Below are positions 1 through 64,000 of a stretch of 64,000 nucleotides of DNA, in pieces. The translations under genes were made by a program, and so were the position numbers. The first letter of the stretch is position 1. Every line of letters begins with the position of its first letter. Below the pieces are notes generated by a model. It did not search any database and was not told where the DNA came from. It saw only the letters and a program-made list of their open reading frames with translations. Source of the DNA: Bacillota bacterium (GTDB taxonomy: Bacteria; Bacillota; SHA-98; UBA4971); assembly GCA_050261335.1 (NCBI GenBank), contig JBLNDE010000064.1, positions 74,165 to 138,164 on the forward strand, written 5' to 3'.

Positions 1-105
1 GAGGTCTCTTCATTCATGCGCGCCCGGTGTGCCCGGGCGCCTCACCTCCTCGTTTCCCGGTGGTTTTCGAAACGACTCCTCGTGTCTGGATGGCGCCATA
101 CTCAG
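1..105. mobile_element. Partial copy of MITE-like dispersed repeat (3' terminal signature GGATGGCGCCATACTCAGG); supplies TGA stop of acoB
   Basis: Terminal motif tggatggcgccatactcagg at 88-107 matches ends of copies at 17100, 45765, 49475; degenerate palindromic core upstream (ggttttcgaaac). Confidence 0.5.
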
Positions 106-1073
106 GCGATCCTCCGCACCGCCTCCACTATCTCTTTCTTCCGAGGCACGACGCGCGCCTCCAGGGGCGGGCTGAACGGGATCGGAACGTCCATGGTCCC
201 GACCCGGACGACCGGTGCATCAAGGTAGTCGAACGCTTCTTCCGTGATCGTTGCAGCGATCTCCGCCCCGGCCCCGCCGCGACGGCAAGCCTCGTGGGCC
301 ACCACCACCTTCTTCGTTTTCTTCACGGACTGAACGACAGTATCGATGTCCATCGGGACGAGCGTCCTCAGGTCGACCACCTCCACCTCGATCCCGTCCC
401 TGGCGAGTTCGTCCGCGGCCTCCAGCGCCCTGTGGACCATGACCGAATATGTAACGCATGTCACGTCCCCGCCGGGCCTCTTGACATCGGCTTTGCCTAT
501 GGGAACGATGTACTCCTCCTCCGGCACGGGGCCTTTCATTGCGAACAGGGCCTTGTGCTCGAAGTAAAGCACGGGATCGTCGTCCCTGATGGCGGCCTTC
601 AGGAGCCCCTTCGCATCGTACGGCGTGGAGGGGATCACGACCTTCAACCCGGGGACATGAAGGAACCACGCCTCGAGGCTCTGCGAATGCTGGGCGGCGG
701 CGGACTTGATGACGCCGTCGGGCGCCCTCACCACCAGAGGCAGCCGGGCCTGTCCGCCGAACATATAGCGGATCTTCGCCGCCTGGTTCGCGATCTCATC
801 CATCGCACACGTGACGAAATCTGCAAAATGCATGTCCGCGACTGGTCTCATGCCGGTGAGCGCCGCCCCGACAGCCGACCCCACTATCGCTGTCTCGGAT
901 ATGGGCGTGTCCAATACCCTCTCATACCCGAACTCCTGAGGAAGCCCTTTGAACTGGCCGAATATGCCGCCCTGCCGGGCTATGTCCTCGCCGAGGACGA
1001 AAACGGTCGAATCGCGCCTCATCTCCTCAGCCATGGCCTCGAGCGTCGCCTGGGAGAACGTTATCTCTCTCAT
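102..1073 (-). CDS. acoB: Acetoin/pyruvate dehydrogenase E1 component beta subunit (transketolase-like C-terminal)
   Basis: Translation MREITFSQATLEAMAEEM...typical E1-beta; GGGGGAGGG RBS 8 nt upstream of ATG at 1073; ATGA overlap with upstream alpha-subunit stop (1070). Confidence 0.9.
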   Translation of the reverse strand: MREITFSQATLEAMAEEMRRDSTVFVLGEDIARQGGIFGQFKGLPQEFGYERVLDTPISETAIVGSAVGAALTGMRPVADMHFADFVTCAMDEIANQAAKIRYMFGGQARLPLVVRAPDGVIKSAAAQHSQSLEAWFLHVPGLKVVIPSTPYDAKGLLKAAIRDDDPVLYFEHKALFAMKGPVPEEEYIVPIGKADVKRPGGDVTCVTYSVMVHRALEAADELARDGIEVEVVDLRTLVPMDIDTVVQSVKKTKKVVVAHEACRRGGAGAEIAATITEEAFDYLDAPVVRVGTMDVPIPFSPPLEARVVPRKKEIVEAVRRIA

Positions 1074-2056
1074 ATCCCGCATCCCTCCCCCTGGGCACAT
1101 GACGCGTACAGGTCCGAGAAGGCATCATCGGGGTCTGGATAAGCGCTTTCCTCTGCGAAGCTGACCGCCTCGAGGATCTCCTGGTGCGCCGCAGACCTGA
1201 TCCCCTCCATCTCCGCATCGCCCAGAACTCCGTCGGCGCGAAGCCGGTCCTCGAAGCGCAAGATCGGGCATTTCTCCCTCCATCCCTCGACCTCGGAACG
1301 ATCACGATACCTCTCGGGGTCGCCGACGAAGTGGCCTTTGATGCGGTAGGTTTTCGCCTCGAGGAGAGTCGGCCCGCCGCCCTCACGCGCCCGCGCTATC
1401 GCCTCGCGGGCTGCTTCGTACACTGCAAGCGCGTCGTTTCCGTCAACGGTCACCCCGGGGATGCCGTATCCCACAGCCCGGTCAGCGACATCTTTCACCG
1501 ACACAGAGTAGGTCGAAGGAGTCGTGGAGGCGTACTGGTTGTGCTCGCAGACGAACACGCACGGGAGATCGAACACGCTGGCCATGTTCAGGGCCTCGTG
1601 GAAAGTGCCGCGGTTCGAGGCCCCATCGCCGAAGAAGCACACGGCCACCTGGGCGGAGCGCCTCATCTTCGCGGAAAGCGCCGCGCCGACAGCGATGTTG
1701 AATCCTCCCCCCACCACCCCGTTGGCGCCCAGCATGCCCACGGAGAAATCGGCTATGTGCATGCTTCCGCCTTTGCCCTTGCAGTACCCGGTGCTCTTTC
1801 CGAGGATCTCCGCCATCATGCGCCGCGGGCTCGCCCCCTTTGCGATGCAGTGCCCGTGACCCCTGTGGGTGCTCACGATGTAGTCGGATCGGTCGAGCGA
1901 CGCGCATACGCCCGAGGCGACACCCTCTTCGCCGATGTACAGATGGACGAAACCGGGGATCTTGCCGGCGAGGAACAGCTCCTCCACCTTCTCCTCGAAC
2001 GCTCTGATTCTGACCATCGTGGTATAGATATGGATGAGTGTGTCGCGGTCTGGCAA
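1070..2056 (-). CDS. acoA: Acetoin/pyruvate dehydrogenase E1 component alpha subunit (TPP-dependent)
   Basis: LPDRDTLIHIYTTMVRIRAFEEKVEELFLAGKIPGFVHLYIGEEG... aligns to E1-alpha N-terminus; probable TTG start at ~2056 preceded by AGGGGGGAG; ORF-track start 2113 leaves no room for UTR after sigma54 promoter. Confidence 0.85.
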   Translation of the reverse strand: MPDRDTLIHIYTTMVRIRAFEEKVEELFLAGKIPGFVHLYIGEEGVASGVCASLDRSDYIVSTHRGHGHCIAKGASPRRMMAEILGKSTGYCKGKGGSMHIADFSVGMLGANGVVGGGFNIAVGAALSAKMRRSAQVAVCFFGDGASNRGTFHEALNMASVFDLPCVFVCEHNQYASTTPSTYSVSVKDVADRAVGYGIPGVTVDGNDALAVYEAAREAIARAREGGGPTLLEAKTYRIKGHFVGDPERYRDRSEVEGWREKCPILRFEDRLRADGVLGDAEMEGIRSAAHQEILEAVSFAEESAYPDPDDAFSDLYASCAQGEGCGI

Positions 2057-2134
2057 CTCGCTCCCCCCTGTCGTGTCTTCTCCGCTGCCATCCGGCCGGA
2101 CTCGCGGAGCCACGCCGCCTCACGCAGAAGGGAA

Positions 2135-2150
2135 AGCAAGATCCTTGCCA
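2135..2150 (-). promoter_or_regulatory. Sigma-54 (-24/-12) promoter TGGCA-N6-TTGCT upstream of acoA
   Basis: Minus-strand sequence cTGGCAaggatcTTGCTttcc has GG and GC separated by exactly 10 nt, as in the sigma54 consensus; immediately downstream of the sigma54 activator gene acoR. Confidence 0.7.
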
Positions 2151-2344
2151 GCCCCTCTCAGGGCGGCCCCTCCCAGGCAGAAAACGCCCGAAAGGCCGCG
2201 TTACGCCTTCATGAGCGGCACAACAGAAGGAGCGAGGCAGTCCCTCGCTCCTCAATGGCGTGTTCACATTCAGGACAGTGTGGGCCGTCTCCCATGGGTG
2301 ACCGCCCGGTTCCCGCCTGTCCTGTTTCTGCGCACTGTCCGTAA

Positions 2345-4387
2345 TCAGGACACTACCGTCCTCTCGAACCCGTTCACTCCAGTCCGATCGCCCGCAATGC
2401 CGAACCTCTTCATCTTGCAGTAAAGGGTGTTCCTGCTGATGCCGAGGGACTTCGCAGCGCGGGATACGTTCCCGTCGCTGGCCCGGAGGGCGGCCGCGAT
2501 GGCGATCCGCTCGGCCTCAGCCAGTGAGCGCACCTCCTCGGCCGTGCTCGGGGCCGTATGTGGCTGTGCGGCCGGACATGCGCCATGCGGCTGTCTCAGG
2601 TAAGCAGGCAGATGCTCGATCTCCACCGTGTCCCCGGGAACGAGCGCAAGCGCCCTCTCCACGACGTTCTCGAGCTCGCGCACGTTGCCCGGCCAATCGT
2701 GCCCAATGAGCACATCCATGACCTGCGGGGTCGCGTTCACGCTCTCCTTGCCCAGTTTCTGCCCGACCTTCTTGAGGAAGTGGCTGACGAGGACGGGTAT
2801 GTCGCTCCTTCTCTCCCTGAGCGGGGGGATGGTGATGGTGAACACGTTGAGACGGTAATACAGATCCTGCCTGAAATCGCGGTCGGCGACGTCGCGGGCG
2901 AGGTCTCTGTTGCTCGCCGCCATCACCCGGGCGTCAACCGGCAGGACGACATCTCCGCCAACCCGGGTGATGCGCCGCTCCTGAAGCACGCGCAGGAGCT
3001 TTGCCTGCACGTCGAGGGACATCTCCCCTATCTCGTCCAGGAGGAGCGTGCCGCCCGAGGCAAGCTCGAACTTCCCAGGATGCCCGGACGCCTTCGCCCC
3101 TGTGAAAGCCCCTTTCTCGTATCCGAAAAGCTCGCTCTCGACGAGCTCGCGGGGTATGGCGGCGCAGTTGATGGCCACGAACGGGCCGTCCTTCACCGCG
3201 CTCGCATTGTGGATGGCCTGGGCGAACATCTCCTTGCCGGTGCCGCTCTCCCCCTGGATGAGCACGTTCGAGGAGGTCTTCGCGGCCATCTCCGCAAGCC
3301 GCCTGGCCTCGCACATGGCGGGGGCGTCTCCGATGATATCGTCGAACGTGAAGTTCGCGAAGGCCCCGACCATGTAATGGACAAGCCGGCGCACCCTGCG
3401 GATCTCTCTGAACACGTCCACGACCCCGGTCAACTCCCCGCGCTCATCGCGGATGGGGACCGCTGACTTTATGAAGTGGAGGGCTCCACGCCTGCTGTTC
3501 ACGACGAACTCCCGGTCGATATACCCTTCGCCGGTCTTGATCACGTTGAGCACGATAGGGCGAAAGTCCACAATGTCGCTCACGTGCTGGCCCACGACGG
3601 CCTTGTGGTCGACGCCGAGTATCCGGCCGCCGGCTGAGTTCATGTAGGTTACGTGGCCTTCCGCATCGACGGTGAGAAGACCGTCGGAGACGTGCTCCAC
3701 TATCGCGGCCTGGTACTTGGAGGCAAGCGCGAGGTCGGCGAGGGCTTTCTCCACCCCGAGCTGGTTTTCGATGGCTCGTGCTGTAGAGACGACCATTCCG
3801 AGGGTGTGCCGGTGCGGCTTCGCACCGAGACCCGAAACGTTGAGCGCCCCCATCACACCTCCAGACGGGTCCAGGATGGGCGCTGCGGAGCACGTCCACG
3901 TCTTGTGGGCGCGACAGAAATGCTCCTCCCCGGCCACCTGCGCAGGGCGTCCGCTCGCAAGGGCGATCCCGATGGCCGTGGTGCCCACGAGCCTCTCCGT
4001 CCACTTCACGCCGGGCACGAAGTTCACGCTCCGGGCCGATTCCAGCACCCCAGCGTCACCGGTGACGGAGAGCACATACCCGTCGGCATCCACGAGCACG
4101 ATCACATAACCTGAGCCTGCGACGATTTCATACAGGCTCGACATGAGCGGCTCAGCCACCTTCAGCAACCGCGAGCTTGCAGTCCTTCGCTCCGTAAGCT
4201 CCTCCGGCGAGAGCACCACCGTGCTTATCCCGCCTTCAGGGTCTACCCCGAGGGCGCGGCAGCGCTCCCAGGAGGCCGAGACGAGGTCGCGGCGAGCCGA
4301 AGGCTCCGGTCGCCGGGGCCCGAACCAGTGCGCATCGAGATCCTGCTCCGCGACCGGGGCGTTGGGCCCGGCCTTGAGTGCCGACAT
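2345..4387 (-). CDS. acoR: Sigma-54-dependent transcriptional activator (GAF/PAS sensory N-terminus, AAA+ sigma54-interaction domain with GAFTGA motif, C-terminal HTH), AcoR-like
   Basis: Contains ESGTGKE Walker A, GAFTGA loop, RELENVVERA, C-terminal HTH (SRNTLYCKMKRFGI); start at MSALKAGPN (4387) with GGAGGCGG RBS. Confidence 0.9.
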   Translation of the reverse strand: MSALKAGPNAPVAEQDLDAHWFGPRRPEPSARRDLVSASWERCRALGVDPEGGISTVVLSPEELTERRTASSRLLKVAEPLMSSLYEIVAGSGYVIVLVDADGYVLSVTGDAGVLESARSVNFVPGVKWTERLVGTTAIGIALASGRPAQVAGEEHFCRAHKTWTCSAAPILDPSGGVMGALNVSGLGAKPHRHTLGMVVSTARAIENQLGVEKALADLALASKYQAAIVEHVSDGLLTVDAEGHVTYMNSAGGRILGVDHKAVVGQHVSDIVDFRPIVLNVIKTGEGYIDREFVVNSRRGALHFIKSAVPIRDERGELTGVVDVFREIRRVRRLVHYMVGAFANFTFDDIIGDAPAMCEARRLAEMAAKTSSNVLIQGESGTGKEMFAQAIHNASAVKDGPFVAINCAAIPRELVESELFGYEKGAFTGAKASGHPGKFELASGGTLLLDEIGEMSLDVQAKLLRVLQERRITRVGGDVVLPVDARVMAASNRDLARDVADRDFRQDLYYRLNVFTITIPPLRERRSDIPVLVSHFLKKVGQKLGKESVNATPQVMDVLIGHDWPGNVRELENVVERALALVPGDTVEIEHLPAYLRQPHGACPAAQPHTAPSTAEEVRSLAEAERIAIAAALRASDGNVSRAAKSLGISRNTLYCKMKRFGIAGDRTGVNGFERTVVS

Positions 4388-4507
4388 GTAGAAACCGCCT
4401 CCGCGACCAGATATGGCGGCACAGTCTGCGCGCCGTTTCCTGACGGTGCCGGGTTGGCGGCGCTTGCTGGGGCGGGGTGCCTGCAATTTGGCTGGACCGG
4501 GCTAAGT

Positions 4508-4825
4508 GTGGGTTCAGAAATCACCGCCACTTTTCCAGGGTTGCCGGTGTTGCTCTCCGGGGACGGCGCGCTTGCGGCGCGCCTCGTTCGAATTTGGCGC
4601 TTAAGGCTAGCCAAATTCTCGACGCCCCGCCCTAGCAAGCACCGGCAACCCGGAATCTTCTCCCAAACCGGCATGGATTTCTGAACTCACCCTTAGCCTT
4701 GAGCGCCGAATCCGAACGCATCTCACCGCACGCGCCGTCCCCGGCGTGCAACGCCGCCAACCCTGCACAGTGCTTGCGCGCTGAAAAGCAGCGCGAACCT
4801 GTGAAGATTCACCGGGAGTCACTGG
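4508..4825. mobile_element. Composite/nested MITE-like elements: one bounded by TIRs GGGTTCAGAAATC...GATTTCTGAACTC (4508-4699) plus inverted partial copy (4700-4825)
   Basis: Core ccagggttgccggtgttgc...cgcctcgttcgaatttggcgc...ctagccaaattc...caccggcaaccc identical in architecture to the copy at 16905-17122; 4700-4825 is the reverse complement of the 5' half of the 43438 copy. Confidence 0.75.
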
Positions 4826-4884
4826 TGCAACGACATGTCCGTCGCCCGGCCCGCAGAGAGCGCGCGATGCCGGTGGACGCACGC

Positions 4885-5403
4885 TCATCTCCGCCCGCTG
4901 ACGCCGCCTATGAGCAACACGATGCCCGCGATGACGAGGGCGATAGGCCACAGCGCACCCAGATTGAACCAGGGCCAGAAGTTCCGGGCGAGGAAGAGAG
5001 CCCCGATGCACACGAGGATGGCGCCCACGAGCTTCGCCCCGCCGTCGGCGCGACGCGTCACGCCATCCGAAGGCGCTCCCTCACCGCCGGCCGGCCGTGA
5101 GGCAACCTGCGGGGTCTCGCCCTTCAGTCTGGCCTGGACCTCTTTCGCCCTCTCTATGACTTCCTCTCGGATTCCTTCGGTCTTCTCGAACCTCTCGTTC
5201 GGCTCCGCGTGCGGGTCTGCCGGGATGATTATCCACGCGACTATGTACGCGATCACGCCGATGCCGTCGGCGAGCGCGAGAAGCACCCACAGGATCCGTA
5301 TTATCGTGGGGTCGATGTCGAAGTACTCGGCGAGACCTCCGGCGACCCCCCCAACTACGCACTCACGTTTCGAACGATAGAGCCGCCTCGCCACCAGATT
5401 CAC
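4885..5403 (-). CDS. pspC: PspC-domain membrane protein (phage-shock protein C family)
   Basis: N-terminal LYRSKRECVVGGVAGGLAEYFDIDPTIIRILWVLLAL = PspC domain; C-terminal TM segments. Confidence 0.85.
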   Translation of the reverse strand: MNLVARRLYRSKRECVVGGVAGGLAEYFDIDPTIIRILWVLLALADGIGVIAYIVAWIIIPADPHAEPNERFEKTEGIREEVIERAKEVQARLKGETPQVASRPAGGEGAPSDGVTRRADGGAKLVGAILVCIGALFLARNFWPWFNLGALWPIALVIAGIVLLIGGVSGRR

Positions 5404-5406
5404 TCC

Positions 5407-5697
5407 TTACAGGGGCATCCCGAGAGAGGGACCTCCCCGTGCGCGCCTACTTCTTCTTCGTGCCGCAAGATCGAGTGCTCTTCTTGGTCTCTTTCTCGCC
5501 CTCTTGCTTCGGCGCCGCCGGCTTCTTGGGCGCGCCGCACCCGCAGGACTCGTGCATTCCTCCTCACCCCCTTTCCGCTGCTTACCTTCTCGCGACTCAG
5601 GTTCCGATGCACTCACAGTCCACCATTTTCCTATACATTCGCAACGTGGCCCCGCGATTCCTTCCGGCAGCCGGGACAGTTCGACAGGATATTGCAT
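5407..5697 (-). CDS. Possible small protein with Cys-containing N-terminus and extremely Arg-rich C-terminal tail, immediately upstream of pspC
   Basis: ORF MQYPVELSRLPEGIAGPRCECIGKWW...RPRSRRRRSKRARKRPRR; GGGAGAGG 11 nt upstream of ATG; high-GC makes spurious ORFs common. Confidence 0.25.
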   Translation of the reverse strand: MQYPVELSRLPEGIAGPRCECIGKWWTVSASEPESREGKQRKGGEEECTSPAGAARPRSRRRRSKRARKRPRRALDLAARRRSRRARGGPSLGMPL

Positions 5698-5868
5698 GCA
5701 GCCGGAATCCTCTCCCGAACCGGCATGGACTTGTCAACTCATGCCCGATACTGCTATGCTACATATGGAACCCATGCCAGTGCCTTCACTTGAGCCGACG
5801 GCTGACGCGCGTCACGGGTCCCTCCGGAACCGTTCCCCACGTCACGCCGGAGAACCGTCGAGTGATGT

Positions 5869-6160
5869 AAGTACGACGCCATAAGTCTGCGCCACCTCTC
5901 CTGACGGTGTTGGGGCTCGCGGTGCTTGCCAGGGCGGGTGCCTGGAATTCGGCGCAGTGAGGGTGCAGGAATACTCTCGACTTTTGGGAGGGGTTGCCGG
6001 TGATTGCACGAGGGGTGCCAAAACCCGGCCACCGGCCAGACGGGGCGGATTTTGGCGAAGCGCGCCCCGCCTGGGGCGCCGTCCCCGGAGGGCAACACCG
6101 GCAGCCCTGGACAGGACTCACCCGCTGAAAAGTAGCGCGGACTTGTGGCGACCTACCTGG
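5869..6160. mobile_element. MITE-like dispersed repeat, variant B, inverted orientation; overlaps 3' end of HAD hydrolase gene
   Basis: Reverse complement of the 45545-45784 copy (gggttgccggtgattgcacgaggggtg...ggattttggcgaagcgcgcc...ctgaaaagtagcgcggacttgtggcgacctacctgg). Confidence 0.85.
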
Positions 6161-6888
6161 AATCGCCCGCGCTCCATGAAGTGCACGAGGTCCTCGAAGG
6201 TGCCCCGGAAGTCGGGGTGGTTCTGCGCCCGGCCGCGATCGAGGAGGAAATCCTCGACGAGGTACGTTTTCATCCCGAGCGTGCCCGCGATGATATCCTC
6301 CTCGACATCGTTGCCCACCATGAAGCATTCCTCGGGCGTGCGACCGATGAGCGCGAGGACTTCCTCATAGTACTCGCGGTTGGGCTTGCAGAAGTGCATG
6401 GTTTCGTAAGATGTCACAAGCCTGTACGACAGCCCGTCGAGGCCTCCCCATCTCATGCGCTCCTCGATGGCGGTGAGAGGGAACACGGGGTTCGTGGCTA
6501 TGACCACGTCAATCCCCCTGGAGATAAGGCCTTCGAGCATGCGCCGGGCGTCAGGGTGCGGACGTATCCCCAGTCGATCCTTGATGAGCCGGAAATCATG
6601 GCGATAGAAATCGTCGAACACCGGCATGAGCACGTCACCGGGTATCCCCACCGCTGGGAAGAAGTCCTCGGCGAACACCTCTCGGTTGGTCTTGCGGGGA
6701 TCCAGGTTTCTCACCATCACGTCGGTGGACTTCATGACCTGTCTTGCGAGGCGGCCGGGCTCGACCATGCTCGCCAGCCTCGCGCCGAGGGCGGCCAGGT
6801 ACTCCCTGATGAACGCGTCGAAATCGTAGTGAACCAGAGTGCCGTCCAGATCGAACAGTATCGCCCTTATCACGTTATCACTCCTCAT
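6118..6888 (-). CDS. HAD-superfamily hydrolase (DxDGT motif: ILFDLDGTL); last 13 codons + stop are encoded by the MITE
   Basis: VIRAILFDLDGTLVHYDF... HAD motif I; start at ATG 6888 (or GTG 6873 after AGGAG); C-terminal ...FQVGRHKSALLFSG* lies within repeat 6118-6160. Confidence 0.8.
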   Translation of the reverse strand: MRSDNVIRAILFDLDGTLVHYDFDAFIREYLAALGARLASMVEPGRLARQVMKSTDVMVRNLDPRKTNREVFAEDFFPAVGIPGDVLMPVFDDFYRHDFRLIKDRLGIRPHPDARRMLEGLISRGIDVVIATNPVFPLTAIEERMRWGGLDGLSYRLVTSYETMHFCKPNREYYEEVLALIGRTPEECFMVGNDVEEDIIAGTLGMKTYLVEDFLLDRGRAQNHPDFRGTFEDLVHFMERGRFQVGRHKSALLFSG

Positions 6889-6950
6889 GACCTCGCAGCA
6901 GCCCCGACCGGGCCCGTGGCGACCGCGACATGGCAAGGAGGGTTAGAGGC

Positions 6951-7229
6951 ATGCCAAGGTTCTATTCCGAGCCGATAGAGGTCGTGTTCAGGACACGTCC
7001 AGGTCCGCCGACGACATTCGTCTGGCGCGGCGAGGAGCACCGGATCGCTGCGGTTGAGGCCATGTGGCAAGATCACGGCATCGGCACGGTGAACCCTAAG
7101 TACGCCAGCTGGCGCCTGCGCCGCCATCGCAACTATTACAGGGTCCGGACGGATGACGGGAGAGTCTTCGAGTTCTACCTGGACCGGGGCGGCGGCAGAC
7201 GCAGGTGGGTACTCTATCGCGAACTCTAG
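6951..7229 (+). CDS. Small conserved-looking hypothetical protein (93 aa)
   Basis: GGAGGG RBS then ATG (MPRFYSEPIEVVFRTRPG...RWVLYREL); divergent from HAD gene; no recognisable domain by eye. Confidence 0.45.
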   Translation: MPRFYSEPIEVVFRTRPGPPTTFVWRGEEHRIAAVEAMWQDHGIGTVNPKYASWRLRRHRNYYRVRTDDGRVFEFYLDRGGGRRRWVLYREL

Positions 7230-7231
7230 GT

Positions 7232-7400
7232 GTGAGTTCAGAAATCCGTACCGGTTCGGGAGGAGCCCCCTGGCTGCCCATGCTCGCACCACCGGGCGCT
7301 CTCGATTTGGCAAGCCGGAATGCCAAATCCAGCGAGGCTCATCGCAGGCGTGCCATCCCGGGAGCGCAACAGCCGCAACCCCTGGAACAACGGCGGCGAA
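7232..7400. mobile_element. MITE-like dispersed repeat, variant C (gggcgctctcgatttggcaag...gaatgccaaatc...caacccctgg), with GAGTTCAGAAATC terminal motif
   Basis: Near-identical core to copy at 47850-47958; shares the GAGTTCAGAAATC TIR with the 4508 element. Confidence 0.7.
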
Positions 7401-7463
7401 TCCCGCGGCCCGCCTCCCCGCATGGCGTCCACACAGCCCGGCGCGGCCCGCGATTCACGATGC

Positions 7464-8345
7464 TCACCCAGTCGCGTCCTCTCCATCCTGTCCGCCTGTC
7501 CGTTTTGCGACCTCGGCGGAGTAGGCCGACGCAATGGCGCGCGTCACCGGGCCCGGCCTCCCATCTCCCACCGGCCGGCCGTCCACTCTCACGCACGGAA
7601 CGACCTCCATGGTAGTGCTGGTTATGAAGGCCTCGTCCGCCCGGACCAGGAATTCAGGCGTGAAGAACTCCTCGACCACGAGCATGCCGTGCTCACGCGC
7701 AAGGCCTAGCACGATGGATCTCGTTATGCCCGACAGGATCCGCGACCCCTCCGGGGCCGTGTGTATCGTGCCGTCCTTCACGGCGAACACGTTGGTGCTT
7801 GCCCCTTCCGTGACGTACACCCCGTCCCTTATCATCACGGCCTCGAGCGCCCCTGCCCGTATAGCCTTCTGCTTGGCCATGACGTTTGGAAGGAGGTCAG
7901 TGGACTTTATGTCGCATCGGAGCCACCGCTCATCAGGCACTGTGATTACGGAGGCACCGAGCGAGGCACGGTCGGGCGGGGCGGGCTTCGCCGGCCGGAC
8001 CGTGATGACGCAAGTCGGCTTCGCCGCCTCAGGGAACGCGTGGTTTCGGGGAGCCCACCCACGGGTTACCTGCATATAGAGAACGGCCTCAGCGATCCCG
8101 CTTCTTCGAAGGGCTTCGACTGCAATCTCCCCAAGCCGCTGCGTGTCGTTTGGAAGCCCCAGTTCGATGCCGGAGGCACTTCTTGCCAGCCTCCCAAGAT
8201 GCTCTTCGAGCGCAAATGGCGTGCCGCGATAGCACCTCACGACCTCGTATACGCCGTCTCCGAATTGAAACCCGCGGTCTTCCACGGACACCCGCGCGTC
8301 CGAAAGATCCATGAACTCTCCGTTCACAAATGCGACTTCCGGCAT
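7464..8345 (-). CDS. Class IV aminotransferase (branched-chain amino acid / D-amino-acid aminotransferase)
   Basis: MPEVAFVNGEFMDLSDARVSVEDRGFQFGDGVYEV... and EVVPCVRVDGRPVGDG motif typical of IlvE/Dat fold type IV. Confidence 0.85.
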   Translation of the reverse strand: MPEVAFVNGEFMDLSDARVSVEDRGFQFGDGVYEVVRCYRGTPFALEEHLGRLARSASGIELGLPNDTQRLGEIAVEALRRSGIAEAVLYMQVTRGWAPRNHAFPEAAKPTCVITVRPAKPAPPDRASLGASVITVPDERWLRCDIKSTDLLPNVMAKQKAIRAGALEAVMIRDGVYVTEGASTNVFAVKDGTIHTAPEGSRILSGITRSIVLGLAREHGMLVVEEFFTPEFLVRADEAFITSTTMEVVPCVRVDGRPVGDGRPGPVTRAIASAYSAEVAKRTGGQDGEDATG

Positions 8346-8512
8346 GTGCCCACGTCGCCCCCTCTGAGACTTCGTCGTGGCTACATTCCTCTTTCTCCAC
8401 ACCGCCGCAAATCCCTTCATGCAACCATAGCGCCTCATGACCCTTTAGCGAGACTCATAAAACGACACGAAGAGAGGAAACTACACTTGTGTGCGAAAGC
8501 TGCGTGGTAGGG

Positions 8513-8875
8513 ATGAGGGACACGCGAGACCTGGAACGCACGATCACGAAGAGAGCGGCAATCCTAGCCATCTTGGCCGCACCGCTCCTGACTGCGGCCG
8601 GGCTTCCGCGCATGGCTCTGGGCGGCCTCGCCGGGACAGCCTTCGGCCTCGCCAGCTTCCACCTTCTGGGCGCCGCCATCACGGCGGCCGTGGCGGCCGG
8701 GCCTGTGCGAGCGTCGGCCCAGGTGATGTTCAAGTACCTCGCAAGGTACGCCCTGATGGCGCTCGTTTTGTACGGCGCGCTACGGCTGGACACCGGGATC
8801 TTCCTGGGGACGGCGGCGGGGATGGTCGTGGTGAGGTTCGTCATTCTGTTGACGGGCATCTTTGGGCCACTCTGA
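8513..8875 (+). CDS. atpI: ATP synthase protein I (AtpI/AtpZ-like small hydrophobic protein)
   Basis: Small 4-TM hydrophobic protein directly upstream of atpB; typical operon position. Confidence 0.7.
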   Translation: MRDTRDLERTITKRAAILAILAAPLLTAAGLPRMALGGLAGTAFGLASFHLLGAAITAAVAAGPVRASAQVMFKYLARYALMALVLYGALRLDTGIFLGTAAGMVVVRFVILLTGIFGPL

Positions 8876-8978
8876 GCGGGCCGCCACGAAGGCCGCGCCA
8901 CCGCGATGCGCCGGCACATCAGGCCGCGTGCGCGCCCACCCTGACAAGCTGCATCGGGAGACAAGGAGACGCAACACG

Positions 8979-9638
8979 GTGCCGTTCTTCGCAAGAACCT
9001 ATCAACTGTTTGGCTACGAGATCCCGGAGACCCTGGTGACGACCTGGGCGATCATGGCCGCGCTCATCATTGCCTCCTCCATCGCAGTTCGGGTCATGCT
9101 GTCCCACCCGGCTCAACATCCGCCGTCCGGAAAGCGGGTCATCCCTGAGCTCGTGTACGAGGCCATTCAATGGCTCGTCGATGGAACCATGGGCAGGGAG
9201 CACAGGGGGTTCATACCGTACGTCGGCACGCTTGCTCTCTTCCTCGTCGTTGCAAACCTCGTGGGGCTCATCGGCGTCACGCCACCTACTGCGGATCTCA
9301 ACACGACCCTTGCCCTTGCTACCATCACGTTCGTGAACATCCAGTACTACTCGATACGGCGAAAGGGAATCGCAGCGTACCTCAAAGGCTTCTTCGAGCC
9401 AGTGGCGTTCCTGGCCCCTTTGAACGTAATAAGCGAGATCGCCCTGCCATTCTCAATGGCGTTTCGCCTCTTCGGCAACATGCTCGGCGGGGCCATCATC
9501 ATGGGGCTTCTGTACTCGGTACTGCCGGTCCTCGTACCCGTCGTGCCCCACATGTACTTCGACATCTTCGCGGGGATCATCCAGACGTTCATCTTCGTGA
9601 TGCTTACGATGACATTCATTGCAAGGGCGATGGACTGA
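8979..9638 (+). CDS. atpB: F0F1 ATP synthase subunit a
   Basis: ...LAPLNVISEIALPFSMAFRLFGNMLGGAIIMGLL... conserved a-subunit R-containing helix; GTG start with AAGGAGAC RBS. Confidence 0.9.
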   Translation: MPFFARTYQLFGYEIPETLVTTWAIMAALIIASSIAVRVMLSHPAQHPPSGKRVIPELVYEAIQWLVDGTMGREHRGFIPYVGTLALFLVVANLVGLIGVTPPTADLNTTLALATITFVNIQYYSIRRKGIAAYLKGFFEPVAFLAPLNVISEIALPFSMAFRLFGNMLGGAIIMGLLYSVLPVLVPVVPHMYFDIFAGIIQTFIFVMLTMTFIARAMD

Positions 9639-10235
<597 letters not shown>

Positions 10236-10296
10236 TAGTGGCCAGCGCGAGACCGCCTGTTACGGTCGGCCTGGCGCTTGGGTCGACGCGCGGGAA

Positions 10297-10316
10297 AACC
10301 ATGGGGAGCCTTCCGG
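10297..10316. terminator. Perfect 8-bp hairpin GGGGAGCC-ttcc-GGCTCCCC in convergent intergenic region after atpE1 (possible bidirectional terminator)
   Basis: Stem visible in sequence; weak U tract only on minus strand (atggtttt). Confidence 0.3.
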
Positions 10317-10517
10317 CTCCCCCGAAATGGAACAGCTCTTGCAGACGGGTCTCGCGGCGAAAGCCAGCATTCAAAAGGCGGTCAACTATGCCAGCCCCCA
10401 CCCCGGGACAGGTTCACCGGGAGGGAGATGGTCCGCCGCAAGCGTGACCCCCACCGGCATTTGGCCGCCGGTAAGCGTGGCCCGCCGTCGGACCGGCGCG
10501 AACAGATAGCTCGGGTC

Positions 10518-11771
10518 TTAGCCTTCCTGGCCCTTTCCGGCCTCTCTCGGCAGGAGCTGGTTCAGGATGATGCCAATGATGGCAGCAAGGCCGATCCCAC
10601 CGAACTGCAGGTTCCCCCAGATCCTTATCATCGCGCCGCCGATGCCGATCACCAGCATGACGCTGGCGATGAGCAGGTTCCTCGACTGCTTCATGTCGAC
10701 CTGGTTCTCCACGACGGTCCTCACGCCGATCGCGGCGATCATTCCGAAGAGCACGATTGAGATGCCGCCGATCACCGGCTCCGGTATGGTCCTTATCGCT
10801 GCGCCAAGCTTGCCGATGAATGCAAGCAGGATGGCGAGCACTGCTGCCACCCTCATCACCTCGGGCTTCCATACCCTGGTCAGAGCGAGCACCCCGGTGT
10901 TCTCAGAGTAGGTGGTATTGGCAGGGCCGCCGAACAGGCCGGCGAGGGACGTCCCTATGCCGTCTCCGATAAGCGTCCGGTGCAATCCCGGATCCTTGAC
11001 GAAGTCGTCCTCGACCGTGGCCCCGACGGCCAGCACATCCCCAACGTGCTCCACCATGGTGGCTACTGCCACCGGGGCTATGAGCCCAATGGCCGCCGCG
11101 TCAAATACCGGCCATGTGAAGCGAGGCATCCCGACCCACGCCGCCTGGACCACGGGCGCCGTGTCCACAATGCCCCATATCAGGCTGACGATGTACCCCA
11201 CGACTATCCCGGATATGACCGGCAGTAGCCGCAGGAACCCCTTCACGTAAAGGTTCACGACAGCGACGGTCGCCAGTACTATGAGCGCGATTATCCAGTT
11301 CTTGCTCGCGCTCCCGATGGCGACCGGCGCGAGGTTGAGCCCTATGACCATGATGATCGGCCCCGTGACAACCGGTGGGAGCAGGGATTCCATGAATCTC
11401 GGACCTGCAAAGTATATGATCACTGCGAGGACACAGTAGAGCAGACCTGCCACAATGATCCCGCCCTGAGCCGCAGGGATCCCCATCTCCTTGATCACAA
11501 GCGCGACAGGAGCGATGAAAGCAAACGACGACCCGAGGAATATCGGGACCCTCCGTTTTGTCACCAGATGGAACCACAGGGTCCCTATGCCCGCCGTGAA
11601 GAGCGCGACGCTCACGTCAAGCCCTGTGAGCAGCGGCACCAGGACCGTCGCGCCGAACATGGTGAACGTGTGCTGAATGCCCAGAACTAGAAGCTGAGGA
11701 AAAGGCAGGGGGTCTCCGGGCCTTATGGGCCCTCTGACTTTCGCCTTCACAATCGGCTGGGTGCTTGCCAC
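10518..11771 (-). CDS. Nucleobase:cation symporter-2 family permease (uracil/xanthine permease)
   Basis: 12-TM NCS2 signature (…GIQHTFTMFGATVLVPLLTG…, …TTYSENTGVLALTRV…); GTG start with GGGAGGAG RBS. Confidence 0.85.
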   Translation of the reverse strand: MASTQPIVKAKVRGPIRPGDPLPFPQLLVLGIQHTFTMFGATVLVPLLTGLDVSVALFTAGIGTLWFHLVTKRRVPIFLGSSFAFIAPVALVIKEMGIPAAQGGIIVAGLLYCVLAVIIYFAGPRFMESLLPPVVTGPIIMVIGLNLAPVAIGSASKNWIIALIVLATVAVVNLYVKGFLRLLPVISGIVVGYIVSLIWGIVDTAPVVQAAWVGMPRFTWPVFDAAAIGLIAPVAVATMVEHVGDVLAVGATVEDDFVKDPGLHRTLIGDGIGTSLAGLFGGPANTTYSENTGVLALTRVWKPEVMRVAAVLAILLAFIGKLGAAIRTIPEPVIGGISIVLFGMIAAIGVRTVVENQVDMKQSRNLLIASVMLVIGIGGAMIRIWGNLQFGGIGLAAIIGIILNQLLPREAGKGQEG

Positions 11772-12140
11772 GGATCTCTCCTCCCTTCAGACCTGCTGTC
11801 CGCTACGGTTGAGCCTTCCCGCAACCAGAGCCGGGAGGCGAGGCCTCCGACATCTTCGATTGGGGCGTCCTGCGGCCCCTCCCGCGCACTCGCCGTCCCT
11901 TGTGGTAGGCTGTACGGACTAGGACCTTGGCGACATTCGTCTCCGGTTGCAGGTAAGTCGCTCCAGCCCCAGTGGGGCGGCTCCGCAGTTCTTGCGACTC
12001 ATTGACGCCCGATGCCGCCTTCAGGGGCGGCCACGTCGTCGCCCGACCTCGCGGCCCGCGCATCGGGCCAGTGCCTTCGGACCCGCCTCATCCCCCGCCC
12101 TGAACTGCGGGGCGTACGCCGGCCGTGCTCTGGTCAACGT

Positions 12141-14477
12141 TTACTTCTGCTTCAGGGCCCAGCGAACACTCTCCGACGTCATGGGAAGACGCTTGACCCG
12201 GACGCCCGCGGCATGGAATAGTGCGTTGGCGATGGCAGGCGGCGTCGGCACCATGACATGCTCCCCGATACCCCTCGCTCCGTACGGCCCATCCTCCTGG
12301 GGAACCTCGACAAAGCTCACCAGCATCTCGGGGATCTCTGCTGCTGTTGCTATCTTGTAGTCAACGTACGAAGGATTCAGCAGCCTGCCCCTTTCGTCGA
12401 ACTTCATCTCCTCAAAGAGCCCAATGCTTAACCCCTGCACAACACCTCCTTCGACCTGAGCGGCGGCCGTTACAGGGTTGATGACGCGCCCAGCATCATA
12501 CGCAGCGGCCACCTTCGTGACTTCGATCTTGCCTAGCTCGAGGTCCAGCTCGATCTCGACGGCCTGGGCCCCGTAGGTCCAGTTCGCGACGGGTTTGGGA
12601 CTCTGCCCTGTTTCGGCATCCATGGCGACAATTCCTTCCGGTATGAACTTGCCTCGTCCAACAATTGGGCCGCCGTAGCCGCTGAAATCCGGAAGCGTTG
12701 CACCAAGGGCAAGCGTAGCAACGGGGACGCGCCTCGAGGGATCGCCCTTCACGAACACTCGGCCGTCCGCGACGTCCACGTCGTCGGCGGGCACGCCGAA
12801 ATACCTGGACGCGTGGTCGCAGAGCTGCCTCTTTGCATCCCTGGCGGCTTCCATCACAGCGCGACCGCACGAGTATGTGATGCGGCTTGCCACGGTCTGC
12901 CACTCGTACGCGCCGTGGTCCGTGTCCACGGGGTATATCCTGATGTCTTCGTACCGGACGCCGAGCTCCTCTGCGCAGATCTGCGATAGCACCGTGAAGG
13001 CGCCCTGACCCAGCTCCTGCGCGGATATGTTCAGCACGACGGTGCCGTCGTCGTTGAGCTTCACGATGGCGGTGGACGCTGCGTCGTTCGGCATGGCCGG
13101 GGCCTTGGTCATGCACGCGATCCCCTTTGCCCGCACCTTCCTCACGCCGGGCTCTATCTTCCCTGGCCCCGTCACCTTCGTCCAGCCTATGAGCCTCGCG
13201 GCCTCCTCGAGGCATTTGCCGATGCCCACGTTGTGGAGGACCTGGCCGGTGGCGTTGGTGGATCCCTCGCGCTGCAGGTTGATCATTCGGAACTCCACGG
13301 GGTCCATGCCCAGCCTGTGCGCGATCTGGTCCATGTGCTGCTCTATGGCCCAGTGGTTCTCGCCGTGGCCGAAGCCACGCAAAGGACCGCCGACAGGCTT
13401 GTTCGTATACACGCAGTAAGAGTCCGTCTTCATGTTGGGGATGTCGTACACCCCGGCGGAGCTGTAGCCTGCGGCCCTCGTCACGTTGACCCCGTACTCA
13501 GTGTAGGCCCCGCCGTCCCAGTACATCTCGAACTCCTGTGCGGTTATCCTGCCGTTTCGTTTCACGCCGGTTTTCAGGCGACACCACATCCCCTGGCGAA
13601 CGAAGGTGTCTCTGAACTCCTCTTCCCGTGTGCAAACCAGCTTCACCGGGTGGCCGACAGCTTTCATGGCCAGAGGAACCAGGGTCGCCTCAACGTTGAG
13701 CCCAGCCTTGCCGCCGAACCCGCCGCCCACATAAGGGCCGATGACGCGTATCCGGTTCATTGGCCACCTGAGGCTCTGGCTCAGGATCTTTCTCATCGCA
13801 AAGGGTGACTGGGAGCTTGCCCAGATGGTGAGCTTGCCCTCGCGGTCATAGAGGGCGATCGCGGCGTGGGGCTCGAGCGGCGAGTGCTGGATGTGCGGCA
13901 CGTAGTAGGTGTCCTCCACGATGAGGTCCGCCTCAGCGAACCCCTTCTCCACGTCGCCCTTTCGGATCTTGAAGTGATTGCTGATGTTAGTGTGAGGCAC
14001 AGGGAATATGGCCGGGACGTGTTCATATTCATGAAGCTCTGGATGGACCAGAGGCGACCCGGGCTTTATGGCCTCCAGCAGGTCGAGGACTGGCGGCAGC
14101 TCCTCGTATTCGACCTCGATGAGACCGAGGGCTTCCTCCGCCACCTCGGGCGAGACGGCTGCCACGCCTGCGACGGGTTCGCCGTAGTAGCGCACCTTCT
14201 CGACGGCGTACGGAGTGCGGTCCACGAGGTACAGGCCCATCCGGTACGGAAAGTCCGTGCCCGTCACGACGGCCTTCACTCCCGGCAGCTTCCGGGCTTT
14301 CGATGCGTCCATGCGCACCAGGCGGGCGTGGGCGTACTTGCCCCGGAGAAGCTTCACGTACAGCATCCGGTCGAACTTGAGGTCGCCCGCGTATCTTGCA
14401 GCCCCGGTGACCTTCTCGAGAGCGTCGCTGCGTACCACCGCGGTTCCTATGTAGGTCGTCTTCTCTGCCACCCTCAT
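12141..14477 (-). CDS. Xanthine dehydrogenase/aldehyde oxidase family molybdopterin-binding large subunit
   Basis: 778 aa; N-terminal a/b-hammerhead (…TGAARYAGDLKFDRMLYVKLLR…), MoCo-binding domains. Confidence 0.85.
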   Translation of the reverse strand: MRVAEKTTYIGTAVVRSDALEKVTGAARYAGDLKFDRMLYVKLLRGKYAHARLVRMDASKARKLPGVKAVVTGTDFPYRMGLYLVDRTPYAVEKVRYYGEPVAGVAAVSPEVAEEALGLIEVEYEELPPVLDLLEAIKPGSPLVHPELHEYEHVPAIFPVPHTNISNHFKIRKGDVEKGFAEADLIVEDTYYVPHIQHSPLEPHAAIALYDREGKLTIWASSQSPFAMRKILSQSLRWPMNRIRVIGPYVGGGFGGKAGLNVEATLVPLAMKAVGHPVKLVCTREEEFRDTFVRQGMWCRLKTGVKRNGRITAQEFEMYWDGGAYTEYGVNVTRAAGYSSAGVYDIPNMKTDSYCVYTNKPVGGPLRGFGHGENHWAIEQHMDQIAHRLGMDPVEFRMINLQREGSTNATGQVLHNVGIGKCLEEAARLIGWTKVTGPGKIEPGVRKVRAKGIACMTKAPAMPNDAASTAIVKLNDDGTVVLNISAQELGQGAFTVLSQICAEELGVRYEDIRIYPVDTDHGAYEWQTVASRITYSCGRAVMEAARDAKRQLCDHASRYFGVPADDVDVADGRVFVKGDPSRRVPVATLALGATLPDFSGYGGPIVGRGKFIPEGIVAMDAETGQSPKPVANWTYGAQAVEIELDLELGKIEVTKVAAAYDAGRVINPVTAAAQVEGGVVQGLSIGLFEEMKFDERGRLLNPSYVDYKIATAAEIPEMLVSFVEVPQEDGPYGARGIGEHVMVPTPPAIANALFHAAGVRVKRLPMTSESVRWALKQK

Positions 14478-15025
14478 TCACCTCCCGCCCTTGACACTTC
14501 GGCAGCCGGCGCGTGCCCCGCCGCCTGACCAGCCGGGGCCGCCCCGGCCGCGTCGGCCGCCTGGGCCGCCTGGGCCGCCTGCATGATGGCGTCCACGATG
14601 CGGGCATAACCCGTGCACCGGCACAGATTGCCGCTTATGGCCTCGACGACCTCGTCGCGCGTCGGATTGGGGTTACGTATCAGCAGCGATTTGGCGGACA
14701 TGACCATCCCGGGTATGCAATACCCGCACTGCAGGGCCGAATTCTGGACGAAGGCCTCCTGCACCGCGTCGAGGTCTTTCGCGTCGCCAAGGCCCTCAAC
14801 CGTGAGCACCTCCGCACCATCAGCCTCCACCGCAAGCATCAGGCACGAATTGAGGGGCTCGCCGTTCACCAGCACCGTGCAGGCACCGCACTCACCGCCG
14901 CCGCATCCCTCCTTGGCGCCGATGAGGTCGAGGTCCTCGCGAAGGAAGTCCAGCAACCTCCTGTGAGAGGGCACGCAGGCTTCGACCCATTCGCCGTTGA
15001 CCCTGACGCGTATGTTGTGAAGCAT
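14474..15025 (-). CDS. Xanthine dehydrogenase-family [2Fe-2S] small subunit
   Basis: CGGGECGACTV and CGYCIPGM / CRCTGY cysteine motifs; ATGA-type overlap with large subunit. Confidence 0.9.
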   Translation of the reverse strand: MLHNIRVRVNGEWVEACVPSHRRLLDFLREDLDLIGAKEGCGGGECGACTVLVNGEPLNSCLMLAVEADGAEVLTVEGLGDAKDLDAVQEAFVQNSALQCGYCIPGMVMSAKSLLIRNPNPTRDEVVEAISGNLCRCTGYARIVDAIMQAAQAAQAADAAGAAPAGQAAGHAPAAEVSRAGGE

Positions 15026-15046
15026 GGCCTATCCTCCCCCTCTCTT

Positions 15047-15910
15047 CTACCTGCCGCCCGCGGCGAGGCCCGCAAGCGCCTGCTCGATGGCCCGCGCTGC
15101 CAGCACCTCCGTCATCTCGAGCCGGTACTCCTTGCTTGCACGGATGTCACTGATGGGCGCCGCGCGGCGCCTTGCCGTCGCGGCCGCTTCCCTGATGGCA
15201 CCCTCGTCCTTGCGGCTTCGCACGATGGCCTCCGCCTCCTTCACCCTTATCGGCGTCGGAGCGACCGCGCCAAGGGCGATGCGCACCTCTCCGCCTTCCA
15301 GCGCCAGGACTGCGACGCTCGCAATCGCAAGGTCGACCGCGCTCGTCCTTCCGAGCTTCAGGTACACCCCGTAGGACCGCTCCTTGAGGACAGGGAGCCT
15401 TATCTGGAACACGAACTCACCCTCAGCGAGCGCGGCGGTCCCAGGGCCCCTGAAGAACTCGCCAACCGGGATCTCCCTTGGGCCGGACGGTCCCCACGTC
15501 ACGATCTCCGCTTCATAGAGCAACAGGGCGGGAGCAGTGTCAGCAGCCGGTGATGCGTTGCTGATGTTCCCGCCCAGAGAGGCACGGTTACGAATCTGCA
15601 GGGAGCCGACGGTGTGCGCCGCCTCCGCAAGAAGGCAGTACTTCGAGCGCACCGCTCCATCCGTTATCAGGCGGTTTAGAGGAGTGGCCGCTCCGATCAC
15701 AAGGCCTTCGCTGTCGCAGCAGCCGATGGCCTGCATGCCATCGATCCCCTTAAGGTCGATAACCACCCGGGGCCTGAGTTGCCTGTCGTGCATACGCACC
15801 AGGAGGTCGGTGCCTCCGGCCAGGAACTTGCCATCGGCTCCGGCCCGACAAGCCAGGTCCACCGCCTCTTCTCTGCTTCGCGCCCGGACGTAGTCGAAAG
15901 GTAGCAGCAT
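15047..15910 (-). CDS. Xanthine dehydrogenase-family FAD-binding medium subunit (CoxM/XdhB-like)
   Basis: …FLAGGTDLLV…SLGGNISNASPAADTAPALL… FAD-binding PCMH fold. Confidence 0.85.
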   Translation of the reverse strand: MLLPFDYVRARSREEAVDLACRAGADGKFLAGGTDLLVRMHDRQLRPRVVIDLKGIDGMQAIGCCDSEGLVIGAATPLNRLITDGAVRSKYCLLAEAAHTVGSLQIRNRASLGGNISNASPAADTAPALLLYEAEIVTWGPSGPREIPVGEFFRGPGTAALAEGEFVFQIRLPVLKERSYGVYLKLGRTSAVDLAIASVAVLALEGGEVRIALGAVAPTPIRVKEAEAIVRSRKDEGAIREAAATARRRAAPISDIRASKEYRLEMTEVLAARAIEQALAGLAAGGR

Positions 15911-16094
15911 CTTCCGCCCTCCTTCCTCCGTACTGGTTGCGCGACTTTATGCTCGTTGTGTGTCTACTTATGCATCACGCTCACGACTTCGCTATTTTCT
16001 GGCAGGAACCCTTCGTGACGGTCAACAAAACGCCAGAGACTGAAGTAGATACCTGTCACAACCCGACCACGGTACAGCTGGGAGCCTCTGGCCC

Positions 16095-16889
16095 TCACGC
16101 TTCCTTCTCATCGAACGCCACGATACGACAGATGGACGACTCCCCGCCCACGAACCTCCACGGGAAGCAACCGATGACAAGCCTCCTGTTGAGGATCTCG
16201 TCGATGTCGCCCCCGACGTTCTCGGCATGGATTATGTCGTAGGGGAACAGCGCGGTGTGCATGACCTGGTAATCCTCGGGCCGGAAGAAGTCGTCGAGGC
16301 CCTTGCCGTATCTCTTCCTGAGGTGCTCGTCGGCCTCCCTTGCCTGCACCGGCATCCACTCGCGGATCTTCGTGTTCATCGGGTGATCGGCTGACCCGCA
16401 GTCCACCGCGAGCCACTTCAGCCTCATCTTCCTGCACCAGTCCGCGAACTCCCGCGCAGGGCCTGGGTGCTTGATCATGTACCGCACTTCGTCTGCCTCA
16501 GGTTGATCCCATGCGTAGTGATGGTAGCCCGTGTGGATGACCAGGATATCCCCCTCGCGCACCTCCACGCGCTCGGTGATGTCCAGCGACGTGTAGATCC
16601 CGTAGTCCTCGGCGATGTCGCTCAAGTCCACGACGACGCCGGGGCCCACGAGGTACTCAAGGGGCAGGCTCGCTATGTCTTTGCCATGAGTGCAGAAATG
16701 CAGCGGCCCGTCGAGATGGGTCCCAACGTGGTTCGACGTCGTGATGAGCTGGCCGTTGGCACCGTTGGGGCTGAGCCGCTTGAAGAACTTCATCTGAAGC
16801 GGCTCGTAGGTCGGCCAGGGCGGCGTGAGATGACTCAGCGGCTGTGTCAGATCGTACATCTGCACCTTATCCCAGAACGACAACACCAC
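16095..16889 (-). CDS. Putative cyclase-family protein (arylformamidase/kynurenine formamidase-like)
   Basis: HxGTHxDxPxH motif (SNHVGTHLDGPLHF). Confidence 0.75.
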   Translation of the reverse strand: MVLSFWDKVQMYDLTQPLSHLTPPWPTYEPLQMKFFKRLSPNGANGQLITTSNHVGTHLDGPLHFCTHGKDIASLPLEYLVGPGVVVDLSDIAEDYGIYTSLDITERVEVREGDILVIHTGYHHYAWDQPEADEVRYMIKHPGPAREFADWCRKMRLKWLAVDCGSADHPMNTKIREWMPVQAREADEHLRKRYGKGLDDFFRPEDYQVMHTALFPYDIIHAENVGGDIDEILNRRLVIGCFPWRFVGGESSICRIVAFDEKEA

Positions 16890-16904
16890 AAAACCCCTCC
16901 TTAC

Positions 16905-17122
16905 ATGCTGAAGTCTAGGTAGATCGCCACAAGTTCGCGCTGCTTTTCAGCGGGTTAGTCCTGTCCAGGGTTGCCGGTGTTGCCCTCCGGGGACGGCGCG
17001 CTTGCCACGCGCCTCGTTCGAATTTGGCGCGCGGGCTAGCCAAATTCTCGACGCCCCGTCGTGCAACCACCGGCAACCCCAACACCGTCAGGGAAGATGG
17101 CGCAAACTTATGGCGCCATACT
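16905..17122. mobile_element. MITE-like dispersed repeat, variant A (reference copy)
   Basis: ctaggtagatcgccacaagttcgcgctgcttttcagcgg…ccagggttgccggtgttgcc…cgcctcgttcgaatttggcgc…ctagccaaattc…caccggcaacccc…gatggcgcaaacttatggcgccatact; TIR AGATCGCCACAAGTT / AACTTATGGCGCCAT. Confidence 0.85.
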
Positions 17123-17135
17123 TGAATGCTGCGGC

Positions 17136-18547
17136 TCACGCATATCTCTCGGCAAAGGCCAGAAGCGCTTTCTCGAAACATTCCCATGGCGGGGTCACGA
17201 GCCCCGCGCCGACCTGTCCTATCCCGGGGTCCTTGTGGGCGACGCCCGTGTTTATCTGCGGCAGAATTCCGGTCTCCACCACCTTTCGAAGATCGATTCC
17301 GGTGGGCGTCCCGCGAAAGCCCAGGACCGGTATGCTGAAGAACCTGTTCTCCGTCATGGTGATGCGGTACATCTTCCTGGAGAAACCGAGGGCATCGTCA
17401 GGCGTGCCGCCGACGAACTGCACGATTGGAATGGCGGCCGCCATGGCGAACCCGCCCAGCCCCGCCGTCTCGGTTATCGAGGAGTCGCCGATGTCCGGGT
17501 TCGCGTCCTCGTCACGGAAGCCTGGGAAATAGAGGCCCTTCACCTTCTCGGCCGGGCCAACGAACCACTCGCCTCCAAGCCCGCTCACCTTGATACCGAA
17601 ATCCGTGCCGTTCCTGCTCATGACGGTGACCATGGTGCTCTTCGGCACCCCGTGGGCCGCCTCCAGCATGGCTTTGGCGGCCGGCATGGAGAGGTTGAGG
17701 AAGAAGTGATCGTTGCCGTTCATAAACTCGAGGACGCGACGGATGTCGGCAAGGGGGAAGCCCGTGTCGAGCAGGTATGGCGCTACGGTGCGGATGAAGA
17801 GCGAGGTCGCGGCCCTGTTGCGGTTGTGCACCTCGTCCCCCATGTGCAGGGCCTGGGCGATTATGGACTTGAGGTCGATGCCCCCGGAAAGCTCAATAGC
17901 GTTGGCAAGGACAGGCGCGAGGACGTCAGCCATCCACCTCAGCCTGTCGAGAACCTCGCTGCTATACGCCCCATACCGCAGGACCTTTCCCAGACCCTCG
18001 TTGAGAGTGCAGTACGACCTGTTTCCGGCGGTCCTGTTCTCGATGATGAACACAGGCATGGATGGGGAGACGACGCCCGCCATCGGGCCGACGGCGGAGT
18101 GCTCATGGCACGGGGAGAACTCCACGTCTCCCTCGACCGCGATTCCCTCCGCGTCCTCCGGCGATGCGGCCCAGCCTTCGTAGACGATCGCCCCGACGAT
18201 CGCCCCCTTCAGGGGACCTGACATTCTGTCCCACGTGATGGGTGGGCCCGCATGAAGGAGCATCTTTCCGCCGAAGCCCGGGATGACGTCGCGAGCCCTT
18301 CCGACGCCGACGAGGACCGGCTGCGCGGAGCTGTACCTCTCGAGCGCGAGGCGGTTGGCCTCCTCGATGTCCTCTCTGCCCGCCAGGACATCCAGGATCT
18401 CGATGAGCTCGAGCTTGCCGCGGGCGGGCGGTTCCCACAGGACTTCGTACACGCTTGCACCCTGATCGCGCATGGACCTGGCAAACACGCCGCTGCCCAG
18501 GTTGACGATCGCCCCGGTGGGAGGCCAGTTCTTCACCATCGCCATGC
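17136..18547 (-). CDS. DUF1116-family protein (YlbE/AllG-like, oxamate carbamoyltransferase subunit)
   Basis: ~470 aa after start correction to MAMVKNWPPTG (GGAGGG RBS); clustered with FdrA and DUF2877 as in E. coli allFGH. Confidence 0.7.
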
Positions 18548-18619
18548 TCTCATCCCTCCTCGCCCACGAGCCGGCACGAACACCTTGGCTCGCCCCCGCG
18601 TTTTCGAGAAATCGGCACA

Positions 18620-20233
18620 TCACCGTGAGAAGCGTCCTGACCCGAGCAGTAAGGCCACAAGCCTCGCAGCGGCGTGATTGGATGACAAGACGACTGCGCC
18701 CGCGTCGCGAAGGGCTTTCTCCTGCCCTGCCAGACCCTGCGGATCCCCGGAAGTGCCGACGACCACAGCGATCTGGACGAGGGCCCGGCCTTCGCATCGG
18801 GCGATCTCCGCTGCCTCCCGGACCGCCTCCGCCATCACACCCGCCGGGTCTGGATGACACCCGTACCCGAGCACCACGTCGAAGAGGAGAATGCCGACAT
18901 CGGGATCGCGCGCTTCACGGAGGTATCTCGGCGCACGAAGGCCGGGTTCGAGCATCGGGTGCGGCCGCCCCCTCGTGAAGTAGTCGTCGCCCAGGTCGAC
19001 ACATGTGTGAGCGTGGCTCATCTCCGGGTCCTCGAGCAAGAGCTCCGGCCGCCAGGCAACGTTCGAGTACACCTCTATCCCCGACCGCGCAAGGACCGTC
19101 ATAGTCTCCTCGCACAGAGTACCGCCGCCGTATAGCCCCCGGAGATGGCCGCCCGCGCGGCCTGCGCCGCCGCCCGCACCAGGCAGGCCCGCCACGACGC
19201 CTCGAAGGATCGCCTCCATCTCTTCCTGTGGATACAGTTCCCGGCCCGCCCCCGCGCCTGACAGCGAGCAGGCAACGACGGCGGCCTCCTCGAGGTCTCG
19301 TGCGAACCTCACCTTCCCCGCCCCCGCCCCGGGCAAGTCACCTTCTTCGCCCATGAAACACACGACCGAGGGTTTGCTGCCGCCCTCGAGAGCGGCTATC
19401 ACCCGCCGGCGCACCTCGTCGTGAGGCGGCTTGGATATGACCATCTTCACGGCGGTGGCCTCGTCCTGTTCCAGGATGTCAATCCCCATCAGCGTGGTTA
19501 TGGCCCCGATCTCTCTGCGCAGATCGCGGCCTCCGGTGCCTATGGCATGAGTGATCCCCTCTCCCAGCCTGTCGATGACGGCGAGCGCCTGCTGCAGCCC
19601 CGTTCCCGAGGCCGCCACGATGCCGATGCGCCCGGGCCGCACCTTGTTTGCAAATCCCAGGCCGATGCCCCCAATGACAGCGGTGCCGCAGTCAGGCCCC
19701 ATGACGAGGAGGCCCTCCCTGCGGCCCGTCTCCTTCAAAACCCGCTCGTCCTCGAGCGAGACGTTATCGCTGAAGAGGAATACGTGCAGCCCCCGCCTGA
19801 GGGCTGCGCGTGCCTCGCGCGCTGCATAGGTCCCCGGCACCGAGATCGCGGCGATGCCGCCTCCGCCGATGGGGACCTCCGAAAGCGACGAATAGACCGC
19901 CTCCGGTCGGGTAGGCTCTGCCCCCGTCGTGGGCCTGGGTTTGCTCTCCAGCCTGGCTGCAACCACCTTCCCAGCCTCGTCGAGGATCCGCTCTTCTTCG
20001 CCCACGAGAGCAACGATGAGGTCGTTCGGCCCGGCGTCCTGCAGCTCCGGGTCGGCGAAGCCCATCGCTCGCGCGCTGTCCTTGTTCAAGTCGGTCGCCA
20101 TGCCCACGAGGGCGCTGGTGATCCCGGCAAGCCTCTGCACCTCCTGGGTCAATCTCATCAGGACAACCGAGTCATAGTAGGCGTCCTTCTTGACCGTCAG
20201 CCGCTCGAACACCAGGCATACCTCCTCTGCCAC
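18620..20233 (-). CDS. fdrA: FdrA-family protein (CoA-binding/succinyl-CoA-synthetase-like; AllF-like)
   Basis: N-terminus aligns with E. coli FdrA (…KKDAYYDSVVLMRL…); CoA-ligase-like ATP-grasp/flavodoxin halves. Confidence 0.75.
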   Translation of the reverse strand: MAEEVCLVFERLTVKKDAYYDSVVLMRLTQEVQRLAGITSALVGMATDLNKDSARAMGFADPELQDAGPNDLIVALVGEEERILDEAGKVVAARLESKPRPTTGAEPTRPEAVYSSLSEVPIGGGGIAAISVPGTYAAREARAALRRGLHVFLFSDNVSLEDERVLKETGRREGLLVMGPDCGTAVIGGIGLGFANKVRPGRIGIVAASGTGLQQALAVIDRLGEGITHAIGTGGRDLRREIGAITTLMGIDILEQDEATAVKMVISKPPHDEVRRRVIAALEGGSKPSVVCFMGEEGDLPGAGAGKVRFARDLEEAAVVACSLSGAGAGRELYPQEEMEAILRGVVAGLPGAGGGAGRAGGHLRGLYGGGTLCEETMTVLARSGIEVYSNVAWRPELLLEDPEMSHAHTCVDLGDDYFTRGRPHPMLEPGLRAPRYLREARDPDVGILLFDVVLGYGCHPDPAGVMAEAVREAAEIARCEGRALVQIAVVVGTSGDPQGLAGQEKALRDAGAVVLSSNHAAARLVALLLGSGRFSR

Positions 20234-21132
20234 TCGGCGGCAAGATAGATACCGACCCCCATATCGAACCCGGAGGTTGCACCGATGCTGACAAGCCTTG
20301 TTGCCCCATGAGCCGTTTCGCGTGGTTCACCTGCGAGGAGATAATAGAGGGCGTCCTCCGCGAACTCATGGCCCCTCCCCCCGAGCGCCTCCCGGACAAG
20401 AAACCCGCTTAGAGCATGGGTGCGGCCGAGCGCCTCCCGGACGGCGTCCTCCCAGAACCCATCCGGCTTCCCACACGCCTTCCGCACCACGGCTCTCGCA
20501 AGGCAAAGACCCGCGACCAGATCGTCCCCGCTCGGTGTAAGCCCCGGCCCGAAGCCCACGAGGCCACCAAGGGCCGCGCGCAGCCGCGCGCCGTGTGCGG
20601 CCTCGACCGACGCCCTGAGGCCGTCGACAAGAGCCACGATGCCCCGGCCGGGCACGCCGTTGCCGTCGATGGCCCCGCGAATCGGCGATGGCGCCGGGAC
20701 CCTGAGCAGGGTGTCGAGAAGCGCCCGGAGGTTCGCCTCGCGCACGTCATCCACCATCAACGCGGCAAGCTTGCTTTCCCACGCCATGGCGGAGCCGAAA
20801 TCCACGACGACCTCCGGCCCGAGTCTCACCCACCTCCCGCTGCAGGCCTCGACCTCCAACCCGGGCGCAATCCCGAAGTCGAGGAACGACTCCCCCGCCG
20901 CAACCGCGACTGTGGCCCAGGTCGCTCCGCATCCGCGCGAAAGAGGCAGCAGGGTGAGGAACTCCTGCCCGTCCCACAGGTTGAGGGCCCCTGCGAAGAC
21001 GCTGTGGACCAGATAGCGCCGTACGCCGGAGAGAAGATCGCAAAAGCGCGGCCCTGCCTGAACCGCGCCCAGGTATCTTTGCGCTCCTCCGGCCGGGATC
21101 CTGTCCATCGCCCTCTCCATGACATAGCTCAC
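20197..21132 (-). CDS. DUF2877-family protein (YlbF/AllH-like)
   Basis: Size and position immediately upstream of fdrA; Gly/Ala-rich, no other domain recognised. Confidence 0.55.
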   Translation of the reverse strand: MSYVMERAMDRIPAGGAQRYLGAVQAGPRFCDLLSGVRRYLVHSVFAGALNLWDGQEFLTLLPLSRGCGATWATVAVAAGESFLDFGIAPGLEVEACSGRWVRLGPEVVVDFGSAMAWESKLAALMVDDVREANLRALLDTLLRVPAPSPIRGAIDGNGVPGRGIVALVDGLRASVEAAHGARLRAALGGLVGFGPGLTPSGDDLVAGLCLARAVVRKACGKPDGFWEDAVREALGRTHALSGFLVREALGGRGHEFAEDALYYLLAGEPRETAHGATRLVSIGATSGFDMGVGIYLAAEWQRRYAWCSSG

Positions 21133-21258
21133 CTGGTTTCCTCATTTCAGTAATTCCAAGCCGGCCGGGCGCATACCTTTGTGAAACCATCATAAAGTTC
21201 CGGCGCCTGTTCTGTCACAGTTCCCCCCCTTGCCCCCCTGTCCCTTACGCAGCCGCCG

Positions 21259-22959
21259 CTACGCCCCGGCCTCGTCGGAGCCGTATATCCTGAAGAGCCG
21301 CAGGGCCGTCTGGAGGGTCAGACGCTGGTCGGGATGATACGGGTCGAGGCCCGTCAGCTGCTTGATCTTGTTGAGCCGGTACAGCACGGTGTTATAGTGA
21401 GTGAAGAGTAGCGCTGCGGTCCTTTTGGCATTTCCGTTGGTCTGGAGGTACGTCTCAAGGGTCTTCAGGAGTTCGCCGCCCCTGGATGTGTCATATATCC
21501 GCAGCGGGTCCACCACCTCTGCGGCAAACCTCCTCTGCTCCGCGACATCAGATTGCCCCAGGAGGAGCCGGTATACCCCAAGCGCCTCGTAGTGAACGTC
21601 GCGCCCCCCGCCGAAGATGGTGCGCCCCAGCTCGAGTGACGCGCGCGCTTCACGGTAGCTCTTCCTGAGACCGTCTGCCCCCTTCCCGGGGCGGCCGACC
21701 CCGCACGTAACTGTCCAGCGCTGGATGTTCTTGCGGGCTTTCTTGATGGTGTCGTCCACCCACGCAACAGCGTCGCGGCCTGTAATGCCCTCCGGATGCA
21801 GGAAGAGCAGTATCCCGCTGGCATGGCTGGTGAGTATGTGCTTCAGCCTGTTCCTGCGGCAGAAGTCGCCGAGAATGGTCGTAGCCTGGGCCTTGGCAAG
21901 CTGGCAGGCTCGCTCGTTCTCGGCTATGTTCTCGATCCTGTTGCTGGGTCGCACATCGAGAAGCACGGCCACATACTCGAGGCCAAGGTCCCAACCGAAC
22001 GTCTTCCCCCTCGCCATGAACCTCTCCTGGTCCGGATGGTCGGTGGAGAAGAGCTGGTCCAGGAACTCGGTGCGATACTTCTGTTCCACCTGGACGAGGC
22101 CATGGTGACGGATGATGTCGAAGGATATGAGCGGGCACAGGCGCTCGAGGTTGAGAAGGTCCAGCACGGTAAAGCTATTCTCGAACTTCGCCGCCTTGAT
22201 GGAGCCGAACTGCTCGTTGGCGCTCGTCACCGGCACCCGCACCACCTCGGCCCTGTAACCATCGCCCTCGACCTGCTCGCGCTGGAACGATAGCACTGTG
22301 CCCTCTACGCTGTCGGTGAGCGTCTCGGTGGCAAGGAGATCTGCGGGCCGGTCCAGAATGGTGCGGACGAGGTCTGCCGTCCCCCTGCCCCAGTTCTCAC
22401 CGGCGAACGCTCGACGAAGGTTGAGCGAGTCCTCCACGAGCACGGTGGCCTTGAGCAGGTCCGCGAGGGCGCTTGCGATCTCCTCGAGGCCTCCGCCTTC
22501 CACGATAAGATTCATGAACTTGCGGTGCACAGCCATGCCGAGCTGCACGAACCTCGCCTGGCGATTCACAATCTGCGCCAGCACCGCTGAAATGAGCTCG
22601 GAAAAGCTTACCTCCGGCGGCAACTCGAGAAGCGGCAACCCATACTCGTCCGCAGCCTCTACCATATGAGAAGGCACCGTATCGATGTACCGCTTGGGCT
22701 TGAACGCCACCGCCGCGAGGCCCTTCGCCGCAAGCCTCGGAAGAAGGGTCCTCTGGGCTTCCACGTCGTCCTTGATGGGGTAGCCTGTGGTGAGAAGAAG
22801 GTCCCCCTCCCTGATCCACTCCAGAATGTCTGGCACCTCCATGACATTGACGTTTGTCACGACCCGGCCGAGTCCCTGGCGCCCTCCCGTCACCTTTGCA
22901 CCGATGAACGCCGGGAGCGTGAGGACCTCCTCCACCGTTATGCCGACCTCGTGCAGCAT
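21259..22959 (-). CDS. pucR: PucR-family purine catabolism transcriptional regulator
   Basis: 566 aa, N-terminal PucR-type sensory region, C-terminal PucR HTH (…KRTAALLFTHYNTVLYRLNKIKQLTGLD…). Confidence 0.8.
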   Translation of the reverse strand: MLHEVGITVEEVLTLPAFIGAKVTGGRQGLGRVVTNVNVMEVPDILEWIREGDLLLTTGYPIKDDVEAQRTLLPRLAAKGLAAVAFKPKRYIDTVPSHMVEAADEYGLPLLELPPEVSFSELISAVLAQIVNRQARFVQLGMAVHRKFMNLIVEGGGLEEIASALADLLKATVLVEDSLNLRRAFAGENWGRGTADLVRTILDRPADLLATETLTDSVEGTVLSFQREQVEGDGYRAEVVRVPVTSANEQFGSIKAAKFENSFTVLDLLNLERLCPLISFDIIRHHGLVQVEQKYRTEFLDQLFSTDHPDQERFMARGKTFGWDLGLEYVAVLLDVRPSNRIENIAENERACQLAKAQATTILGDFCRRNRLKHILTSHASGILLFLHPEGITGRDAVAWVDDTIKKARKNIQRWTVTCGVGRPGKGADGLRKSYREARASLELGRTIFGGGRDVHYEALGVYRLLLGQSDVAEQRRFAAEVVDPLRIYDTSRGGELLKTLETYLQTNGNAKRTAALLFTHYNTVLYRLNKIKQLTGLDPYHPDQRLTLQTALRLFRIYGSDEAGA

Positions 22960-23287
22960 GGCCTTGACACCTCCGGGACCTTCTTCGGCTCAGTCAGAAG
23001 AATTCGACAGAAGCCGCCACGGTTCCTCCGACGGCCGCAAAGAGAAAGAGAGAGGAGGCCGCGGACGTGACTTGAGGCGGGGCCATGGGCCGGGCTGTCG
23101 TGGTCGCAAGTCGCCATAAAGCGCCGGTTGAAACTTTATGAACCTTATCCAAAGGACACACACGAGAAGCGAGTAATTAGTGTATTGACAGGTGTCGAAT
23201 CCAGGGCATCCCGGCTTGCGTCGTCGGGGCGCAGTCGCGTAAGTCAGGGTCCGGGAAGTCAATGCAGCGAGAAGGAGGATTCCAGAC

Positions 23288-23962
23288 ATGATCGTTGACA
23301 AGCTGGAGCAGTCTCTTCGTCCGCCCGAGCTAGACATGCCTTCGTATCCCGCCAAGTACATCACGCTCGCATCCGGCGAGAAGATGGTCGTACACCAGGC
23401 AGGCCGCGAGGACGTCCCGCAGCTTCTCGAGGCCGTGAGCCCCCTCGTGACGGTGGAAAAGGACTTCTATGACATCGTGGCTGCCAGGCTTTACGCCGAA
23501 CTCCTCGCCTACCAGCGGTATCGCGTCAAGAACGAGTACGTGCTCGTGGGCACCATCGACGGCGTTATCGTCGGGATCGTCAATGGGAGGATGGTCGACG
23601 AAAACCTTGGGATGTCCTACCACACCGTCGCCATCAAGCGGGGCCTCCGGATCGGCGCCCAGCTCTTCGCGGCCAAGATGGAATACCACATGGACTACCT
23701 GGGCCAGCAGGAAGTGCTCATCGTCGCCGAGAGCCCGATCGGGTATCGGCGATGGATGATCGAGTACGAGCTCGAAAGCCGGCCCGATACCTGGCATGAA
23801 CTGGGTGGCGTCCCGACGCACGTGCTCACGAAGGCCCTGTGGGAGAAGCACAAGCGCATGAAATGCACGGGTCGCAGGCCCGTGTCCTCGGAGATGCTCG
23901 AAATCGCCAGGAAGCTGATTCTACCCTCCGAGTACCCCCAGATTCCGGGCTTCAAACGGTAG
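23288..23962 (+). CDS. GNAT-family N-acetyltransferase-like protein
   Basis: Acetyl-CoA-binding motif-like KRGLRIGAQL; first gene of operon with thiolase + DUF35. Confidence 0.5.
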   Translation: MIVDKLEQSLRPPELDMPSYPAKYITLASGEKMVVHQAGREDVPQLLEAVSPLVTVEKDFYDIVAARLYAELLAYQRYRVKNEYVLVGTIDGVIVGIVNGRMVDENLGMSYHTVAIKRGLRIGAQLFAAKMEYHMDYLGQQEVLIVAESPIGYRRWMIEYELESRPDTWHELGGVPTHVLTKALWEKHKRMKCTGRRPVSSEMLEIARKLILPSEYPQIPGFKR

Positions 23963-23978
23963 GAAAGGTGGGATCACG

Positions 23979-25166
23979 GTGAGGAAGGTTGGAATCGCGG
24001 GCGTGGGGCACACGAAATTCGGACGCGCAGACCTGCCCCTCGTCGACATGCTGGCGCTCGCAGCCCTGGAGGCTCTCGACGACGCGGGGGTCAAGACAGG
24101 AAAGGGTAACGTGGATCAGGTGTTCGTCGCGTCCATGGGGGCCGGGATCCTCAACCGCCAGAGCAGCGTCGCGTCGGCCCTCGTGGACACCCTCGACCTG
24201 CAGCCCGCGATGGCCGAGACCATCGAGAACGGACCCGCATCGGGCGCGTCCGCCGTGAAACTCGGCTACATGGCCATCGCAAGCGGCATGTGTGACGCGG
24301 CTCTCGTGGTTGGCGGCGAACTCATGCGCATCGTGACAGGCTGGGAAGCCACCGACTTCGTCGCCACGATGCTTCATCCCGACGCCGAGTATGCATACGG
24401 TCTCACGCTCCCCGCTTTTGCGGGCATGTTCACCAGGCTCTATATGGACAGGTACGGCGTGACAGAGAAGGACCTCGCCATCGTCGCGGTGAAGAACCAC
24501 GAGCACGCCATGCGCAATCCGGTGGCCCACATACAGCTTGTTCCGAGCTTCCACGCGATCATCGAGGACGAGGACGCCCACGTCATCAACCCTTACGTCG
24601 CGGAGCCCCTCCGCGTGTACGACGTATGCCCCGTCTCTGATGGCGCCGCCGCGCTGGTGCTGTGCGCCATGGATCTTGTGGACCGTTTTCCCAGGAAGCC
24701 CGTGAGGATCGCCGGGATCGGTCAGGCCACCGATACTCACGTCGTGGCAGAACGCGAAATCCCCACGGACCTGCTTGCCGTGCGCCTCGCGGCCGAACGC
24801 GCATACGCTATGGCTGGCCTCACACCCGAAGACATCGACGTAGCAGAGCTGCACGACGCCTTCACGATACTCGAGATAGCCATATCAGAAGAGGCCGGCC
24901 TCTTCCCGAGGGGCGAGGGCCATCTCGCTGCCCGGCGCGGCGATACCCGCGTGGGAGGCAAGCTTCCCATCAATACGTCAGGTGGGCTGAAGGCCAAGGG
25001 ACATCCTCTCGGGGCGACGGGCGTCTCTCAGATCGTCGAGATCGTTCGCCAGCTCCGCGGAGAGGCGGACGGCCGTCAGGTGGAGGGCGCAAAGCACGGC
25101 CTTGCGGTCAACTTCGGCGGCTTCGGAAACAACGTGGTCGCCACGATTCTGACGAAGGAGGGCTGA
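23979..25166 (+). CDS. Thiolase-domain protein (SCP-x/archaeal-type acetyl-CoA C-acyltransferase)
   Basis: GTG start; …VCPVSDGAAALVL… and C-terminal …NTSGGLKAKGHPLGATG… thiolase active-site motifs. Confidence 0.85.
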   Translation: MRKVGIAGVGHTKFGRADLPLVDMLALAALEALDDAGVKTGKGNVDQVFVASMGAGILNRQSSVASALVDTLDLQPAMAETIENGPASGASAVKLGYMAIASGMCDAALVVGGELMRIVTGWEATDFVATMLHPDAEYAYGLTLPAFAGMFTRLYMDRYGVTEKDLAIVAVKNHEHAMRNPVAHIQLVPSFHAIIEDEDAHVINPYVAEPLRVYDVCPVSDGAAALVLCAMDLVDRFPRKPVRIAGIGQATDTHVVAEREIPTDLLAVRLAAERAYAMAGLTPEDIDVAELHDAFTILEIAISEEAGLFPRGEGHLAARRGDTRVGGKLPINTSGGLKAKGHPLGATGVSQIVEIVRQLRGEADGRQVEGAKHGLAVNFGGFGNNVVATILTKEG

Positions 25167-25173
25167 AGAGGCC

Positions 25174-25515
25174 ATGGAGCCCAGGATGTACGCATACAGG
25201 TGCACGGCGTGCGGAAAGCTGTTCCATCCGGCGCGGGCGGTCTGCCGCAGGTGCGGCGGCCGCGGGTTCGAGGCCGTTCCCCTCGAGGGCGAGGGCACGC
25301 TCCTCACCTATACCAGGGTGTACGCCCTTCCCGAGGGTTACATGAAGCCCTGGCTCGGTTTCGGCATCGTCGAGTTCCCGAACGGCCTTCGCGTCTCCGG
25401 CCAGATGAACACGGAGGACCTCGCCGTGGGCATGAAAGTCAGGGCAACGGTGGGCGTAGTCAAGGAAGGCGTGGGCAGAGACTACTACGGCTTCATCTTC
25501 GAGAGGGCGGGCTGA
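25174..25515 (+). CDS. DUF35 OB-fold / rubredoxin-like Zn-ribbon protein (thiolase partner)
   Basis: CTACGK…CRRCGG zinc ribbon followed by OB-fold; canonical thiolase-DUF35 pairing. Confidence 0.8.
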   Translation: MEPRMYAYRCTACGKLFHPARAVCRRCGGRGFEAVPLEGEGTLLTYTRVYALPEGYMKPWLGFGIVEFPNGLRVSGQMNTEDLAVGMKVRATVGVVKEGVGRDYYGFIFERAG

Positions 25516-25585
25516 CAGGCCGGGGAGTCGGATCCGGAAAACGTGCGTGCCACAGTCCGGCCCGGCCGGGCCCATTCCATGGTGC

Positions 25586-25657
25586 AGTCTCGGGCGTTGC
25601 CGAGACGGGGTCCATCGAGTGGAGGCGTCCTCAAGCGGCGCCTCCACTCCTTTTGGG
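25586..25657 (+). terminator. Tandem hairpins; second is a canonical rho-independent terminator (GGAGTGGAGGCG…CGCCTCCACTCC + TTTTGGG)
   Basis: 12-bp GC-rich stem followed by T4; ends the GNAT-thiolase-DUF35 operon and insulates it from atpE2. Confidence 0.8.
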
Positions 25658-25689
25658 AATAACCGCCTTCAGGGCTGAACGTGAAGTAG

Positions 25690-26031
<342 letters not shown>

Positions 26032-26096
26032 CCTGCAATCCGTCCTGCATACACGGGCCCATCGCCCAGAAGCAGCCGCCAGCCTGGAGGGTTGTC

Positions 26097-26597
26097 ATGC
26101 GTCTCGATTATACGTACATCTTCCAAATACTGAATTTCACCGTTCTGTTCCTCGTCCTTCGTCGCTACCTCTTCGGTCCGGTGAAGGCGTACCTGGAGCG
26201 GCGGGAGCGCTTCATCCGCGAGCGAGTCTTGGCCGCTGAGGCCGACAGGGAGCACGCCGCGAGGCTGAGGGGGGAGATGGAGTCCGAGATGTCCAGGGCG
26301 CGCGAGAAGGCCAGGGAGATCACAGATGAGGCCAGGCGCGCGTCGGACCAGATCCGCGCCGAGGCCCGCAAGCTCGCCACGCAGGAAGCCTCGCTCATCA
26401 TGGCCCGGGCCCGCGAGGAGATTGGCCACGAAAGAGAGCGGGCCCTTCAGGACATCCGCAGGGAGGCGGTGGATCTCTCGGTTGCCATTGCCTCACAGGC
26501 CATCCGCGACGCGCTTGATGCTGAGGGCCTTCGCCGCCTCGCGTCCCGCGCCGCACGCGAGCTTGCCGGGGCAACTCCTGGAGGGAAGGTCTCATGA
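26097..26597 (+). CDS. atpF: F0F1 ATP synthase subunit b
   Basis: N-terminal TM then long charged coiled coil (ER-rich). Confidence 0.85.
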   Translation: MRLDYTYIFQILNFTVLFLVLRRYLFGPVKAYLERRERFIRERVLAAEADREHAARLRGEMESEMSRAREKAREITDEARRASDQIRAEARKLATQEASLIMARAREEIGHERERALQDIRREAVDLSVAIASQAIRDALDAEGLRRLASRAARELAGATPGGKVS

Positions 26598-27220
26598 CGG
26601 CAGCGCTGGACCCCGGCACACTTGCAAGGGCCCTGCTCTCCATCGCAAGGGAACGCCTTGACCCCCAGACTGTCGCCGTAGAGCTTGAAGAGGTCGCGAA
26701 GGCGCTGTCGTCGGTATCCCTTCTCAAGCGAACCCTGTCCGACCCGGGCCTTCCCGCCGAAGAGAGGCGATCTGTCGTCTCTGACGTTCTGGGCGGTCTC
26801 TTCTCGCCCGTCACCCTCGGCCTTGTCGATCTGCTCGTAGACGAAAACCTGGTTGACTCCGTCGATGCGGTGGCCAGCGCGTACCGCCGGCTCCTCGACG
26901 AGGACAGAGGCGTGGTACGCGCGCGCGTGACGAGCGCGGTCGAGCTTTCGGCAGGCGACATGGAAGCGCTTCGCACAGGCCTCACCGAGAAACTCGGCGG
27001 TCAGGTGGTCATCGAGCAGGATGTAGACCCTGGAATCCTCGGAGGTCTCATAGTCCAGGTGGGCGACACCGTGCTCGACGGGAGCGTGGCGGGCCGGCTC
27101 CGCAGGCTGCGCGAGGAACTCGACGCCCCCGCACCGGCAGGCTCCGAAGCGTCCCCTGCCGTCGCACCCGAAACGCCGCAAGCGCCTGCAGGGCCGTCTG
27201 CAACGCCGCGGGGAGAGTGA
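26594..27220 (+). CDS. atpH: F0F1 ATP synthase subunit delta (OSCP) with Pro/Ala-rich C-terminal extension
   Basis: ATGA overlap with atpF; position and size; 208 aa versus ~180 typical. Confidence 0.8.
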
Positions 27221-28812
27221 CCTTGTTGGAGCTTTCGCCTGAGGCTGTAGCGTCAGCCATACGAGCACGCCTCGCCGAGATACGCCCGAGCCTCGACATA
27301 TACACCCGGGGCACGGTCCTCGAGGTGGGCGATGGAATCGCCCGCCTTTCCGGACTCCGGGGCGCCATGATGAGCGAGCTCGTGGAGTTCCCCAGCGGGG
27401 TGTTGGGGATAATCCTCAACCTCGAAGAGAACACCGTCGGAGTTGCGCTCCTGGGTTCAGACGTGGATGTGAAAGAGGGCGACACCGCGCGCGGCACTGG
27501 CCGGATCATCGAGGTACCGGTCGGTGACGCCCTGGTGGGCAGGGTGGTCAACGCCCTGGGAATGCCCATCGACGAAAAGGGCCCTATAAATCCGCCGACC
27601 CGCCGCCCCATAGAACACCCGGCCCCTGGCATCGCCATGAGGACTCCCGTGTCGGAACCTCTCCAGACTGGACTTCTCGCCATCGACTCCATGATCCCCA
27701 TCGGGCGAGGACAGAGGGAGCTGATCATAGGGGACAGGCAGACCGGAAAGACCGCCATCGCCGTCGACACCATCTTGAACCAGCGAGGCAAGGATGTCAT
27801 CTGCGTGTACGTGGCGATCGGCCAGAAGCGCTCTACCATCGCAAAGCTGGTCAAGCTGTTCGAGGATGAGGGCGCCATGGGCTACACCATCGTGGTGGCG
27901 GCATCCGCGAGTGAGCTTGCGCCGCTTCAGTACATCGCTCCCTACGCCGGCTGCGCCATGGCGGAGGAGTTCATGTACACCGGCCGTCACGCGCTCATCG
28001 TCTACGATGATCTGTCGAAACACGCCATGGCATATAGAGCCACATCCCTCCTCCTCAGGCGCCCGCCGGGGCGCGAGGCGTTCCCGGGAGACATATTCTA
28101 CCTTCACTCGCGACTCCTGGAGCGCTCCGCGAAACTCTCGCCCGACCTCGGCGGCGGCTCGATGACGGCCCTTCCCGTCGTCGAGACGCTTGCTGGCGAC
28201 GTGTCGGCATATATACCGACCAACGCGATCTCCATAACCGACGGGCAGATATACCTCGAAAGCGAGATCTTCTTCTCAGGGGTGAGACCCGCGGTCAACG
28301 TGGGACTCTCCGTGTCGCGGGTCGGAGGCGAGGCGCAGGTGCCTGCCATGAAGAAGGTGGCAGGAAGGCTGCGCCTCGACCTCGCTCAGTACCGGGAGCT
28401 TGCAGAGTTTGCGCAGTTCGGCACGGAACTCGATCCTGAGACGAAGGCCCGCCTGGAAAAGGGAAAGCGCATCGTGGAGGTGCTCAAACAACCGCAGTAC
28501 CAGCCCATGTCAGTGGAGGACCAGGTGATGATCATATTCGCCGTGGTCCGCCGACACCTCGACGACATCCCCGTGGAAGCCATCTCATCCTTCAGGGGCG
28601 AGTTCATCGAGCACATGCACAGGGCGCACCCTGACATCGTCCAGGCCATCGCCTCAGGGAAGGACCTCGATGACGACCTGGAGGCGCGTCTCGTGTCGGC
28701 CATAGGGGAGTTCAAAGAGGTCTTCACGCCGAAAGGCGTGGAGGGCCCCGTCGAGACCTCGCCCAGGAAGGCCGAGGGCGGCATAGAAGGCCAAGTTATC
28801 GAGGGAGCGTGA
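27217..28812 (+). CDS. atpA: F0F1 ATP synthase subunit alpha
   Basis: GDRQTGKT Walker A; GTG start overlapping atpH stop (GTGA). Confidence 0.95.
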
Positions 28813-28822
28813 GCCAGGCCGC

Positions 28823-29881
28823 ATGGAGGAACTTCGTGACCTCCGACGCAGGATACGTAGCGTCCGTGGAACACAGCAGATCACCCGCGCCATGTCCCTT
28901 GTGGCCTCCACGCGGCTGCGCCGGATCGAGAGGCTCGTGGATCCCGCTCGCACATATGCCGGGGCTCTCCGGCGCATCGTCGTCGACATCGCAGCGCGGA
29001 CCCCGGCGTGGGCTCACCCGCTTCTCAGACCAGCGGAAGTCGCGGCTCCGGCTTACCTCGTCATAACCTCCGACAGAGGCCTTGCCGGCGGCTACAACGC
29101 GGAGATCCTCCGGCTTGCGATGGCCCACGTCTCCAGAGCGGCGACCGGCAGTCGTGGCCGCATCATGGTGATGGCGGCGGGCAGGAAGGGGCGGGATTTC
29201 TTCCGCAGGCGAGGTCTTCAGCCTGCCGAGGAGTACGTCCGTCTCCCTGATACGCCCGATGAGAGGCTGGCCAGGCGAATGGCCGAGGACCTGCTCGCCC
29301 TGTACTTCGACGGCCGGATAGACTCCCTCCACCTCGTGTTCGGAAGGTTCATGTCCCGGGGCTTGTACAGGCCGGACATCCTACAGTTGCTGCCCGTCGA
29401 AAAGGCTGAGCAGGCCGGCTACCAGGATCGAAGGCAGGGCAAGGGCAAGGGCGAGGACGAGGACTGGGATGGAGGCGAGAACGGGGACGACGGCCAGGAC
29501 TCGTACCGCGTCCGCGAAGCGCACCAGGACCGGAACCCCGGCGGGGAAAGGGACAGCGGCCGGGAGGATGGCGACGGCCGCGAAAGCCACGCCCGCGCCG
29601 ACGAAGACCGGGGCGATTTCGATCTGCCGCTCACGTATGAGCCCTCTCCGGAATCCGTCCTCGACAGGCTTTTCCCCCACTACCTCGTGTCAGTCGTGTA
29701 CGCAGCCCTCGTGGAGGCGAAGGCGAGCGAACTTGCTGCGCGGACCATCGCCATGGATTCGGCGACGGACAACGCCGGTGAGCTTATGGAGAGGTTGACG
29801 CTCACATACAACCGGGCCAGGCAGGCCGAGATCACGCAGGAGATCTCGGAGATCGCCACCGGCGCCGAAAGCCTCCGCTAA
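28823..29881 (+). CDS. atpG: F0F1 ATP synthase subunit gamma with ~65-aa acidic low-complexity insertion (GKGKGEDEDWDGGENGDDGQD…EDGDGRESHARADEDRGD)
   Basis: 352 aa versus ~285 typical; conserved N- and C-terminal gamma helices (…ITQEISEIATGAESL). Confidence 0.9.
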   Translation: MEELRDLRRRIRSVRGTQQITRAMSLVASTRLRRIERLVDPARTYAGALRRIVVDIAARTPAWAHPLLRPAEVAAPAYLVITSDRGLAGGYNAEILRLAMAHVSRAATGSRGRIMVMAAGRKGRDFFRRRGLQPAEEYVRLPDTPDERLARRMAEDLLALYFDGRIDSLHLVFGRFMSRGLYRPDILQLLPVEKAEQAGYQDRRQGKGKGEDEDWDGGENGDDGQDSYRVREAHQDRNPGGERDSGREDGDGRESHARADEDRGDFDLPLTYEPSPESVLDRLFPHYLVSVVYAALVEAKASELAARTIAMDSATDNAGELMERLTLTYNRARQAEITQEISEIATGAESLR

Positions 29882-29883
29882 GT

Positions 29884-30083
29884 GGGGGCGCAGAAATGCT
29901 CCCGACTCCTGGAAGGGGTTGCCGGTGCTTGCACGAGGGGTGTCAAAGTCCGGCCACTTCCCCGACGGGCCGGAGTCTGGCGAAGCGCGCCCCGCGTGGG
30001 ACGCCGTCCCCGAGTGTAACGCCGGCAACCCTGGGTAGGACGCGCGCTGAAAAACAGCGCGGATTCGTGGCGACGTACTTACT
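29884..30083. mobile_element. MITE-like dispersed repeat, variant B, inserted between atpG and atpD
   Basis: gggttgccggtgcttgcacgaggggtgtcaaagtccggcc…ggcgaagcgcgcc…cgccggcaaccc…gcgcgctgaaaaacagcgcggattcgtggcgacgtactt. Confidence 0.85.
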
Positions 30084-30085
30084 GA

Positions 30086-31591
<1,506 letters not shown>

Positions 31592-31606
31592 TGAGGCGCA
31601 CACAAC

Positions 31607-31870
31607 ATGAGTGACATCGCTCTTCGCATTCTCACGATGACGAAGGTAGTCCTGGACGCTCGCGCCTCCTCGGTGATGCTCCCGGGATCGGAGGGAGATC
31701 TCGAGGTGCTGGGCAACCATACCCCGCTGGTGACGGCCCTTCGCCCGGGTCGCATCGTTGCCGCCTGCAACGGCGAGCACAAGGATATCCAGGTGGCCGG
31801 CGGTTTCGTGGTCGTCACGCCCCGCCGCGTCGACGTGCTGGCGGACCTTGCGGAAGTCACGCCTCGATGA
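31607..31870 (+). CDS. atpC: F0F1 ATP synthase subunit epsilon, truncated (beta-sandwich only, 87 aa; C-terminal helical hairpin absent)
   Basis: Typical epsilon N-domain; stop overlaps convergent GGDEF gene. Confidence 0.8.
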   Translation: MSDIALRILTMTKVVLDARASSVMLPGSEGDLEVLGNHTPLVTALRPGRIVAACNGEHKDIQVAGGFVVVTPRRVDVLADLAEVTPR

Positions 31871-33488
31871 CCCGGTTGCGCCCCTCCCTCTTCCCGCGAT
31901 AGCACGCCATGTCAGCGAGGTAGATGAGGTCTTTCTTGGTCCTGGCGTCGGCGGGGTACGTGGCGACCCCTACCGTGACGGTGACACGCCCGCTCGGTAT
32001 CTGGTCCTCGTGGGGGAACGGATATGCCTCTATCCTTGCCCTGATCTTCTCGGCCACCCTGAGCGCGTGCGCCTTCTGCGCCTCCAGGAGTATCACCACG
32101 AACTCCTCTCCGCCATACCTCGCTACTATGTCAGTGGACCGAACGGACCTCGTGAGGAGCCTTGCCACCGCCTTCAGCGCGGCGTCGCCTGCCGGATGCC
32201 CCAGCACGTCGTTGTACTGCTTGAAGTCGTCGATGTCCACCATCAGCAGAGACAGATAGCGACCGTAGCGCTCGCACCTGGCAAGCTCCTCTGTGAGCCT
32301 CTCCTGGAAGTGTCTGTGATTGAACAGCCCCGTCACCGAGTCCGTTATGGCCAGCCTCTCGGCTATCCGGTGCAGCCGTGTGACCTCAGCAAGCTGCCTG
32401 TCGAGCCTGGCGTTGACCCGCTTGAGCTCCGTCTCGCTCTTCTCGAGGAGTTCGTTCTTGGCCTTGAGCTCCCGGTAGAGCCTGGCGTTCTCAATGGCGA
32501 TGGCAGCCTGGGTGCCGATGGTAGACATGATCCGTACATGGTCCTCTTCAAACCGCTGGGTGTAGCTCTGCACCGACATGACCCCGATGACGCTCTTCTG
32601 AACGGAAAGCGGCACCGCAATCACGGATAGAGGTTTGTCCCCGAGCATGATGGCTTCTGTCGGCACATGCTCCATGTCGGTGGACGAGTCTCTTATGAAC
32701 AGGGGTTTGCCAGACCTTATCACCCACTCGGTGAGCCCCTTCCCGGTGGGATATGGCCTCGTGAAGCTGGCCACGCGCACCCCATGGTCCACCAGTATCT
32801 CGAACCTGATCTCCTGTGCCTGCTCGTCGAAGAGGGCCACGAAGAAGGATTCGTTGCCTATGATGGCCGCCACTTGCTCGTACATGACCTCGAGGAGCGC
32901 CGAAAGATCGAGTACGGATGTGGTTGCGACCCCCACCCTGTATATGCTCATCATCTCCGCGGCAAAGCGGCGCGCTTCCTCGGTCTGGCGGCGCAGTTCC
33001 TCTTCGAGCTGCCTCCTCTGGGTAATGTCGCGCACCACGCCCTGGATAGCGCTGGGGGCGCCTTCCCTGTCGATGACGCTCATATTGATCTGGCAGCACA
33101 CTGACCTGCCGCCGTCTCCCGTCAGCTCTACGTCCAGCATCTGGCAGTCGCTGGAGGCAGCGCCCGGCGAGAGCGCAGCGGCGACCTCATCATGGCACGT
33201 GCCGGCCACGACATCGAAGAGCTTGCGCCCCACGAGCTCGTGGGATCCGCACCCGAGCATCGCCGCAAAAGGCTCGTTTACGTAGGTGATGGTGCCGTCC
33301 GGGTCCACCACGAACATGCCGTCGCTCGCGTTTTCAATGAGCTGTCGGTACTTTGCCTCCGACTCGGACAGGTCTCTGATGGTGGCCCTTACCTTCCTGC
33401 TCAGGGCCCTGTTGGCCGTCACCGTGGCGAGCACGACGAAGAGGAGCGCCCCCAGGATCGTCAGCGTCATGAAAAGGGCCATGGACAT
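31857..33488 (-). CDS. Diguanylate cyclase (TM + PAS + GAF + GGDEF)
   Basis: C-terminal …RYGGEEFVVILLE… GGDEF A-site; PAS and GAF regions upstream; start chosen at MSMALFMTL. Confidence 0.85.
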   Translation of the reverse strand: MSMALFMTLTILGALLFVVLATVTANRALSRKVRATIRDLSESEAKYRQLIENASDGMFVVDPDGTITYVNEPFAAMLGCGSHELVGRKLFDVVAGTCHDEVAAALSPGAASSDCQMLDVELTGDGGRSVCCQINMSVIDREGAPSAIQGVVRDITQRRQLEEELRRQTEEARRFAAEMMSIYRVGVATTSVLDLSALLEVMYEQVAAIIGNESFFVALFDEQAQEIRFEILVDHGVRVASFTRPYPTGKGLTEWVIRSGKPLFIRDSSTDMEHVPTEAIMLGDKPLSVIAVPLSVQKSVIGVMSVQSYTQRFEEDHVRIMSTIGTQAAIAIENARLYRELKAKNELLEKSETELKRVNARLDRQLAEVTRLHRIAERLAITDSVTGLFNHRHFQERLTEELARCERYGRYLSLLMVDIDDFKQYNDVLGHPAGDAALKAVARLLTRSVRSTDIVARYGGEEFVVILLEAQKAHALRVAEKIRARIEAYPFPHEDQIPSGRVTVTVGVATYPADARTKKDLIYLADMACYRGKREGRNRVIEA

Positions 33489-33674
33489 CTGTCGCTGGGT
33501 CGCGAAGAGCGGGCCTTCGACGGGAATGGCCAATACACCGCCAGGGACGGCGGAGCCTGCAACCGCTCCCAGGCAGGGCCACGGATGTGCGCTGTCCACA
33601 TTCGCCTCCGGCATCACGGCCACCTCCCTCGCGGCCCCTGGGGGCTTCCGGGCCTCATGAGGCAACGCTGCCGC

Positions 33675-34724
33675 CTACTTCTCAGGCATCTTGCCTGTCT
33701 GCCTCAGGTACTCGAAGAAGGACTCCTGGTCGGCGAACACCTTTGTGCAATGGAACTTCAGAAACGGGCTCACGCGCTCCTTGAAGATCGCGTAGACTTC
33801 CTTGTTGTTCGTGGAGCCGTAGATGATCTCGCACAGCACCCCCGGGGATGTCTTGTCAGTCGGATAGTACACGACCACCATGTCGCTCTGGTCAATGAGC
33901 ATGTAGTCGCGGATCACCGTCTGGTCTGCTATCTCGCTCCTCTCTGATGGGGCGACTCCGAACTCCGGGTCTATGTCGGCAAGACTGTACGTCTTCGCTT
34001 CTTCCTTACTGACACCGTATGTGAGTTCGGTATCCTCCACGGCGAGGGGGTCGAAGACCTCGAAGTGCTCTCTCAGTCTGTCCCGGAACTCCCTTACCTC
34101 CTGCATCTTCGCGGAGTCGTTGTGCATGAGTGTTATTGGAAAGCTCAAGTATACCCTGGGGACCTCAGACCTGAACATGAGGTTGTAAACGGTGCTCGCG
34201 GGTTGACCCGCCGCCACCACGTAATGAGGCTTGCGCTGGTAAGACGCCATCATCTTCGTCACGAAGATCTCCTCGTCGCGCCAGATGAGGACGTCTTTCA
34301 GTGACAGCCTTCCCCGCCACACCGGCGATTCCTCGAGCCTCTTCGAGACGTTGAGGATGCTATCTATCAGGGTGATGTAGAGATCGGGTTTGAGCTCGTT
34401 GAGATAATGCACGTCAAATGCAGGCATGAGGTAGTTCTTCCAGCGGAAGCAGCCGTGCGTGGAGATGATGCAGTTCTCGACCTTCTCGGCTTTCTTCAGG
34501 ATCTCCTCGAAGACCGCGGCCCGGAGCGACCGCAGCGTCGAGGGAGACAGGTCGAGTATCTTCTCGGGGCTCGTGGGACTCTCGAGTTCGTCCGCTTTCT
34601 TGAACATGAGGTCCCCGACGTTGAAAAGATGAACCTTCTTGCCGAGCGCCTCTCCGGCGGCAACCGCCCCCTTGAGGTAGTCGAGCTTGCCCGAACCGCT
34701 GGTGCCCGTGCATATGACCTTCAC
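33675..34724 (-). CDS. Two-domain protein: N-terminal P-loop (nucleotide/nucleoside kinase-like, GTSGSGK) + C-terminal nucleoside 2-deoxyribosyltransferase / DNPH1(Rcl)-like domain (SPGVLCEIIYG catalytic-Glu motif)
   Basis: Walker A MKVICTGTSGSGKL; C-terminal VYLSFPIT…DMVVVYYPTDKTSPGVLCEIIYGSTNNKEVYAIF matches NDT/DNPH1 fold motifs; GC visibly lower (~57%) than flanks. Confidence 0.6.
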   Translation of the reverse strand: MKVICTGTSGSGKLDYLKGAVAAGEALGKKVHLFNVGDLMFKKADELESPTSPEKILDLSPSTLRSLRAAVFEEILKKAEKVENCIISTHGCFRWKNYLMPAFDVHYLNELKPDLYITLIDSILNVSKRLEESPVWRGRLSLKDVLIWRDEEIFVTKMMASYQRKPHYVVAAGQPASTVYNLMFRSEVPRVYLSFPITLMHNDSAKMQEVREFRDRLREHFEVFDPLAVEDTELTYGVSKEEAKTYSLADIDPEFGVAPSERSEIADQTVIRDYMLIDQSDMVVVYYPTDKTSPGVLCEIIYGSTNNKEVYAIFKERVSPFLKFHCTKVFADQESFFEYLRQTGKMPEK

Positions 34725-34793
34725 GTATAGAACCCCTCCCGGCGAAAACGTTCGACGCCTGTTGACAGACTCCTCCTCCGCGCGCCGCCGGCC

Positions 34794-36140
34794 CTACCCG
34801 GCGAACCTTTCCAGCACGAGGGCCATGTACTTTATGCCCTCGAGAAAGTCAGACACGTTCACGTTCTCGTCTGGCCCATGAACCCGCGACCCGACGTTGC
34901 CGATGCCGATACCTGCGGCTGGCGTGCCGAACTGGGCCGCTACCTGGTACATGGGGCCTGTGCCGGCCGACGTCGGGAATACCAGAGGCTCTTTCGCGTA
35001 GAGCTCGACCACGGTCTCCCGGAGCACCTTCACGATGCGCGAGTCCGGATCGGTCCTGGCAGGGTGCTCGGCACCGAGCCACGTCACGCGGAAGTCGCCG
35101 CAGCCCTTTGTCCTGAGGTAGTCCTCGAACTTCCTCGTTATGTCAGTGGGCCGTTGGTCAGGCACCAGTCGCATGTCCAGCTTGGCCATGGCCCGGCTGG
35201 GAAGGACCGTCTTCGAGCCAGGCCCCTCATATCCAGCGGAAAGACCGCACACGTTGCAGGTAGGCCCGAAGTAGAGCCGCTTCAGGGCCTCCGTGCCGAC
35301 CAGACCCAGCACGAGCCGATCGACGCCGAACTGCTTCGCGAGGCGTCCGGGGTCTGCGGGGAGCTTTTCGATGAGCGCGACCTCCCCGGGGCTCGGCTCT
35401 CGGACGTCATCGTAGAACCCGGGAATCAGGACCTCCTCCCTGTCGTTCTTCAGCGAGCTGAGCGCCCAGACCAGTCTCCACGCGGGATTGGGCACGACCG
35501 CAGCGAGCGAGGAGTGCAGGTCGAAGCTGCCGCCGTCCACCTCGATGTGGGCATAGCACAGGCCCTTGCAGCCCAGCGTGATCTCGAGCCTGCCTTCCTC
35601 ATCGCGGCCTCCCGTCTCCCATATGCACGCGTCGGCTCGGAAAACCTCCGGGTGTTCCCGCGCGTAGCGCTCAAGGTTAGGGCTGCCGATCTCCTCCTCG
35701 CCTTCCGCCACGAACTTCACTGTCACGGGAAGGCTTCCCCTCGTGTCGAGAAGCGCCTGCACGGCCTTGACGCGTGCGACGAGGTCTCCCTTGTTGTCGG
35801 CTACCCCCCGCGCGTACACCTTCCCTCCGTCGATCTCGGCGCCGAAGGGATCATGCTGCCATCTATCGAGGGGCTCCGGCGGCTGCACGTCGTAGTGGTT
35901 GTAGAAAAGGAGGGTTCTCTCCCCGCCGCCCGGTATTTCCGCGGTAACGAGCGGCGCGGCCTCCCCCGCGCGCAGTACCTGCACCGTCGCGCCAAGGGAG
36001 GAAAACATGCGTTCAACGACCCTGGCGGCATCTTCCACGCCCTTGCCCTGGGCTGAGATGCTTGGCTGGCGCAGGAAACCCTGCAACTCCCTGACGAACT
36101 CGGATGCATGACGGTCTACATAGTCGAAGACTTCGTTCAT
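34794..36140 (-). CDS. M20-family metallopeptidase (dipeptidase PepV/Sapep-like)
   Basis: M20 catalytic + dimerisation-domain pattern (…HYDVQPPEPL…GVADNKG…EGEEEIGS…); start at 36140 (ATGA overlap) or 36227. Confidence 0.75.
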   Translation of the reverse strand: MNEVFDYVDRHASEFVRELQGFLRQPSISAQGKGVEDAARVVERMFSSLGATVQVLRAGEAAPLVTAEIPGGGERTLLFYNHYDVQPPEPLDRWQHDPFGAEIDGGKVYARGVADNKGDLVARVKAVQALLDTRGSLPVTVKFVAEGEEEIGSPNLERYAREHPEVFRADACIWETGGRDEEGRLEITLGCKGLCYAHIEVDGGSFDLHSSLAAVVPNPAWRLVWALSSLKNDREEVLIPGFYDDVREPSPGEVALIEKLPADPGRLAKQFGVDRLVLGLVGTEALKRLYFGPTCNVCGLSAGYEGPGSKTVLPSRAMAKLDMRLVPDQRPTDITRKFEDYLRTKGCGDFRVTWLGAEHPARTDPDSRIVKVLRETVVELYAKEPLVFPTSAGTGPMYQVAAQFGTPAAGIGIGNVGSRVHGPDENVNVSDFLEGIKYMALVLERFAG

Positions 36141-37990
36141 CTCGAACCAGATCCCCCTGACGTCAAATGATGCCCGCGCCGCGGCACGACCCGGGGCGGG
36201 GCTTCCAGGCGACGGCGAAGCCACCACCCGCCCGCCGAAATGCCCGCGAGGACCGGCGAAGACAGGCCGATGACCGTCGTCTGAAGCAGGTCCATGTAGT
36301 GCTTGAAGGCCCTGTGAAGGTCCGGCAGATGCCGGCTGAACCGTACACCCTCGCTCATAGCGAATACCGCAGACTGGGCGGCAAGAGACAGCACGATGAC
36401 ATACGCACAGGTCACACCGGTCACCAGCGCGTCAAGGGGCCGTCCGCGCCGCCGCCACGCCAACCACCCCGAAACCGCTGCAGCAAGGATCCCGCAAAAG
36501 GCCGAGTCCAGCATTCTTCCGGTGAAGAACGGCACGACCTCGCTCTCGCTGTTGAACACGCTCATGGAAAAAGAGACCCCGCGCGCGAAGACCAGGGCGT
36601 AGAAGGCGCCGAAATACGCGGTCGCCGCAATGAGGGGAATCCTTACGTTTCGAACGTCTCTTCCGACGAGAAGCACGAGCCCGAAGGCGAGGCCCCCGAG
36701 CACGAGGGCGATCACCGGCAGTCTCTTGAGCCTTCCCACACCGAGAAATCGTTCACGCGCGTCCGATATCGCCGTCGCCGTATCCGCATCCATGGCAAGC
36801 GCGAGATCGAACGCCTCGTCATAGCGGCCATCGTTGTGAAGCAGCGTAGCGCTGGACACGGGTTCTATCGCAGGAAGCCGACTTCCGAGCACTCCGACGT
36901 ACTCCTCGGCGAAAGCACGCCTCGCCTCCGCCTGCCTTATCGCCCTTTCGGAGGCCACGTGTCGGGGCGCGTCGAGCGCCTCGAAAAGGACCCGGCCCTG
37001 TGAGTGCGCGGGAACGGGCATCCCGAGCAGGGCCGCGCAGGTGGGAGCCACGTCCACATGGCGTGCAGGCGCCCATGGAAGATCCGGGCCTGGATGCGCC
37101 GGCGTGACTATCCCCGCCCCGGCGGCCACCAGCGGCACCCTGGTCACGTCTTCCTCCCACCCTCCGTGCCCGCCTCGCCCTGTGTGCCCGTGGTCGGACG
37201 TCACGATTATGGTGTCGCTGGTGAGGTCGAGATCTGCCAGGATCTTCCCGATCCTCGCATCCACCTCGGACGACGCCTCCTTGTAGTCTGCGCCTGCCGC
37301 TCCCGAGGCATGCCCCGCGGCGTCGACCGACGAGAAATGCACGACGATGAGGCAGGTGCCAGTCCGTTCCATCTCGCCGAGAGCTGCACGGAGAACCTCA
37401 TCGTCGGTCTTCCTGGCCGCGGCGACATCCGCCGGACCGGGTGCATCGACATAGATAGCACGGGCCACGGACGCACCGAGAAGTTCCTTCCACTCTCTGG
37501 TCGCGATGAGAGCGGTCCCTGTTCCGGCGCGCCGCGCTGCGCCGAAAAGGTTGTCCACCGCGATGGGCCCCCTGTATCCGTTGGTGGTCACTCCGGAGAT
37601 CTCCGGGGGTGCACCCGTGAGCAGCGTGGTCCACCCGGGAAACGAAAACGACGGCTGATCTACCAGGAGCGAGAACGCCGCGCCGCGGCTGCCGATATCC
37701 TTCAGCACTGGCATCTCATCGGTCCCGGCAAACCCGAGACCGTCGACGATTACCAACACGAGCCGTCTCGTGAGCCTCCCCGCGGCATCAATGGTCTCGA
37801 TGGGGGACGTATACGGACTACGGTATCCCACGACGTCATGCAGCCCCGAGGTGGCAAGATGCCACGAGACTGCACCCAGACCCATCATGACCGCAAACGC
37901 GAGAACAGCCGCGGTTTTCCGGTCTGGAAACAGCCTGCCCGGAAGTCGCCTGAGCCGGAGCCGCTTCGCCGCTCCACCTTCACCCGACAT
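36137..37990 (-). CDS. Alkaline phosphatase-family (type I phosphodiesterase/nucleotide pyrophosphatase-like) protein with C-terminal polytopic membrane domain
   Basis: …VLVIVDGLGF… and …IIVTSDHGHTGRGGHGG… metal-site motifs; ~6 TM helices C-terminal. Confidence 0.75.
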   Translation of the reverse strand: MSGEGGAAKRLRLRRLPGRLFPDRKTAAVLAFAVMMGLGAVSWHLATSGLHDVVGYRSPYTSPIETIDAAGRLTRRLVLVIVDGLGFAGTDEMPVLKDIGSRGAAFSLLVDQPSFSFPGWTTLLTGAPPEISGVTTNGYRGPIAVDNLFGAARRAGTGTALIATREWKELLGASVARAIYVDAPGPADVAAARKTDDEVLRAALGEMERTGTCLIVVHFSSVDAAGHASGAAGADYKEASSEVDARIGKILADLDLTSDTIIVTSDHGHTGRGGHGGWEEDVTRVPLVAAGAGIVTPAHPGPDLPWAPARHVDVAPTCAALLGMPVPAHSQGRVLFEALDAPRHVASERAIRQAEARRAFAEEYVGVLGSRLPAIEPVSSATLLHNDGRYDEAFDLALAMDADTATAISDARERFLGVGRLKRLPVIALVLGGLAFGLVLLVGRDVRNVRIPLIAATAYFGAFYALVFARGVSFSMSVFNSESEVVPFFTGRMLDSAFCGILAAAVSGWLAWRRRGRPLDALVTGVTCAYVIVLSLAAQSAVFAMSEGVRFSRHLPDLHRAFKHYMDLLQTTVIGLSSPVLAGISAGGWWLRRRLEAPPRVVPRRGHHLTSGGSGSR

Positions 37991-38031
37991 ACCATCCCTC
38001 TCCCTGCAAGGGCGTGAGCCCCGCCGTCTTT

Positions 38032-38907
38032 CTATAGAGTTTTCGACGGGCCTGCGCGCTTCCCTTCACCTGAGACAACCTTGCGCCATCTCACGTCGAG
38101 GTCGTCCACAACGCTCCCCGGCACGTACACGCCGCCGAGCACGGCAGGCTCGTCTGGCGCTATGCCGTGGAAGTCGCTTCCGCCCGTCACGATGAGTTCG
38201 AGGCGTCTGGCGGTGTCTGCCCACCGCCTGGTCAATTCGGGACCGTGAGTCGGATAGTATGCCTCGATCCCCTCAAGACCTGCCTCTACGAGTTGCCCGA
38301 GGAGGGCGCCGCCGGCCGTCCTGCCGGGATGGGCCAGCACAGGCACACCTCCGGCGGTCAGTACCAGCCTGACGGCCTCCGCGGGAGTCAGCCCGTAGTG
38401 CTCGACGTACGCAAGGCCATGCTTTCCGAGGTACTTTTCGAAGTCACCGTAGCGTCGCTCCGCCCTTGCGTAGCCGAGATCGACCATAGCGCGGAAGATC
38501 TGGCTCCTGCCGACAAAGCCTTTCCTGCCGAGGCTCAGCACGTACGACATCGGGATTTCCATGCCAAGCCCGGCCAGCTTCTCCAGGATTCTCTCCGCCC
38601 GTCGAACCCTGCCTTCGCGCAGCACTTGAAGGCTCATGGTAAGTGTTGGCAACGATGTGTCCACATGGTATCCAAGGATGTGTACCTCGCTCTCCTCCAC
38701 GTCAGTGGAGAGCTCGACCCCGGGTATCACGCGCACGCCGAAACTGGTTGCCGCGAGCATAGCCTCCTGCACGCCGTCCACGGTATCGTGGTCTGTGACT
38801 GCGATGGTAGTCACCTTCCGGTCGGATGCCAGCCTCACGAGTTCCCTGGGCGAATAGCGCCCGTCAGACGCAGTCGAATGAACGTGCAGGTCCACCGTGG
38901 TCATCAT
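38032..38907 (-). CDS. PHP-domain phosphoesterase (TrpH/YciV family)
   Basis: VDLHVHSTASDGRYSP… PHP motif I; start MMTTVDLH with GAGGGGG RBS. Confidence 0.85.
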   Translation of the reverse strand: MMTTVDLHVHSTASDGRYSPRELVRLASDRKVTTIAVTDHDTVDGVQEAMLAATSFGVRVIPGVELSTDVEESEVHILGYHVDTSLPTLTMSLQVLREGRVRRAERILEKLAGLGMEIPMSYVLSLGRKGFVGRSQIFRAMVDLGYARAERRYGDFEKYLGKHGLAYVEHYGLTPAEAVRLVLTAGGVPVLAHPGRTAGGALLGQLVEAGLEGIEAYYPTHGPELTRRWADTARRLELIVTGGSDFHGIAPDEPAVLGGVYVPGSVVDDLDVRWRKVVSGEGKRAGPSKTL

Positions 38908-39009
38908 GAAAACCCCCTCGCACCCACTGCAGGAATCACCGCTCCTGTACATGCGATTATTGCCCGCGAGTCTCGGTTTATTTCGCGTGTCCGTGGACAT
39001 AATAGGCTT

Positions 39010-39440
39010 GCAAAGGTCCTCGCTGGGCCGAGCTAAGACCGCCGTGCGCCTTCTCTCGGGCGCTGCAGGCCCGGAAAGCCTCACGGCGATCGAGCGACAG
39101 GTGGCGCTTGTCCTTGCGTATGCAACGCTTGTGCCGCCCGAGCGAAGGTCAGAGTGCGGCCTCCCAAGGATCCGTCCAGGCCGAAAGGTCTTGCCGGGTT
39201 CGAAAGAAGTCGCTCCTGGCCGAGCCAAGACTTGCATTGGTCCGAAGGCAGTCTGTGTACGGTTGAAAGATCGCGTATGGTCTGCTCAGGATCTCTGCCA
39301 GTCGGTCAAAGGTTGCCTCTGGTTCTGCAATGTACTGCAGCTAGAGGTTGCCCCGGCCGAAAGGTCGTTGCGGCCTCACTAGGGATCAGAAGCAGCCGGC
39401 GAGAAGGTCCGCGAGGATCTTTGCCCTGTTTGTCATCTGC
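39010..39440. repeat. Array of ~7 degenerate ~40-bp direct repeats (consensus ~GGCCGARAGGTCnTTGCGGCC-TCnnnAGGGATC) in a 600-bp non-coding region
   Basis: Copies at ~39017, 39133, 39175, 39215, 39250, 39350, 39400. Confidence 0.5.
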
Positions 39441-39462
39441 TCGCGTGCCGAGCGCCGCCGCA

Positions 39463-39493
39463 GAGAGGAAAATGGGTTGCCGCGAGGCAACCC
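39463..39493 (-). terminator. Rho-independent terminator of hup (GGGTTGCC-tcgc-GGCAACCC + AUUUUCCUCUCU)
   Basis: Perfect 8-bp stem/GCGA-type tetraloop 45 nt downstream of hup stop, U-rich tail on minus strand. Confidence 0.65.
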
Positions 39494-39526
39494 GTGACAG
39501 CTCCGAAATCGACTATGTGCTTCGGA

Positions 39527-39805
39527 TTATTCGGCGGCAACTTTGTCCTTGAGAGCCTTGCCGGCCTTGAATACTGGCACCCTGGATGCAGCGATCTTGA
39601 TGGAATCGCCGGTCCGCGGGTTTCTGCCCATCCGGGCAGCGCGTTTCCTCACCTCGAAGGTGCCGAACCCCACGAGTTGGACCTTGTCTCCCGAAACGAG
39701 AGCACCTTCCACGGCTTCCAGCGTCGCGCCGACGATCCTCTCGACGTCCTTGCGCTTCGCGCCCGTCTGTTCAGCGACCTTCGCCACGAGTTCCGCTTTA
39801 TTCAA
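39527..39805 (-). CDS. hup: HU family DNA-binding protein
   Basis: [15 protein letters not shown]…[27 protein letters not shown] canonical HU. Confidence 0.95.
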
Positions 39806-39957
39806 TTATCGTCCCTCCTCCCAGCCTGCAAATGCTGTGGTCACGCGGTTCGGCCTGACCTCTGACATTTGCTATTCGATTCGATTCGGCATTCTCCTTC
39901 TTGCCAGGGCGAAAAATGTTGATACGACGCCACGTTTGTCGATGGAAAATCATGCCT

Positions 39958-40941
39958 TCAATATTCCGGAAACGTCCGCTCGATGACCTGGCCCGATTTC
40001 CCGAGTGCCCCAAGGTGAACTCCGTTGTAGGTGACGTGAATGCCGCTGGCATTACCGACTTTGATGCGGATGGACTTCGTGGCGCGCCACGTGGCCTCTT
40101 CCCCTGCCAGCATCGAACGCTCGAAAACCACCTTCCCGTCGGCGACCACCCTGACCCAGCACCGCTCCGTTATGACCACGGAAATCTCGTGCCCATCGGC
40201 GGCGGAGCGTGACTCCCCCGCGGGACCGGCCGCCGCCCAGGACCCAGTCGTCGGTGGCTGGTCATGCTCACGAGGAGGGGCAACCGGTCGCATGTCGGCG
40301 CCGCCGTCCCCGGCGGGGGCCCCGGCGGGCGCCACCTCGGTGGCATCGGTTACAGCTGCCGCTGACGGCGCTGCCTGTGAGGCGGGCGCGGGCGCAGCCG
40401 CATGGCCAGGCTGTTGCGTCAATCCTTCGGCGGGCGTGTCTGGCAGGGCCACGGCCGCAGACGGGCTCGCAGGTTTGCCTGCTGCGACATCCGCCTCACC
40501 TGCCACGACATCCGCCGGTCCATGCTCGTGTGGCACGTCGGTCAGCGCCGCCGGTACATGGCCCGAACGCCACACGGCCACCCCTGTGGCTATCGCAACG
40601 ATAGCGACCGCCCCGACAGCGATCAACAAGTGTCGCTGAATTCTGGCTTTTTTCGATACGTTTTGGTCCCTGGCGGGAGGTGCTTCCTGGGCTTTCTCTG
40701 TCTCGATTCTGGCGCGCTCCGACTTGTACCGCTCCACGACCTCGTCCCCGGAGAGGCCTACGGCCTCTGCATAGGTGCGCAGGAAGCCCCGGACGTACAC
40801 CTCCCCGGGAAGAGCATCGAAGTCCCCCTCCTCCATCGCCTCCAGGTAGCGACTGCGTATCTTCGTCGCTTCCTGCACGTCGGAAACGGCAAGACCATTT
40901 GCCTCCCGCGCCTTCCTCAGAAGCTCGCCGATCTCGCGCAC
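39958..40941 (-). CDS. rodZ: RodZ-like cytoskeleton protein (N-terminal XRE HTH, TM, Ala/Pro-rich linker, C-terminal DUF4115)
   Basis: MREIGELLRKAREANGLAVSDVQEATKIRSRYLEAME… HTH; C-terminal β-rich domain. Confidence 0.75.
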   Translation of the reverse strand: MREIGELLRKAREANGLAVSDVQEATKIRSRYLEAMEEGDFDALPGEVYVRGFLRTYAEAVGLSGDEVVERYKSERARIETEKAQEAPPARDQNVSKKARIQRHLLIAVGAVAIVAIATGVAVWRSGHVPAALTDVPHEHGPADVVAGEADVAAGKPASPSAAVALPDTPAEGLTQQPGHAAAPAPASQAAPSAAAVTDATEVAPAGAPAGDGGADMRPVAPPREHDQPPTTGSWAAAGPAGESRSAADGHEISVVITERCWVRVVADGKVVFERSMLAGEEATWRATKSIRIKVGNASGIHVTYNGVHLGALGKSGQVIERTFPEY

Positions 40942-40998
40942 ACTGCATCCCTCCTCCCGGCACGCTCGCGGGCTCTTACGACCGGGGCGGCCCTTTCC

Positions 40999-43281
40999 TC
41001 ATGAATCGCGGGCTCTCGCCCGGATCGCATCCCACCTATCGAGTGTCACGAGGACCTTCCGCGGCTTGCTACCCTCGTACGGACCCACGATACCCCTGGA
41101 CTCCATGGCATCTATCAGCCGGGCTGCGCGCGTGTATCCGATCCTGAACCTTCGCTGGAGTTTCGAAATGGACGCCTCCTCCGTCTCCAGTATGAGCCTG
41201 ACCGCCTCCTCGAAGAGCGGGTCCTCCTCTCCAAGGCTCTCGCCGTCGGTGGCTTCCCGGGTCACGCTCTCCGCGACATACGTCGGCTCCGCCTGGGCCC
41301 TCACGAAGTCGACCAGGGCCTCGATCTCCGAGTCGGAGACGTATGCCCCCTGCACCCTGATGGGCTTTGGCGCCCCGACCGGGAAGAACAGCATGTCGCC
41401 CTTTCCGAGAAGACGCTCCGCACCCCCGGTGTCCAGGATGACCCTGGAATCGACCTGTGACGGCACGGCGAAGGCTATCCGCGACGGTATATTCATCTTT
41501 ATGATTCCTGTGACCACATCGGCCGAAGGCCTTTGTGTGGCGAGAACCAGGTGGATCCCGGCGGCCCGCGCCATGAAGGCCAGCTGAGAGACGACGTCCT
41601 CCACCTCCTTCTGGGCCACCATCATGAGGTCGCCCAGCTCGTCTATGATGACGACTATGTATGGAAGGGGCTCCGCCTCAGGGTCATGGAGCTTGCCGGA
41701 CCGGCAAAGGGCATTGTACCTGTCTATATTCCTCACGCCGTTCGCCCCCAGGAGCTTGTAGCGGTTGTCCATCTCCTGCGCGACCCAGCGCAAGTATCCG
41801 CCGGCCTCCCTCGTATCCGTCACCACCGGTGCCAGGAGGTGGGGTATTCCATCGTAAGTGGTGAGTTCGACACGCTTCGGGTCTATCATGAGGAGCTTGA
41901 CCTCTTCGGGCGTGGCCTTGAAGAGGACGCTCGCAATCAGGGTGTTGAGACACACGCTCTTCCCTGAGCCCGTGGCCCCGGCGACGAGCAGGTGAAGCAT
42001 GTTCTCGAGGTCGCCGACCACCGGTTTGCCCGCGATGTCCTTGCCCAGGGCTATCGCGAGCTTGCCCTTGTGCCTTTGAAACTCGCTGGATTGCAGCACT
42101 TCCCTAAGGTAAACGAAGGATGTCTCCGGGTTCGGGACCTCTATGCCTATTGCGGACTTGCCAGGTATGGGCGCCTCGAGCCGGACTCCGGACGACGCCA
42201 GGGCGAGCGCGATGTCGTCGGCGAGGCTCATGATCTTGCTTACCTTGATGCCGGGAGCGGGCGCAAGCTCGTACCTGGTTACCACCGGACCCCGGTCCAC
42301 CTGCGCCACCTTGCCCTTCACGCCGAAGCTGGCGAGGGTCTCTTCAAGCAGTCTCGAGTGGTCCGGCGTCTCGCCCTGCTTCCATCTGGCCGGCCGCGCA
42401 GGGAACCCCAGGAGGGTTATCGGGGGCAACGCGTAGCCTCCGCCGGAAGGGGGTTCGACCTTCTTGCCAGGGATAACCGTGCCGTCCGCGGTGTGACCGT
42501 CGGTCACCGACGCCGCCTCGCGCTTCGCGTTGCTGCGCGTTCTTCCTGGGCCACCGGACTTGCACTCGGCAGCCCCGACCGTAGCGCCCGACGGTGCCCC
42601 GCCGCCAGCAGACATGTCCGCAAGGTCGCCGCCGGCGGCGTCCTCCGCCGCCGGTGGTTCGGGCTCCTCGAAGAGAGGTAGAAGGACGCGCCTGCCCACG
42701 AACGACGAGGCACGTCCGAAAATGACAACGGCATTCCACCCCAGCCTGAGGGTATACACGGCGAGCCTCCAGAGGCCCGCGACCAGCCTCGGGATAGGCA
42801 CATCCGCGGCCAGGCTGACGCCCACCAGGAGAACGAGCCCGCTGGCCACCGCGGCGCCTGCTCTCCCGACTGCCCACGAGAGCCGTCTCGCGACCTCGCC
42901 GCCGACATCTCCCGAACCCGACAGGCCGAGCAGGGCCAGGGCGATGCAAACAAGCCCGCTTGCGCGCGCTGCCATCGTGGTCGCCTCTCGCTCGACTGCA
43001 ACGGTAACCCCGAGAGCAACCAGGAGCAGCGGGATGACCACGGCCCACTCGCCGGCAGCCACTCGCAACGCATGGGCCACCTTCTCGCCAACAGCCCCGG
43101 CATCGTACCGGGATCCACGCATGTCTGAGAAGACACACATCAAACCGAACACACCGAGCCCCGCGACCAGAGTGCCCAGAAGGGCCACGAGATGGGTGCG
43201 GTACCGCCACAGCGGTTTCCTCCGGGGTGTCAGCTTCTTCGCTTTGCTCTCCCGAATGAGGTGTCTGGTAGTTCCAGGCAT
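40999..43281 (-). CDS. ftsK: DNA translocase FtsK/SpoIIIE
   Basis: N-terminal TMs, …VAGATGSGKSVCLNTLI… Walker A, C-terminal gamma wHTH. Confidence 0.95.
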   Translation of the reverse strand: MPGTTRHLIRESKAKKLTPRRKPLWRYRTHLVALLGTLVAGLGVFGLMCVFSDMRGSRYDAGAVGEKVAHALRVAAGEWAVVIPLLLVALGVTVAVEREATTMAARASGLVCIALALLGLSGSGDVGGEVARRLSWAVGRAGAAVASGLVLLVGVSLAADVPIPRLVAGLWRLAVYTLRLGWNAVVIFGRASSFVGRRVLLPLFEEPEPPAAEDAAGGDLADMSAGGGAPSGATVGAAECKSGGPGRTRSNAKREAASVTDGHTADGTVIPGKKVEPPSGGGYALPPITLLGFPARPARWKQGETPDHSRLLEETLASFGVKGKVAQVDRGPVVTRYELAPAPGIKVSKIMSLADDIALALASSGVRLEAPIPGKSAIGIEVPNPETSFVYLREVLQSSEFQRHKGKLAIALGKDIAGKPVVGDLENMLHLLVAGATGSGKSVCLNTLIASVLFKATPEEVKLLMIDPKRVELTTYDGIPHLLAPVVTDTREAGGYLRWVAQEMDNRYKLLGANGVRNIDRYNALCRSGKLHDPEAEPLPYIVVIIDELGDLMMVAQKEVEDVVSQLAFMARAAGIHLVLATQRPSADVVTGIIKMNIPSRIAFAVPSQVDSRVILDTGGAERLLGKGDMLFFPVGAPKPIRVQGAYVSDSEIEALVDFVRAQAEPTYVAESVTREATDGESLGEEDPLFEEAVRLILETEEASISKLQRRFRIGYTRAARLIDAMESRGIVGPYEGSKPRKVLVTLDRWDAIRARARDS

Positions 43282-43437
43282 AGCAGGACCTCCGTGCCGC
43301 CTTGGGAACTTCTACGCGGCCGCGCGAATTCCTCCAGGAATCAGACGGGGCACACAACGGCATGCTCCACCCGCCCGCTGCCGGGCGCCAGGCACCTGGG
43401 GCGGAGATAGAGGCAGGAACAGAGACAGGGGGCAGAC

Positions 43438-43634
43438 CCAGGTAGATCGCCACAAGTTCCCGCTACTTTCGTGCGGGTGAGCCCTTGCCAGGGCTGCCGG
43501 TGCTGCCCTCTGGGGGCGGCGCGTGCGGTGAGATGCGTTCGAATCTGGCGCTTAAGGCTAGCCAAATTCCGGGCGCCCCGCCCTGGTAAGCACCGCGAGC
43601 CCCAGCACCGTCAGGGAAGATGGCGCAAACTTAC
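43438..43634. mobile_element. MITE-like dispersed repeat, variant A
   Basis: cccaggtagatcgccacaagttcccgctactttcgtgcgg…ccagggctgccggtgctgcc…gcgttcgaatctggcgcttaaggctagccaaattc…gcaccgcgagcccc…gatggcgcaaacttacggcgccatgct. Confidence 0.85.
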
Positions 43635-43758
43635 GGCGCCATGCTTGGACGAAGACGAAGGTGAAGATGAACATGAAGGCTGAGCCGGAGGCGAAGGCGG
43701 AGGCGGCGACGTGCGAAAAGGGCCCACGGCCGCGCCGCTCGTCCTCCGCGTAGACGGT

Positions 43759-45393
43759 CTATTCGTGAGGCGGAAGCGTGTTCTGAACCACCGCATCCGC
43801 GAGGTTCACGGCATGATCGGCCATGCGCTCGAGGTTGTCCACGACCTCGACATAGATGACCCCGGAGGCCGGCGAGCACCTGCCCTGGTTGAGCCTTCTG
43901 AGGTGGCTCGTCCGCAGGACCTCTTCGAGCTCGTCGATGTGCTTCTCCTTCTCCCAGACGTCCTGGGCGAGGGCGGGGTCGTTCCTCTCCAGGGCCTGGA
44001 CGGCGTCGGATATGACCTCGTCCACCCGGGCGAAGAGGTCAGCAAGCTCGGATTTGGCCTCGTCCGAGAATTCGAGACCCTGCTCCACCCTGTCGATGGC
44101 GAACCCGGATATGTTCACGGCATGGTCGCCGATGCGCTCTATGTCGTTCACCACGTGCAGCATGCCGGCGAGCCTGGTCGACTGGGGCTGCGTGAGCACA
44201 CCCTGGGCCATGAGAGTCGACAGGTACAGGATTATCTCCGCCTGGAGGTTGTCCACCAGGTCCTCACGAGCGTTTATGCTCTTGGACACCGCGCTCGGCT
44301 TCCCGGCAAGGAGCGCCTGCCCGGCGTCTTTCACCATCTCGCGCGCGATTCCGGACATCCTGACAAGCTCCTTCACCGCAAGTTGCAGGGCGATGGACGG
44401 GGTGGAGAGCATGCGTCTGTCGAGGTACTTCGGACCGTGCTCCATGATGACCTCCTGCCCGGGGTACACCGCGGTCGCGATACGGGCCAGCAGGCCGGCC
44501 ATGGGCAGCCACACGAGGGTGTTGAGCACATTGAACGAGGTGTGGGCGTTCGCTATGAGGCGCTCGATGTCACCCGACGGGGTGACCGCGTGAACGAATA
44601 CCTTGAAGAGAGGAAGCAGCGTGAGAAACGTGATGGTGCCAAATACGTTGAAAAGCACGTGAGCGAGAGCCGTCCTGCGCGCCGAGAGGCTCGCGCCGAT
44701 GCTTGCGAGGACCGCGGTGATGCACGTCCCGATGTTGTCGCCGAAGAGGACGGGTATCGCCGCATCGAATCCGACGAGGCCCTGCGAGGCCGCGGCCATG
44801 AGGAGGCCGATGGTCGCGCTGGAACTCTGGATGGTGACGGTCATCGCGACACCCGCAAGGACCCCAAGGAGAGGGTATTTCCCGAAGCCGGCTATCCATT
44901 GCACGAACGCGGGGTTGTCACGAAGAGGCCTCATAGTGTCTGTCATCACGGTCATGCCGAGGAACAGGAGGCCGAACCCGAGGATCACCTGGCCCAGGTA
45001 CTTGTGGATCTTCTTCCTCGAAAAGAAGGTGATGATGAAGCCCAGGCCCACGGCAGGAAGAGCGAGATCCGCAAGGTCGAACGCAATGAGCTGCGCCGTC
45101 ATGGTGGTGCCTATGTTGGCCCCCATGACCACACCAACCGCCTGCTTCAGCGTCATGAGGCCTGCGTTCACGAAGCTGACAAGCATGACCGTGGTGGCAC
45201 TGGAACTCTGGATCACAGCCGTGACGGCGGCGCCCACGATCACCCCCATCCACGTCCTGGCGGTGAGCACCTCAAGGATTCGGCGCATCCTGTCGCCGGC
45301 CGCCTTCTGCAGACCGTCGCCCATTTGCATCATGCCGTAGATGAAGAGCCCCAGGCCCCCGAGAAGCCCGCACGCAAGGGAGACTGTCACCAC
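43759..45393 (-). CDS. Na/Pi-cotransporter II-related protein with C-terminal PhoU-like domains
   Basis: Duplicated QSSSAT motifs in membrane part; two PhoU-type helical repeats C-terminal. Confidence 0.85.
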   Translation of the reverse strand: MVTVSLACGLLGGLGLFIYGMMQMGDGLQKAAGDRMRRILEVLTARTWMGVIVGAAVTAVIQSSSATTVMLVSFVNAGLMTLKQAVGVVMGANIGTTMTAQLIAFDLADLALPAVGLGFIITFFSRKKIHKYLGQVILGFGLLFLGMTVMTDTMRPLRDNPAFVQWIAGFGKYPLLGVLAGVAMTVTIQSSSATIGLLMAAASQGLVGFDAAIPVLFGDNIGTCITAVLASIGASLSARRTALAHVLFNVFGTITFLTLLPLFKVFVHAVTPSGDIERLIANAHTSFNVLNTLVWLPMAGLLARIATAVYPGQEVIMEHGPKYLDRRMLSTPSIALQLAVKELVRMSGIAREMVKDAGQALLAGKPSAVSKSINAREDLVDNLQAEIILYLSTLMAQGVLTQPQSTRLAGMLHVVNDIERIGDHAVNISGFAIDRVEQGLEFSDEAKSELADLFARVDEVISDAVQALERNDPALAQDVWEKEKHIDELEEVLRTSHLRRLNQGRCSPASGVIYVEVVDNLERMADHAVNLADAVVQNTLPPHE

Positions 45394-45544
45394 GCCACCT
45401 CCAGACCGCTTGGGTCAGATTCACGCACTATCGCCAGTCCATGCACCTGCACATCAGGTCCGAAAGCCCCGCCGTGCAAGGGCCGCCAACCGGGAATCCG
45501 CCGGTAGTAAGGCCGCGCCAGCCCGCGAGGCCACACTCATCTCT

Positions 45545-45784
45545 CCAGGTAGATCGCCACAAGTTCGCGCTGCTTTTCAGCCAAGTGAGGGTGCATTGGT
45601 CCCCGTCCATTTTCCAGTAGTTGCCGGGTTGCCGGTGTTGCACTCGGGGACGGCGCCCCAGGCGGCGCGCGCTTCGCCAAAATCCAGCCCATCGCGCCAG
45701 TGGCCGGATTTTGACACCCCTCGTGCAATCACCGGCAACCCCGACGCCGTCAGGGAAGATGGCGCAGACTCATGGCGCCATACT
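45545..45784. mobile_element. MITE-like dispersed repeat, variant B (reference copy); overlaps last 4 codons + stop of uppP
   Basis: ctccaggtagatcgccacaagttcgcgctgcttttcagcc…gggttgccggtgttgcactcgggg…gcgcgcttcgccaaaatcc…ccggattttgacacccctcgtgcaatcaccggcaacc…gatggcgcagactcatggcgccatact. Confidence 0.85.
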
Positions 45785-46615
45785 TAGCAGCGCCCACGCT
45801 ACGACCGATACGCCGACGACCCACGTGTAGACCGCGAATACGATGAACCTCCGGCGTCTCAAGGCTGAGAGCACGAGGTGGATCGCCACGTACCCCGAAA
45901 CGACGCTGGCGAGCGCGCCCGCAAGAAAGGGCGCTGCAAATCCCATCGCGAGGCCCGTCCTGACGAGATCCGGGAACTCGAGTAGGCTCGCCCCGAGGAT
46001 CACCGGTATTGACAGCAGGAACGAGAACCTCGCAGCGTCATCGCGCCGCAGCCCGAAGAACAGCCCGGTGCTTATCGTCGCACCGGAGCGCGAGAACCCC
46101 GGGGCAACCGCGAGACCCTGTGCAACGCCCACGCAGAATGCACCCAGGGTTCCAAGCCTGCCCAGAGGCACCCGCCCCGAGCCGGCCCGGTCCGCAAACC
46201 ACAGCACAAGCCCGGTCGCGACGAGGAAGACCCCCACCGCGAGTTTCGAGGCGAAGAGACCGCGGACGACGGGCTCGAGCGCAAGCCCCATGAGCGCCGT
46301 CGGCACGCTGGCCACGACGATGAGTACAACCGTCCTGCGCGCGTCGTCACGGGAAACAGCCTTGCGCAGGCTTGTCCCCCCAGCGACATCCCGGACGATA
46401 TCGACCGCGGCGACCACGAGACGCACCACATCCCTCCGGAAGACGACGATAACGGCTGCGACCGTTCCCAGGTGCACCAGGATGTCGAACGACAGAAGCG
46501 CCTCCGGGGCGTTGAGGATCTCCCGTACTATGACGAGATGGCCCGAACTCGACACGGGCAGGAACTCGGTGAGCCCCTGTACCATCCCCAGGACCACGGC
46601 CTTCACGACGTCCAT
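45770..46615 (-). CDS. uppP: Undecaprenyl-diphosphate phosphatase
   Basis: …LTEFLPVSSSGHL… and …SRSGATISTGL… BacA/UppP motifs; start MDVVKAVV with GAGGGGGG RBS. Confidence 0.9.
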   Translation of the reverse strand: MDVVKAVVLGMVQGLTEFLPVSSSGHLVIVREILNAPEALLSFDILVHLGTVAAVIVVFRRDVVRLVVAAVDIVRDVAGGTSLRKAVSRDDARRTVVLIVVASVPTALMGLALEPVVRGLFASKLAVGVFLVATGLVLWFADRAGSGRVPLGRLGTLGAFCVGVAQGLAVAPGFSRSGATISTGLFFGLRRDDAARFSFLLSIPVILGASLLEFPDLVRTGLAMGFAAPFLAGALASVVSGYVAIHLVLSALRRRRFIVFAVYTWVVGVSVVAWALLSMAP

Positions 46616-47556
46616 GTGCGTCCCCCCCTCACGATCTCCACGAACCTGCGGTGCCAGGGTAGCACGACGACGATGGATAACATGTTGAAGAGGGTGTGAG
46701 CGTTCGCGATGCCGTGCCCCGGGTCGGGCGGCGAGACGGCTTCCACGAGCTGAACGAACGCCCTGAAAACGGGGAGCACCAAGACGACTCCGGCGACGTT
46801 GAACACGAGGTGCAGTAGCGCGGCCCGTCTCGCGGTGCGCGACGCCCCGACGCTCGCTATGAGCGTCGTCACGCACGTGCCGACGTTGCTGCCGAGAGCG
46901 ACCGCCACTGCGGACCCCAGGTCCATGAGGCCCTGCCGCGCCAACCCGATGAGCGCAACCGTCACCACGCTCGAACTCTGGATGACCCCGGTGAAAGCCA
47001 CGCCCGCCACCACACCGAGCGCCGGCACCTGCCCCAGCACCACCATCGCTTCAACGAGCCACGGCGCACGTGCGAGCCACACCATGGCCGACGAGGTGAC
47101 ACCCACGCCCCACAGGATGCATCCAAGGCCCGTCACCGCGATTCCCAAGTCGCGGCGGTGACGCCGCCTGGCCGCCAGGTACAGCGCAAGCCCCGCGCAG
47201 ATGGCAGGAATCCCGAGCGACTCCGCCCGGAACGAGACCACCTGCGCTGTCACACAGGTTCCGAGGTTTGCCCCCATTATCACGCCAAAAGCCCGGTACA
47301 GATCGAGAACACCCGAGTCGACCAGACCTACCACCATGACCGTTACCGCGCTGGAACTCTGCAGAGCCGCGGTCACCACGGCGCCCGTCACGACCGCCGC
47401 AAATGGTGTGCGGGTGAGCCGCCTGAGGGCGCCCTCCGCATGCCTGCCGGCTGCCCTGCCTAGTCCGGCACGCAGCAGACGGATTCCCGCAATAAAGAGG
47501 CCGATCCCCGCAACAAGCCGACAGAGCGAGGCAGCCACGGCGCATATCCTCCACAC
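46603..47556 (-). CDS. Na/Pi-cotransporter family protein (short form, no PhoU domain); start uncertain
   Basis: Two QSSS(A/V)(V/T)T repeats; N-terminus aligns with paralog 43759-45393 from ~VWRICAV (GTG 47556); ORF could extend to 47712. Confidence 0.7.
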   Translation of the reverse strand: MWRICAVAASLCRLVAGIGLFIAGIRLLRAGLGRAAGRHAEGALRRLTRTPFAAVVTGAVVTAALQSSSAVTVMVVGLVDSGVLDLYRAFGVIMGANLGTCVTAQVVSFRAESLGIPAICAGLALYLAARRRHRRDLGIAVTGLGCILWGVGVTSSAMVWLARAPWLVEAMVVLGQVPALGVVAGVAFTGVIQSSSVVTVALIGLARQGLMDLGSAVAVALGSNVGTCVTTLIASVGASRTARRAALLHLVFNVAGVVLVLPVFRAFVQLVEAVSPPDPGHGIANAHTLFNMLSIVVVLPWHRRFVEIVRGGRTWTS

Positions 47557-47799
47557 GCGAAGATCCGCCGCCAAGGCGCGTCGCTCCCAATATATGTCCT
47601 GCCAGCCCGACTTATTATAACACAGTGGGAAGAGGAACGGAAAGCCCCTCCCTGGCCCGACTCCCTGCTGAACTGCAGCGCCGTGGCGCCGTGTGGGTCG
47701 TAAGCATGCCATCCCGGGCAGGCGCTACCTCAAGCCCGTGGGCATGCAGCAGCGGTCCTCGACGATAGCCTGTGGTCGTCACGAAGTGTGACTTCGCAG

Positions 47800-47960
47800 A
47801 CCTCCGCCGGGTTGGGAGAATCTTGCGGGTCCCCGGTGTCTGCACGACGGGCGCTCTCGATTTGGCGAGATTGAATGCCAAAGCTGGCGACGCGTGCCGT
47901 CCCCGGAGTGCGGCACTGGCAACCCCTGGCAAAGTGGCGGTGAGTTCCGGGCCCGCACTT
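47800..47960. mobile_element. MITE-like dispersed repeat, variant C
   Basis: gggcgctctcgatttggcgagattgaatgccaaagc…gcgtgccgtccccggagtgcggcactggcaacccctgg ~ copy at 7232-7400. Confidence 0.7.
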
Positions 47961-48019
47961 GGTGCCGCTACTGAAGAATGAAAGGAAGACGAGTATCAGG
48001 GGGTTTTCTGAGCCGACAC

Positions 48020-48259
48020 TCAGGCCCGGTCGCCGCCCCCGATGAGCGCGGGTGTGAGCCGAAGCCGGCTGCCAGGCTGGAGGGCAGGGTCTAGGAAGCG
48101 TTGCGGGTCCGTGCTCATGATCCGCACGATCACGGCCTCGTTCGCGGACACCTGCTCGATGGTCATGGTTATGCCGCCAACCTCCACATCCGTGAATGTC
48201 CTCTCCCTGTCGATCCCCTCCAGGACCAGTTCCAGAGGGAGCACCGTATACAGAATCAC
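48020..48259 (-). CDS. Small protein downstream of tepA; YlzJ-like (possible beta-grasp/ThiS-like fold ending …IGGGDRA)
   Basis: 79 aa, ATGA overlap with tepA stop; in Bacillus ylzJ follows tepA. Confidence 0.45.
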
Positions 48260-49095
48260 TGCAACCGCACCGCCTCTCTGCCAGCGACCTGCCGCTCTCC
48301 CGCGCCGACCCGCCTCTCCTCTATCATCCTCTTCAGGGCGGCAAGAGCGTCCGAGAGCCCCCCGACGGCGTCCATGAGACCGAGATTGACGGCGTCGCTA
48401 CCAACAAGCACCGTGCCGACGTCGCGCACCAGCTCCCCGGTGCGAAACATGAGCTCCCGAAACTTCTCCGGGCTGATCCGGGTGTGCTCGGCCACGAACT
48501 TGATGACCCTGTCCTGCATCTTCTCAAGGTATTCGTAGGTCTGGGGGACGCCTATCACAAGCCCTGAGAGTCGCAGGGGGTGTACCGTGACGGTGGCCGT
48601 CGACGCAATAAGGCGATACTGACAACTCACGGCGACAGGCAGAGCTATCGAATGACCCCCGCCGAGCACAAGGGACGCCGACGGTTTCGACATGCTCTCG
48701 ATCATCTCGGCGATGGCAAGGCCGGCCTCCACGTCCCCGCCCACCGTGTTGAGGATGACGAGAAGGCCCTCGATGGCAGGGTTCTGCTCGACGGCCACCA
48801 GCTGGGGAATGACGTGCTCGTACTTGGTGGTCTTGTTCTGCGGTGGAAGGACGACGTGTCCTTCTATCTGACCGATTATGGTCATCACGTGTATGTTGCT
48901 CTGGGGAGGCGGGGGCGTGCGCATCTCGCCGAGCTGCTTCAGTGAAGCCGCTGAGTCCTCGGGGCTTTGCGACGCTTCCCCCGGGGTCACACCAGGTGGC
49001 GTCTTCTCCGGAACCGGGCTGATCTCGCCGCCAGCCTCTACCGGCGAATCACTGGATCCCGAAGGCCGGCCGCCGGTGTCGCACCGGTCGCTCAT
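48256..49095 (-). CDS. tepA: ClpP-family translocation-enhancing protein TepA-like
   Basis: …[12 protein letters not shown]…[28 protein letters not shown]… ClpP/crotonase fold without full catalytic triad context; N-terminal Ser/Pro-rich leader; start uncertain (49095 or 49161). Confidence 0.7.
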
Positions 49096-49359
49096 CTCAT
49101 TCAGCCTCCTCGTATCGGTCGCCTGGATCTGGGTCTGGATCTGGAGCCGGAGCTGGAGCACGGGCGGGATCGGCTCAAGCTGCGCGCCGGTAACTATTAT
49201 GCGGCTAGGGCCTGGAAATCATGCGCCGCTGCGGACGCAGTCACAGGAGCGGGTGAGAGCGGCGAGCGGCGCTGGAGTCGGCGGAGACTCCGCGGGCGCC
49301 GCTCGAAGGATGGACTGCCGGACTCCCTTATGACCGCCGATTTCGCACCGGGCATAAGC

Positions 49360-49497
49360 GGACGTCACGGGTTCCAACACCGGTAACCCACCAGATGTTG
49401 GCAAACTGGGAGGAACTAACGAACCCTTGCTTAGCAAGCACCGGCAACCCCGACGCCATCAGGGAAGATGGCGCAAACCTGTGGCGCCATACTCAGG
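49360..49497. mobile_element. Short MITE-like copy (variant A, internally deleted); its 3' terminal motif supplies the TGA stop of the ABC-2 permease gene
   Basis: …cttgcttagcaagcaccggcaaccccgacgccatcagggaagatggcgcaaacctgtggcgccatactcagg. Confidence 0.7.
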
Positions 49498-51196
49498 CCT
49501 CAAGGCAGTTCCACAGTCGGTCCGCGACGGCGCCGAGGAGCGCCACCAGCGCGGCGAGGAGAGCCGCGAGCACGCCTCCGACCCCTGCGACCACTCCCCA
49601 CGCGGGAAGCCCGAGATCGATGAGGAAGTTCACGGCCAGGCCCAGCGCGGCAAGCACCGCGACACCCATCAGCATCCCCGCGACCACGTTGAGGTTGGAC
49701 TTCACAGCCTTCTGCTGGTCAGTCCAGTTCAGCATGGGACGCCACATATCGAAGAGCACTCCGCACAGGTTGAGCATGAACGACGACATGACCCCGAAGA
49801 CGACCCCCACAGCCACGCTTGCAAGGGGCAACCTGGCCACGTGCCCGAGCACCGCGATCCCGGGGATCGCGCCCAGGGCGACCATAATCTCCGCGCCCGC
49901 AGCCTTGCCGAGGGCGATAGTCTTCGCAGACGCCGGAAAGCTCCTCAAGATCCAGATGTTCCTCCGGCCCTCGCGCGAGAAGGCCGTGAACGGGATGGAC
50001 GACATCGCCGCGAGAACGAAGAAGTACGCCGCGATGACGAGGGCGCCGATGGCATCAAACGCCGGCGCGGCCAGCAACGCGTCCCACAGCCGCGCCATCT
50101 CGGGGTTGCCCCTCATGAGGAACATGGCCACGAACATCACCGGGAACATCACAAACCCGGTGAACCCGTTCAGCACGAACACAGGGGTCCTCGTGAAAAG
50201 CTTCATCTCCGTGATCGCAAGCGACGCAATGGGGGAGCGTGACACATACCCGGCAGCCCTGGCCATTCCGGCCCTGCGCGCCGACGCTTTCCTCGCACCC
50301 GCCTCGAAGCCGCTGACCACGCCCTGGTAGAACACCCGGTCGCCGATGGCCAGGAGAACTGCAAACCCCAGCACGCCCGCCACGGTGAAGACCCCCAGGT
50401 TCCAGATCCCCCGCCAGGTGCCTGCGAGCGCGAGGGCCTTCGTCGCCCAGATGCTCGGCGGGAAACGGGCGCCAGCTATGTCCACGAGGCTGTTGGCAGT
50501 CGCGAGCATCTTCGACAGGAACTCGGCCTCCTCCCCGACGCCGGGCACCTTCGTCTGTACGAGGAACTGGAAGACCACAATCACGGCCACGAAGAGAAAG
50601 CCGCCTATCATCGCCAGGGTGTCCTTGCGCCTCGACAGCCCCGCAACCCTCATCAGGAGAATCGCGGGAATGGCGGCCAGTACGAGCGGCACCACAGGCA
50701 GCGCCAGGAAGACCAGGATGCTGGAGAGCACGTACGGCACGGCGCTCACGTCAGCACGGACCCCATAGGCGATGATCACCGGGAGAACGAACACCGCGAG
50801 GCCGACATACTCGCTGGCGAGGATGACTGCAAACTTGCCCGCGAGCACTTCGACCGGCCGCAGGGGAAGCGGGATCAGGATGGCAAGGTCGTTCGAGAAG
50901 TAGAACACCGCGATGACCAGCACGAACCCGAGGATCATCACGAGCACCTGGGAGAGGAGAATGCCCAGGGTCAGAGTCACGGCCTCCTGCCCAATGGCGG
51001 CGGCTGTAGAATAGTAGTACGATGCCGCCGTGTAGATGCCGACGGCAAGCGAGGCGGCGGCACCGCCCACACCCAGCACTATGAGGATGGGCTCCCAGAG
51101 GCGCTGGCGCTTCTTGAGATAGTAGTAGCGTGAGTGAGATATGGCAAAGTTCATGTTGAGCTGCGCGAGTATGAGCGAGAGGACCCGCCTTGCCAT
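49493..51196 (-). CDS. ABC-2-type exporter permease (polytopic, ~12 TM)
   Basis: Highly hydrophobic 560+ aa; ATGA-type overlap with upstream ABC ATPase stop. Confidence 0.75.
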   Translation of the reverse strand: MARRVLSLILAQLNMNFAISHSRYYYLKKRQRLWEPILIVLGVGGAAASLAVGIYTAASYYYSTAAAIGQEAVTLTLGILLSQVLVMILGFVLVIAVFYFSNDLAILIPLPLRPVEVLAGKFAVILASEYVGLAVFVLPVIIAYGVRADVSAVPYVLSSILVFLALPVVPLVLAAIPAILLMRVAGLSRRKDTLAMIGGFLFVAVIVVFQFLVQTKVPGVGEEAEFLSKMLATANSLVDIAGARFPPSIWATKALALAGTWRGIWNLGVFTVAGVLGFAVLLAIGDRVFYQGVVSGFEAGARKASARRAGMARAAGYVSRSPIASLAITEMKLFTRTPVFVLNGFTGFVMFPVMFVAMFLMRGNPEMARLWDALLAAPAFDAIGALVIAAYFFVLAAMSSIPFTAFSREGRRNIWILRSFPASAKTIALGKAAGAEIMVALGAIPGIAVLGHVARLPLASVAVGVVFGVMSSFMLNLCGVLFDMWRPMLNWTDQQKAVKSNLNVVAGMLMGVAVLAALGLAVNFLIDLGLPAWGVVAGVGGVLAALLAALVALLGAVADRLWNCLEA

Positions 51197-51197
51197 C

Positions 51198-51953
51198 TCA
51201 CTTCGCCTCCCCTGCCTCGGTGAGTTCGAGGAATATGTCCTCCAGCGTCTCGTCAGTCTGCTTGCGCCGCTCACGAAGCTCCTCCACGCTGCCGCATGCG
51301 ATGAGGCGTCCCATGTTGATGATGCCCACCCGGTCGCAGAGCCTCTCAGCCACCTCCAGGATGTGCGTGGAGAAGAAGACGGTATGCCCCTTGTCGCAGT
51401 GGCTCCTCATCATGTCCTTGAAAAGGCGTGACGCCCGGGGGTCGAGACCCACCATGGGCTCGTCCAGGATGAACACCCGGGGATCGTGCAGGAGCGCGCC
51501 GGTAAGCGCGAGCTTCTGCTTCATTCCGTGGGAATAGCTCTGAATGATGTCCGCGACCGCCGACTCGAGCTCGAACATCTCCAGGAGTTCGCCGATACGG
51601 CGCCTTCTCTCCTCGCGGGAAACGCCGAAGATGTCGGCCACGAGATTGAGATACTCGATGCCCGTGAGCCTCTCGTACAAGTCGGGGTTGTCGGGGACAT
51701 ATCCTATGTCGGCCTTGGCGGCCACCGGGTCGCGGGCGACGTCGTGACCGTTTACAAGGATAGTGCCCCTGTCGGCCCTGAGAAGCCCCACCACCATCTT
51801 GATGGTGGTGGTCTTGCCTGCGCCGTTGGGCCCGAGGAAGCCGAATATCTCGCCGGCACGAACCTCGAGGGAGAGGTTGTCCACCGCCGGCCTCGTTCCG
51901 CCTCGATAAGTCTTGGAGACGCCCTCCAGTCTCAGCAAAGAAGCCCCACTCAT
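51198..51953 (-). CDS. ABC transporter ATP-binding protein
   Basis: GPNGAGKTT Walker A, LSGGMKQKLAL-like signature (YSHGMKQKLAL), ILDEP Walker B. Confidence 0.9.
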   Translation of the reverse strand: MSGASLLRLEGVSKTYRGGTRPAVDNLSLEVRAGEIFGFLGPNGAGKTTTIKMVVGLLRADRGTILVNGHDVARDPVAAKADIGYVPDNPDLYERLTGIEYLNLVADIFGVSREERRRRIGELLEMFELESAVADIIQSYSHGMKQKLALTGALLHDPRVFILDEPMVGLDPRASRLFKDMMRSHCDKGHTVFFSTHILEVAERLCDRVGIINMGRLIACGSVEELRERRKQTDETLEDIFLELTEAGEAK

Positions 51954-52034
51954 AGCGACACTCCTTTCCAAAGCCATGGCCGGGTGGGCTGGCGTCCGGG
52001 CGGGCCGGGCGTGGCCGACTGCCTCCTCCCCCAC

Positions 52035-53205
52035 CCCGCGATCCCCCGACGGCCCTCGTCACGTACACCGTCCGGCCTGGCACGAGGAGCTCGTTCAGAC
52101 GGCCGGGGTCAGCCACGCGGACACTGACATCGCGGCACCATGCAGCTCCCTTGGTGCTACCGCTCGTGTCGCCCCGGGGTCCCGCTCCAAGTCGCACTCC
52201 ATCCCCATCCAGCGCCGCGACCTGCAGGGCCCTCGTCTGGTTCGACCCATGACTCGAGCCTCACGGTCGCCAGAAAGCGGTTCGGCCTGGACACGAAGGT
52301 TCCTCTGATGAGGACGCCATCCCGTTTGATGCACGGCATCGTAGACGGCGCTCCGTCGTCTGCCGTGCGAGCTGGAAGCACCACATCGCCCATCTTCATG
52401 GCCTGACGCGACCCATCTCCTGCCCGCCTCTTTAGGTCGCCGGATAGACAGTGCGTCGTTGCGTACTATACCATAAGTCCCGTCGCTGGGAAAGCACCAC
52501 GTCAAGGATGGCTTCATCAGACCCCGGACGATCCGCAACCGACTGGTCAATTATGCGGCCGACAATCCGCAAACCATCTGCTGTCTCCCCAGTAGACGAT
52601 TCCCCTCCCTTCACCGGCTGCCGCTCGCAGTCCAGGAAGAAGATCAAGGAAATGAAGGAAGTGCCTGCGATCTGTAGAATCGATCTCTAGAATAACCTCA
52701 AGGGCAAAGGACGACTTGTCACGAGCGGCGACCGCCGAACGACGAGCGACGAAGATCGAACGATGAACGATGAACGGCGGGCCGCGCGGCGGAAGCAAAG
52801 GCTTCGTGTGTGGGAGGTGGTGAGAGCCGGCTTTCCGCATGTAGGATTTGACAGATGACGTCATACCGCGGTTGTTAGTCGGTCAGAAGACTGGGAAAGC
52901 ACAAAGCTGCAACCTTCTGTGAATCTACGAGATCAAACGCCACCGGCAATTGGGACGTGGAATGTTCTACCTGCGGAATGTCGGTGAGAAACCGGGGTTC
53001 AGGATGAACTAGGGCGGTGGAGGGCTAAGGTTTCATACGTCTAGGCTGAGGTTTCATAGGTCCAAATGTATAGACATCTGTACCGACTCTGCAGGTGTAT
53101 CGACCGTTCCGTGTTCCGTTATGTTCCGTCATCGCGCATCGCGCCGTTCCGTTAGAGTCCTCAGGTGGGGAAATCCTGCAATACCAAAGTGAGGGGGAGA
53201 GAAAG
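52035..53205. other. 1.17-kb ORF-poor, lower-GC intergenic region with multiple short direct repeats (4x GTTCCGT at 53107-53150; 2x AGGTTTCATA; TCTAGAAT…TCTAGAAT around ClaI-like ATCGAT)
   Basis: No convincing ORF on either strand; AT content rises sharply 52650-53200; immediately upstream of sugar ABC operon. Confidence 0.5.
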
Positions 53206-54498
53206 ATGGCTGGCTGGTTCAGGCTCTGCAGGTTGTCTCTTATCGCGGGAATCCTCGTGCTTCTCGTGGGCCTTGCGGCAGGCGTGGCGGCAGGGGCCAC
53301 CACGCTCGAAGTGTGGATAATGGAGACGGGCAACCCTGAGGGTGCGAAAGCCTTCTTCAACACCGTCAATACTGAATTCGAGGCTGCGCACCCCGGGGTC
53401 AAGGTCAACCTGAGCTGGATTCCGTGGCTCGGAGCCCAGCAGAAGTTCCTCACCTCCGTTACGGGCGGTATCGCGCCCGACGTAGCGGAACTCGGGACGA
53501 CATGGACGCCGGACTACGCGTACATGGGCGCTCTGGAGGATCTCACCGAACGCGTCAAGGGCCTTGGCTATGCGTCGGAATTCGTGCCGGCGCTCGTGGA
53601 GAGCGCGACCCTTGATTCGAAGCTCTACGGCCTGCCGTGGTATGCGGGTAACAGGTGTATGATCTACCGGAAAGACTGGTTCGAGGCCGCGGGCATCAAG
53701 GAGTTCCCCAGAACCTGGACCGAGTTCATCGAGGTGGCCAAGAAGCTCACAAAAGACCTCGACGGCGACGGCAAGGTCGACCGGTTCGGCTTCTCGGTGA
53801 ACGGCGGCTCTCAGCACGAGTTCATGCCCCTCATATGGATGAACGGCGGCGAGATTGCCGTGAAGACCGACAAGGGATGGAGATCGAACGTCGACAGCCC
53901 GGAGGCCATCGAGGCAATCAGGTTCTTCACAGACCTGTACCTCAAGCATAAGGTCAGCCCCGAAGGCTCCATCACCTGGAGCGTGCTCAACAGCCGCAAG
54001 GCGTTCACCACCGAGACCCTCGCGGTGGTGATCGACCTGCCGCTCCTCGTGGAGAAGTTCCAGAAGGATAACCCGAACCTTGCCGGCAAGATAGGCGTGG
54101 CCCCGATCCCGTACTCGAAGCGCCCGGCCAGCTTTACGGGCGGCAGCAACCTCGTAGTGTTCTCGCAGTCGAAGAAGAAAGACCTCGCCTGGGACTACAT
54201 GAAGCTGCTGCTGGAGCCCAAACACCAGCTCGCCTGGGCACAACTGGTGAAATTCTTCCCCGCGAGGATGTCGGTGCTGAAAGACCCGTCGATTGCGAAA
54301 GACCCGGTGCTGTCGGTGTATGCGGACAACCTCAAGTACGGGCGCACATACCCCGCCATCCACCAGTGGGGCCAGGTTGAGAACACCAAGATCCTCTTGA
54401 AGGCTGTCCAGGAGATCATGATGGGCAAGAAGACCGTGGAGCAGGCCATGCAAGAACTGGCGAACTCCATGAACCTCCTGTTCGGCTACCAGGAGTGA
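53206..54498 (+). CDS. ABC transporter extracellular solute-binding protein (family 1, carbohydrate)
   Basis: Signal peptide/TM MAGWFRLCRLSLIAGILVLLVGLAAG; SBP fold; GAGGGGGAGAGAAAG RBS. Confidence 0.85.
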   Translation: MAGWFRLCRLSLIAGILVLLVGLAAGVAAGATTLEVWIMETGNPEGAKAFFNTVNTEFEAAHPGVKVNLSWIPWLGAQQKFLTSVTGGIAPDVAELGTTWTPDYAYMGALEDLTERVKGLGYASEFVPALVESATLDSKLYGLPWYAGNRCMIYRKDWFEAAGIKEFPRTWTEFIEVAKKLTKDLDGDGKVDRFGFSVNGGSQHEFMPLIWMNGGEIAVKTDKGWRSNVDSPEAIEAIRFFTDLYLKHKVSPEGSITWSVLNSRKAFTTETLAVVIDLPLLVEKFQKDNPNLAGKIGVAPIPYSKRPASFTGGSNLVVFSQSKKKDLAWDYMKLLLEPKHQLAWAQLVKFFPARMSVLKDPSIAKDPVLSVYADNLKYGRTYPAIHQWGQVENTKILLKAVQEIMMGKKTVEQAMQELANSMNLLFGYQE

Positions 54499-54515
54499 GA
54501 GGCGGCGATCCTGAC

Positions 54516-55490
54516 ATGCGCAGTCCACTCGCAGAGAAAGCCGACTCGATGCATTGGTCGGTGGGCCGGGGATCCCCCCGGCCCACCCTCCGGCAGCTGT
54601 GCCATGACATCACCAGGAACTGGCTGGCGTATGCCTTCGTGCTGCCTTCGATGGCAGGGGTGTTCGCGGTCATCCTCGTCCCTCTCGTTCAGACTGTGGC
54701 CGTCAGCTTCAAGAGGTATTACATCCTGGACATCCTCCGCGAGGCGCCCCCATTCGTCGGGTTTGCCAACTATCTGACGATCCTTGGGGACCCGCAGTTC
54801 AGGTTCTCGCTGTGGCTCACTGTCATCTTCACTTTCGCTTGCGTGGCCCTGACCATGCTGGTCGGCCTGTTCGTTGCGATCCTCCTGGACCAGGACTTCC
54901 CCGGCAGTGGGATCGTGGCCGTGGCCGTGCTCGTGCCGTGGGTCATCCCGAGAATCGCTTCGTCGATCCTGTGGAAGTGGATTTACGACGACCAGTTCGG
55001 CATCCTGAACCATATGCTCTCCTCCATCGGCCTCAGGTCCTTCGCGAGCTTCCCGTGGCTTGCCAGGGCGGGCCCGGCTTTCTGGGCGGTGGTGGTCGTG
55101 GTCGTATGGCAGAGCTTCCCGTTCATCGCCGTCACGCTGCTTGCCGGCCTGAGGACGATCCCTCGCGAGGTGTACGAGGCTGCGGAGATCGACGGGGCCG
55201 GGTTCTGGCAGAAGGTGGTGCTCATCAGCATTCCGATGCTGCGAAACCTGCTTGCGATCCTCATCGTCATATCCACGATCTGGGACTTCAAGGTGTTCGA
55301 CCAGATGTACGTCCTGACAGAGGGCGGGCCGGCCGGCAGCACCATGATCCTCGGGATATACACGTGGATGATGGCGTTCGGCAGGCTCCAGATGGGCCTT
55401 GCGTCGGCCCTCGCCATGATCATGTTCGTGCTCGTGATGGCGGTGACCGTGCTCTATCTCAGGCTGTTCATGCGGGAGGAGACGATGTGA
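54516..55490 (+). CDS. Sugar ABC transporter permease (MalF/UgpA-like)
   Basis: EAA-type loop …AAEIDGAGFWQKVVLISIPML…. Confidence 0.85.
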   Translation: MRSPLAEKADSMHWSVGRGSPRPTLRQLCHDITRNWLAYAFVLPSMAGVFAVILVPLVQTVAVSFKRYYILDILREAPPFVGFANYLTILGDPQFRFSLWLTVIFTFACVALTMLVGLFVAILLDQDFPGSGIVAVAVLVPWVIPRIASSILWKWIYDDQFGILNHMLSSIGLRSFASFPWLARAGPAFWAVVVVVVWQSFPFIAVTLLAGLRTIPREVYEAAEIDGAGFWQKVVLISIPMLRNLLAILIVISTIWDFKVFDQMYVLTEGGPAGSTMILGIYTWMMAFGRLQMGLASALAMIMFVLVMAVTVLYLRLFMREETM

Positions 55491-56335
55491 GGAAGTTTCG
55501 AGTACGAAGGGCAGGCGTGGTGAGGTATTGCACACTGTACGTGGCGGCGGCGCTCGTGCTGTTTGTGTCGCTGTTTCCGTTCCTCTGGATGGTGTCAACC
55601 TCCTTCAAGCCGCCGAGCGAGACGTTCACCAGGGTGCCCCGGCTCATCCCTGTCCATCCGACACTGGAGAACTACAGGATCGTGCTGGGCGAGACCATGA
55701 TCCCCAGGTACTTCCTGAACAGCGTGTACGTGGCGCTCCTTACGACCGCGATCTCGCTCGTGGTGGCGGCCCTCGGAGCATATGGGTTCTCGCGCTTCAG
55801 GTTCCCCGGAAGGTCGCCGGCCCTCCTCATGATCCTGAGCGTCCAGATGTTCCCATCAGTGGTCATCATAATCCCGCTCTTCATCGTCATGAGGAACCTG
55901 CATCTCCTCAACACCCACTACTCGCTTCTGGTGAGTTACACAACCTTTACCCTGCCGCTCTGCGTCTGGATGCTCAAGGGGTTCTTCGACGGGATCCCCC
56001 GAGAGCTTGAGGAGGCAGCGCTGATAGATGGGTGCTCGAAGTTCGGCGCGTTCCTGAGGATAGCGCTTCCCCTTTCCGCCCAGGGGATCGTCGCATCGGC
56101 GATATTCGCTTTCATCGGGGCGTGGAACGAGTTCATGTTCGCTATGACGTTCATAAACATCGAGGAACTCAAGACGATGCCCGTCGGGCTCACATCGTTC
56201 TTCGGCCGATTCACGGTGGAGTGGAACCCGCTCATGGCGGCTTCTGTGCTATTCACCATTCCCTCGCTCGTGTTCTTCGTGTTCGTCCAGCGCAACCTGG
56301 CGAGGGGGCTCGTGTCAGGTGCGGTCAAGGGGTGA
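55487..56335 (+). CDS. Sugar ABC transporter permease (MalG/UgpE-like)
   Basis: GTG start overlapping previous stop (GGGAGGA RBS); EAA loop …EEAALIDGCSKFGAFLRIALPL…. Confidence 0.85.
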   Translation: MRKFRVRRAGVVRYCTLYVAAALVLFVSLFPFLWMVSTSFKPPSETFTRVPRLIPVHPTLENYRIVLGETMIPRYFLNSVYVALLTTAISLVVAALGAYGFSRFRFPGRSPALLMILSVQMFPSVVIIIPLFIVMRNLHLLNTHYSLLVSYTTFTLPLCVWMLKGFFDGIPRELEEAALIDGCSKFGAFLRIALPLSAQGIVASAIFAFIGAWNEFMFAMTFINIEELKTMPVGLTSFFGRFTVEWNPLMAASVLFTIPSLVFFVFVQRNLARGLVSGAVKG

Positions 56336-56639
56336 AGCGCGGTGCGCGGGGCGTGGGCCGGCAGCGCCATGCGGCGACGTCCGGCCTGCCCCGTCGGAGC
56401 GCGACGGCCGCCGGTAGCAGCGCCACTCATGCCCTCGATCACCGTATCACGGACCGTCGGCACAACGTCGAGCAGACCGAGGCGAAAGAGTCCGAGGGCC
56501 GCCACGGGGCGGAGGGATCCACGAAGAAGATTGTCATCCGTGGGTGGATGCTCATGGGAGGCGTTGAGGTCAAGCAGGCCTGACGCTGGACGCACTGGCC
56601 GGGCGGTCGTCGTTGGACGGGCGTCGGCCGGCCCGGCGC

Positions 56640-58313
56640 CTACACCTCCATCGCGATGGGAAGGATCATGGGCCGGCGGCGGATCTTCTGGTAGACGAAT
56701 TCTGCGAGCGACTCGCGGACCCTGTTCTTGATCGTCCCCCACTCGGTTATCCCCTGCGCCGAGCAGCGGGATATGACCTCGCGCACCTCTGTTTCGGCCT
56801 CCTTGAGAAGGGCCTCGGACTCCTTTACGTACACAAAGCCTCTCGAGACTATATCAGGGCCGGCTATGACCTCGGCCGTCTGCTTGTCCATGGTCACGAC
56901 CACGATGAGAATACCATCCTGTGCCAGCACCTTGCGATCGCGCAGCACCACGTTCCCGACGTCGCCCACACCCAGGCCGTCAACCAGTACCTGCCCGGCA
57001 TCCACCTTGGCGCCGAGGTGAGCGGCGTCCCCGGTGAACTCCAGCACGTCACCGATGTCGAGGATGAAGATGTTCTCCGGCGGTATTCCCACCTGCTCGG
57101 CAAGGCGCGCGTGCTTCACGAGGTGACGGTACTCGCCGTGAATCGGCACGAAGTACTTCGGGCGCGTGAGATTCATCATGAGCTTGAGCTCTTCCTGGCT
57201 CGCGTGGCCTGACGCGTGAACCCCCGAGAACCTCTCATAGATCACGTCGGCCCCCTGCCGGAACAGGTGGTTTATCGTCCGGCCGATGAGTTTCTCGTTG
57301 CCGGGGATGGGAGACGCCGAGATGATCACTGTGTCGCCGGGACGGATCCCCACCTTCCTGTGGGTCGCCATCGCCATCCGCGTGAGGGCCGACATCGGCT
57401 CCCCCTGGGTGCCGGTGGTGATGATCGTGAGCCTGTCCGCAGGGACGCGTTCGACCTCATCCGCTGGAATGAGCATCCCGGGAGGTATGACGAGGTACCC
57501 GAGGCTGGTGGATATCTCGACAGTGTTCTCGAGGCTGCGCCCGATGACCGCGATTTTCCTCCCGAACTTCCACGAGGCGTCCACGATTTGTTGCACCCTG
57601 TGGATGTTGGACGCAAACGTAGCAACGAGGATCCGGCCCTCCGCCTTGCTGAACACGTCTTCGAACGCGCGCCCCACGTCGCGCTCTGACATGGTATACC
57701 CGGGGCGCTCCGCGTTCGTCGAATCCGAGAGAAGCACCAACACGCCCCGCGACCCGAGCTCCGCGAACTTACGGAAATCCGGCGCCTCCTGGCCGATGGG
57801 CGTCTGATCGAACTTGAAGTCAGCCGTATGGACAAGAAGACCGGCCGGGGTGGTGATGGCGAGCGCCACCACATCGGCGATGCTGTGGCTCACCCGCACG
57901 AACTCGATGGTGAACGGCCCGAGCGAGAGAGTCTCTCCCGCCTTCACGCATTGCGGCGGAAAGGCCGGCGAGAGGCCGTGCTCCGCAAGGCGCCCCTCGA
58001 CAAGGCCGAGGGTCAGCCTGGTTCCGTATATCCTGGCGCTCACCTGCTTCAGGACGTACGGTAGAGCGCCGATGTGGTCCTCGTGCCCGTGGGTGAGGAC
58101 GATCCCGCGTATGCGATCCTGGTTTTCCACAAGATACGAGATGTCGGGGATGACGAGGTCTATGCCGAGCATCTCCTCCTCAGGGAACGCCACCCCCGCA
58201 TCCACCACCAGCACGTCCCCGTTATACTCGATAGCCATCATGTTCTTGCCGATCTCGCCCACTCCGCCCAGGGGAACGATGGCAAGCCTGTTGTTCTTCG
58301 ACACGCCTTTCAC
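56640..58313 (-). CDS. rnj: Ribonuclease J (metallo-beta-lactamase/beta-CASP)
   Basis: …LAIVPLGGVGEIGKN…THGHEDHIGALPY… ; start codon ambiguous (GTG ~58313/58304 or ATG 58388). Confidence 0.9.
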   Translation of the reverse strand: MKGVSKNNRLAIVPLGGVGEIGKNMMAIEYNGDVLVVDAGVAFPEEEMLGIDLVIPDISYLVENQDRIRGIVLTHGHEDHIGALPYVLKQVSARIYGTRLTLGLVEGRLAEHGLSPAFPPQCVKAGETLSLGPFTIEFVRVSHSIADVVALAITTPAGLLVHTADFKFDQTPIGQEAPDFRKFAELGSRGVLVLLSDSTNAERPGYTMSERDVGRAFEDVFSKAEGRILVATFASNIHRVQQIVDASWKFGRKIAVIGRSLENTVEISTSLGYLVIPPGMLIPADEVERVPADRLTIITTGTQGEPMSALTRMAMATHRKVGIRPGDTVIISASPIPGNEKLIGRTINHLFRQGADVIYERFSGVHASGHASQEELKLMMNLTRPKYFVPIHGEYRHLVKHARLAEQVGIPPENIFILDIGDVLEFTGDAAHLGAKVDAGQVLVDGLGVGDVGNVVLRDRKVLAQDGILIVVVTMDKQTAEVIAGPDIVSRGFVYVKESEALLKEAETEVREVISRCSAQGITEWGTIKNRVRESLAEFVYQKIRRRPMILPIAMEV

Positions 58314-58596
58314 GTCACCATCTCTGCTGATCCGCTCGAAGTCCCCGCGTGCGAGGCGGGGGACCTCGAGCAGTGTAGTCGTCTGCATGCAATTGTAACA
58401 CAACGCCGCGGGTATCTCAAGGACAACCGGCCGCCTCAGCCGCTGCCCAGGCGCCGTAGCGCCGGCCACGCGAGCGCCATGCTGTCGGCCGTCCGGCCCG
58501 TTCGCACGCCTGCCTGCCTACCGCGAGCCCGGCGGCCCACCGATCCCGTCGGCCCGACGCCGCGCCAGCCCGCCCGCTCAGGCCGGCAGCGTGTCG

Positions 58597-59481
58597 TCAG
58601 GCCAGCAGCCCCAGGCTCGAAAGGGCCTGCCTGACAACCGCGGCCTCTTTCTCGCCGGCCTCCACGAGAGGCGGCCGGAGCCCGCCAGCATCAAAACCCG
58701 TGAGCCTGAGCGCAAGCTTCACCGGAATGGGGTTCGTGGTAACGAACAGGGCCTTGAAGAGCGGGAAGAGCTCCGCGTTGATCTCAGCGGCCCTTGCCAC
58801 CTCGCCCCCGACGTATGCCTCGACCATCTCTTTCAGCCGCCTGCCGACCACATGCGACGCCACGCTGATGATGCCCTCCCCGCCCACCGCGAGAATCGGA
58901 AGCGTGAGGCTGTCATCGCCGCTGTAGATCTTGAAGGACGGCGGCGTTCTCCTCCGTATGTCGGTAACCTGGTCCAGACTGCCGCTGGCTTCCTTGATGG
59001 CCACGATGTTCTCCACGGCCGCGAGTTTCTCGACGGTCTCAGGAGTCATGTTCATCCCGGTCCTCCCGGGTATGTTGTAGAGGATGACCGGCAGCCCCGT
59101 GGCACCTGCCACGGCCTTGAAGTGCGCGATGAGCCCATCCTGCGGCGGCTTGTTGTAGTATGGCACGACCGCCATGATCCCGTGGACCCCGGCCTTCTCG
59201 GCCTCGCGCGTAAGCTCGATGCTGGGCTGCGTTGCGTTTCCTCCGGTGCCGGCGATGACCGCGGCGTCCGTACCCACCGCGTCCATGACCACCTTGAAAA
59301 GGTTCACTTTCTCCTCTTTCGTCAGCGTCGGCGACTCACCTGTCGTCCCCGCCACCACGAGGCCGTCGGACCCCGACTCAACCAGCCTTCTTGCAAGCTC
59401 TCCAGCTCTGTCATAATCTACCTCGAGGTTGGGGGTAAACGGCGTGACCATCGCGGTGAGCACTCGTCCGAAGCTCTTCAT
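58597..59481 (-). CDS. dapA: 4-hydroxy-tetrahydrodipicolinate synthase
   Basis: MVTPFT…GTTGES…K-containing active-site region; classic DapA. Confidence 0.95.
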   Translation of the reverse strand: MKSFGRVLTAMVTPFTPNLEVDYDRAGELARRLVESGSDGLVVAGTTGESPTLTKEEKVNLFKVVMDAVGTDAAVIAGTGGNATQPSIELTREAEKAGVHGIMAVVPYYNKPPQDGLIAHFKAVAGATGLPVILYNIPGRTGMNMTPETVEKLAAVENIVAIKEASGSLDQVTDIRRRTPPSFKIYSGDDSLTLPILAVGGEGIISVASHVVGRRLKEMVEAYVGGEVARAAEINAELFPLFKALFVTTNPIPVKLALRLTGFDAGGLRPPLVEAGEKEAAVVRQALSSLGLLA

Positions 59482-59619
59482 ACACTCATCCCTCCACCAG
59501 GTGTCGATTCAAAGCCGGTCAGAAGATGTCCGAAGATGTCCAGGGACCGCTGCCACTCACCCGAGAGTGGGTTCAGAGACGCCAGGCGCCTGGCGCCTGG
59601 CGCCTTGCCGGGGGAGGGC

Positions 59620-60852
59620 TCACGACCCGAGATCGAACCTCGCGTGCAGCCCTCTCATGGCTTTCTGCATATCTTCCTTCTTCACCAGACACGATATGCT
59701 CGCGTGGGAGTCCGACGTCTGATATATGGGCACCTTCGCCTCACCGAGAGCCTCCACGACCCGCGCCATGACGCCGGGGACACCCCTCATGCCCGCCCCG
59801 ACAACGGACACCTTGGCGCACCCACGCATCGTCCGTATCGTGAGTCCCTCGATACCGAGACCCTCCAGCACCGCAACGGCGGTCGCCGCCACATCCTCGC
59901 TCACGGTGAAGCAGATGAGTTCCGGAAACACGTTGATGAGGTCCACGCTTATACCCGCGTCAGCAAGGGACCTGAACACCCGGCTCGCAATTGCCGACTC
60001 GTTCACGTCCCGGGACGAGTCTATGCGGATCTGCGCGACGTTGGTGAGGTGTGTGACGCCCGTGGCCACCTTGTCGGATCGTATCACCGTACCGTCGGGG
60101 GACATCCCGGTCCTGGTGACCAGGGTACCCGGCTCGTCGGAAAAGGTATTCCTGATCCTTATCGGAATGCCACCTTCCATGGCTATCTCCACCGCCCTCG
60201 GATGGACGACCTTCGCCCCAAGGTGCGCCATCTCGACGACTTCCCTGTATGTCATGACCCTGAGGGATCTCGCATCGGGGACGATTCGGGGGTCCGCGGT
60301 CATGATCCCTTCCACATCGGTGTATATCTCTATGACCTCGGCTCCCAGGGCAACAGCGAGCGCGGCCGCAGTGGTGTCACTGCCTCCCCGCCCGAGGGTG
60401 GTGACGTCGCCTGACCGTGATACGCCCTGGAAACCGGCAACCACCACCACCTTGCCGCCGCGCACGTGCTCGAGCACCCGCTCAGGGCGTACCTCGAGAA
60501 TGCTGGTGTTGCCGAAGTCGTCGTCTGTGACGATGCCCGCTTGGGCGCCTGTGAGACCCACCGCCGGGCATCCCATTGCCCGGAGCGTCTGGGCCATCAC
60601 AACGGTGGAAATCACCTCGCCGCACGCCAGCACGAGGTCCAGCTCCCGCCTGTCAACCTCGCTATGGACTTTCCGAATGAGGTCTATGAGCGTATCCGTG
60701 GCGTACGGCTCCCCCATCCTTCCCATTGCCGACACGACCACAACGGGCGAATAGCCGCCCGACCTCGCTTCAAGCACCCTGGTCGCCGCCCGGGCCCTCT
60801 GGGCGGGCGTGGCGACTGAGGTGCCGCCGAACTTCTGCACCAGGATCTTCAC
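59620..60852 (-). CDS. dapG: Aspartate kinase (DapG/LysC-type, with ACT domains)
   Basis: GTG start giving MKILVQKFGGTSV (matches B. subtilis DapG N-terminus) preceded by GAGGTGA RBS; ORF-track start 60903 likely too long. Confidence 0.9.
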   Translation of the reverse strand: MKILVQKFGGTSVATPAQRARAATRVLEARSGGYSPVVVVSAMGRMGEPYATDTLIDLIRKVHSEVDRRELDLVLACGEVISTVVMAQTLRAMGCPAVGLTGAQAGIVTDDDFGNTSILEVRPERVLEHVRGGKVVVVAGFQGVSRSGDVTTLGRGGSDTTAAALAVALGAEVIEIYTDVEGIMTADPRIVPDARSLRVMTYREVVEMAHLGAKVVHPRAVEIAMEGGIPIRIRNTFSDEPGTLVTRTGMSPDGTVIRSDKVATGVTHLTNVAQIRIDSSRDVNESAIASRVFRSLADAGISVDLINVFPELICFTVSEDVAATAVAVLEGLGIEGLTIRTMRGCAKVSVVGAGMRGVPGVMARVVEALGEAKVPIYQTSDSHASISCLVKKEDMQKAMRGLHARFDLGS

Positions 60853-60919
60853 GGCCTTCACCTCGCCCGAGTCGTCAAGTTTCGCCTCCGGCCGACGAGC
60901 CACACATCCTGGCTGCTCT

Positions 60920-61987
60920 CTATACCGCCTTACGCGCAGTGGTGCCGCGCGGATTCCCGATGAGTCCCTGCCGAAGGGCCTCTTCGGCTATCTGGACGGC
61001 GTTCAGCGCCGCCCCCTTCCGGAGCTGGTCCCCGACAACCCAGACGTTCAGGCCGCACTCGATGGTGTTGTCTTCGCGTATGCGCCCTACCTGCACCTCA
61101 TCCCGCCCCGCAGCAAGGAGCGGCATGGGGTAGACCATGTCCTGCGGGTCATCAACGACGCTCACCCCGGGTGCCTTCGCCAGGATCTCGCGAGCCTCCT
61201 CCCGGGAAAGCTTCCTCTGCGTCTCGATGTTGAGCGACTCGGAGTGACACCTCTCCACGGGCACGCGCACGGTGGTCGCGGTCACGGCGATGCCCGGCCC
61301 CATTATTCTCTCCGTCTCACGCACCATCTTCCACTCTTCCTTGGTGTACGCCATGTCTTGAAACACGTCTATCTGTGGAATCAGGTTGAACGCAATCTGG
61401 TAATGCCTCGGGGCAGACGCAAAGGGCAGAGCCCCCGGGGCTACGGTCTCGTCCGCCAGGTAGGCCCGGGTCTCCTCGAACAGCGCGCTCATGGCCCGCG
61501 CGCCCGCGCCGGAAACCGCCTGGTATGTGGACACTACGACCCTCTTTATCGTAGCCGCATCGTGGATCGGCTTCAGCACGACAACCATTATGATCGTGGA
61601 GCAATTCGGGTTCGCTATGATGCCGGAGTGCTTCGCGATGTCGCCCGGATTCACCTCGGGCACCACAAGAGGCACAGCCTCGTCCATGCGGAACGCACTG
61701 GAGTTGTCTATCACGAGGACGCCCGCCCGTGCCGCAGCGGGCGCATACTGCCTTGACACGGAGGCCCCTGCGGAGAAGAAGGCAAGGTCGTGCCCGGCAA
61801 GGCCGTCCTCCGAGAGCATGTGCACTGGAATGCTCTCTCCCCGGAAGCGCGCGGTCTTCCCTTCTGATCTGGCCGAAGCAAACAGTGACAACGACGTGCA
61901 GGGAAACTCCCTCTCCTCGAGCACCCGCAGGAACTCCTGGCCTACCGCTCCCGTAGCCCCGACTATCGCCACTTTCAGCTTGTGCAC
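60920..61987 (-). CDS. asd: Aspartate-semialdehyde dehydrogenase
   Basis: MHKLKVAIVGATGAVGQ…IANPNCSTI…SGAG… canonical Asd. Confidence 0.95.
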   Translation of the reverse strand: MHKLKVAIVGATGAVGQEFLRVLEEREFPCTSLSLFASARSEGKTARFRGESIPVHMLSEDGLAGHDLAFFSAGASVSRQYAPAAARAGVLVIDNSSAFRMDEAVPLVVPEVNPGDIAKHSGIIANPNCSTIIMVVVLKPIHDAATIKRVVVSTYQAVSGAGARAMSALFEETRAYLADETVAPGALPFASAPRHYQIAFNLIPQIDVFQDMAYTKEEWKMVRETERIMGPGIAVTATTVRVPVERCHSESLNIETQRKLSREEAREILAKAPGVSVVDDPQDMVYPMPLLAAGRDEVQVGRIREDNTIECGLNVWVVGDQLRKGAALNAVQIAEEALRQGLIGNPRGTTARKAV

Positions 61988-62180
61988 CGTTCTCCCCTCT
62001 CAACGCACCCCAGGCTGCCCGGCTCGGCCGGCTCGCGCAGACCCCGCCATGCATACAGCAGCGCAGCACTACGCTACACTGCACCGAACCGCGCGGCTCC
62101 CACCGGACCGCGCGGCACGGCAATGGACTACACTACGCGGCACGGCACGCGCCGCGCCCCGAGGGTGCCGCATCAGCTCT

Positions 62181-62795
62181 CTACCTTAGGTTAGCATATC
62201 CCGCGTGCCTCTTCCTGTCAACAAGCAAGGGCTGAATCTGCCTTCCCTGCAAGGCCTCGACGACCGTGTCCACCGCGAGGCCCATCTCACTTACAAGGGA
62301 GTTGGGTTTGCTTTCAGGCGCATCCTGGCCGAAGGGGATCATGTAGACGTTTTTCGTGTTCAGCAGGATGCCGATGTTCTTCGCGTTGGCGCCGAGGGCA
62401 TCGTTCGTGGAGACCCCAAGGATCACCGGCCGCCCGTTGCGCAAGGTCGACTTGGCAGCCATGAGTACAGGCCCGTCGACGATGCCGAGCGCCAGCTTGG
62501 CGATGGTGTTCCCGGTGCATGGAGCGATGAGGAGGGCATCGAGCACCTTGCCGGGCCCGAGAGGCTCCACTTCCTGGATTGTGCACGCGGGCTCCTTCCC
62601 GGTGATCTGCTCCAGCCTCCGGGCGATGTCGGCGGCCCTCCCGAACCGGGTGTTCTGCGTCGCGACCTTCTCCGAGAGGATCGGGTACACATCGGCCCCC
62701 TCAGCCGTAAGCTTCTCGACCTCAGGCAGGACCTCGGGAATGGTGCAGAAGGACCCGGTGAGTGCGACGCCAACCTTCTTACCAGCAAGCCGCAT
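62181..62795 (-). CDS. dpaB: Dipicolinate synthase subunit B (flavoprotein, SpoVFB/DpaB)
   Basis: …GVALTGSFCT…APCTGNTIAKLA… flavoprotein motifs. Confidence 0.85.
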   Translation of the reverse strand: MRLAGKKVGVALTGSFCTIPEVLPEVEKLTAEGADVYPILSEKVATQNTRFGRAADIARRLEQITGKEPACTIQEVEPLGPGKVLDALLIAPCTGNTIAKLALGIVDGPVLMAAKSTLRNGRPVILGVSTNDALGANAKNIGILLNTKNVYMIPFGQDAPESKPNSLVSEMGLAVDTVVEALQGRQIQPLLVDRKRHAGYANLR

Positions 62796-62833
62796 GGCTT
62801 ACACCTCCAGCACGTTACTCTGCACCCTGCCGG

Positions 62834-63733
62834 TCAGCGGAGGCGGGTAAGTTCCCTGCGGATCATGTGGGGCAGAGCTTCGGCCAGAATCGCGCCCGCC
62901 GTTCTCGGCGCGACCTTCCCGGGCAGGCCCAGGGCATGTACGGTCTTTATGGCATAGCGCGCGGCGGCCTGGAAGTCAGTGCCCCCGGGCTGGGAAGCGA
63001 GGTCTATCACGAGCGACCCCTGCCTCATCCCCTTGAGCACTTCTTCTGTGAGCACGATGGCGGGCACGGTGTTGAAGACCACATCGGCGCTGGCCGTGGC
63101 CTGTGCCAGTGACGAAAGGTGCACGGTCGAAGCCCCCATCTCCTCGGCCCTTGCGAGTTGCGCCAGGTTCCTGGCGGCGACTGTGGTGTGTGCGCCCAGG
63201 GCCAGCAGGATTCGCGTGAGCGTGATGCCGACCCGCCCGAACCCGACCACCACAGCGCGACAGGAGTGGAGCGTCACCGGCATCTCCTCCATGGCGATCT
63301 GCACGGCGCCTTCTGCGGTGGGGATCGAGTTCCTTATGGCGACCTCGTCGTCCTCGGTGACCTCGACGAGGGTGACGCCGTGCCTGGCCGCAAACTCCTT
63401 CAGCCTGGGCCTGGCGGCTCCAACGAAAAGCGGAACCCCGGGCGGGATGACCTCGAGCACCTCCTCGCTCAGGGCTACGGCGATATCCGGGTCAAGCGTC
63501 CTCACCTTGCCACCGACGTCCAGGCCTCCCATGCCGACCACCACAGCGTCCACGCCGCGAAGAGCCTCGAACACGGACGTCTCTCGCTCCGCGCACGCAA
63601 GCTCGGGGAGGTCAGGGTACCCGACCACCTTCACCCTGGCCCCTTCGGCCAGGAACCTCCTTATCACCTCTATCTCTCGCCAGTCGCCCCCGAGCACCGC
63701 GATGACAAGCCCCCCAAGGCCCCCCACCATCCA
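62834..63733 (-). CDS. dpaA: Dipicolinate synthase subunit A (SpoVFA/DpaA, NAD-binding)
   Basis: Start MVGGLGGLVIAVLGGD with GAGGAGGG RBS; Rossmann GFGRVG motif. Confidence 0.85.
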   Translation of the reverse strand, partial: WMVGGLGGLVIAVLGGDWREIEVIRRFLAEGARVKVVGYPDLPELACAERETSVFEALRGVDAVVVGMGGLDVGGKVRTLDPDIAVALSEEVLEVIPPGVPLFVGAARPRLKEFAARHGVTLVEVTEDDEVAIRNSIPTAEGAVQIAMEEMPVTLHSCRAVVVGFGRVGITLTRILLALGAHTTVAARNLAQLARAEEMGASTVHLSSLAQATASADVVFNTVPAIVLTEEVLKGMRQGSLVIDLASQPGGTDFQAAARYAIKTVHALGLPGKVAPRTAGAILAEALPHMIRRELTRLR

Positions 63734-63846
63734 CGGTCCCTCCTCTGACCTCAAGTTGCTACGTGTAATATATGAGCGTGCGCGGGGCCCGGTGCCTGGT
63801 CCGCCCGGGAGGGAGCCACGTCGAGAGTCAGGGACGGCGCCATACC

Positions 63847-64000
<154 letters not shown>

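Follow-up and report, generated by a model that had tools for sequence, protein, structure and literature searches.

The palindromic repeats that recur along the 64,000-nucleotide stretch of Bacillota bacterium DNA analysed here (the window; contig JBLNDE010000064.1, positions 74,165 to 138,164) raise the question of what they are, namely, mobile DNA, structured elements kept by the host or a local accident of duplication or assembly, and of why they lie so close to the stop codons of genes. A sequence-only reading of the window described them as a dispersed family of MITE-like elements with terminal inverted repeats (TIRs), and this description is upheld: the repeat family is a genuine MITE superfamily, present at very high density in a clade of uncultured Bacillota. 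Comparison of the sequences suggests, with a probability of about 0.8, that the elements are MITEs that target the TA of CTAG and duplicate this TA on insertion.

The window contains nine elements with a recognisable core and three fragments (Table 1), which together make up about 3% of its DNA and correspond to ~1 copy per 6 kb, or ~160 copies per Mb. The core stem GGGTTGCCGGTG, with one mismatch allowed at most, was found 14 times in the window against 0.8 expected, a number reached in 0 of 100 shuffles, and the left end motif was found four times against zero expected. An HMM trained on 116 cores revealed nine cores in the window, a BLAST search with six reference elements assigned 1.9 kb (3.0%) of the window to the family, and a search for direct and inverted repeats recovered relationships among all the sites named in the sequence-only reading. 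The family is, therefore, present at essentially those sites and far beyond chance. The coordinates proposed earlier were close and needed correction at the ends, including those of the focal copy (16905-17122, now 16915-17125); the pair placed at 4508-4825 is indeed nested, but it is really a reversed T1-type element split by a T2-type copy, the copy assumed at 1-105 is only an end fragment of ~20 nt, and the copy at 49360-49497 is really a truncated nested composite. As had been claimed, both orientations occur (33 and 27 among the type-A cores counted, 28 and 28 among those of type B), and all window copies are intergenic or touch the 3' ends of genes only.

Table 1. Elements and fragments of the repeat family in the window, with their junctions and neighbouring genes.
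Feature	Position	Strand	Evidence	Junctions, context and relatives
Terminal fragment of T1 right arm (GGATGGCGCCATACTCAG)	88-105		Sequence read	Stop of the transketolase-like gene 102-1100 (-) (Pfam) is the junction codon, TGA (102-104, minus strand)
Outer T1-type element, reversed, with degenerate ends (CCAGAT...CACCGGG)	4407-4816	-	Sequence, repeats, BLAST	Interrupted by a nested copy, which occupies the central-loop CTAG
Nested T2-type element, core A, C-TA-AGTGTGGGTTCAGAAATC...GATTTCTGAACTCACCCT-TA-G	4502-4696	+	Repeats, HMM, BLAST	Sits within the outer element; 21-nt TIRs; 92.9% identity to the T2 reference
Solo T2 right-arm fragment, without core	5702-5741	+	Repeats, BLAST	Additional to the earlier list
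Composite element	5867-6160	-	Sequence, HMM, BLAST	Order on the plus strand: reversed right half of T1/core A, T3-type arm, reversed core B, reversed T1 left arm; left junction TAA at 5868-5870, right junction mutated to CAG
Variant-C element, T2-like arms, degenerate right end	7226-7418	-	HMM (core 7273-7381), BLAST (73% identity to T2)	
Focal copy, full T1 element, core A	16915-17125	+	Sequence, alignment, folding	96.7% identity to a copy in MAG JASEJE (L007); right junction mutated, TGA
Hybrid of T3 arm, core B and T1 left arm	29878-30082	-	HMM, Pfam	Between atpG and atpD (atpA, atpG and atpD confirmed by Pfam); atpG stop TAA (29879-29881) is the insertion junction
T1 element, core A, decayed left stem	43438-43648	+		Between a Na/Pi-cotransporter gene and ftsK; ortholog in JASEJE (L117) with 91% identity, copy missing from four other relatives
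T1 frame with core B and T3 left arm	45545-45787	+		Inserted at a CTAG that falls among the final codons of bacA
Variant-C element, T2-like arms, core partly deleted	47782-47962	-	Repeats, HMM, BLAST	
Truncated composite	49368-49496 (about)	+	Sequence, BLAST	T1 copy whose second CTAG (CCCTAG/CAAGCACCGG) contains the end of a T3-type copy, with the T1 right arm after it; gene 49493-51274 (-) stops with TGA (49493-49495, minus strand), which is the junction codon

Alignment by program rather than by eye clearly indicates shared termini. The 37-41 full-length T1 copies have sharp common ends and unrelated flanks, and 96 full-length copies belonging to five arm subfamilies are bounded by C-TA-AGT(A/G)...(C/T)ACT-TA-G, where the AGT(A/G)...(C/T)ACT termini are present in all 96 copies, the C before the left TA in 90 and the G after the right TA in 89; perfect CTA...TAG ends are found in 63 copies, and conservation drops to the background level one base beyond the ends. 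The TIRs always start with AGT(A/G), are 14-21 nt long depending on the subfamily, and are imperfect, as had been proposed; in the focal copy, 14 of 19 positions match. The elements are ~195-245 bp in size, contain 62% G+C and have no transposase gene. In the focal copy, one reading frame is uninterrupted and corresponds to a 69-aa low-complexity peptide, for which a protein database search revealed no homologue.

The general plan of the elements includes arms of ~40-50 nt, of at least six types (T1, T1', T2, T3, T4 and T5), and a shared core of ~115 nt, which forms a long imperfect hairpin and belongs to type A, B or C according to the core alignment. The three core variants described earlier do exist, within a wider combinatorial repertoire of arms and cores, and related genomes contain further arm variants. 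The whole element is predicted to fold into a long hairpin whose core part forms a three-way junction; the consensus RNA fold computed for all cores shows the outer stem alone. The near-invariance of this stem in the core alignment is an ascertainment artefact, because the stem was the search pattern; in copies retrieved via the T1 end, it varies to a normal degree. The possibility that the core is an independent element nested in the others was rejected since every core found was accompanied by family arms; two arm-less stem matches in Pirellulales MAGs are chance palindromes with an unrelated interior.

Presence or absence of the copies in related genomes, with filled and empty orthologous sites, indicates the target, which reads CTAG or CTAC when empty. 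The site of the focal copy is empty in MAG JAAYXB (L011) and reads AAGTCTAGATGC there; a T3 copy fills positions 4363-4561 of L011, and the orthologous site of the window is empty and reads CCGCTACGCC. The bacA site is filled in the window and in JASEJE and is empty in four other relatives, one of which (L120) has kept CTAG at the exact position (GCGCTCCTAGCGGGG). The chromosomal empty sites are imperfect, with one of them reading CTAC. The atpG-atpD junction, also considered as an empty site, is uninformative on the target because every relative carries element remnants. Nested insertions use two CTAG sites of core A, that of the central loop GGCTAGCC and that of CCCTAG/CAAGCACCGG, where the slash marks the junction; besides the two cases in the window (at 4502-4696 and about 49368-49496), nested copies were found in L040, L073 and L079.

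The left CTAA and the right TTAG differ, and therefore, a direct duplication of 3 or 4 bp does not fit; of all direct repeats, only the dinucleotide TA agrees with the ends. TA is found at both ends, and, since the target is palindromic and the elements have AGT...ACT ends, a TA duplication is formally indistinguishable from the insertion of AAGT...ACTT at CT/AG without duplication. CTAG itself is strongly depleted, with 21 sites in the 64-kb window, where base composition predicts 213 and a Markov model 50, and 6 of the 21 sites lie inside elements. The elements are probably best understood as non-autonomous DNA transposons of one superfamily that would move by cut-and-paste with a transposase supplied in trans and insert at the TA of a rare CTAG, with this TA presumably being duplicated. 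Since CTAG is rare in the genome, the usable sites would be mostly intergenic ones, TAG stops preceded by C and the CTAGs in the core loops of the elements themselves.

Many copies abut stop codons because the CTAG target contains TAG. Where element ends abut ORFs supported by GC3, the junction codon is the stop in 15 of 21 cases, with three cases in each of the other frames. After insertion into C-TAG, the junction C-TAA-GT is again an in-frame stop, so genes are left intact and copies can sit inside operons. The junctions have changed since in several genes: in genes 102-1100 (-) and 49493-51274 (-), the junction codon has mutated to TGA; the mutated right junction of the composite at 5867-6160 makes the gene 6118-6936 (-) run 13 codons into the element, and the ortholog of this gene in L046 still stops at TAA. 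The insertion into bacA lies one frame off, and the last residues of the protein are replaced by LSMAP and a stop. The sequence-only reading had suggested that most copies follow the stop codons of convergent or terminal genes in a REP- or terminator-like manner, which is not borne out. Among 137 cores in 776 kb, 5 lie within crude gene calls, and for 30 the edge of the locus leaves one side without a called gene; of the other 102, 69 lie in tandem, 18 in convergent and 15 in divergent regions, the background intergenic regions being 340 tandem, 42 convergent and 45 divergent. At each of the nine window sites, the genes on either side are co-directional. Relative to tandem genes, 27 elements have the same and 42 the opposite orientation. 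No excess of promoter-like or terminator-like sites was seen at the elements, and one copy lies within the atpG-atpD operon junction. The nearness to stops is better explained by the TAG within CTAG than by a terminator role.

Combinations of different modules are found in the T1-arm/T3-arm hybrid at 29878-30082 and in the composites at 5867-6160 and 45545-45787. The copy in bacA consists of T1 arm, core B and T1 arm in JASEJE; the window copy has, in place of the inner portion of one T1 arm, a T3 arm that ends in CACTTGG. The simplest path to this mosaic would be the insertion of a T3/core-B copy followed by a deletion between the two directly repeated cores. In general, self-nesting with subsequent homologous deletion between repeated cores may have shuffled arms and cores and produced the mosaic "variants", and the filled, empty and remodelled orthologous sites offer a natural record of the nesting and recombination that build mosaic repeats. 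A second MITE of 108 nt may occupy a fixed position in the terminal arms of the elements, an arrangement that would suit an ecology in layers, with parasites living on parasites.

A stem-pattern scan of one genome per species revealed at least 93 blocks of 8 kb containing the pattern, nearly all of which come from at least eight high-GC MAGs, labelled "Bacillota bacterium" or mislabelled, and are spread over more than 60 of their contigs. A metagenome scan with the 19-nt end shared by T1 and T5 found 16 contigs from bioreactor-type samples; all of these matches are MITEs, and the scan revealed no autonomous element. The family is, thus, spread genome-wide and is not confined to the region studied. 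The search of PLSDB plasmids revealed no family match, and the scan of viral contigs gave 0 matches; identity with the rhizobial RIME/Sm repeats was considered and dropped, given the lack of PLSDB matches and the matches in Bacillota MAGs. The window is syntenic with two family-bearing MAGs at about 84% nucleotide identity and shows 99% protein-level identity to GCA_050260545.1. The AtpG proteins of the nearest cultured relatives are only about 44% identical, and therefore, the host belongs to a deep uncultured lineage. The subfamilies are unevenly spread, with JASEJE accounting for most of T1, and JAAYXB and JACIXY for most of T3.

Pairwise identity of the copies within a genome has a median of 85-91% and maxima of 97-98.6%; the median indicates a large share of old copies, which may have lost their mobility. 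Non-orthologous copies of different species, e.g., the focal copy and that of L007, reach 96-97% identity, which exceeds the ~90% identity (i.e., ~10% divergence) of neutral orthologous sites and, therefore, indicates movement since the species split. The family is old but has moved after speciation, which could be due to slowly changing master copies or to transfer between species.

Explanations other than transposition of a MITE have to be compared with these observations. A local duplication or an assembly artefact of this region would account for the high local density and for nothing else; it can be given practically no credence, because the family is found in independently assembled MAGs and separate metagenomes, and copies have unrelated flanks. 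A structured RNA or cis-regulatory family kept by the host (terminators, mRNA stabilisers or small RNAs) would agree with the stability of the fold, which is well below shuffled controls (-57.2 kcal/mol and z -4.7 for the whole element as DNA, z -5.35 as RNA), with the central hairpin, which is kept across core variants A, B and C despite their differing sequence, and with the placement of copies just past stop codons. However, several features make such a function very improbable: the Rfam search of the window found no family at the gathering threshold, and the search with the focal copy by E-value gave only a weak match (E = 3.7); the elements show no orientation bias relative to neighbouring genes, terminator-like and promoter-like sites are not in excess, and one copy lies within an essential operon at the atpG-atpD junction; the P2 hairpin is missing in an abundant core subtype; and the mismatches of the P1 outer stem include 16 G-U and 13 A-C pairs, about as many of the one as of the other, so that neither RNA strand is favoured. 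Orthologous copies also diverge at about the synonymous rate: between the window and a MAG of the same species, element identity is 96.1% and that of third positions 97.7-98.6%, and between the window and JASEJE, the values are 91.0% and 89%, respectively; the atpG-atpD copy is cut to 65 nt in the sister species JASEJE and is degenerate in JACIXY. This rate of divergence, taken together with the lack of orientation bias and of an Rfam family, points to selfish DNA rather than to a host RNA element.

The same whole-element hairpin, together with the GTAG present in the T1 and T5 ends (AAGTAG) and the BIME-like mosaic organisation and intergenic location, might suggest REP/BIME- or REPIN-like palindromes that owe their spread to a RAYT (HUH tyrosine transposase) working on hairpins of single-stranded DNA. 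This reading deserves as little confidence as a host RNA does, since the units measure ~200 bp and not 20-40 nt, the T2, T3 and T4 ends have no GTAG (AAGTGx), the ends are defined and the empty sites are consistent with a TA/CTAG target, and both orientations are equally common; multi-copy ORFs in the family loci encode ABC transporters, solute-binding proteins and Mo-dehydrogenases, and a Pfam scan of 10 multi-copy ORFs from related loci revealed transporters or dehydrogenases in all cases and no Y1 transposase. The symmetric TIRs and equal orientations also led to the rejection of an IS200/IS605-derived palindrome element, a type that lacks TIRs, has subterminal hairpins differing between its two ends and inserts strand-specifically 3' of a fixed short motif, with no duplication. 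Among DDE enzymes, IS5-family subgroups include some with 2-bp TA duplications and some with YTAR/CTAG-like targets and 2-4-bp duplications. The MITEs could have been moved by such an IS5-family subgroup or by a PIF/Harbinger-like enzyme rather than by a member of IS630/Tc1-mariner, all the more as no transposase was found in 858 kb and the assignment is derived from the target site; this is distinctly unlikely, because a 3-bp (TNA) or 4-bp (YTAR) duplication misfits ends whose CTAA and TTAG are inverted and not direct repeats, and because the CTAG/TA preference is published IS630 behaviour (PMC2170065).

For the elements as MITEs inserting at CTAG/TA, target behaviour tips the balance modestly towards an IS630-family DDE transposase as the driver. 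MAG assemblies tend to lose IS copies. The cognate transposase with the same TIRs envisaged in the sequence-only reading was not found in the 858 kb of sampled DNA: a scan for TIR pairs spaced by 0.5-3.5 kb revealed adjacent MITEs only, with no ORF enclosed, and the IS630-type motif SP[DE]xNPxE was absent from all six frames. The target that IS630-family elements duplicate, like those of the Tc1/mariner superfamily, is TA, and IS630 itself favours the TA within 5'-CTAG-3' (PMC2170065 and Tenzen and Ohtsubo 1991, cited there); the RUP MITE has been attributed to IS630-Spn1 on like evidence (PMC2229807). The arms differ greatly between subfamilies, which counts against this model in so far as one transposase would need to read little beyond the terminal AGTR, unless there are several related ones. 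An additional suggestion, which is unlikely, is that the ~115-nt core serves as a landing pad for self-targeting or is the part read by an undescribed mobilising enzyme. If the former were true, the CTAG in exposed hairpin loops would steer insertions to existing copies and drive shuffling; an enzyme reading the core would account for the varied arms beside a constant core and terminal AGTR.

If the window is representative, the clade would be among the most MITE-laden prokaryotes known, given that the top density in a census of 183,232 prokaryotic genomes was 123 MITEs per Mb (PMC11602168) and that of the window is ~160. The elements also have practical consequences: they break MAG contigs (L117 begins inside one), can seed spurious ORFs in a raw six-frame reading, as with the 69 open codons of the focal copy, rewrite gene 3' ends, giving BacA a new tail and another gene 13 additional codons, and sit within essential operons, such as that of atpG and atpD. 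Two features are particularly neat, namely, the stop-restoring insertion at CTAG and the self-nesting that shuffles modules. With CTAG strongly depleted, a CTAG/TA target would funnel insertions to TAG stops, and this would provide a simple explanation of stop-hugging MITEs.

The sequence family was not found in the collections or literature searched, and its mechanism is ordinary, with several known systems showing partial resemblance. The Stowaway MITEs of plants, mobilised by Tc1/mariner enzymes, have a TA duplication, short TIRs, hairpin potential, very high copy number and nesting, but they are eukaryotic and A+T-rich and have another TIR consensus. REP sequences and REPINs have no defined target duplication and are moved by Y1 HUH transposases. 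Like the present elements, REP/BIME and REPIN sequences are G+C-rich extragenic palindromes with a mosaic organisation and high copy number (PMC2817692); REP units, however, are 20-40 nt long, compared with the ~200 bp, TIRs and CTAG/TA target found here. The Correia/NEMIS elements of Neisseria (100-155 bp) have TIRs, a terminal TA and a long stem-loop, are co-transcribed with their neighbours and occur as size variants differing by an internal block (PMC2229807). Set beside the present elements by description, they are A+T-rich, contain an IHF site and promoter elements and belong to unrelated hosts, and, unlike the present elements, they have no reported preference for CTAG or stop codons. 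IS630 of Shigella sonnei and ISY100 share with the present family the duplicated TA target (PMC2170065) and TIRs of about 20-24 bp; they are autonomous elements of 1-1.3 kb with an HTH-DDE transposase, and no such gene with the ends described here was found in the 858 kb sampled. RUP, again compared by description, has about 100 copies per genome (PMC2229807), is 107 bp long and has a low-GC host and TIRs matching a known resident IS; the present elements differ from it in their size of ~200 bp, 62% G+C, many combinations of arms and cores, self-nesting and the lack of a parent IS in the DNA sampled. Both families are non-coding and intergenic, carry TIRs, insert at TA and enter other mobile elements (PMC2229807).

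The terminal arms of the first-family elements (approximately 200-bp MITEs with the target CTAG) can themselves harbour a second MITE, which is about 108 nt long, is unrelated to the first family and has the terminal inverted repeats GAGACTGTTGA...TCAACAGTCTC. The copies listed in the table belong to related loci (L numbers, each with its own coordinates), and none of them lies in the window. At least seven copies are located within a first-family element, in its terminal arm and approximately 8–14 nt from the tip, and are accompanied by a 6-bp duplication, which varies with arm type (GTGCAT, GTGCAG, GTTCAG, CGCCAT, CTGCAC). Since the sequence of the duplication changes with the arm type, the target of the second MITE looks positional rather than sequence-defined.

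Coordinates of the second MITE copies and other features
Feature	Locus	Coordinates	Details
Second MITE copy	L002	6862-6969	
Second MITE copy	L013	3807-3914	
Second MITE copy	L017	4542-4649	
Second MITE copies, two	L018	436-545 and 4895-5003	
Second MITE copy	L032	2143-2250	
Second MITE copy	L046	6975-7083	
Second MITE copy	L054	2876-2983	
Second MITE copy	L067	3651-3758	
ORF with YADD motif	L100	425-1879	484 aa; metagenome contig JGI12104J13512_1013798
Promoter-like match	window	5731-5760	TTGTCA, 18-nt spacer, TATGCT
Intergenic region, Na/Pi-cotransporter gene–ftsK, MITE excluded	window	43282-43437 and 43649-43758	

The whole window contains 21 CTAG sites versus 213 expected from base composition, an approximately tenfold deficit, and six of the 21 fall within first-family elements; TTAA and CTAA are likewise strongly depleted. 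The ends of the elements have rewritten the C-termini of two window genes (6118-6161 and 45770-45787): in the gene 6118-6936(-), the junction stop is mutated to CAG, adding 13 codons, and in bacA the final residues are swapped for LSMAP*. The -35-like hexamer of the promoter-like match comes from a solo T2 arm fragment (5702-5741), and promoter-like matches in the region show no excess over shuffles.

Even with the MITE left out of account, the intergenic stretch separating the Na/Pi-cotransporter gene from ftsK exceeds that of four relatives by about 250 nt, both in the window and in the related MAG JASEJE; this stretch includes a CCTTCGCCTCC-type repeat tract. A family of 52-nt direct repeats (four copies, 381-nt spacing, window 44817-47400) is situated in the gene for the Na/Pi cotransporter, 43759-45393(-), and, judging by its position, in the ORF 46603-47712(-), whose counterpart in relatives is a gene with a Na_Pi_cotrans domain; these repeats look like an internal domain duplication in paralogous genes and are unrelated to the MITEs.

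The start of contig JASEJE010000008.1 (L117 1-110) falls within the element at the bacA/Na/Pi-cotransporter junction, which suggests that first-family repeats break short-read assemblies. NCBI organism labels are inconsistent within one project ('Bacteroidota', 'Betaproteobacteria', 'Clostridia'), the conflict concerning the MAGs JBLNCJ01 (L110), JBLNCC01 (L013, L023, L063, L087) and JBLNDA01 (L014, L026, L042, L120). The MITEs of the 'Bacillota' MAGs are present in each of these three as well; the Na/Pi-cotransporters of JBLNCJ01 and JBLNDA01 are 99% and 90% identical to that of the window, respectively, and the AtpG of JBLNCC01 is only 63% identical. The labels look wrong for at least some of these MAGs.

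A T1 element of the first family is interrupted in L100, directly after GGGTTGCCGGTGTTG, by the ORF with the YADD motif, the translation of which looks like a putative group II intron reverse transcriptase.

Follow-up and report, generated by a model that had tools for sequence, protein, structure and literature searches.

Gene and local setting

The window, as we call the whole 64,000-nucleotide stretch of DNA that was analysed, carries on its minus strand a genuine gene for a two-domain protein, and the ORF list gave exactly the coordinates of the initial annotation:

34733..34740, minus strand: Shine-Dalgarno-like GGGAGGGG, 8 nt upstream of the GTG start (direct sequence reading)
33675..34724, minus strand: complete coding sequence, 349 aa, GTG start, AdkA-like N-domain and NDT/DNPH1-like C-domain (ORF list)
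34170..34724, minus strand: N-terminal domain, aa 1-185, archaeal adenylate kinase (AdkA) fold with its beta4-beta5 hairpin and helix alpha7 (Foldseek, profile, Pfam)
33678..34169, minus strand: C-terminal domain, aa 186-349, nucleoside 2-deoxyribosyltransferase (NDT)/DNPH1 superfamily fold (domain model with pLDDT 86, Foldseek, PF05014)

The start position of the frame is consistent with 50 aligned homologs, and the AF2 model of the whole 349-aa protein has a pLDDT of 88.6 and a pTM of 0.88. All motifs quoted in the initial annotation were found in the translation (CTGTSGSGK at 34686-34712, YLSFPIT at 34131-34151, SPGVLCE at 33828-33848, and KEVYAIF), and the architecture it had proposed, a P-loop NMP-kinase-like part joined to an NDT/DNPH1-like part, was borne out by Pfam, by profile and fold searches and by conserved catalytic residues. 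The neighbours agree with the first description: downstream lies a PAS-GAF-GGDEF gene, upstream an M20 peptidase gene. The gene had been said to stand alone; this holds only in the sense that no conserved partner accompanies it across lineages, but within the window it is part of a co-directional gene string. A scan of the window sequence revealed no terminator-like site on either side of the gene, promoter and terminator scans of the window gave signals at chance level, and neither the Rfam nor the tRNA scan of it gave a hit.

Base composition and selection

The gene has a GC content of 0.568; the mean of the window is 0.637. No other real gene nearby is as low in GC, but the difference falls short of the 57 versus 67% first estimated (flanking genes: GGDEF 0.626, M20 0.649, a further one 0.653). 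The GC3 of the gene (0.811) is the same as that of its neighbours, its codon fit is average, and the GC expected from its amino-acid composition and the window's own codon usage is 0.566. The low total GC is therefore due to the amino-acid composition of the protein, and these tests (GC3, expected GC and codon fit) rule out a recent horizontal transfer, contrary to the earlier suggestion of horizontal acquisition. The gene is a clean case of low total GC that comes from protein composition, not from foreign origin. Its synteny is conserved within one Bacillota MAG clade, and dN/dS in the Bacillota MAG clade is 0.06-0.07, with dS saturated. The gene is vertically inherited, chromosomal and strongly conserved, with no sign of recent import; its housekeeping character is supported by the dN/dS, the native codon usage, the Bacillota-clade synteny and the ordinary neighbourhoods of homologs elsewhere, described below.

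The N-terminal domain

Three elements of the N-terminal domain resemble functional parts of adenylate kinases:

34686..34712, minus strand: P-loop CTGTSGSGK, aa 5-13 (sequence, homolog alignment, column frequencies)
34455..34463, minus strand: S88-T89-H90, counterpart of the AdkA 'DTH' (profile alignment to AdkA structures, column frequencies)
34302..34331, minus strand: LID-like loop ESPVWRGRLS, aa 132-141, between alpha6 and alpha7 (AF2 secondary structure, frequencies, LID description in PMC10883716)

Foldseek searches of the PDB matched the domain to AdkA chains (6pjw, 3h86, 6ln3 and 1kht; E 4e-12 to 1e-10, TM on the target 0.74-0.86), and Pfam AAA_17 matched it above threshold (E 2e-10). 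The family profile, run against the PDB, found 6ln3 at E 1.3e-15; its only hits there were to AdkA, and the C-domain had no sequence match.

The motif described at first as a typical Walker A is a P-loop, with Gly7 and Gly10 conserved and K or R at position 13 in 87% of relatives, but an atypical one: the Ser/Thr after the Lys is absent, and in the profile alignment GSG[KR]xx stands in place of the AdkA motif G-x-P-G-x-G-x-[ST]-T. The same alignment shows EEKILD where AdkA has the AMP-site DRDxxR. The Asp of 'DTH' is replaced by S, N or A in most relatives, while His90 is 95% conserved, and in the LID-like loop the positions of Arg137 and Arg139 carry a basic residue in just 67% and 53% of relatives, respectively. 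In about 30 full-length relatives the P-loop is degenerate, and all of these have the Y/D/S/G/E set of the C-domain intact. The label 'kinase' is uncertain, with several AdkA catalytic and AMP-binding motifs missing. Motif-based arguments against catalysis by this domain are, however, weak, because the P-loop Lys is absent even from methanococcal AdkAs (GVGGTT). The window protein retains GSGK, Arg68, His90, Arg129 and the LID arginines, and with its intact P-loop and LID arginines it may have real kinase activity.

The most invariant residues of the domain, H90, F93, W95, W148 and E152, sit in alpha7 and in or beside beta4-beta5 (strands at aa 92-95 and 98-101 in the AF2 model; H90 ends beta3). 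In AdkA, beta4-beta5 and alpha7 are the trimerisation elements (PMC10883716). Overall identity is 0.43 for both the N-domain and the C-domain, that is, the two are equally conserved.

The C-terminal domain

The following features lie in the C-terminal domain:

34131..34151, minus strand: beta1 motif Y192-L-S-F-P196-I-T (sequence, alignment, frequencies)
33951..34046, minus strand: variable, low-confidence loop, aa 227-258 (AF2 pLDDT, alignment, insertion in relative P0219)
33906..33911, minus strand: R272-D273 (hhalign, frequencies)
33828..33848, minus strand: S293-P-G295-V-L-C-E299 (hhalign, frequencies)
33762..33770, minus strand: S319-P320-F321, after beta5 (frequencies)

The closest structures found by Foldseek in the PDB were the NDT 7o62 (E 8e-7, TM 0.74-0.81), YtoQ 8of6 (5e-6) and human DNPH1 8rpt (5e-5), with further NDT-fold matches to 1s2d, 8pqr, 6evs and 1f8x. 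PF05014 scored 22.4 bits on the window protein (aa 227-315, E 1.5e-4), below its gathering cut-off of 28.8; 49 of 51 relatives matched it at E <= 0.01, all weakly (best E 1.5e-6). These scores indicate superfamily-level homology rather than curated membership.

Conservation among 245 relatives is concentrated where the active sites of the known enzymes lie. Tyr192 is invariant (100%) and Pro196 nearly so (98%). The beta1 motif corresponds to the region of 'YFGAGW' in NDT and of 'YFCGSIRGG' in DNPH1, and Tyr192, by its position in beta1, would be equivalent to NDT Tyr7. The Gly-rich phosphate loop of DNPH1 (Y-F-C-G-S-I-R-G-G) is absent; the window protein has Y-L-S-F-P-I-T-L-M-H here, and the family consensus is YLSYPIT. 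Asp273 (99%) was aligned by hhalign to Asp72 of Lactobacillus leichmannii NDT and to Asp80 of human DNPH1. The S-x-G-x-x-x-E alignment to DNPH1 made in the initial annotation was reproduced by hhalign, which pairs S293 (93%), G295 (99.6%) and E299 (99%) with S98, G100 and E104 of DNPH1 and with D92, G94 and E98 of NDT. Glu299 is thus the predicted nucleophile, as counterpart of NDT Glu98 and DNPH1 Glu104. In rat DNPH1 the side chain of Ser87 takes part in 5'-phosphate binding, and the DNPH1 Glu contacts the ribose hydroxyls (PMC3834327). Since Ser293 at the position of NDT Asp92 follows the DNPH1 pattern, we infer a 5'-phosphorylated substrate. The engineered NDT 4hx9, which accepts phosphate, likewise has lost Asp92 and has Ser in place of Asn123. 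S319, P320 and F321 are conserved at 89%, 97% and 92%; the hhalign alignment ends before them, and they are a candidate counterpart of NDT Asn123 and DNPH1 Ser128, which in those enzymes complete the site of the neighbouring subunit. The loop at aa 227-258 differs in length across the family, and its residues 237-252 have pLDDT < 50 in the AF2 model.

Two activities could be combined in one protein. In such a bifunctional salvage enzyme the C-domain would exchange bases on (deoxy)ribose 5-phosphate and the N-domain would phosphorylate the (d)NMP to (d)NDP. The designed phosphodeoxyribosyltransferase 4hx9 (D92G, N123S and F13R, read from PDB sequences) is in line with this, as an NDT that transfers phosphodeoxyribose after changes at the positions that are Ser in the family; so are the complete AdkA topology, the equal conservation of the two domains and the catalytic-type residues kept by the window protein (GSGK, Arg68, His90, Arg129, Arg137 and Arg139). 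A characterised HGPRT/AK fusion follows the same logic of base to NMP to NDP (PMC7326950). The proposal has to accommodate, however, the change of DRDxxR to EEKILD, the Ser, Asn or Ala for the DTH Asp, the missing Ser/Thr after the P-loop Lys/Arg, a P-loop that has lost its basic residue or a glycine in a substantial minority of relatives, and LID positions that are basic in only 53-67% of them. We consider the bifunctional enzyme unlikely, though it is the foremost of the rival explanations.

A sporadic and uncharacterised family

At E <= 1e-30 the family comprises about 467 clusters at 50% identity. Of 185,579 species genomes, ~600 or more carry it; members occur here and there in Thermoproteota, Chloroflexota, Planctomycetota and Bacillota, a patchy distribution in two domains of life. 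Its own signature motifs are HACFRWK and W-RGRLSLKD-x3-WRDEE. There is no curated model or solved structure for the two-domain family, and literature searches found no publication on an AdkA-NDT fusion. This AdkA-like plus NDT/DNPH1-like enzyme family, sporadic in archaea and bacteria, is uncharacterised.

Relatives are usually labelled 'adenylate kinase' or 'AAA family ATPase' (JGI and NCBI names), and the N-domain has its best matches, in sequence and in fold, to AdkA, as would be expected of a plain archaeal-type adenylate kinase with an inert or purely structural extra domain. Yet the window protein scores 40.6 bits against the NCBIfam AdkA equivalog NF003122, whose cut-off is 155, the AMP-binding and Walker-B-like motifs are missing, and the family has the restricted distribution given above whereas adenylate kinase is universal. 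An inert C-domain appendage is, moreover, incompatible with the finding that the active-site residues of this domain are the most conserved positions of the protein. A plain adenylate kinase is thus very improbable.

Two variants bear on the substrate. Relative P0208 has an extra C-terminal NUDIX domain, which points to mononucleotide or dinucleotide substrates, and relative P0219 has HHH_3 at aa 273-327, a ComEA-type HhH module within the variable NDT-domain loop, a hint of nucleic-acid binding by some members. Together with the fixed arrangement of the two domains indicated by the high pTM of the AF2 model (0.88), these variants would suit a larger phosphorylated substrate, either an NAD+/ADP-ribose-type dinucleotide or a nucleic-acid end, with the P-loop domain binding the adenylate or polynucleotide and the NDT-like domain cleaving the N-glycosidic bond. 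Such variants are, however, rare among the 150 best representatives, the nearest structural relatives all use mononucleosides or mononucleotides, and in the window protein the loop at the HhH insertion site is short and disordered, which makes a larger substrate improbable, more so than the bifunctional enzyme.

Genomic neighbourhoods

NDT-like folds are present in some conflict systems, and an anti-phage role had been put forward for this gene. As a horizontally acquired anti-phage or conflict effector, the protein would deplete or modify the nucleotide pool, and the patchy phyletic spread and low total GC could be read in its favour. This proposal is largely refuted. No PADLOC-DB family matched at E <= 10, and searches for relatives in 50,697 phage records, 72,556 plasmids and IMG/VR contigs came back empty. 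Around homologs in 21 lineages there is no recurrent defence or mobile-element gene, nor a recurrent partner gene of any kind (BLAST clustering, and a Pfam census of 137 neighbours in 21 lineages); the neighbours of homologs elsewhere are ribosomal-protein, RNR, glycolysis and F420 genes. The conserved synteny in the Bacillota clade and the strong purifying selection also speak against an effector, and amino-acid composition accounts fully for the low GC. We regard it as the least probable of the explanations considered here.

An XDH-like gene lies near a Conexivisphaerales homolog and an adenine deaminase gene near a Chloroflexota homolog, and the window has a purine cluster of its own, more than 10 kb away. 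A link to purine catabolism had been drawn from these and was dropped, as it is not recurrent across homolog neighbourhoods.

Proposed function

Nucleotide salvage or cleansing, also named in the initial annotation, is still the most plausible class of function. Our best reading, to which we give a probability of about one half, is a housekeeping enzyme, either a (deoxy)nucleotide N-glycosidase or a base-exchange enzyme, in which an AdkA-like module serves for nucleotide binding and oligomerisation. The NDT-superfamily domain would be the catalytic core; acting on a 5'-phosphorylated (deoxy)ribonucleotide, it would break the N-glycosidic bond via a covalent sugar-Glu299 intermediate with the help of Asp273 and Tyr192. 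The 5'-phosphate would be held by Ser293, probably also by Ser319 of the partner subunit, in a DNPH1-like manner. Water would resolve the intermediate to give the base and (deoxy)ribose 5-phosphate; resolution by another base would instead result in base exchange at the nucleotide level. The N-domain is predicted to bind phosphate or nucleotide through its P-loop and to act as an ATP/NMP-binding regulatory or substrate-delivery module. It probably also provides AdkA-type trimerisation, which, with NDT-type dimerisation, could build a hexamer. Phosphotransfer may persist in the clades that have the P-loop K, that of the window protein included. The physiological role would be nucleotide catabolism or salvage, or the removal of unwanted nucleotides, rather than phage defence.

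A bolder extension is tentative and, in our judgement, unlikely as a whole: the family might be an unrecognised class of ATP/nucleotide-gated nucleotide N-glycosidases, or a natural kinase-coupled phospho(deoxy)ribosyltransferase, built as a hexamer of AdkA-type trimers and NDT-type dimers. It would convert nucleotides to pentose phosphate and bases, or re-base them directly, on a salvage or catabolic route apart from AMP phosphorylase, Amn and PpnN, and its putative users would be slow-growing scavengers (Thermofilaceae, Bathyarchaeia, Anaerolineae, Phycisphaerae and the Bacillota clade of the window).

If the proposed function holds, a DNPH1-like nucleotide N-glycosidase physically joined to an adenylate-kinase-like module is widespread among prokaryotes, now hidden under 'adenylate kinase' or 'AAA family ATPase' in hundreds of MAGs. 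With its characterisation a systematic mis-annotation would be corrected, and models of nucleotide scavenging in uncultivated anaerobes would gain an extra step. It might also yield a natural enzyme for base exchange on phosphorylated sugars, to date achieved only via protein design (4hx9).

Comparison with known systems

AMP nucleosidase (Amn) and the PpnN/LOG nucleosidases convert an NMP to base and ribose 5-phosphate, the class of reaction proposed here, and offer the parallel of an N-glycosidase controlled by a nucleotide-binding regulatory part. The catalytic fold of Amn is different and LOG is only distantly related; no search of the window protein gave a sequence match to Amn or PpnN/LOG.

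In its architecture the protein resembles the HGPRT/adenylate kinase of Zobellia galactanivorans, which likewise fuses an AK-type domain to an enzyme that makes or handles NMPs by chemistry at the N-glycosidic bond (PMC7326950). The partner there is a type I PRTase, not an NDT, and the AK is of bacterial type, so that no homology of the C-domain is implied.

AdkA (6ln3, 6pjw, 1nks and OdinAK 7owe) shares with the N-domain the topology of the whole domain, including the archaeal-specific beta4-beta5 hairpin and alpha7, the TG-x-x-G start of the P-loop and the last two residues (T-H) of 'DTH'; a short Arg-containing loop resembles its LID. The differences are G[KR]xx for GK[ST]T, EEKILD for DRDxxR, [SNA]TH for DTH, a score short of the equivalog cut-off, and the signature motifs peculiar to the window family.

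The NDTs (PF05014; L. leichmannii NDT 1f8x, Desulfotalea NDT 7o62) include the best structural match to the C-domain, 7o62. Equivalents of Asp72 and of the nucleophile Glu98 are conserved, and a Pro-containing beta1 motif is common to both. The archaeal N-ribosyltransferase AvNRT illustrates that sugar specificity is not fixed in the NDT fold (PMC7308715). Unlike these enzymes, the window protein is below the Pfam gathering threshold and fused to a kinase-like domain, and Asp92 of the nucleoside-specific NDTs is Ser, the direction taken in the phosphate-accepting 4hx9.

DNPH1/Rcl, the 2'-deoxynucleoside 5'-phosphate N-hydrolase (5-hydroxymethyl-dUMP N-hydrolase), is a single-domain dimer, whereas the window protein has in addition a 185-aa AdkA-like domain and a 30-aa variable loop; DNPH1 has a GSIRGG loop in place of SFPIT, and identity is only ~15-19%. 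The two nevertheless have the fold of the C-domain in common (Foldseek E 5e-5), R-D273 corresponds to Q-D80 and S293-x-G295-V-x-x-E299 to S98-L-G-V-G-Y-E104, and both have Ser, not Asp, at the phosphate-binding position; the conserved Ser after beta5 is a candidate further match.

Results

The target open reading frame is real. GGGAGGGG sits 8 nt 5′ of its GTG start, and the position of this start agrees with 50 aligned homologs.

The target and its neighbours (window coordinates, strand where assigned)
31857-33665, PAS-GAF-GGDEF protein gene, downstream neighbour
33675-34724 (-), target CDS, 349 aa, GTG start
34794-36227 (-), M20 peptidase, longest ORF
36137-37990 (-), phosphodiesterase-like gene, longest ORF
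36137-39237 (-), phosphodiesterase-like and PHP-domain genes together

Upstream of the target, on the same strand, lie genes for an M20 peptidase, a membrane-anchored protein of ~600 aa resembling type I phosphodiesterase/nucleotide pyrophosphatase (Phosphodiest/NPP; PF01663, E 2e-20), whose homologs have no Pfam family in the precomputed annotation, and a PHP-domain protein. The longest ORFs of the first two overlap by 91 nt. The peptidase is 477 aa long here versus only 285 aa as called in L001, the locus of a target homolog, and its true start is probably further downstream than that of the longest ORF. No terminator-like site was found between the target and its neighbours, in a scan that was at chance level overall.

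The motifs quoted in the initial annotation were all found at the expected places in the target, and the two-domain architecture that it proposed proved correct, as the Pfam, profile and structure matches show. In Pfam, AAA_17 is above threshold at aa 6-133, and Nuc_deoxyrib_tr (PF05014) is sub-threshold at aa 227-315 (22.4 vs 28.8 bits), with weak PF05014 matches in 49 of 51 relatives. The sole NCBIfam match, archaeal adenylate kinase (AdkA), is far sub-threshold (40.6 vs 155 bits). AlphaFold2, run with 51 homologs, gave a confident model (pLDDT 88.6, pTM 0.88). For aa 1-185, Foldseek against the PDB returned archaeal adenylate kinases (E 4e-12, target-normalised TM up to 0.86), and a sequence search with the family profile again recovered AdkA structures (6ln3, E 1.3e-15). 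The remainder, aa 186-349, also modelled separately (pLDDT 86), matched structures of the nucleoside 2-deoxyribosyltransferase (NDT) superfamily only, with Desulfotalea NDT (7o62) at E 8e-7 and, besides, YtoQ, human DNPH1 (2′-deoxynucleoside 5′-phosphate N-hydrolase), purine deoxyribosyltransferase and Chroococcidiopsis NDT.

The C-domain looks like an active enzyme that cleaves the N-glycosidic bond of a 5′-phosphorylated sugar, because its residues align and are conserved, and because of the role of a rat DNPH1 serine and the changes in an engineered NDT. Hhalign of the family profile with human DNPH1 (sequence checked against PDB chains) pairs R-D273 with Q-D80 and S293-P-G295-V-x-x-E299 with S98-L-G100-V-G-Y-E104; with L. 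leichmannii NDT (verified as 1f8x), D273, S293 and E299 pair with D72, D92 and E98. Among 245 family members, conservation is 100% for Y192, 99% for D273, 93% for S293, 99.6% for G295, 99% for E299, 89% for S319 and 97% for P320. In rat DNPH1 the side chain of Ser87, equivalent to S293, holds the 5′-phosphate, and the catalytic-motif Glu, equivalent to E299, contacts the ribose hydroxyls (PMC3834327). The phosphate-accepting NDT 4hx9 differs in sequence from the wild type by F13R, E91Q, D92G, V93T and N123S; the acid at Asp92 is thus removed, at the position that is Ser in the target family. Against such an enzyme count the absence of the DNPH1 GSIRGG loop from the target and the equivalence of S319, which is positional only.

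The N-domain keeps the full AdkA topology, with the β4-β5 hairpin and α7, but its motifs differ. The AdkA GK[ST]T has become G[KR]xx, in which Arg is commoner than Lys, without a following Ser/Thr; the AMP-site DRDxxR is replaced by EEKILD and DTH by [SNA]TH; and at the LID arginine positions only 53-67% of members have a basic residue. The basic residue or a glycine of the P-loop is missing from about 30 full-length relatives, all of which retain the Y/D/S/G/E set of the C-domain. The main rival explanation, a genuine kinase-plus-transferase salvage enzyme, has to be weighed here: the window protein itself retains GSGK and both LID arginines, and the motif argument against kinase activity is indecisive because methanococcal AdkAs (1ki9, 6pjw, 3h86) also do without the P-loop Lys, their P-loop being GVPGVGGTT, in which Gly takes the place of the canonical Walker A Lys. 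Judged from sequence, missing canonical P-loop residues thus argue only weakly against catalysis in the AdkA fold. We consider the salvage enzyme unlikely. Overall identity to the window protein is equal in the two domains (0.43 vs 0.43). The most invariant N-domain residues, H90, F93, W95, W148 and E152, sit in or beside β4-β5 (H90 at the end of β3) and in α7, the trimerisation elements of archaeal adenylate kinases (PMC10883716). We infer that the N-domain is a nucleotide/phosphate-binding and oligomerising module, its kinase activity being uncertain.

Some relatives elaborate this unit. Six of them (P0122, P0124, P0126, P0138, P0141 and P0166; ~570-615 aa) carry an extra ~200-aa N-terminal region before it, which in the three sequences read (P0122, P0124 and P0166) is a tandem duplicate of the AdkA-like domain; both copies keep the H-x-x-F-R signature in P0122 and P0124. 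P0208 ends in an additional NUDIX hydrolase domain (PF00293, E 1e-12), which fits nucleotide hydrolysis or sanitation. In P0219 a ComEA-type HhH module (PF12836, E 9e-14) interrupts the variable loop of the NDT-like domain, so that some members may have a nucleic-acid-associated role.

A word-indexed search returned 179 relatives, with a tight clade at 74-91% identity, beyond which identity falls to ≤51%, mostly in archaeal proteins. An exhaustive search gave 467 clusters at 50% identity (E ≤ 1e-30), and both domains are present in all of the best 150 of these. Carriers number at least 593 of 185,579 species genomes. They comprise an uncultured Bacillota clade (best match 97%, MAG Yes71-24), other bacteria (Anaerolineae/Chloroflexota, Planctomycetota, KSB1, Ignavibacteria) and archaea (Thermofilaceae, Bathyarchaeia, Nitrososphaeria, Brockarchaeota, Conexivisphaerales and a Korarchaeota-like MAG). 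An NJ tree groups the Bacillota sequences in a single clade on a long stem. One 88% identical copy lies on a contig binned as 'Betaproteobacteria bacterium' (L019, JBLNCC010000121.1); the remaining close relatives (74-97% identical) are all from Bacillota/Clostridia MAGs, and the label is probably a binning error and not a transfer.

Synteny is conserved in the Bacillota clade (PHP, Phosphodiest-like membrane protein, [M20], target, [GGDEF]), the M20 and GGDEF genes being present in some members and absent from others. The PHP and phosphodiesterase-like genes stand upstream of the target throughout (loci L001-L006 and L016-L024). In other lineages the homologs lie near ribosomal-protein operons, ribonucleotide reductases, pyruvate kinase and F420 genes; across 21 lineages BLAST clustering found no recurrent neighbour family, and no Pfam recurred among 137 neighbours (maximum ABC_tran, 4/137). 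PADLOC gave zero matches to the target, and no relatives were found in phage, plasmid and IMG/VR collections. Given these housekeeping-type neighbourhoods and empty searches, a defence or mobile-element reading is not supported, including the anti-phage role suggested initially.

Horizontal acquisition, raised initially as compatible with the low GC of the gene (0.568, versus 0.626-0.653 in immediate neighbours and 0.637 in the window), also found no support. GC3 is 0.811 (neighbours 0.80-0.85), and the deficit falls in GC1 (0.54) and GC2 (0.35). With synonymous codons used as in 28 other window genes, the amino-acid sequence predicts a GC of 0.566, and codon fit is +0.009, compared with -0.004 ± 0.057 from gene to gene; together these rule out low GC as a sign of foreign origin. 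K, E, S, Y and F are abundant in the protein, and G, A and R are scarce. Among members of the Bacillota clade dN/dS is 0.056-0.070, with synonymous sites saturated between sub-clades.

Other genes of the window
2345-4486 (-), GAF-PAS sigma-54-dependent transcriptional activator (Sigma54_activat, E 6e-69)
10518-22959 (-), purine-catabolism cluster, including:
10518-11771 (-), xanthine/uracil permease
12141-14477 (-), xanthine-dehydrogenase-family molybdopterin subunit
17136-18860 (-), AllG oxamate carbamoyltransferase subunit
21259-22959 (-), PucR-family regulator

The sigma-54 activator and the PAS-GAF-GGDEF protein show the region to be rich in signalling genes. The purine-catabolism cluster lies 11-23 kb from the target, with ATP synthase genes between; a connection with a base-releasing enzyme is attractive, yet it does not recur in other lineages. 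Scans of the whole 64-kb window (1-64000) turned up no tRNA, no tmRNA and no Rfam family at gathering threshold.

Discussion

The best explanation, to which we give a probability of about one half, is that the target would be a housekeeping N-glycosidase or base-exchange enzyme acting on 5′-phosphorylated (deoxy)nucleotides, with its catalytic C-domain joined to an AdkA-like domain for nucleotide binding and oligomerisation. Since the resources searched held neither a curated family nor a solved structure for the AdkA-like plus NDT-like architecture, nor a paper on it, we class the target as a new domain architecture and subfamily within known kinds of enzyme.
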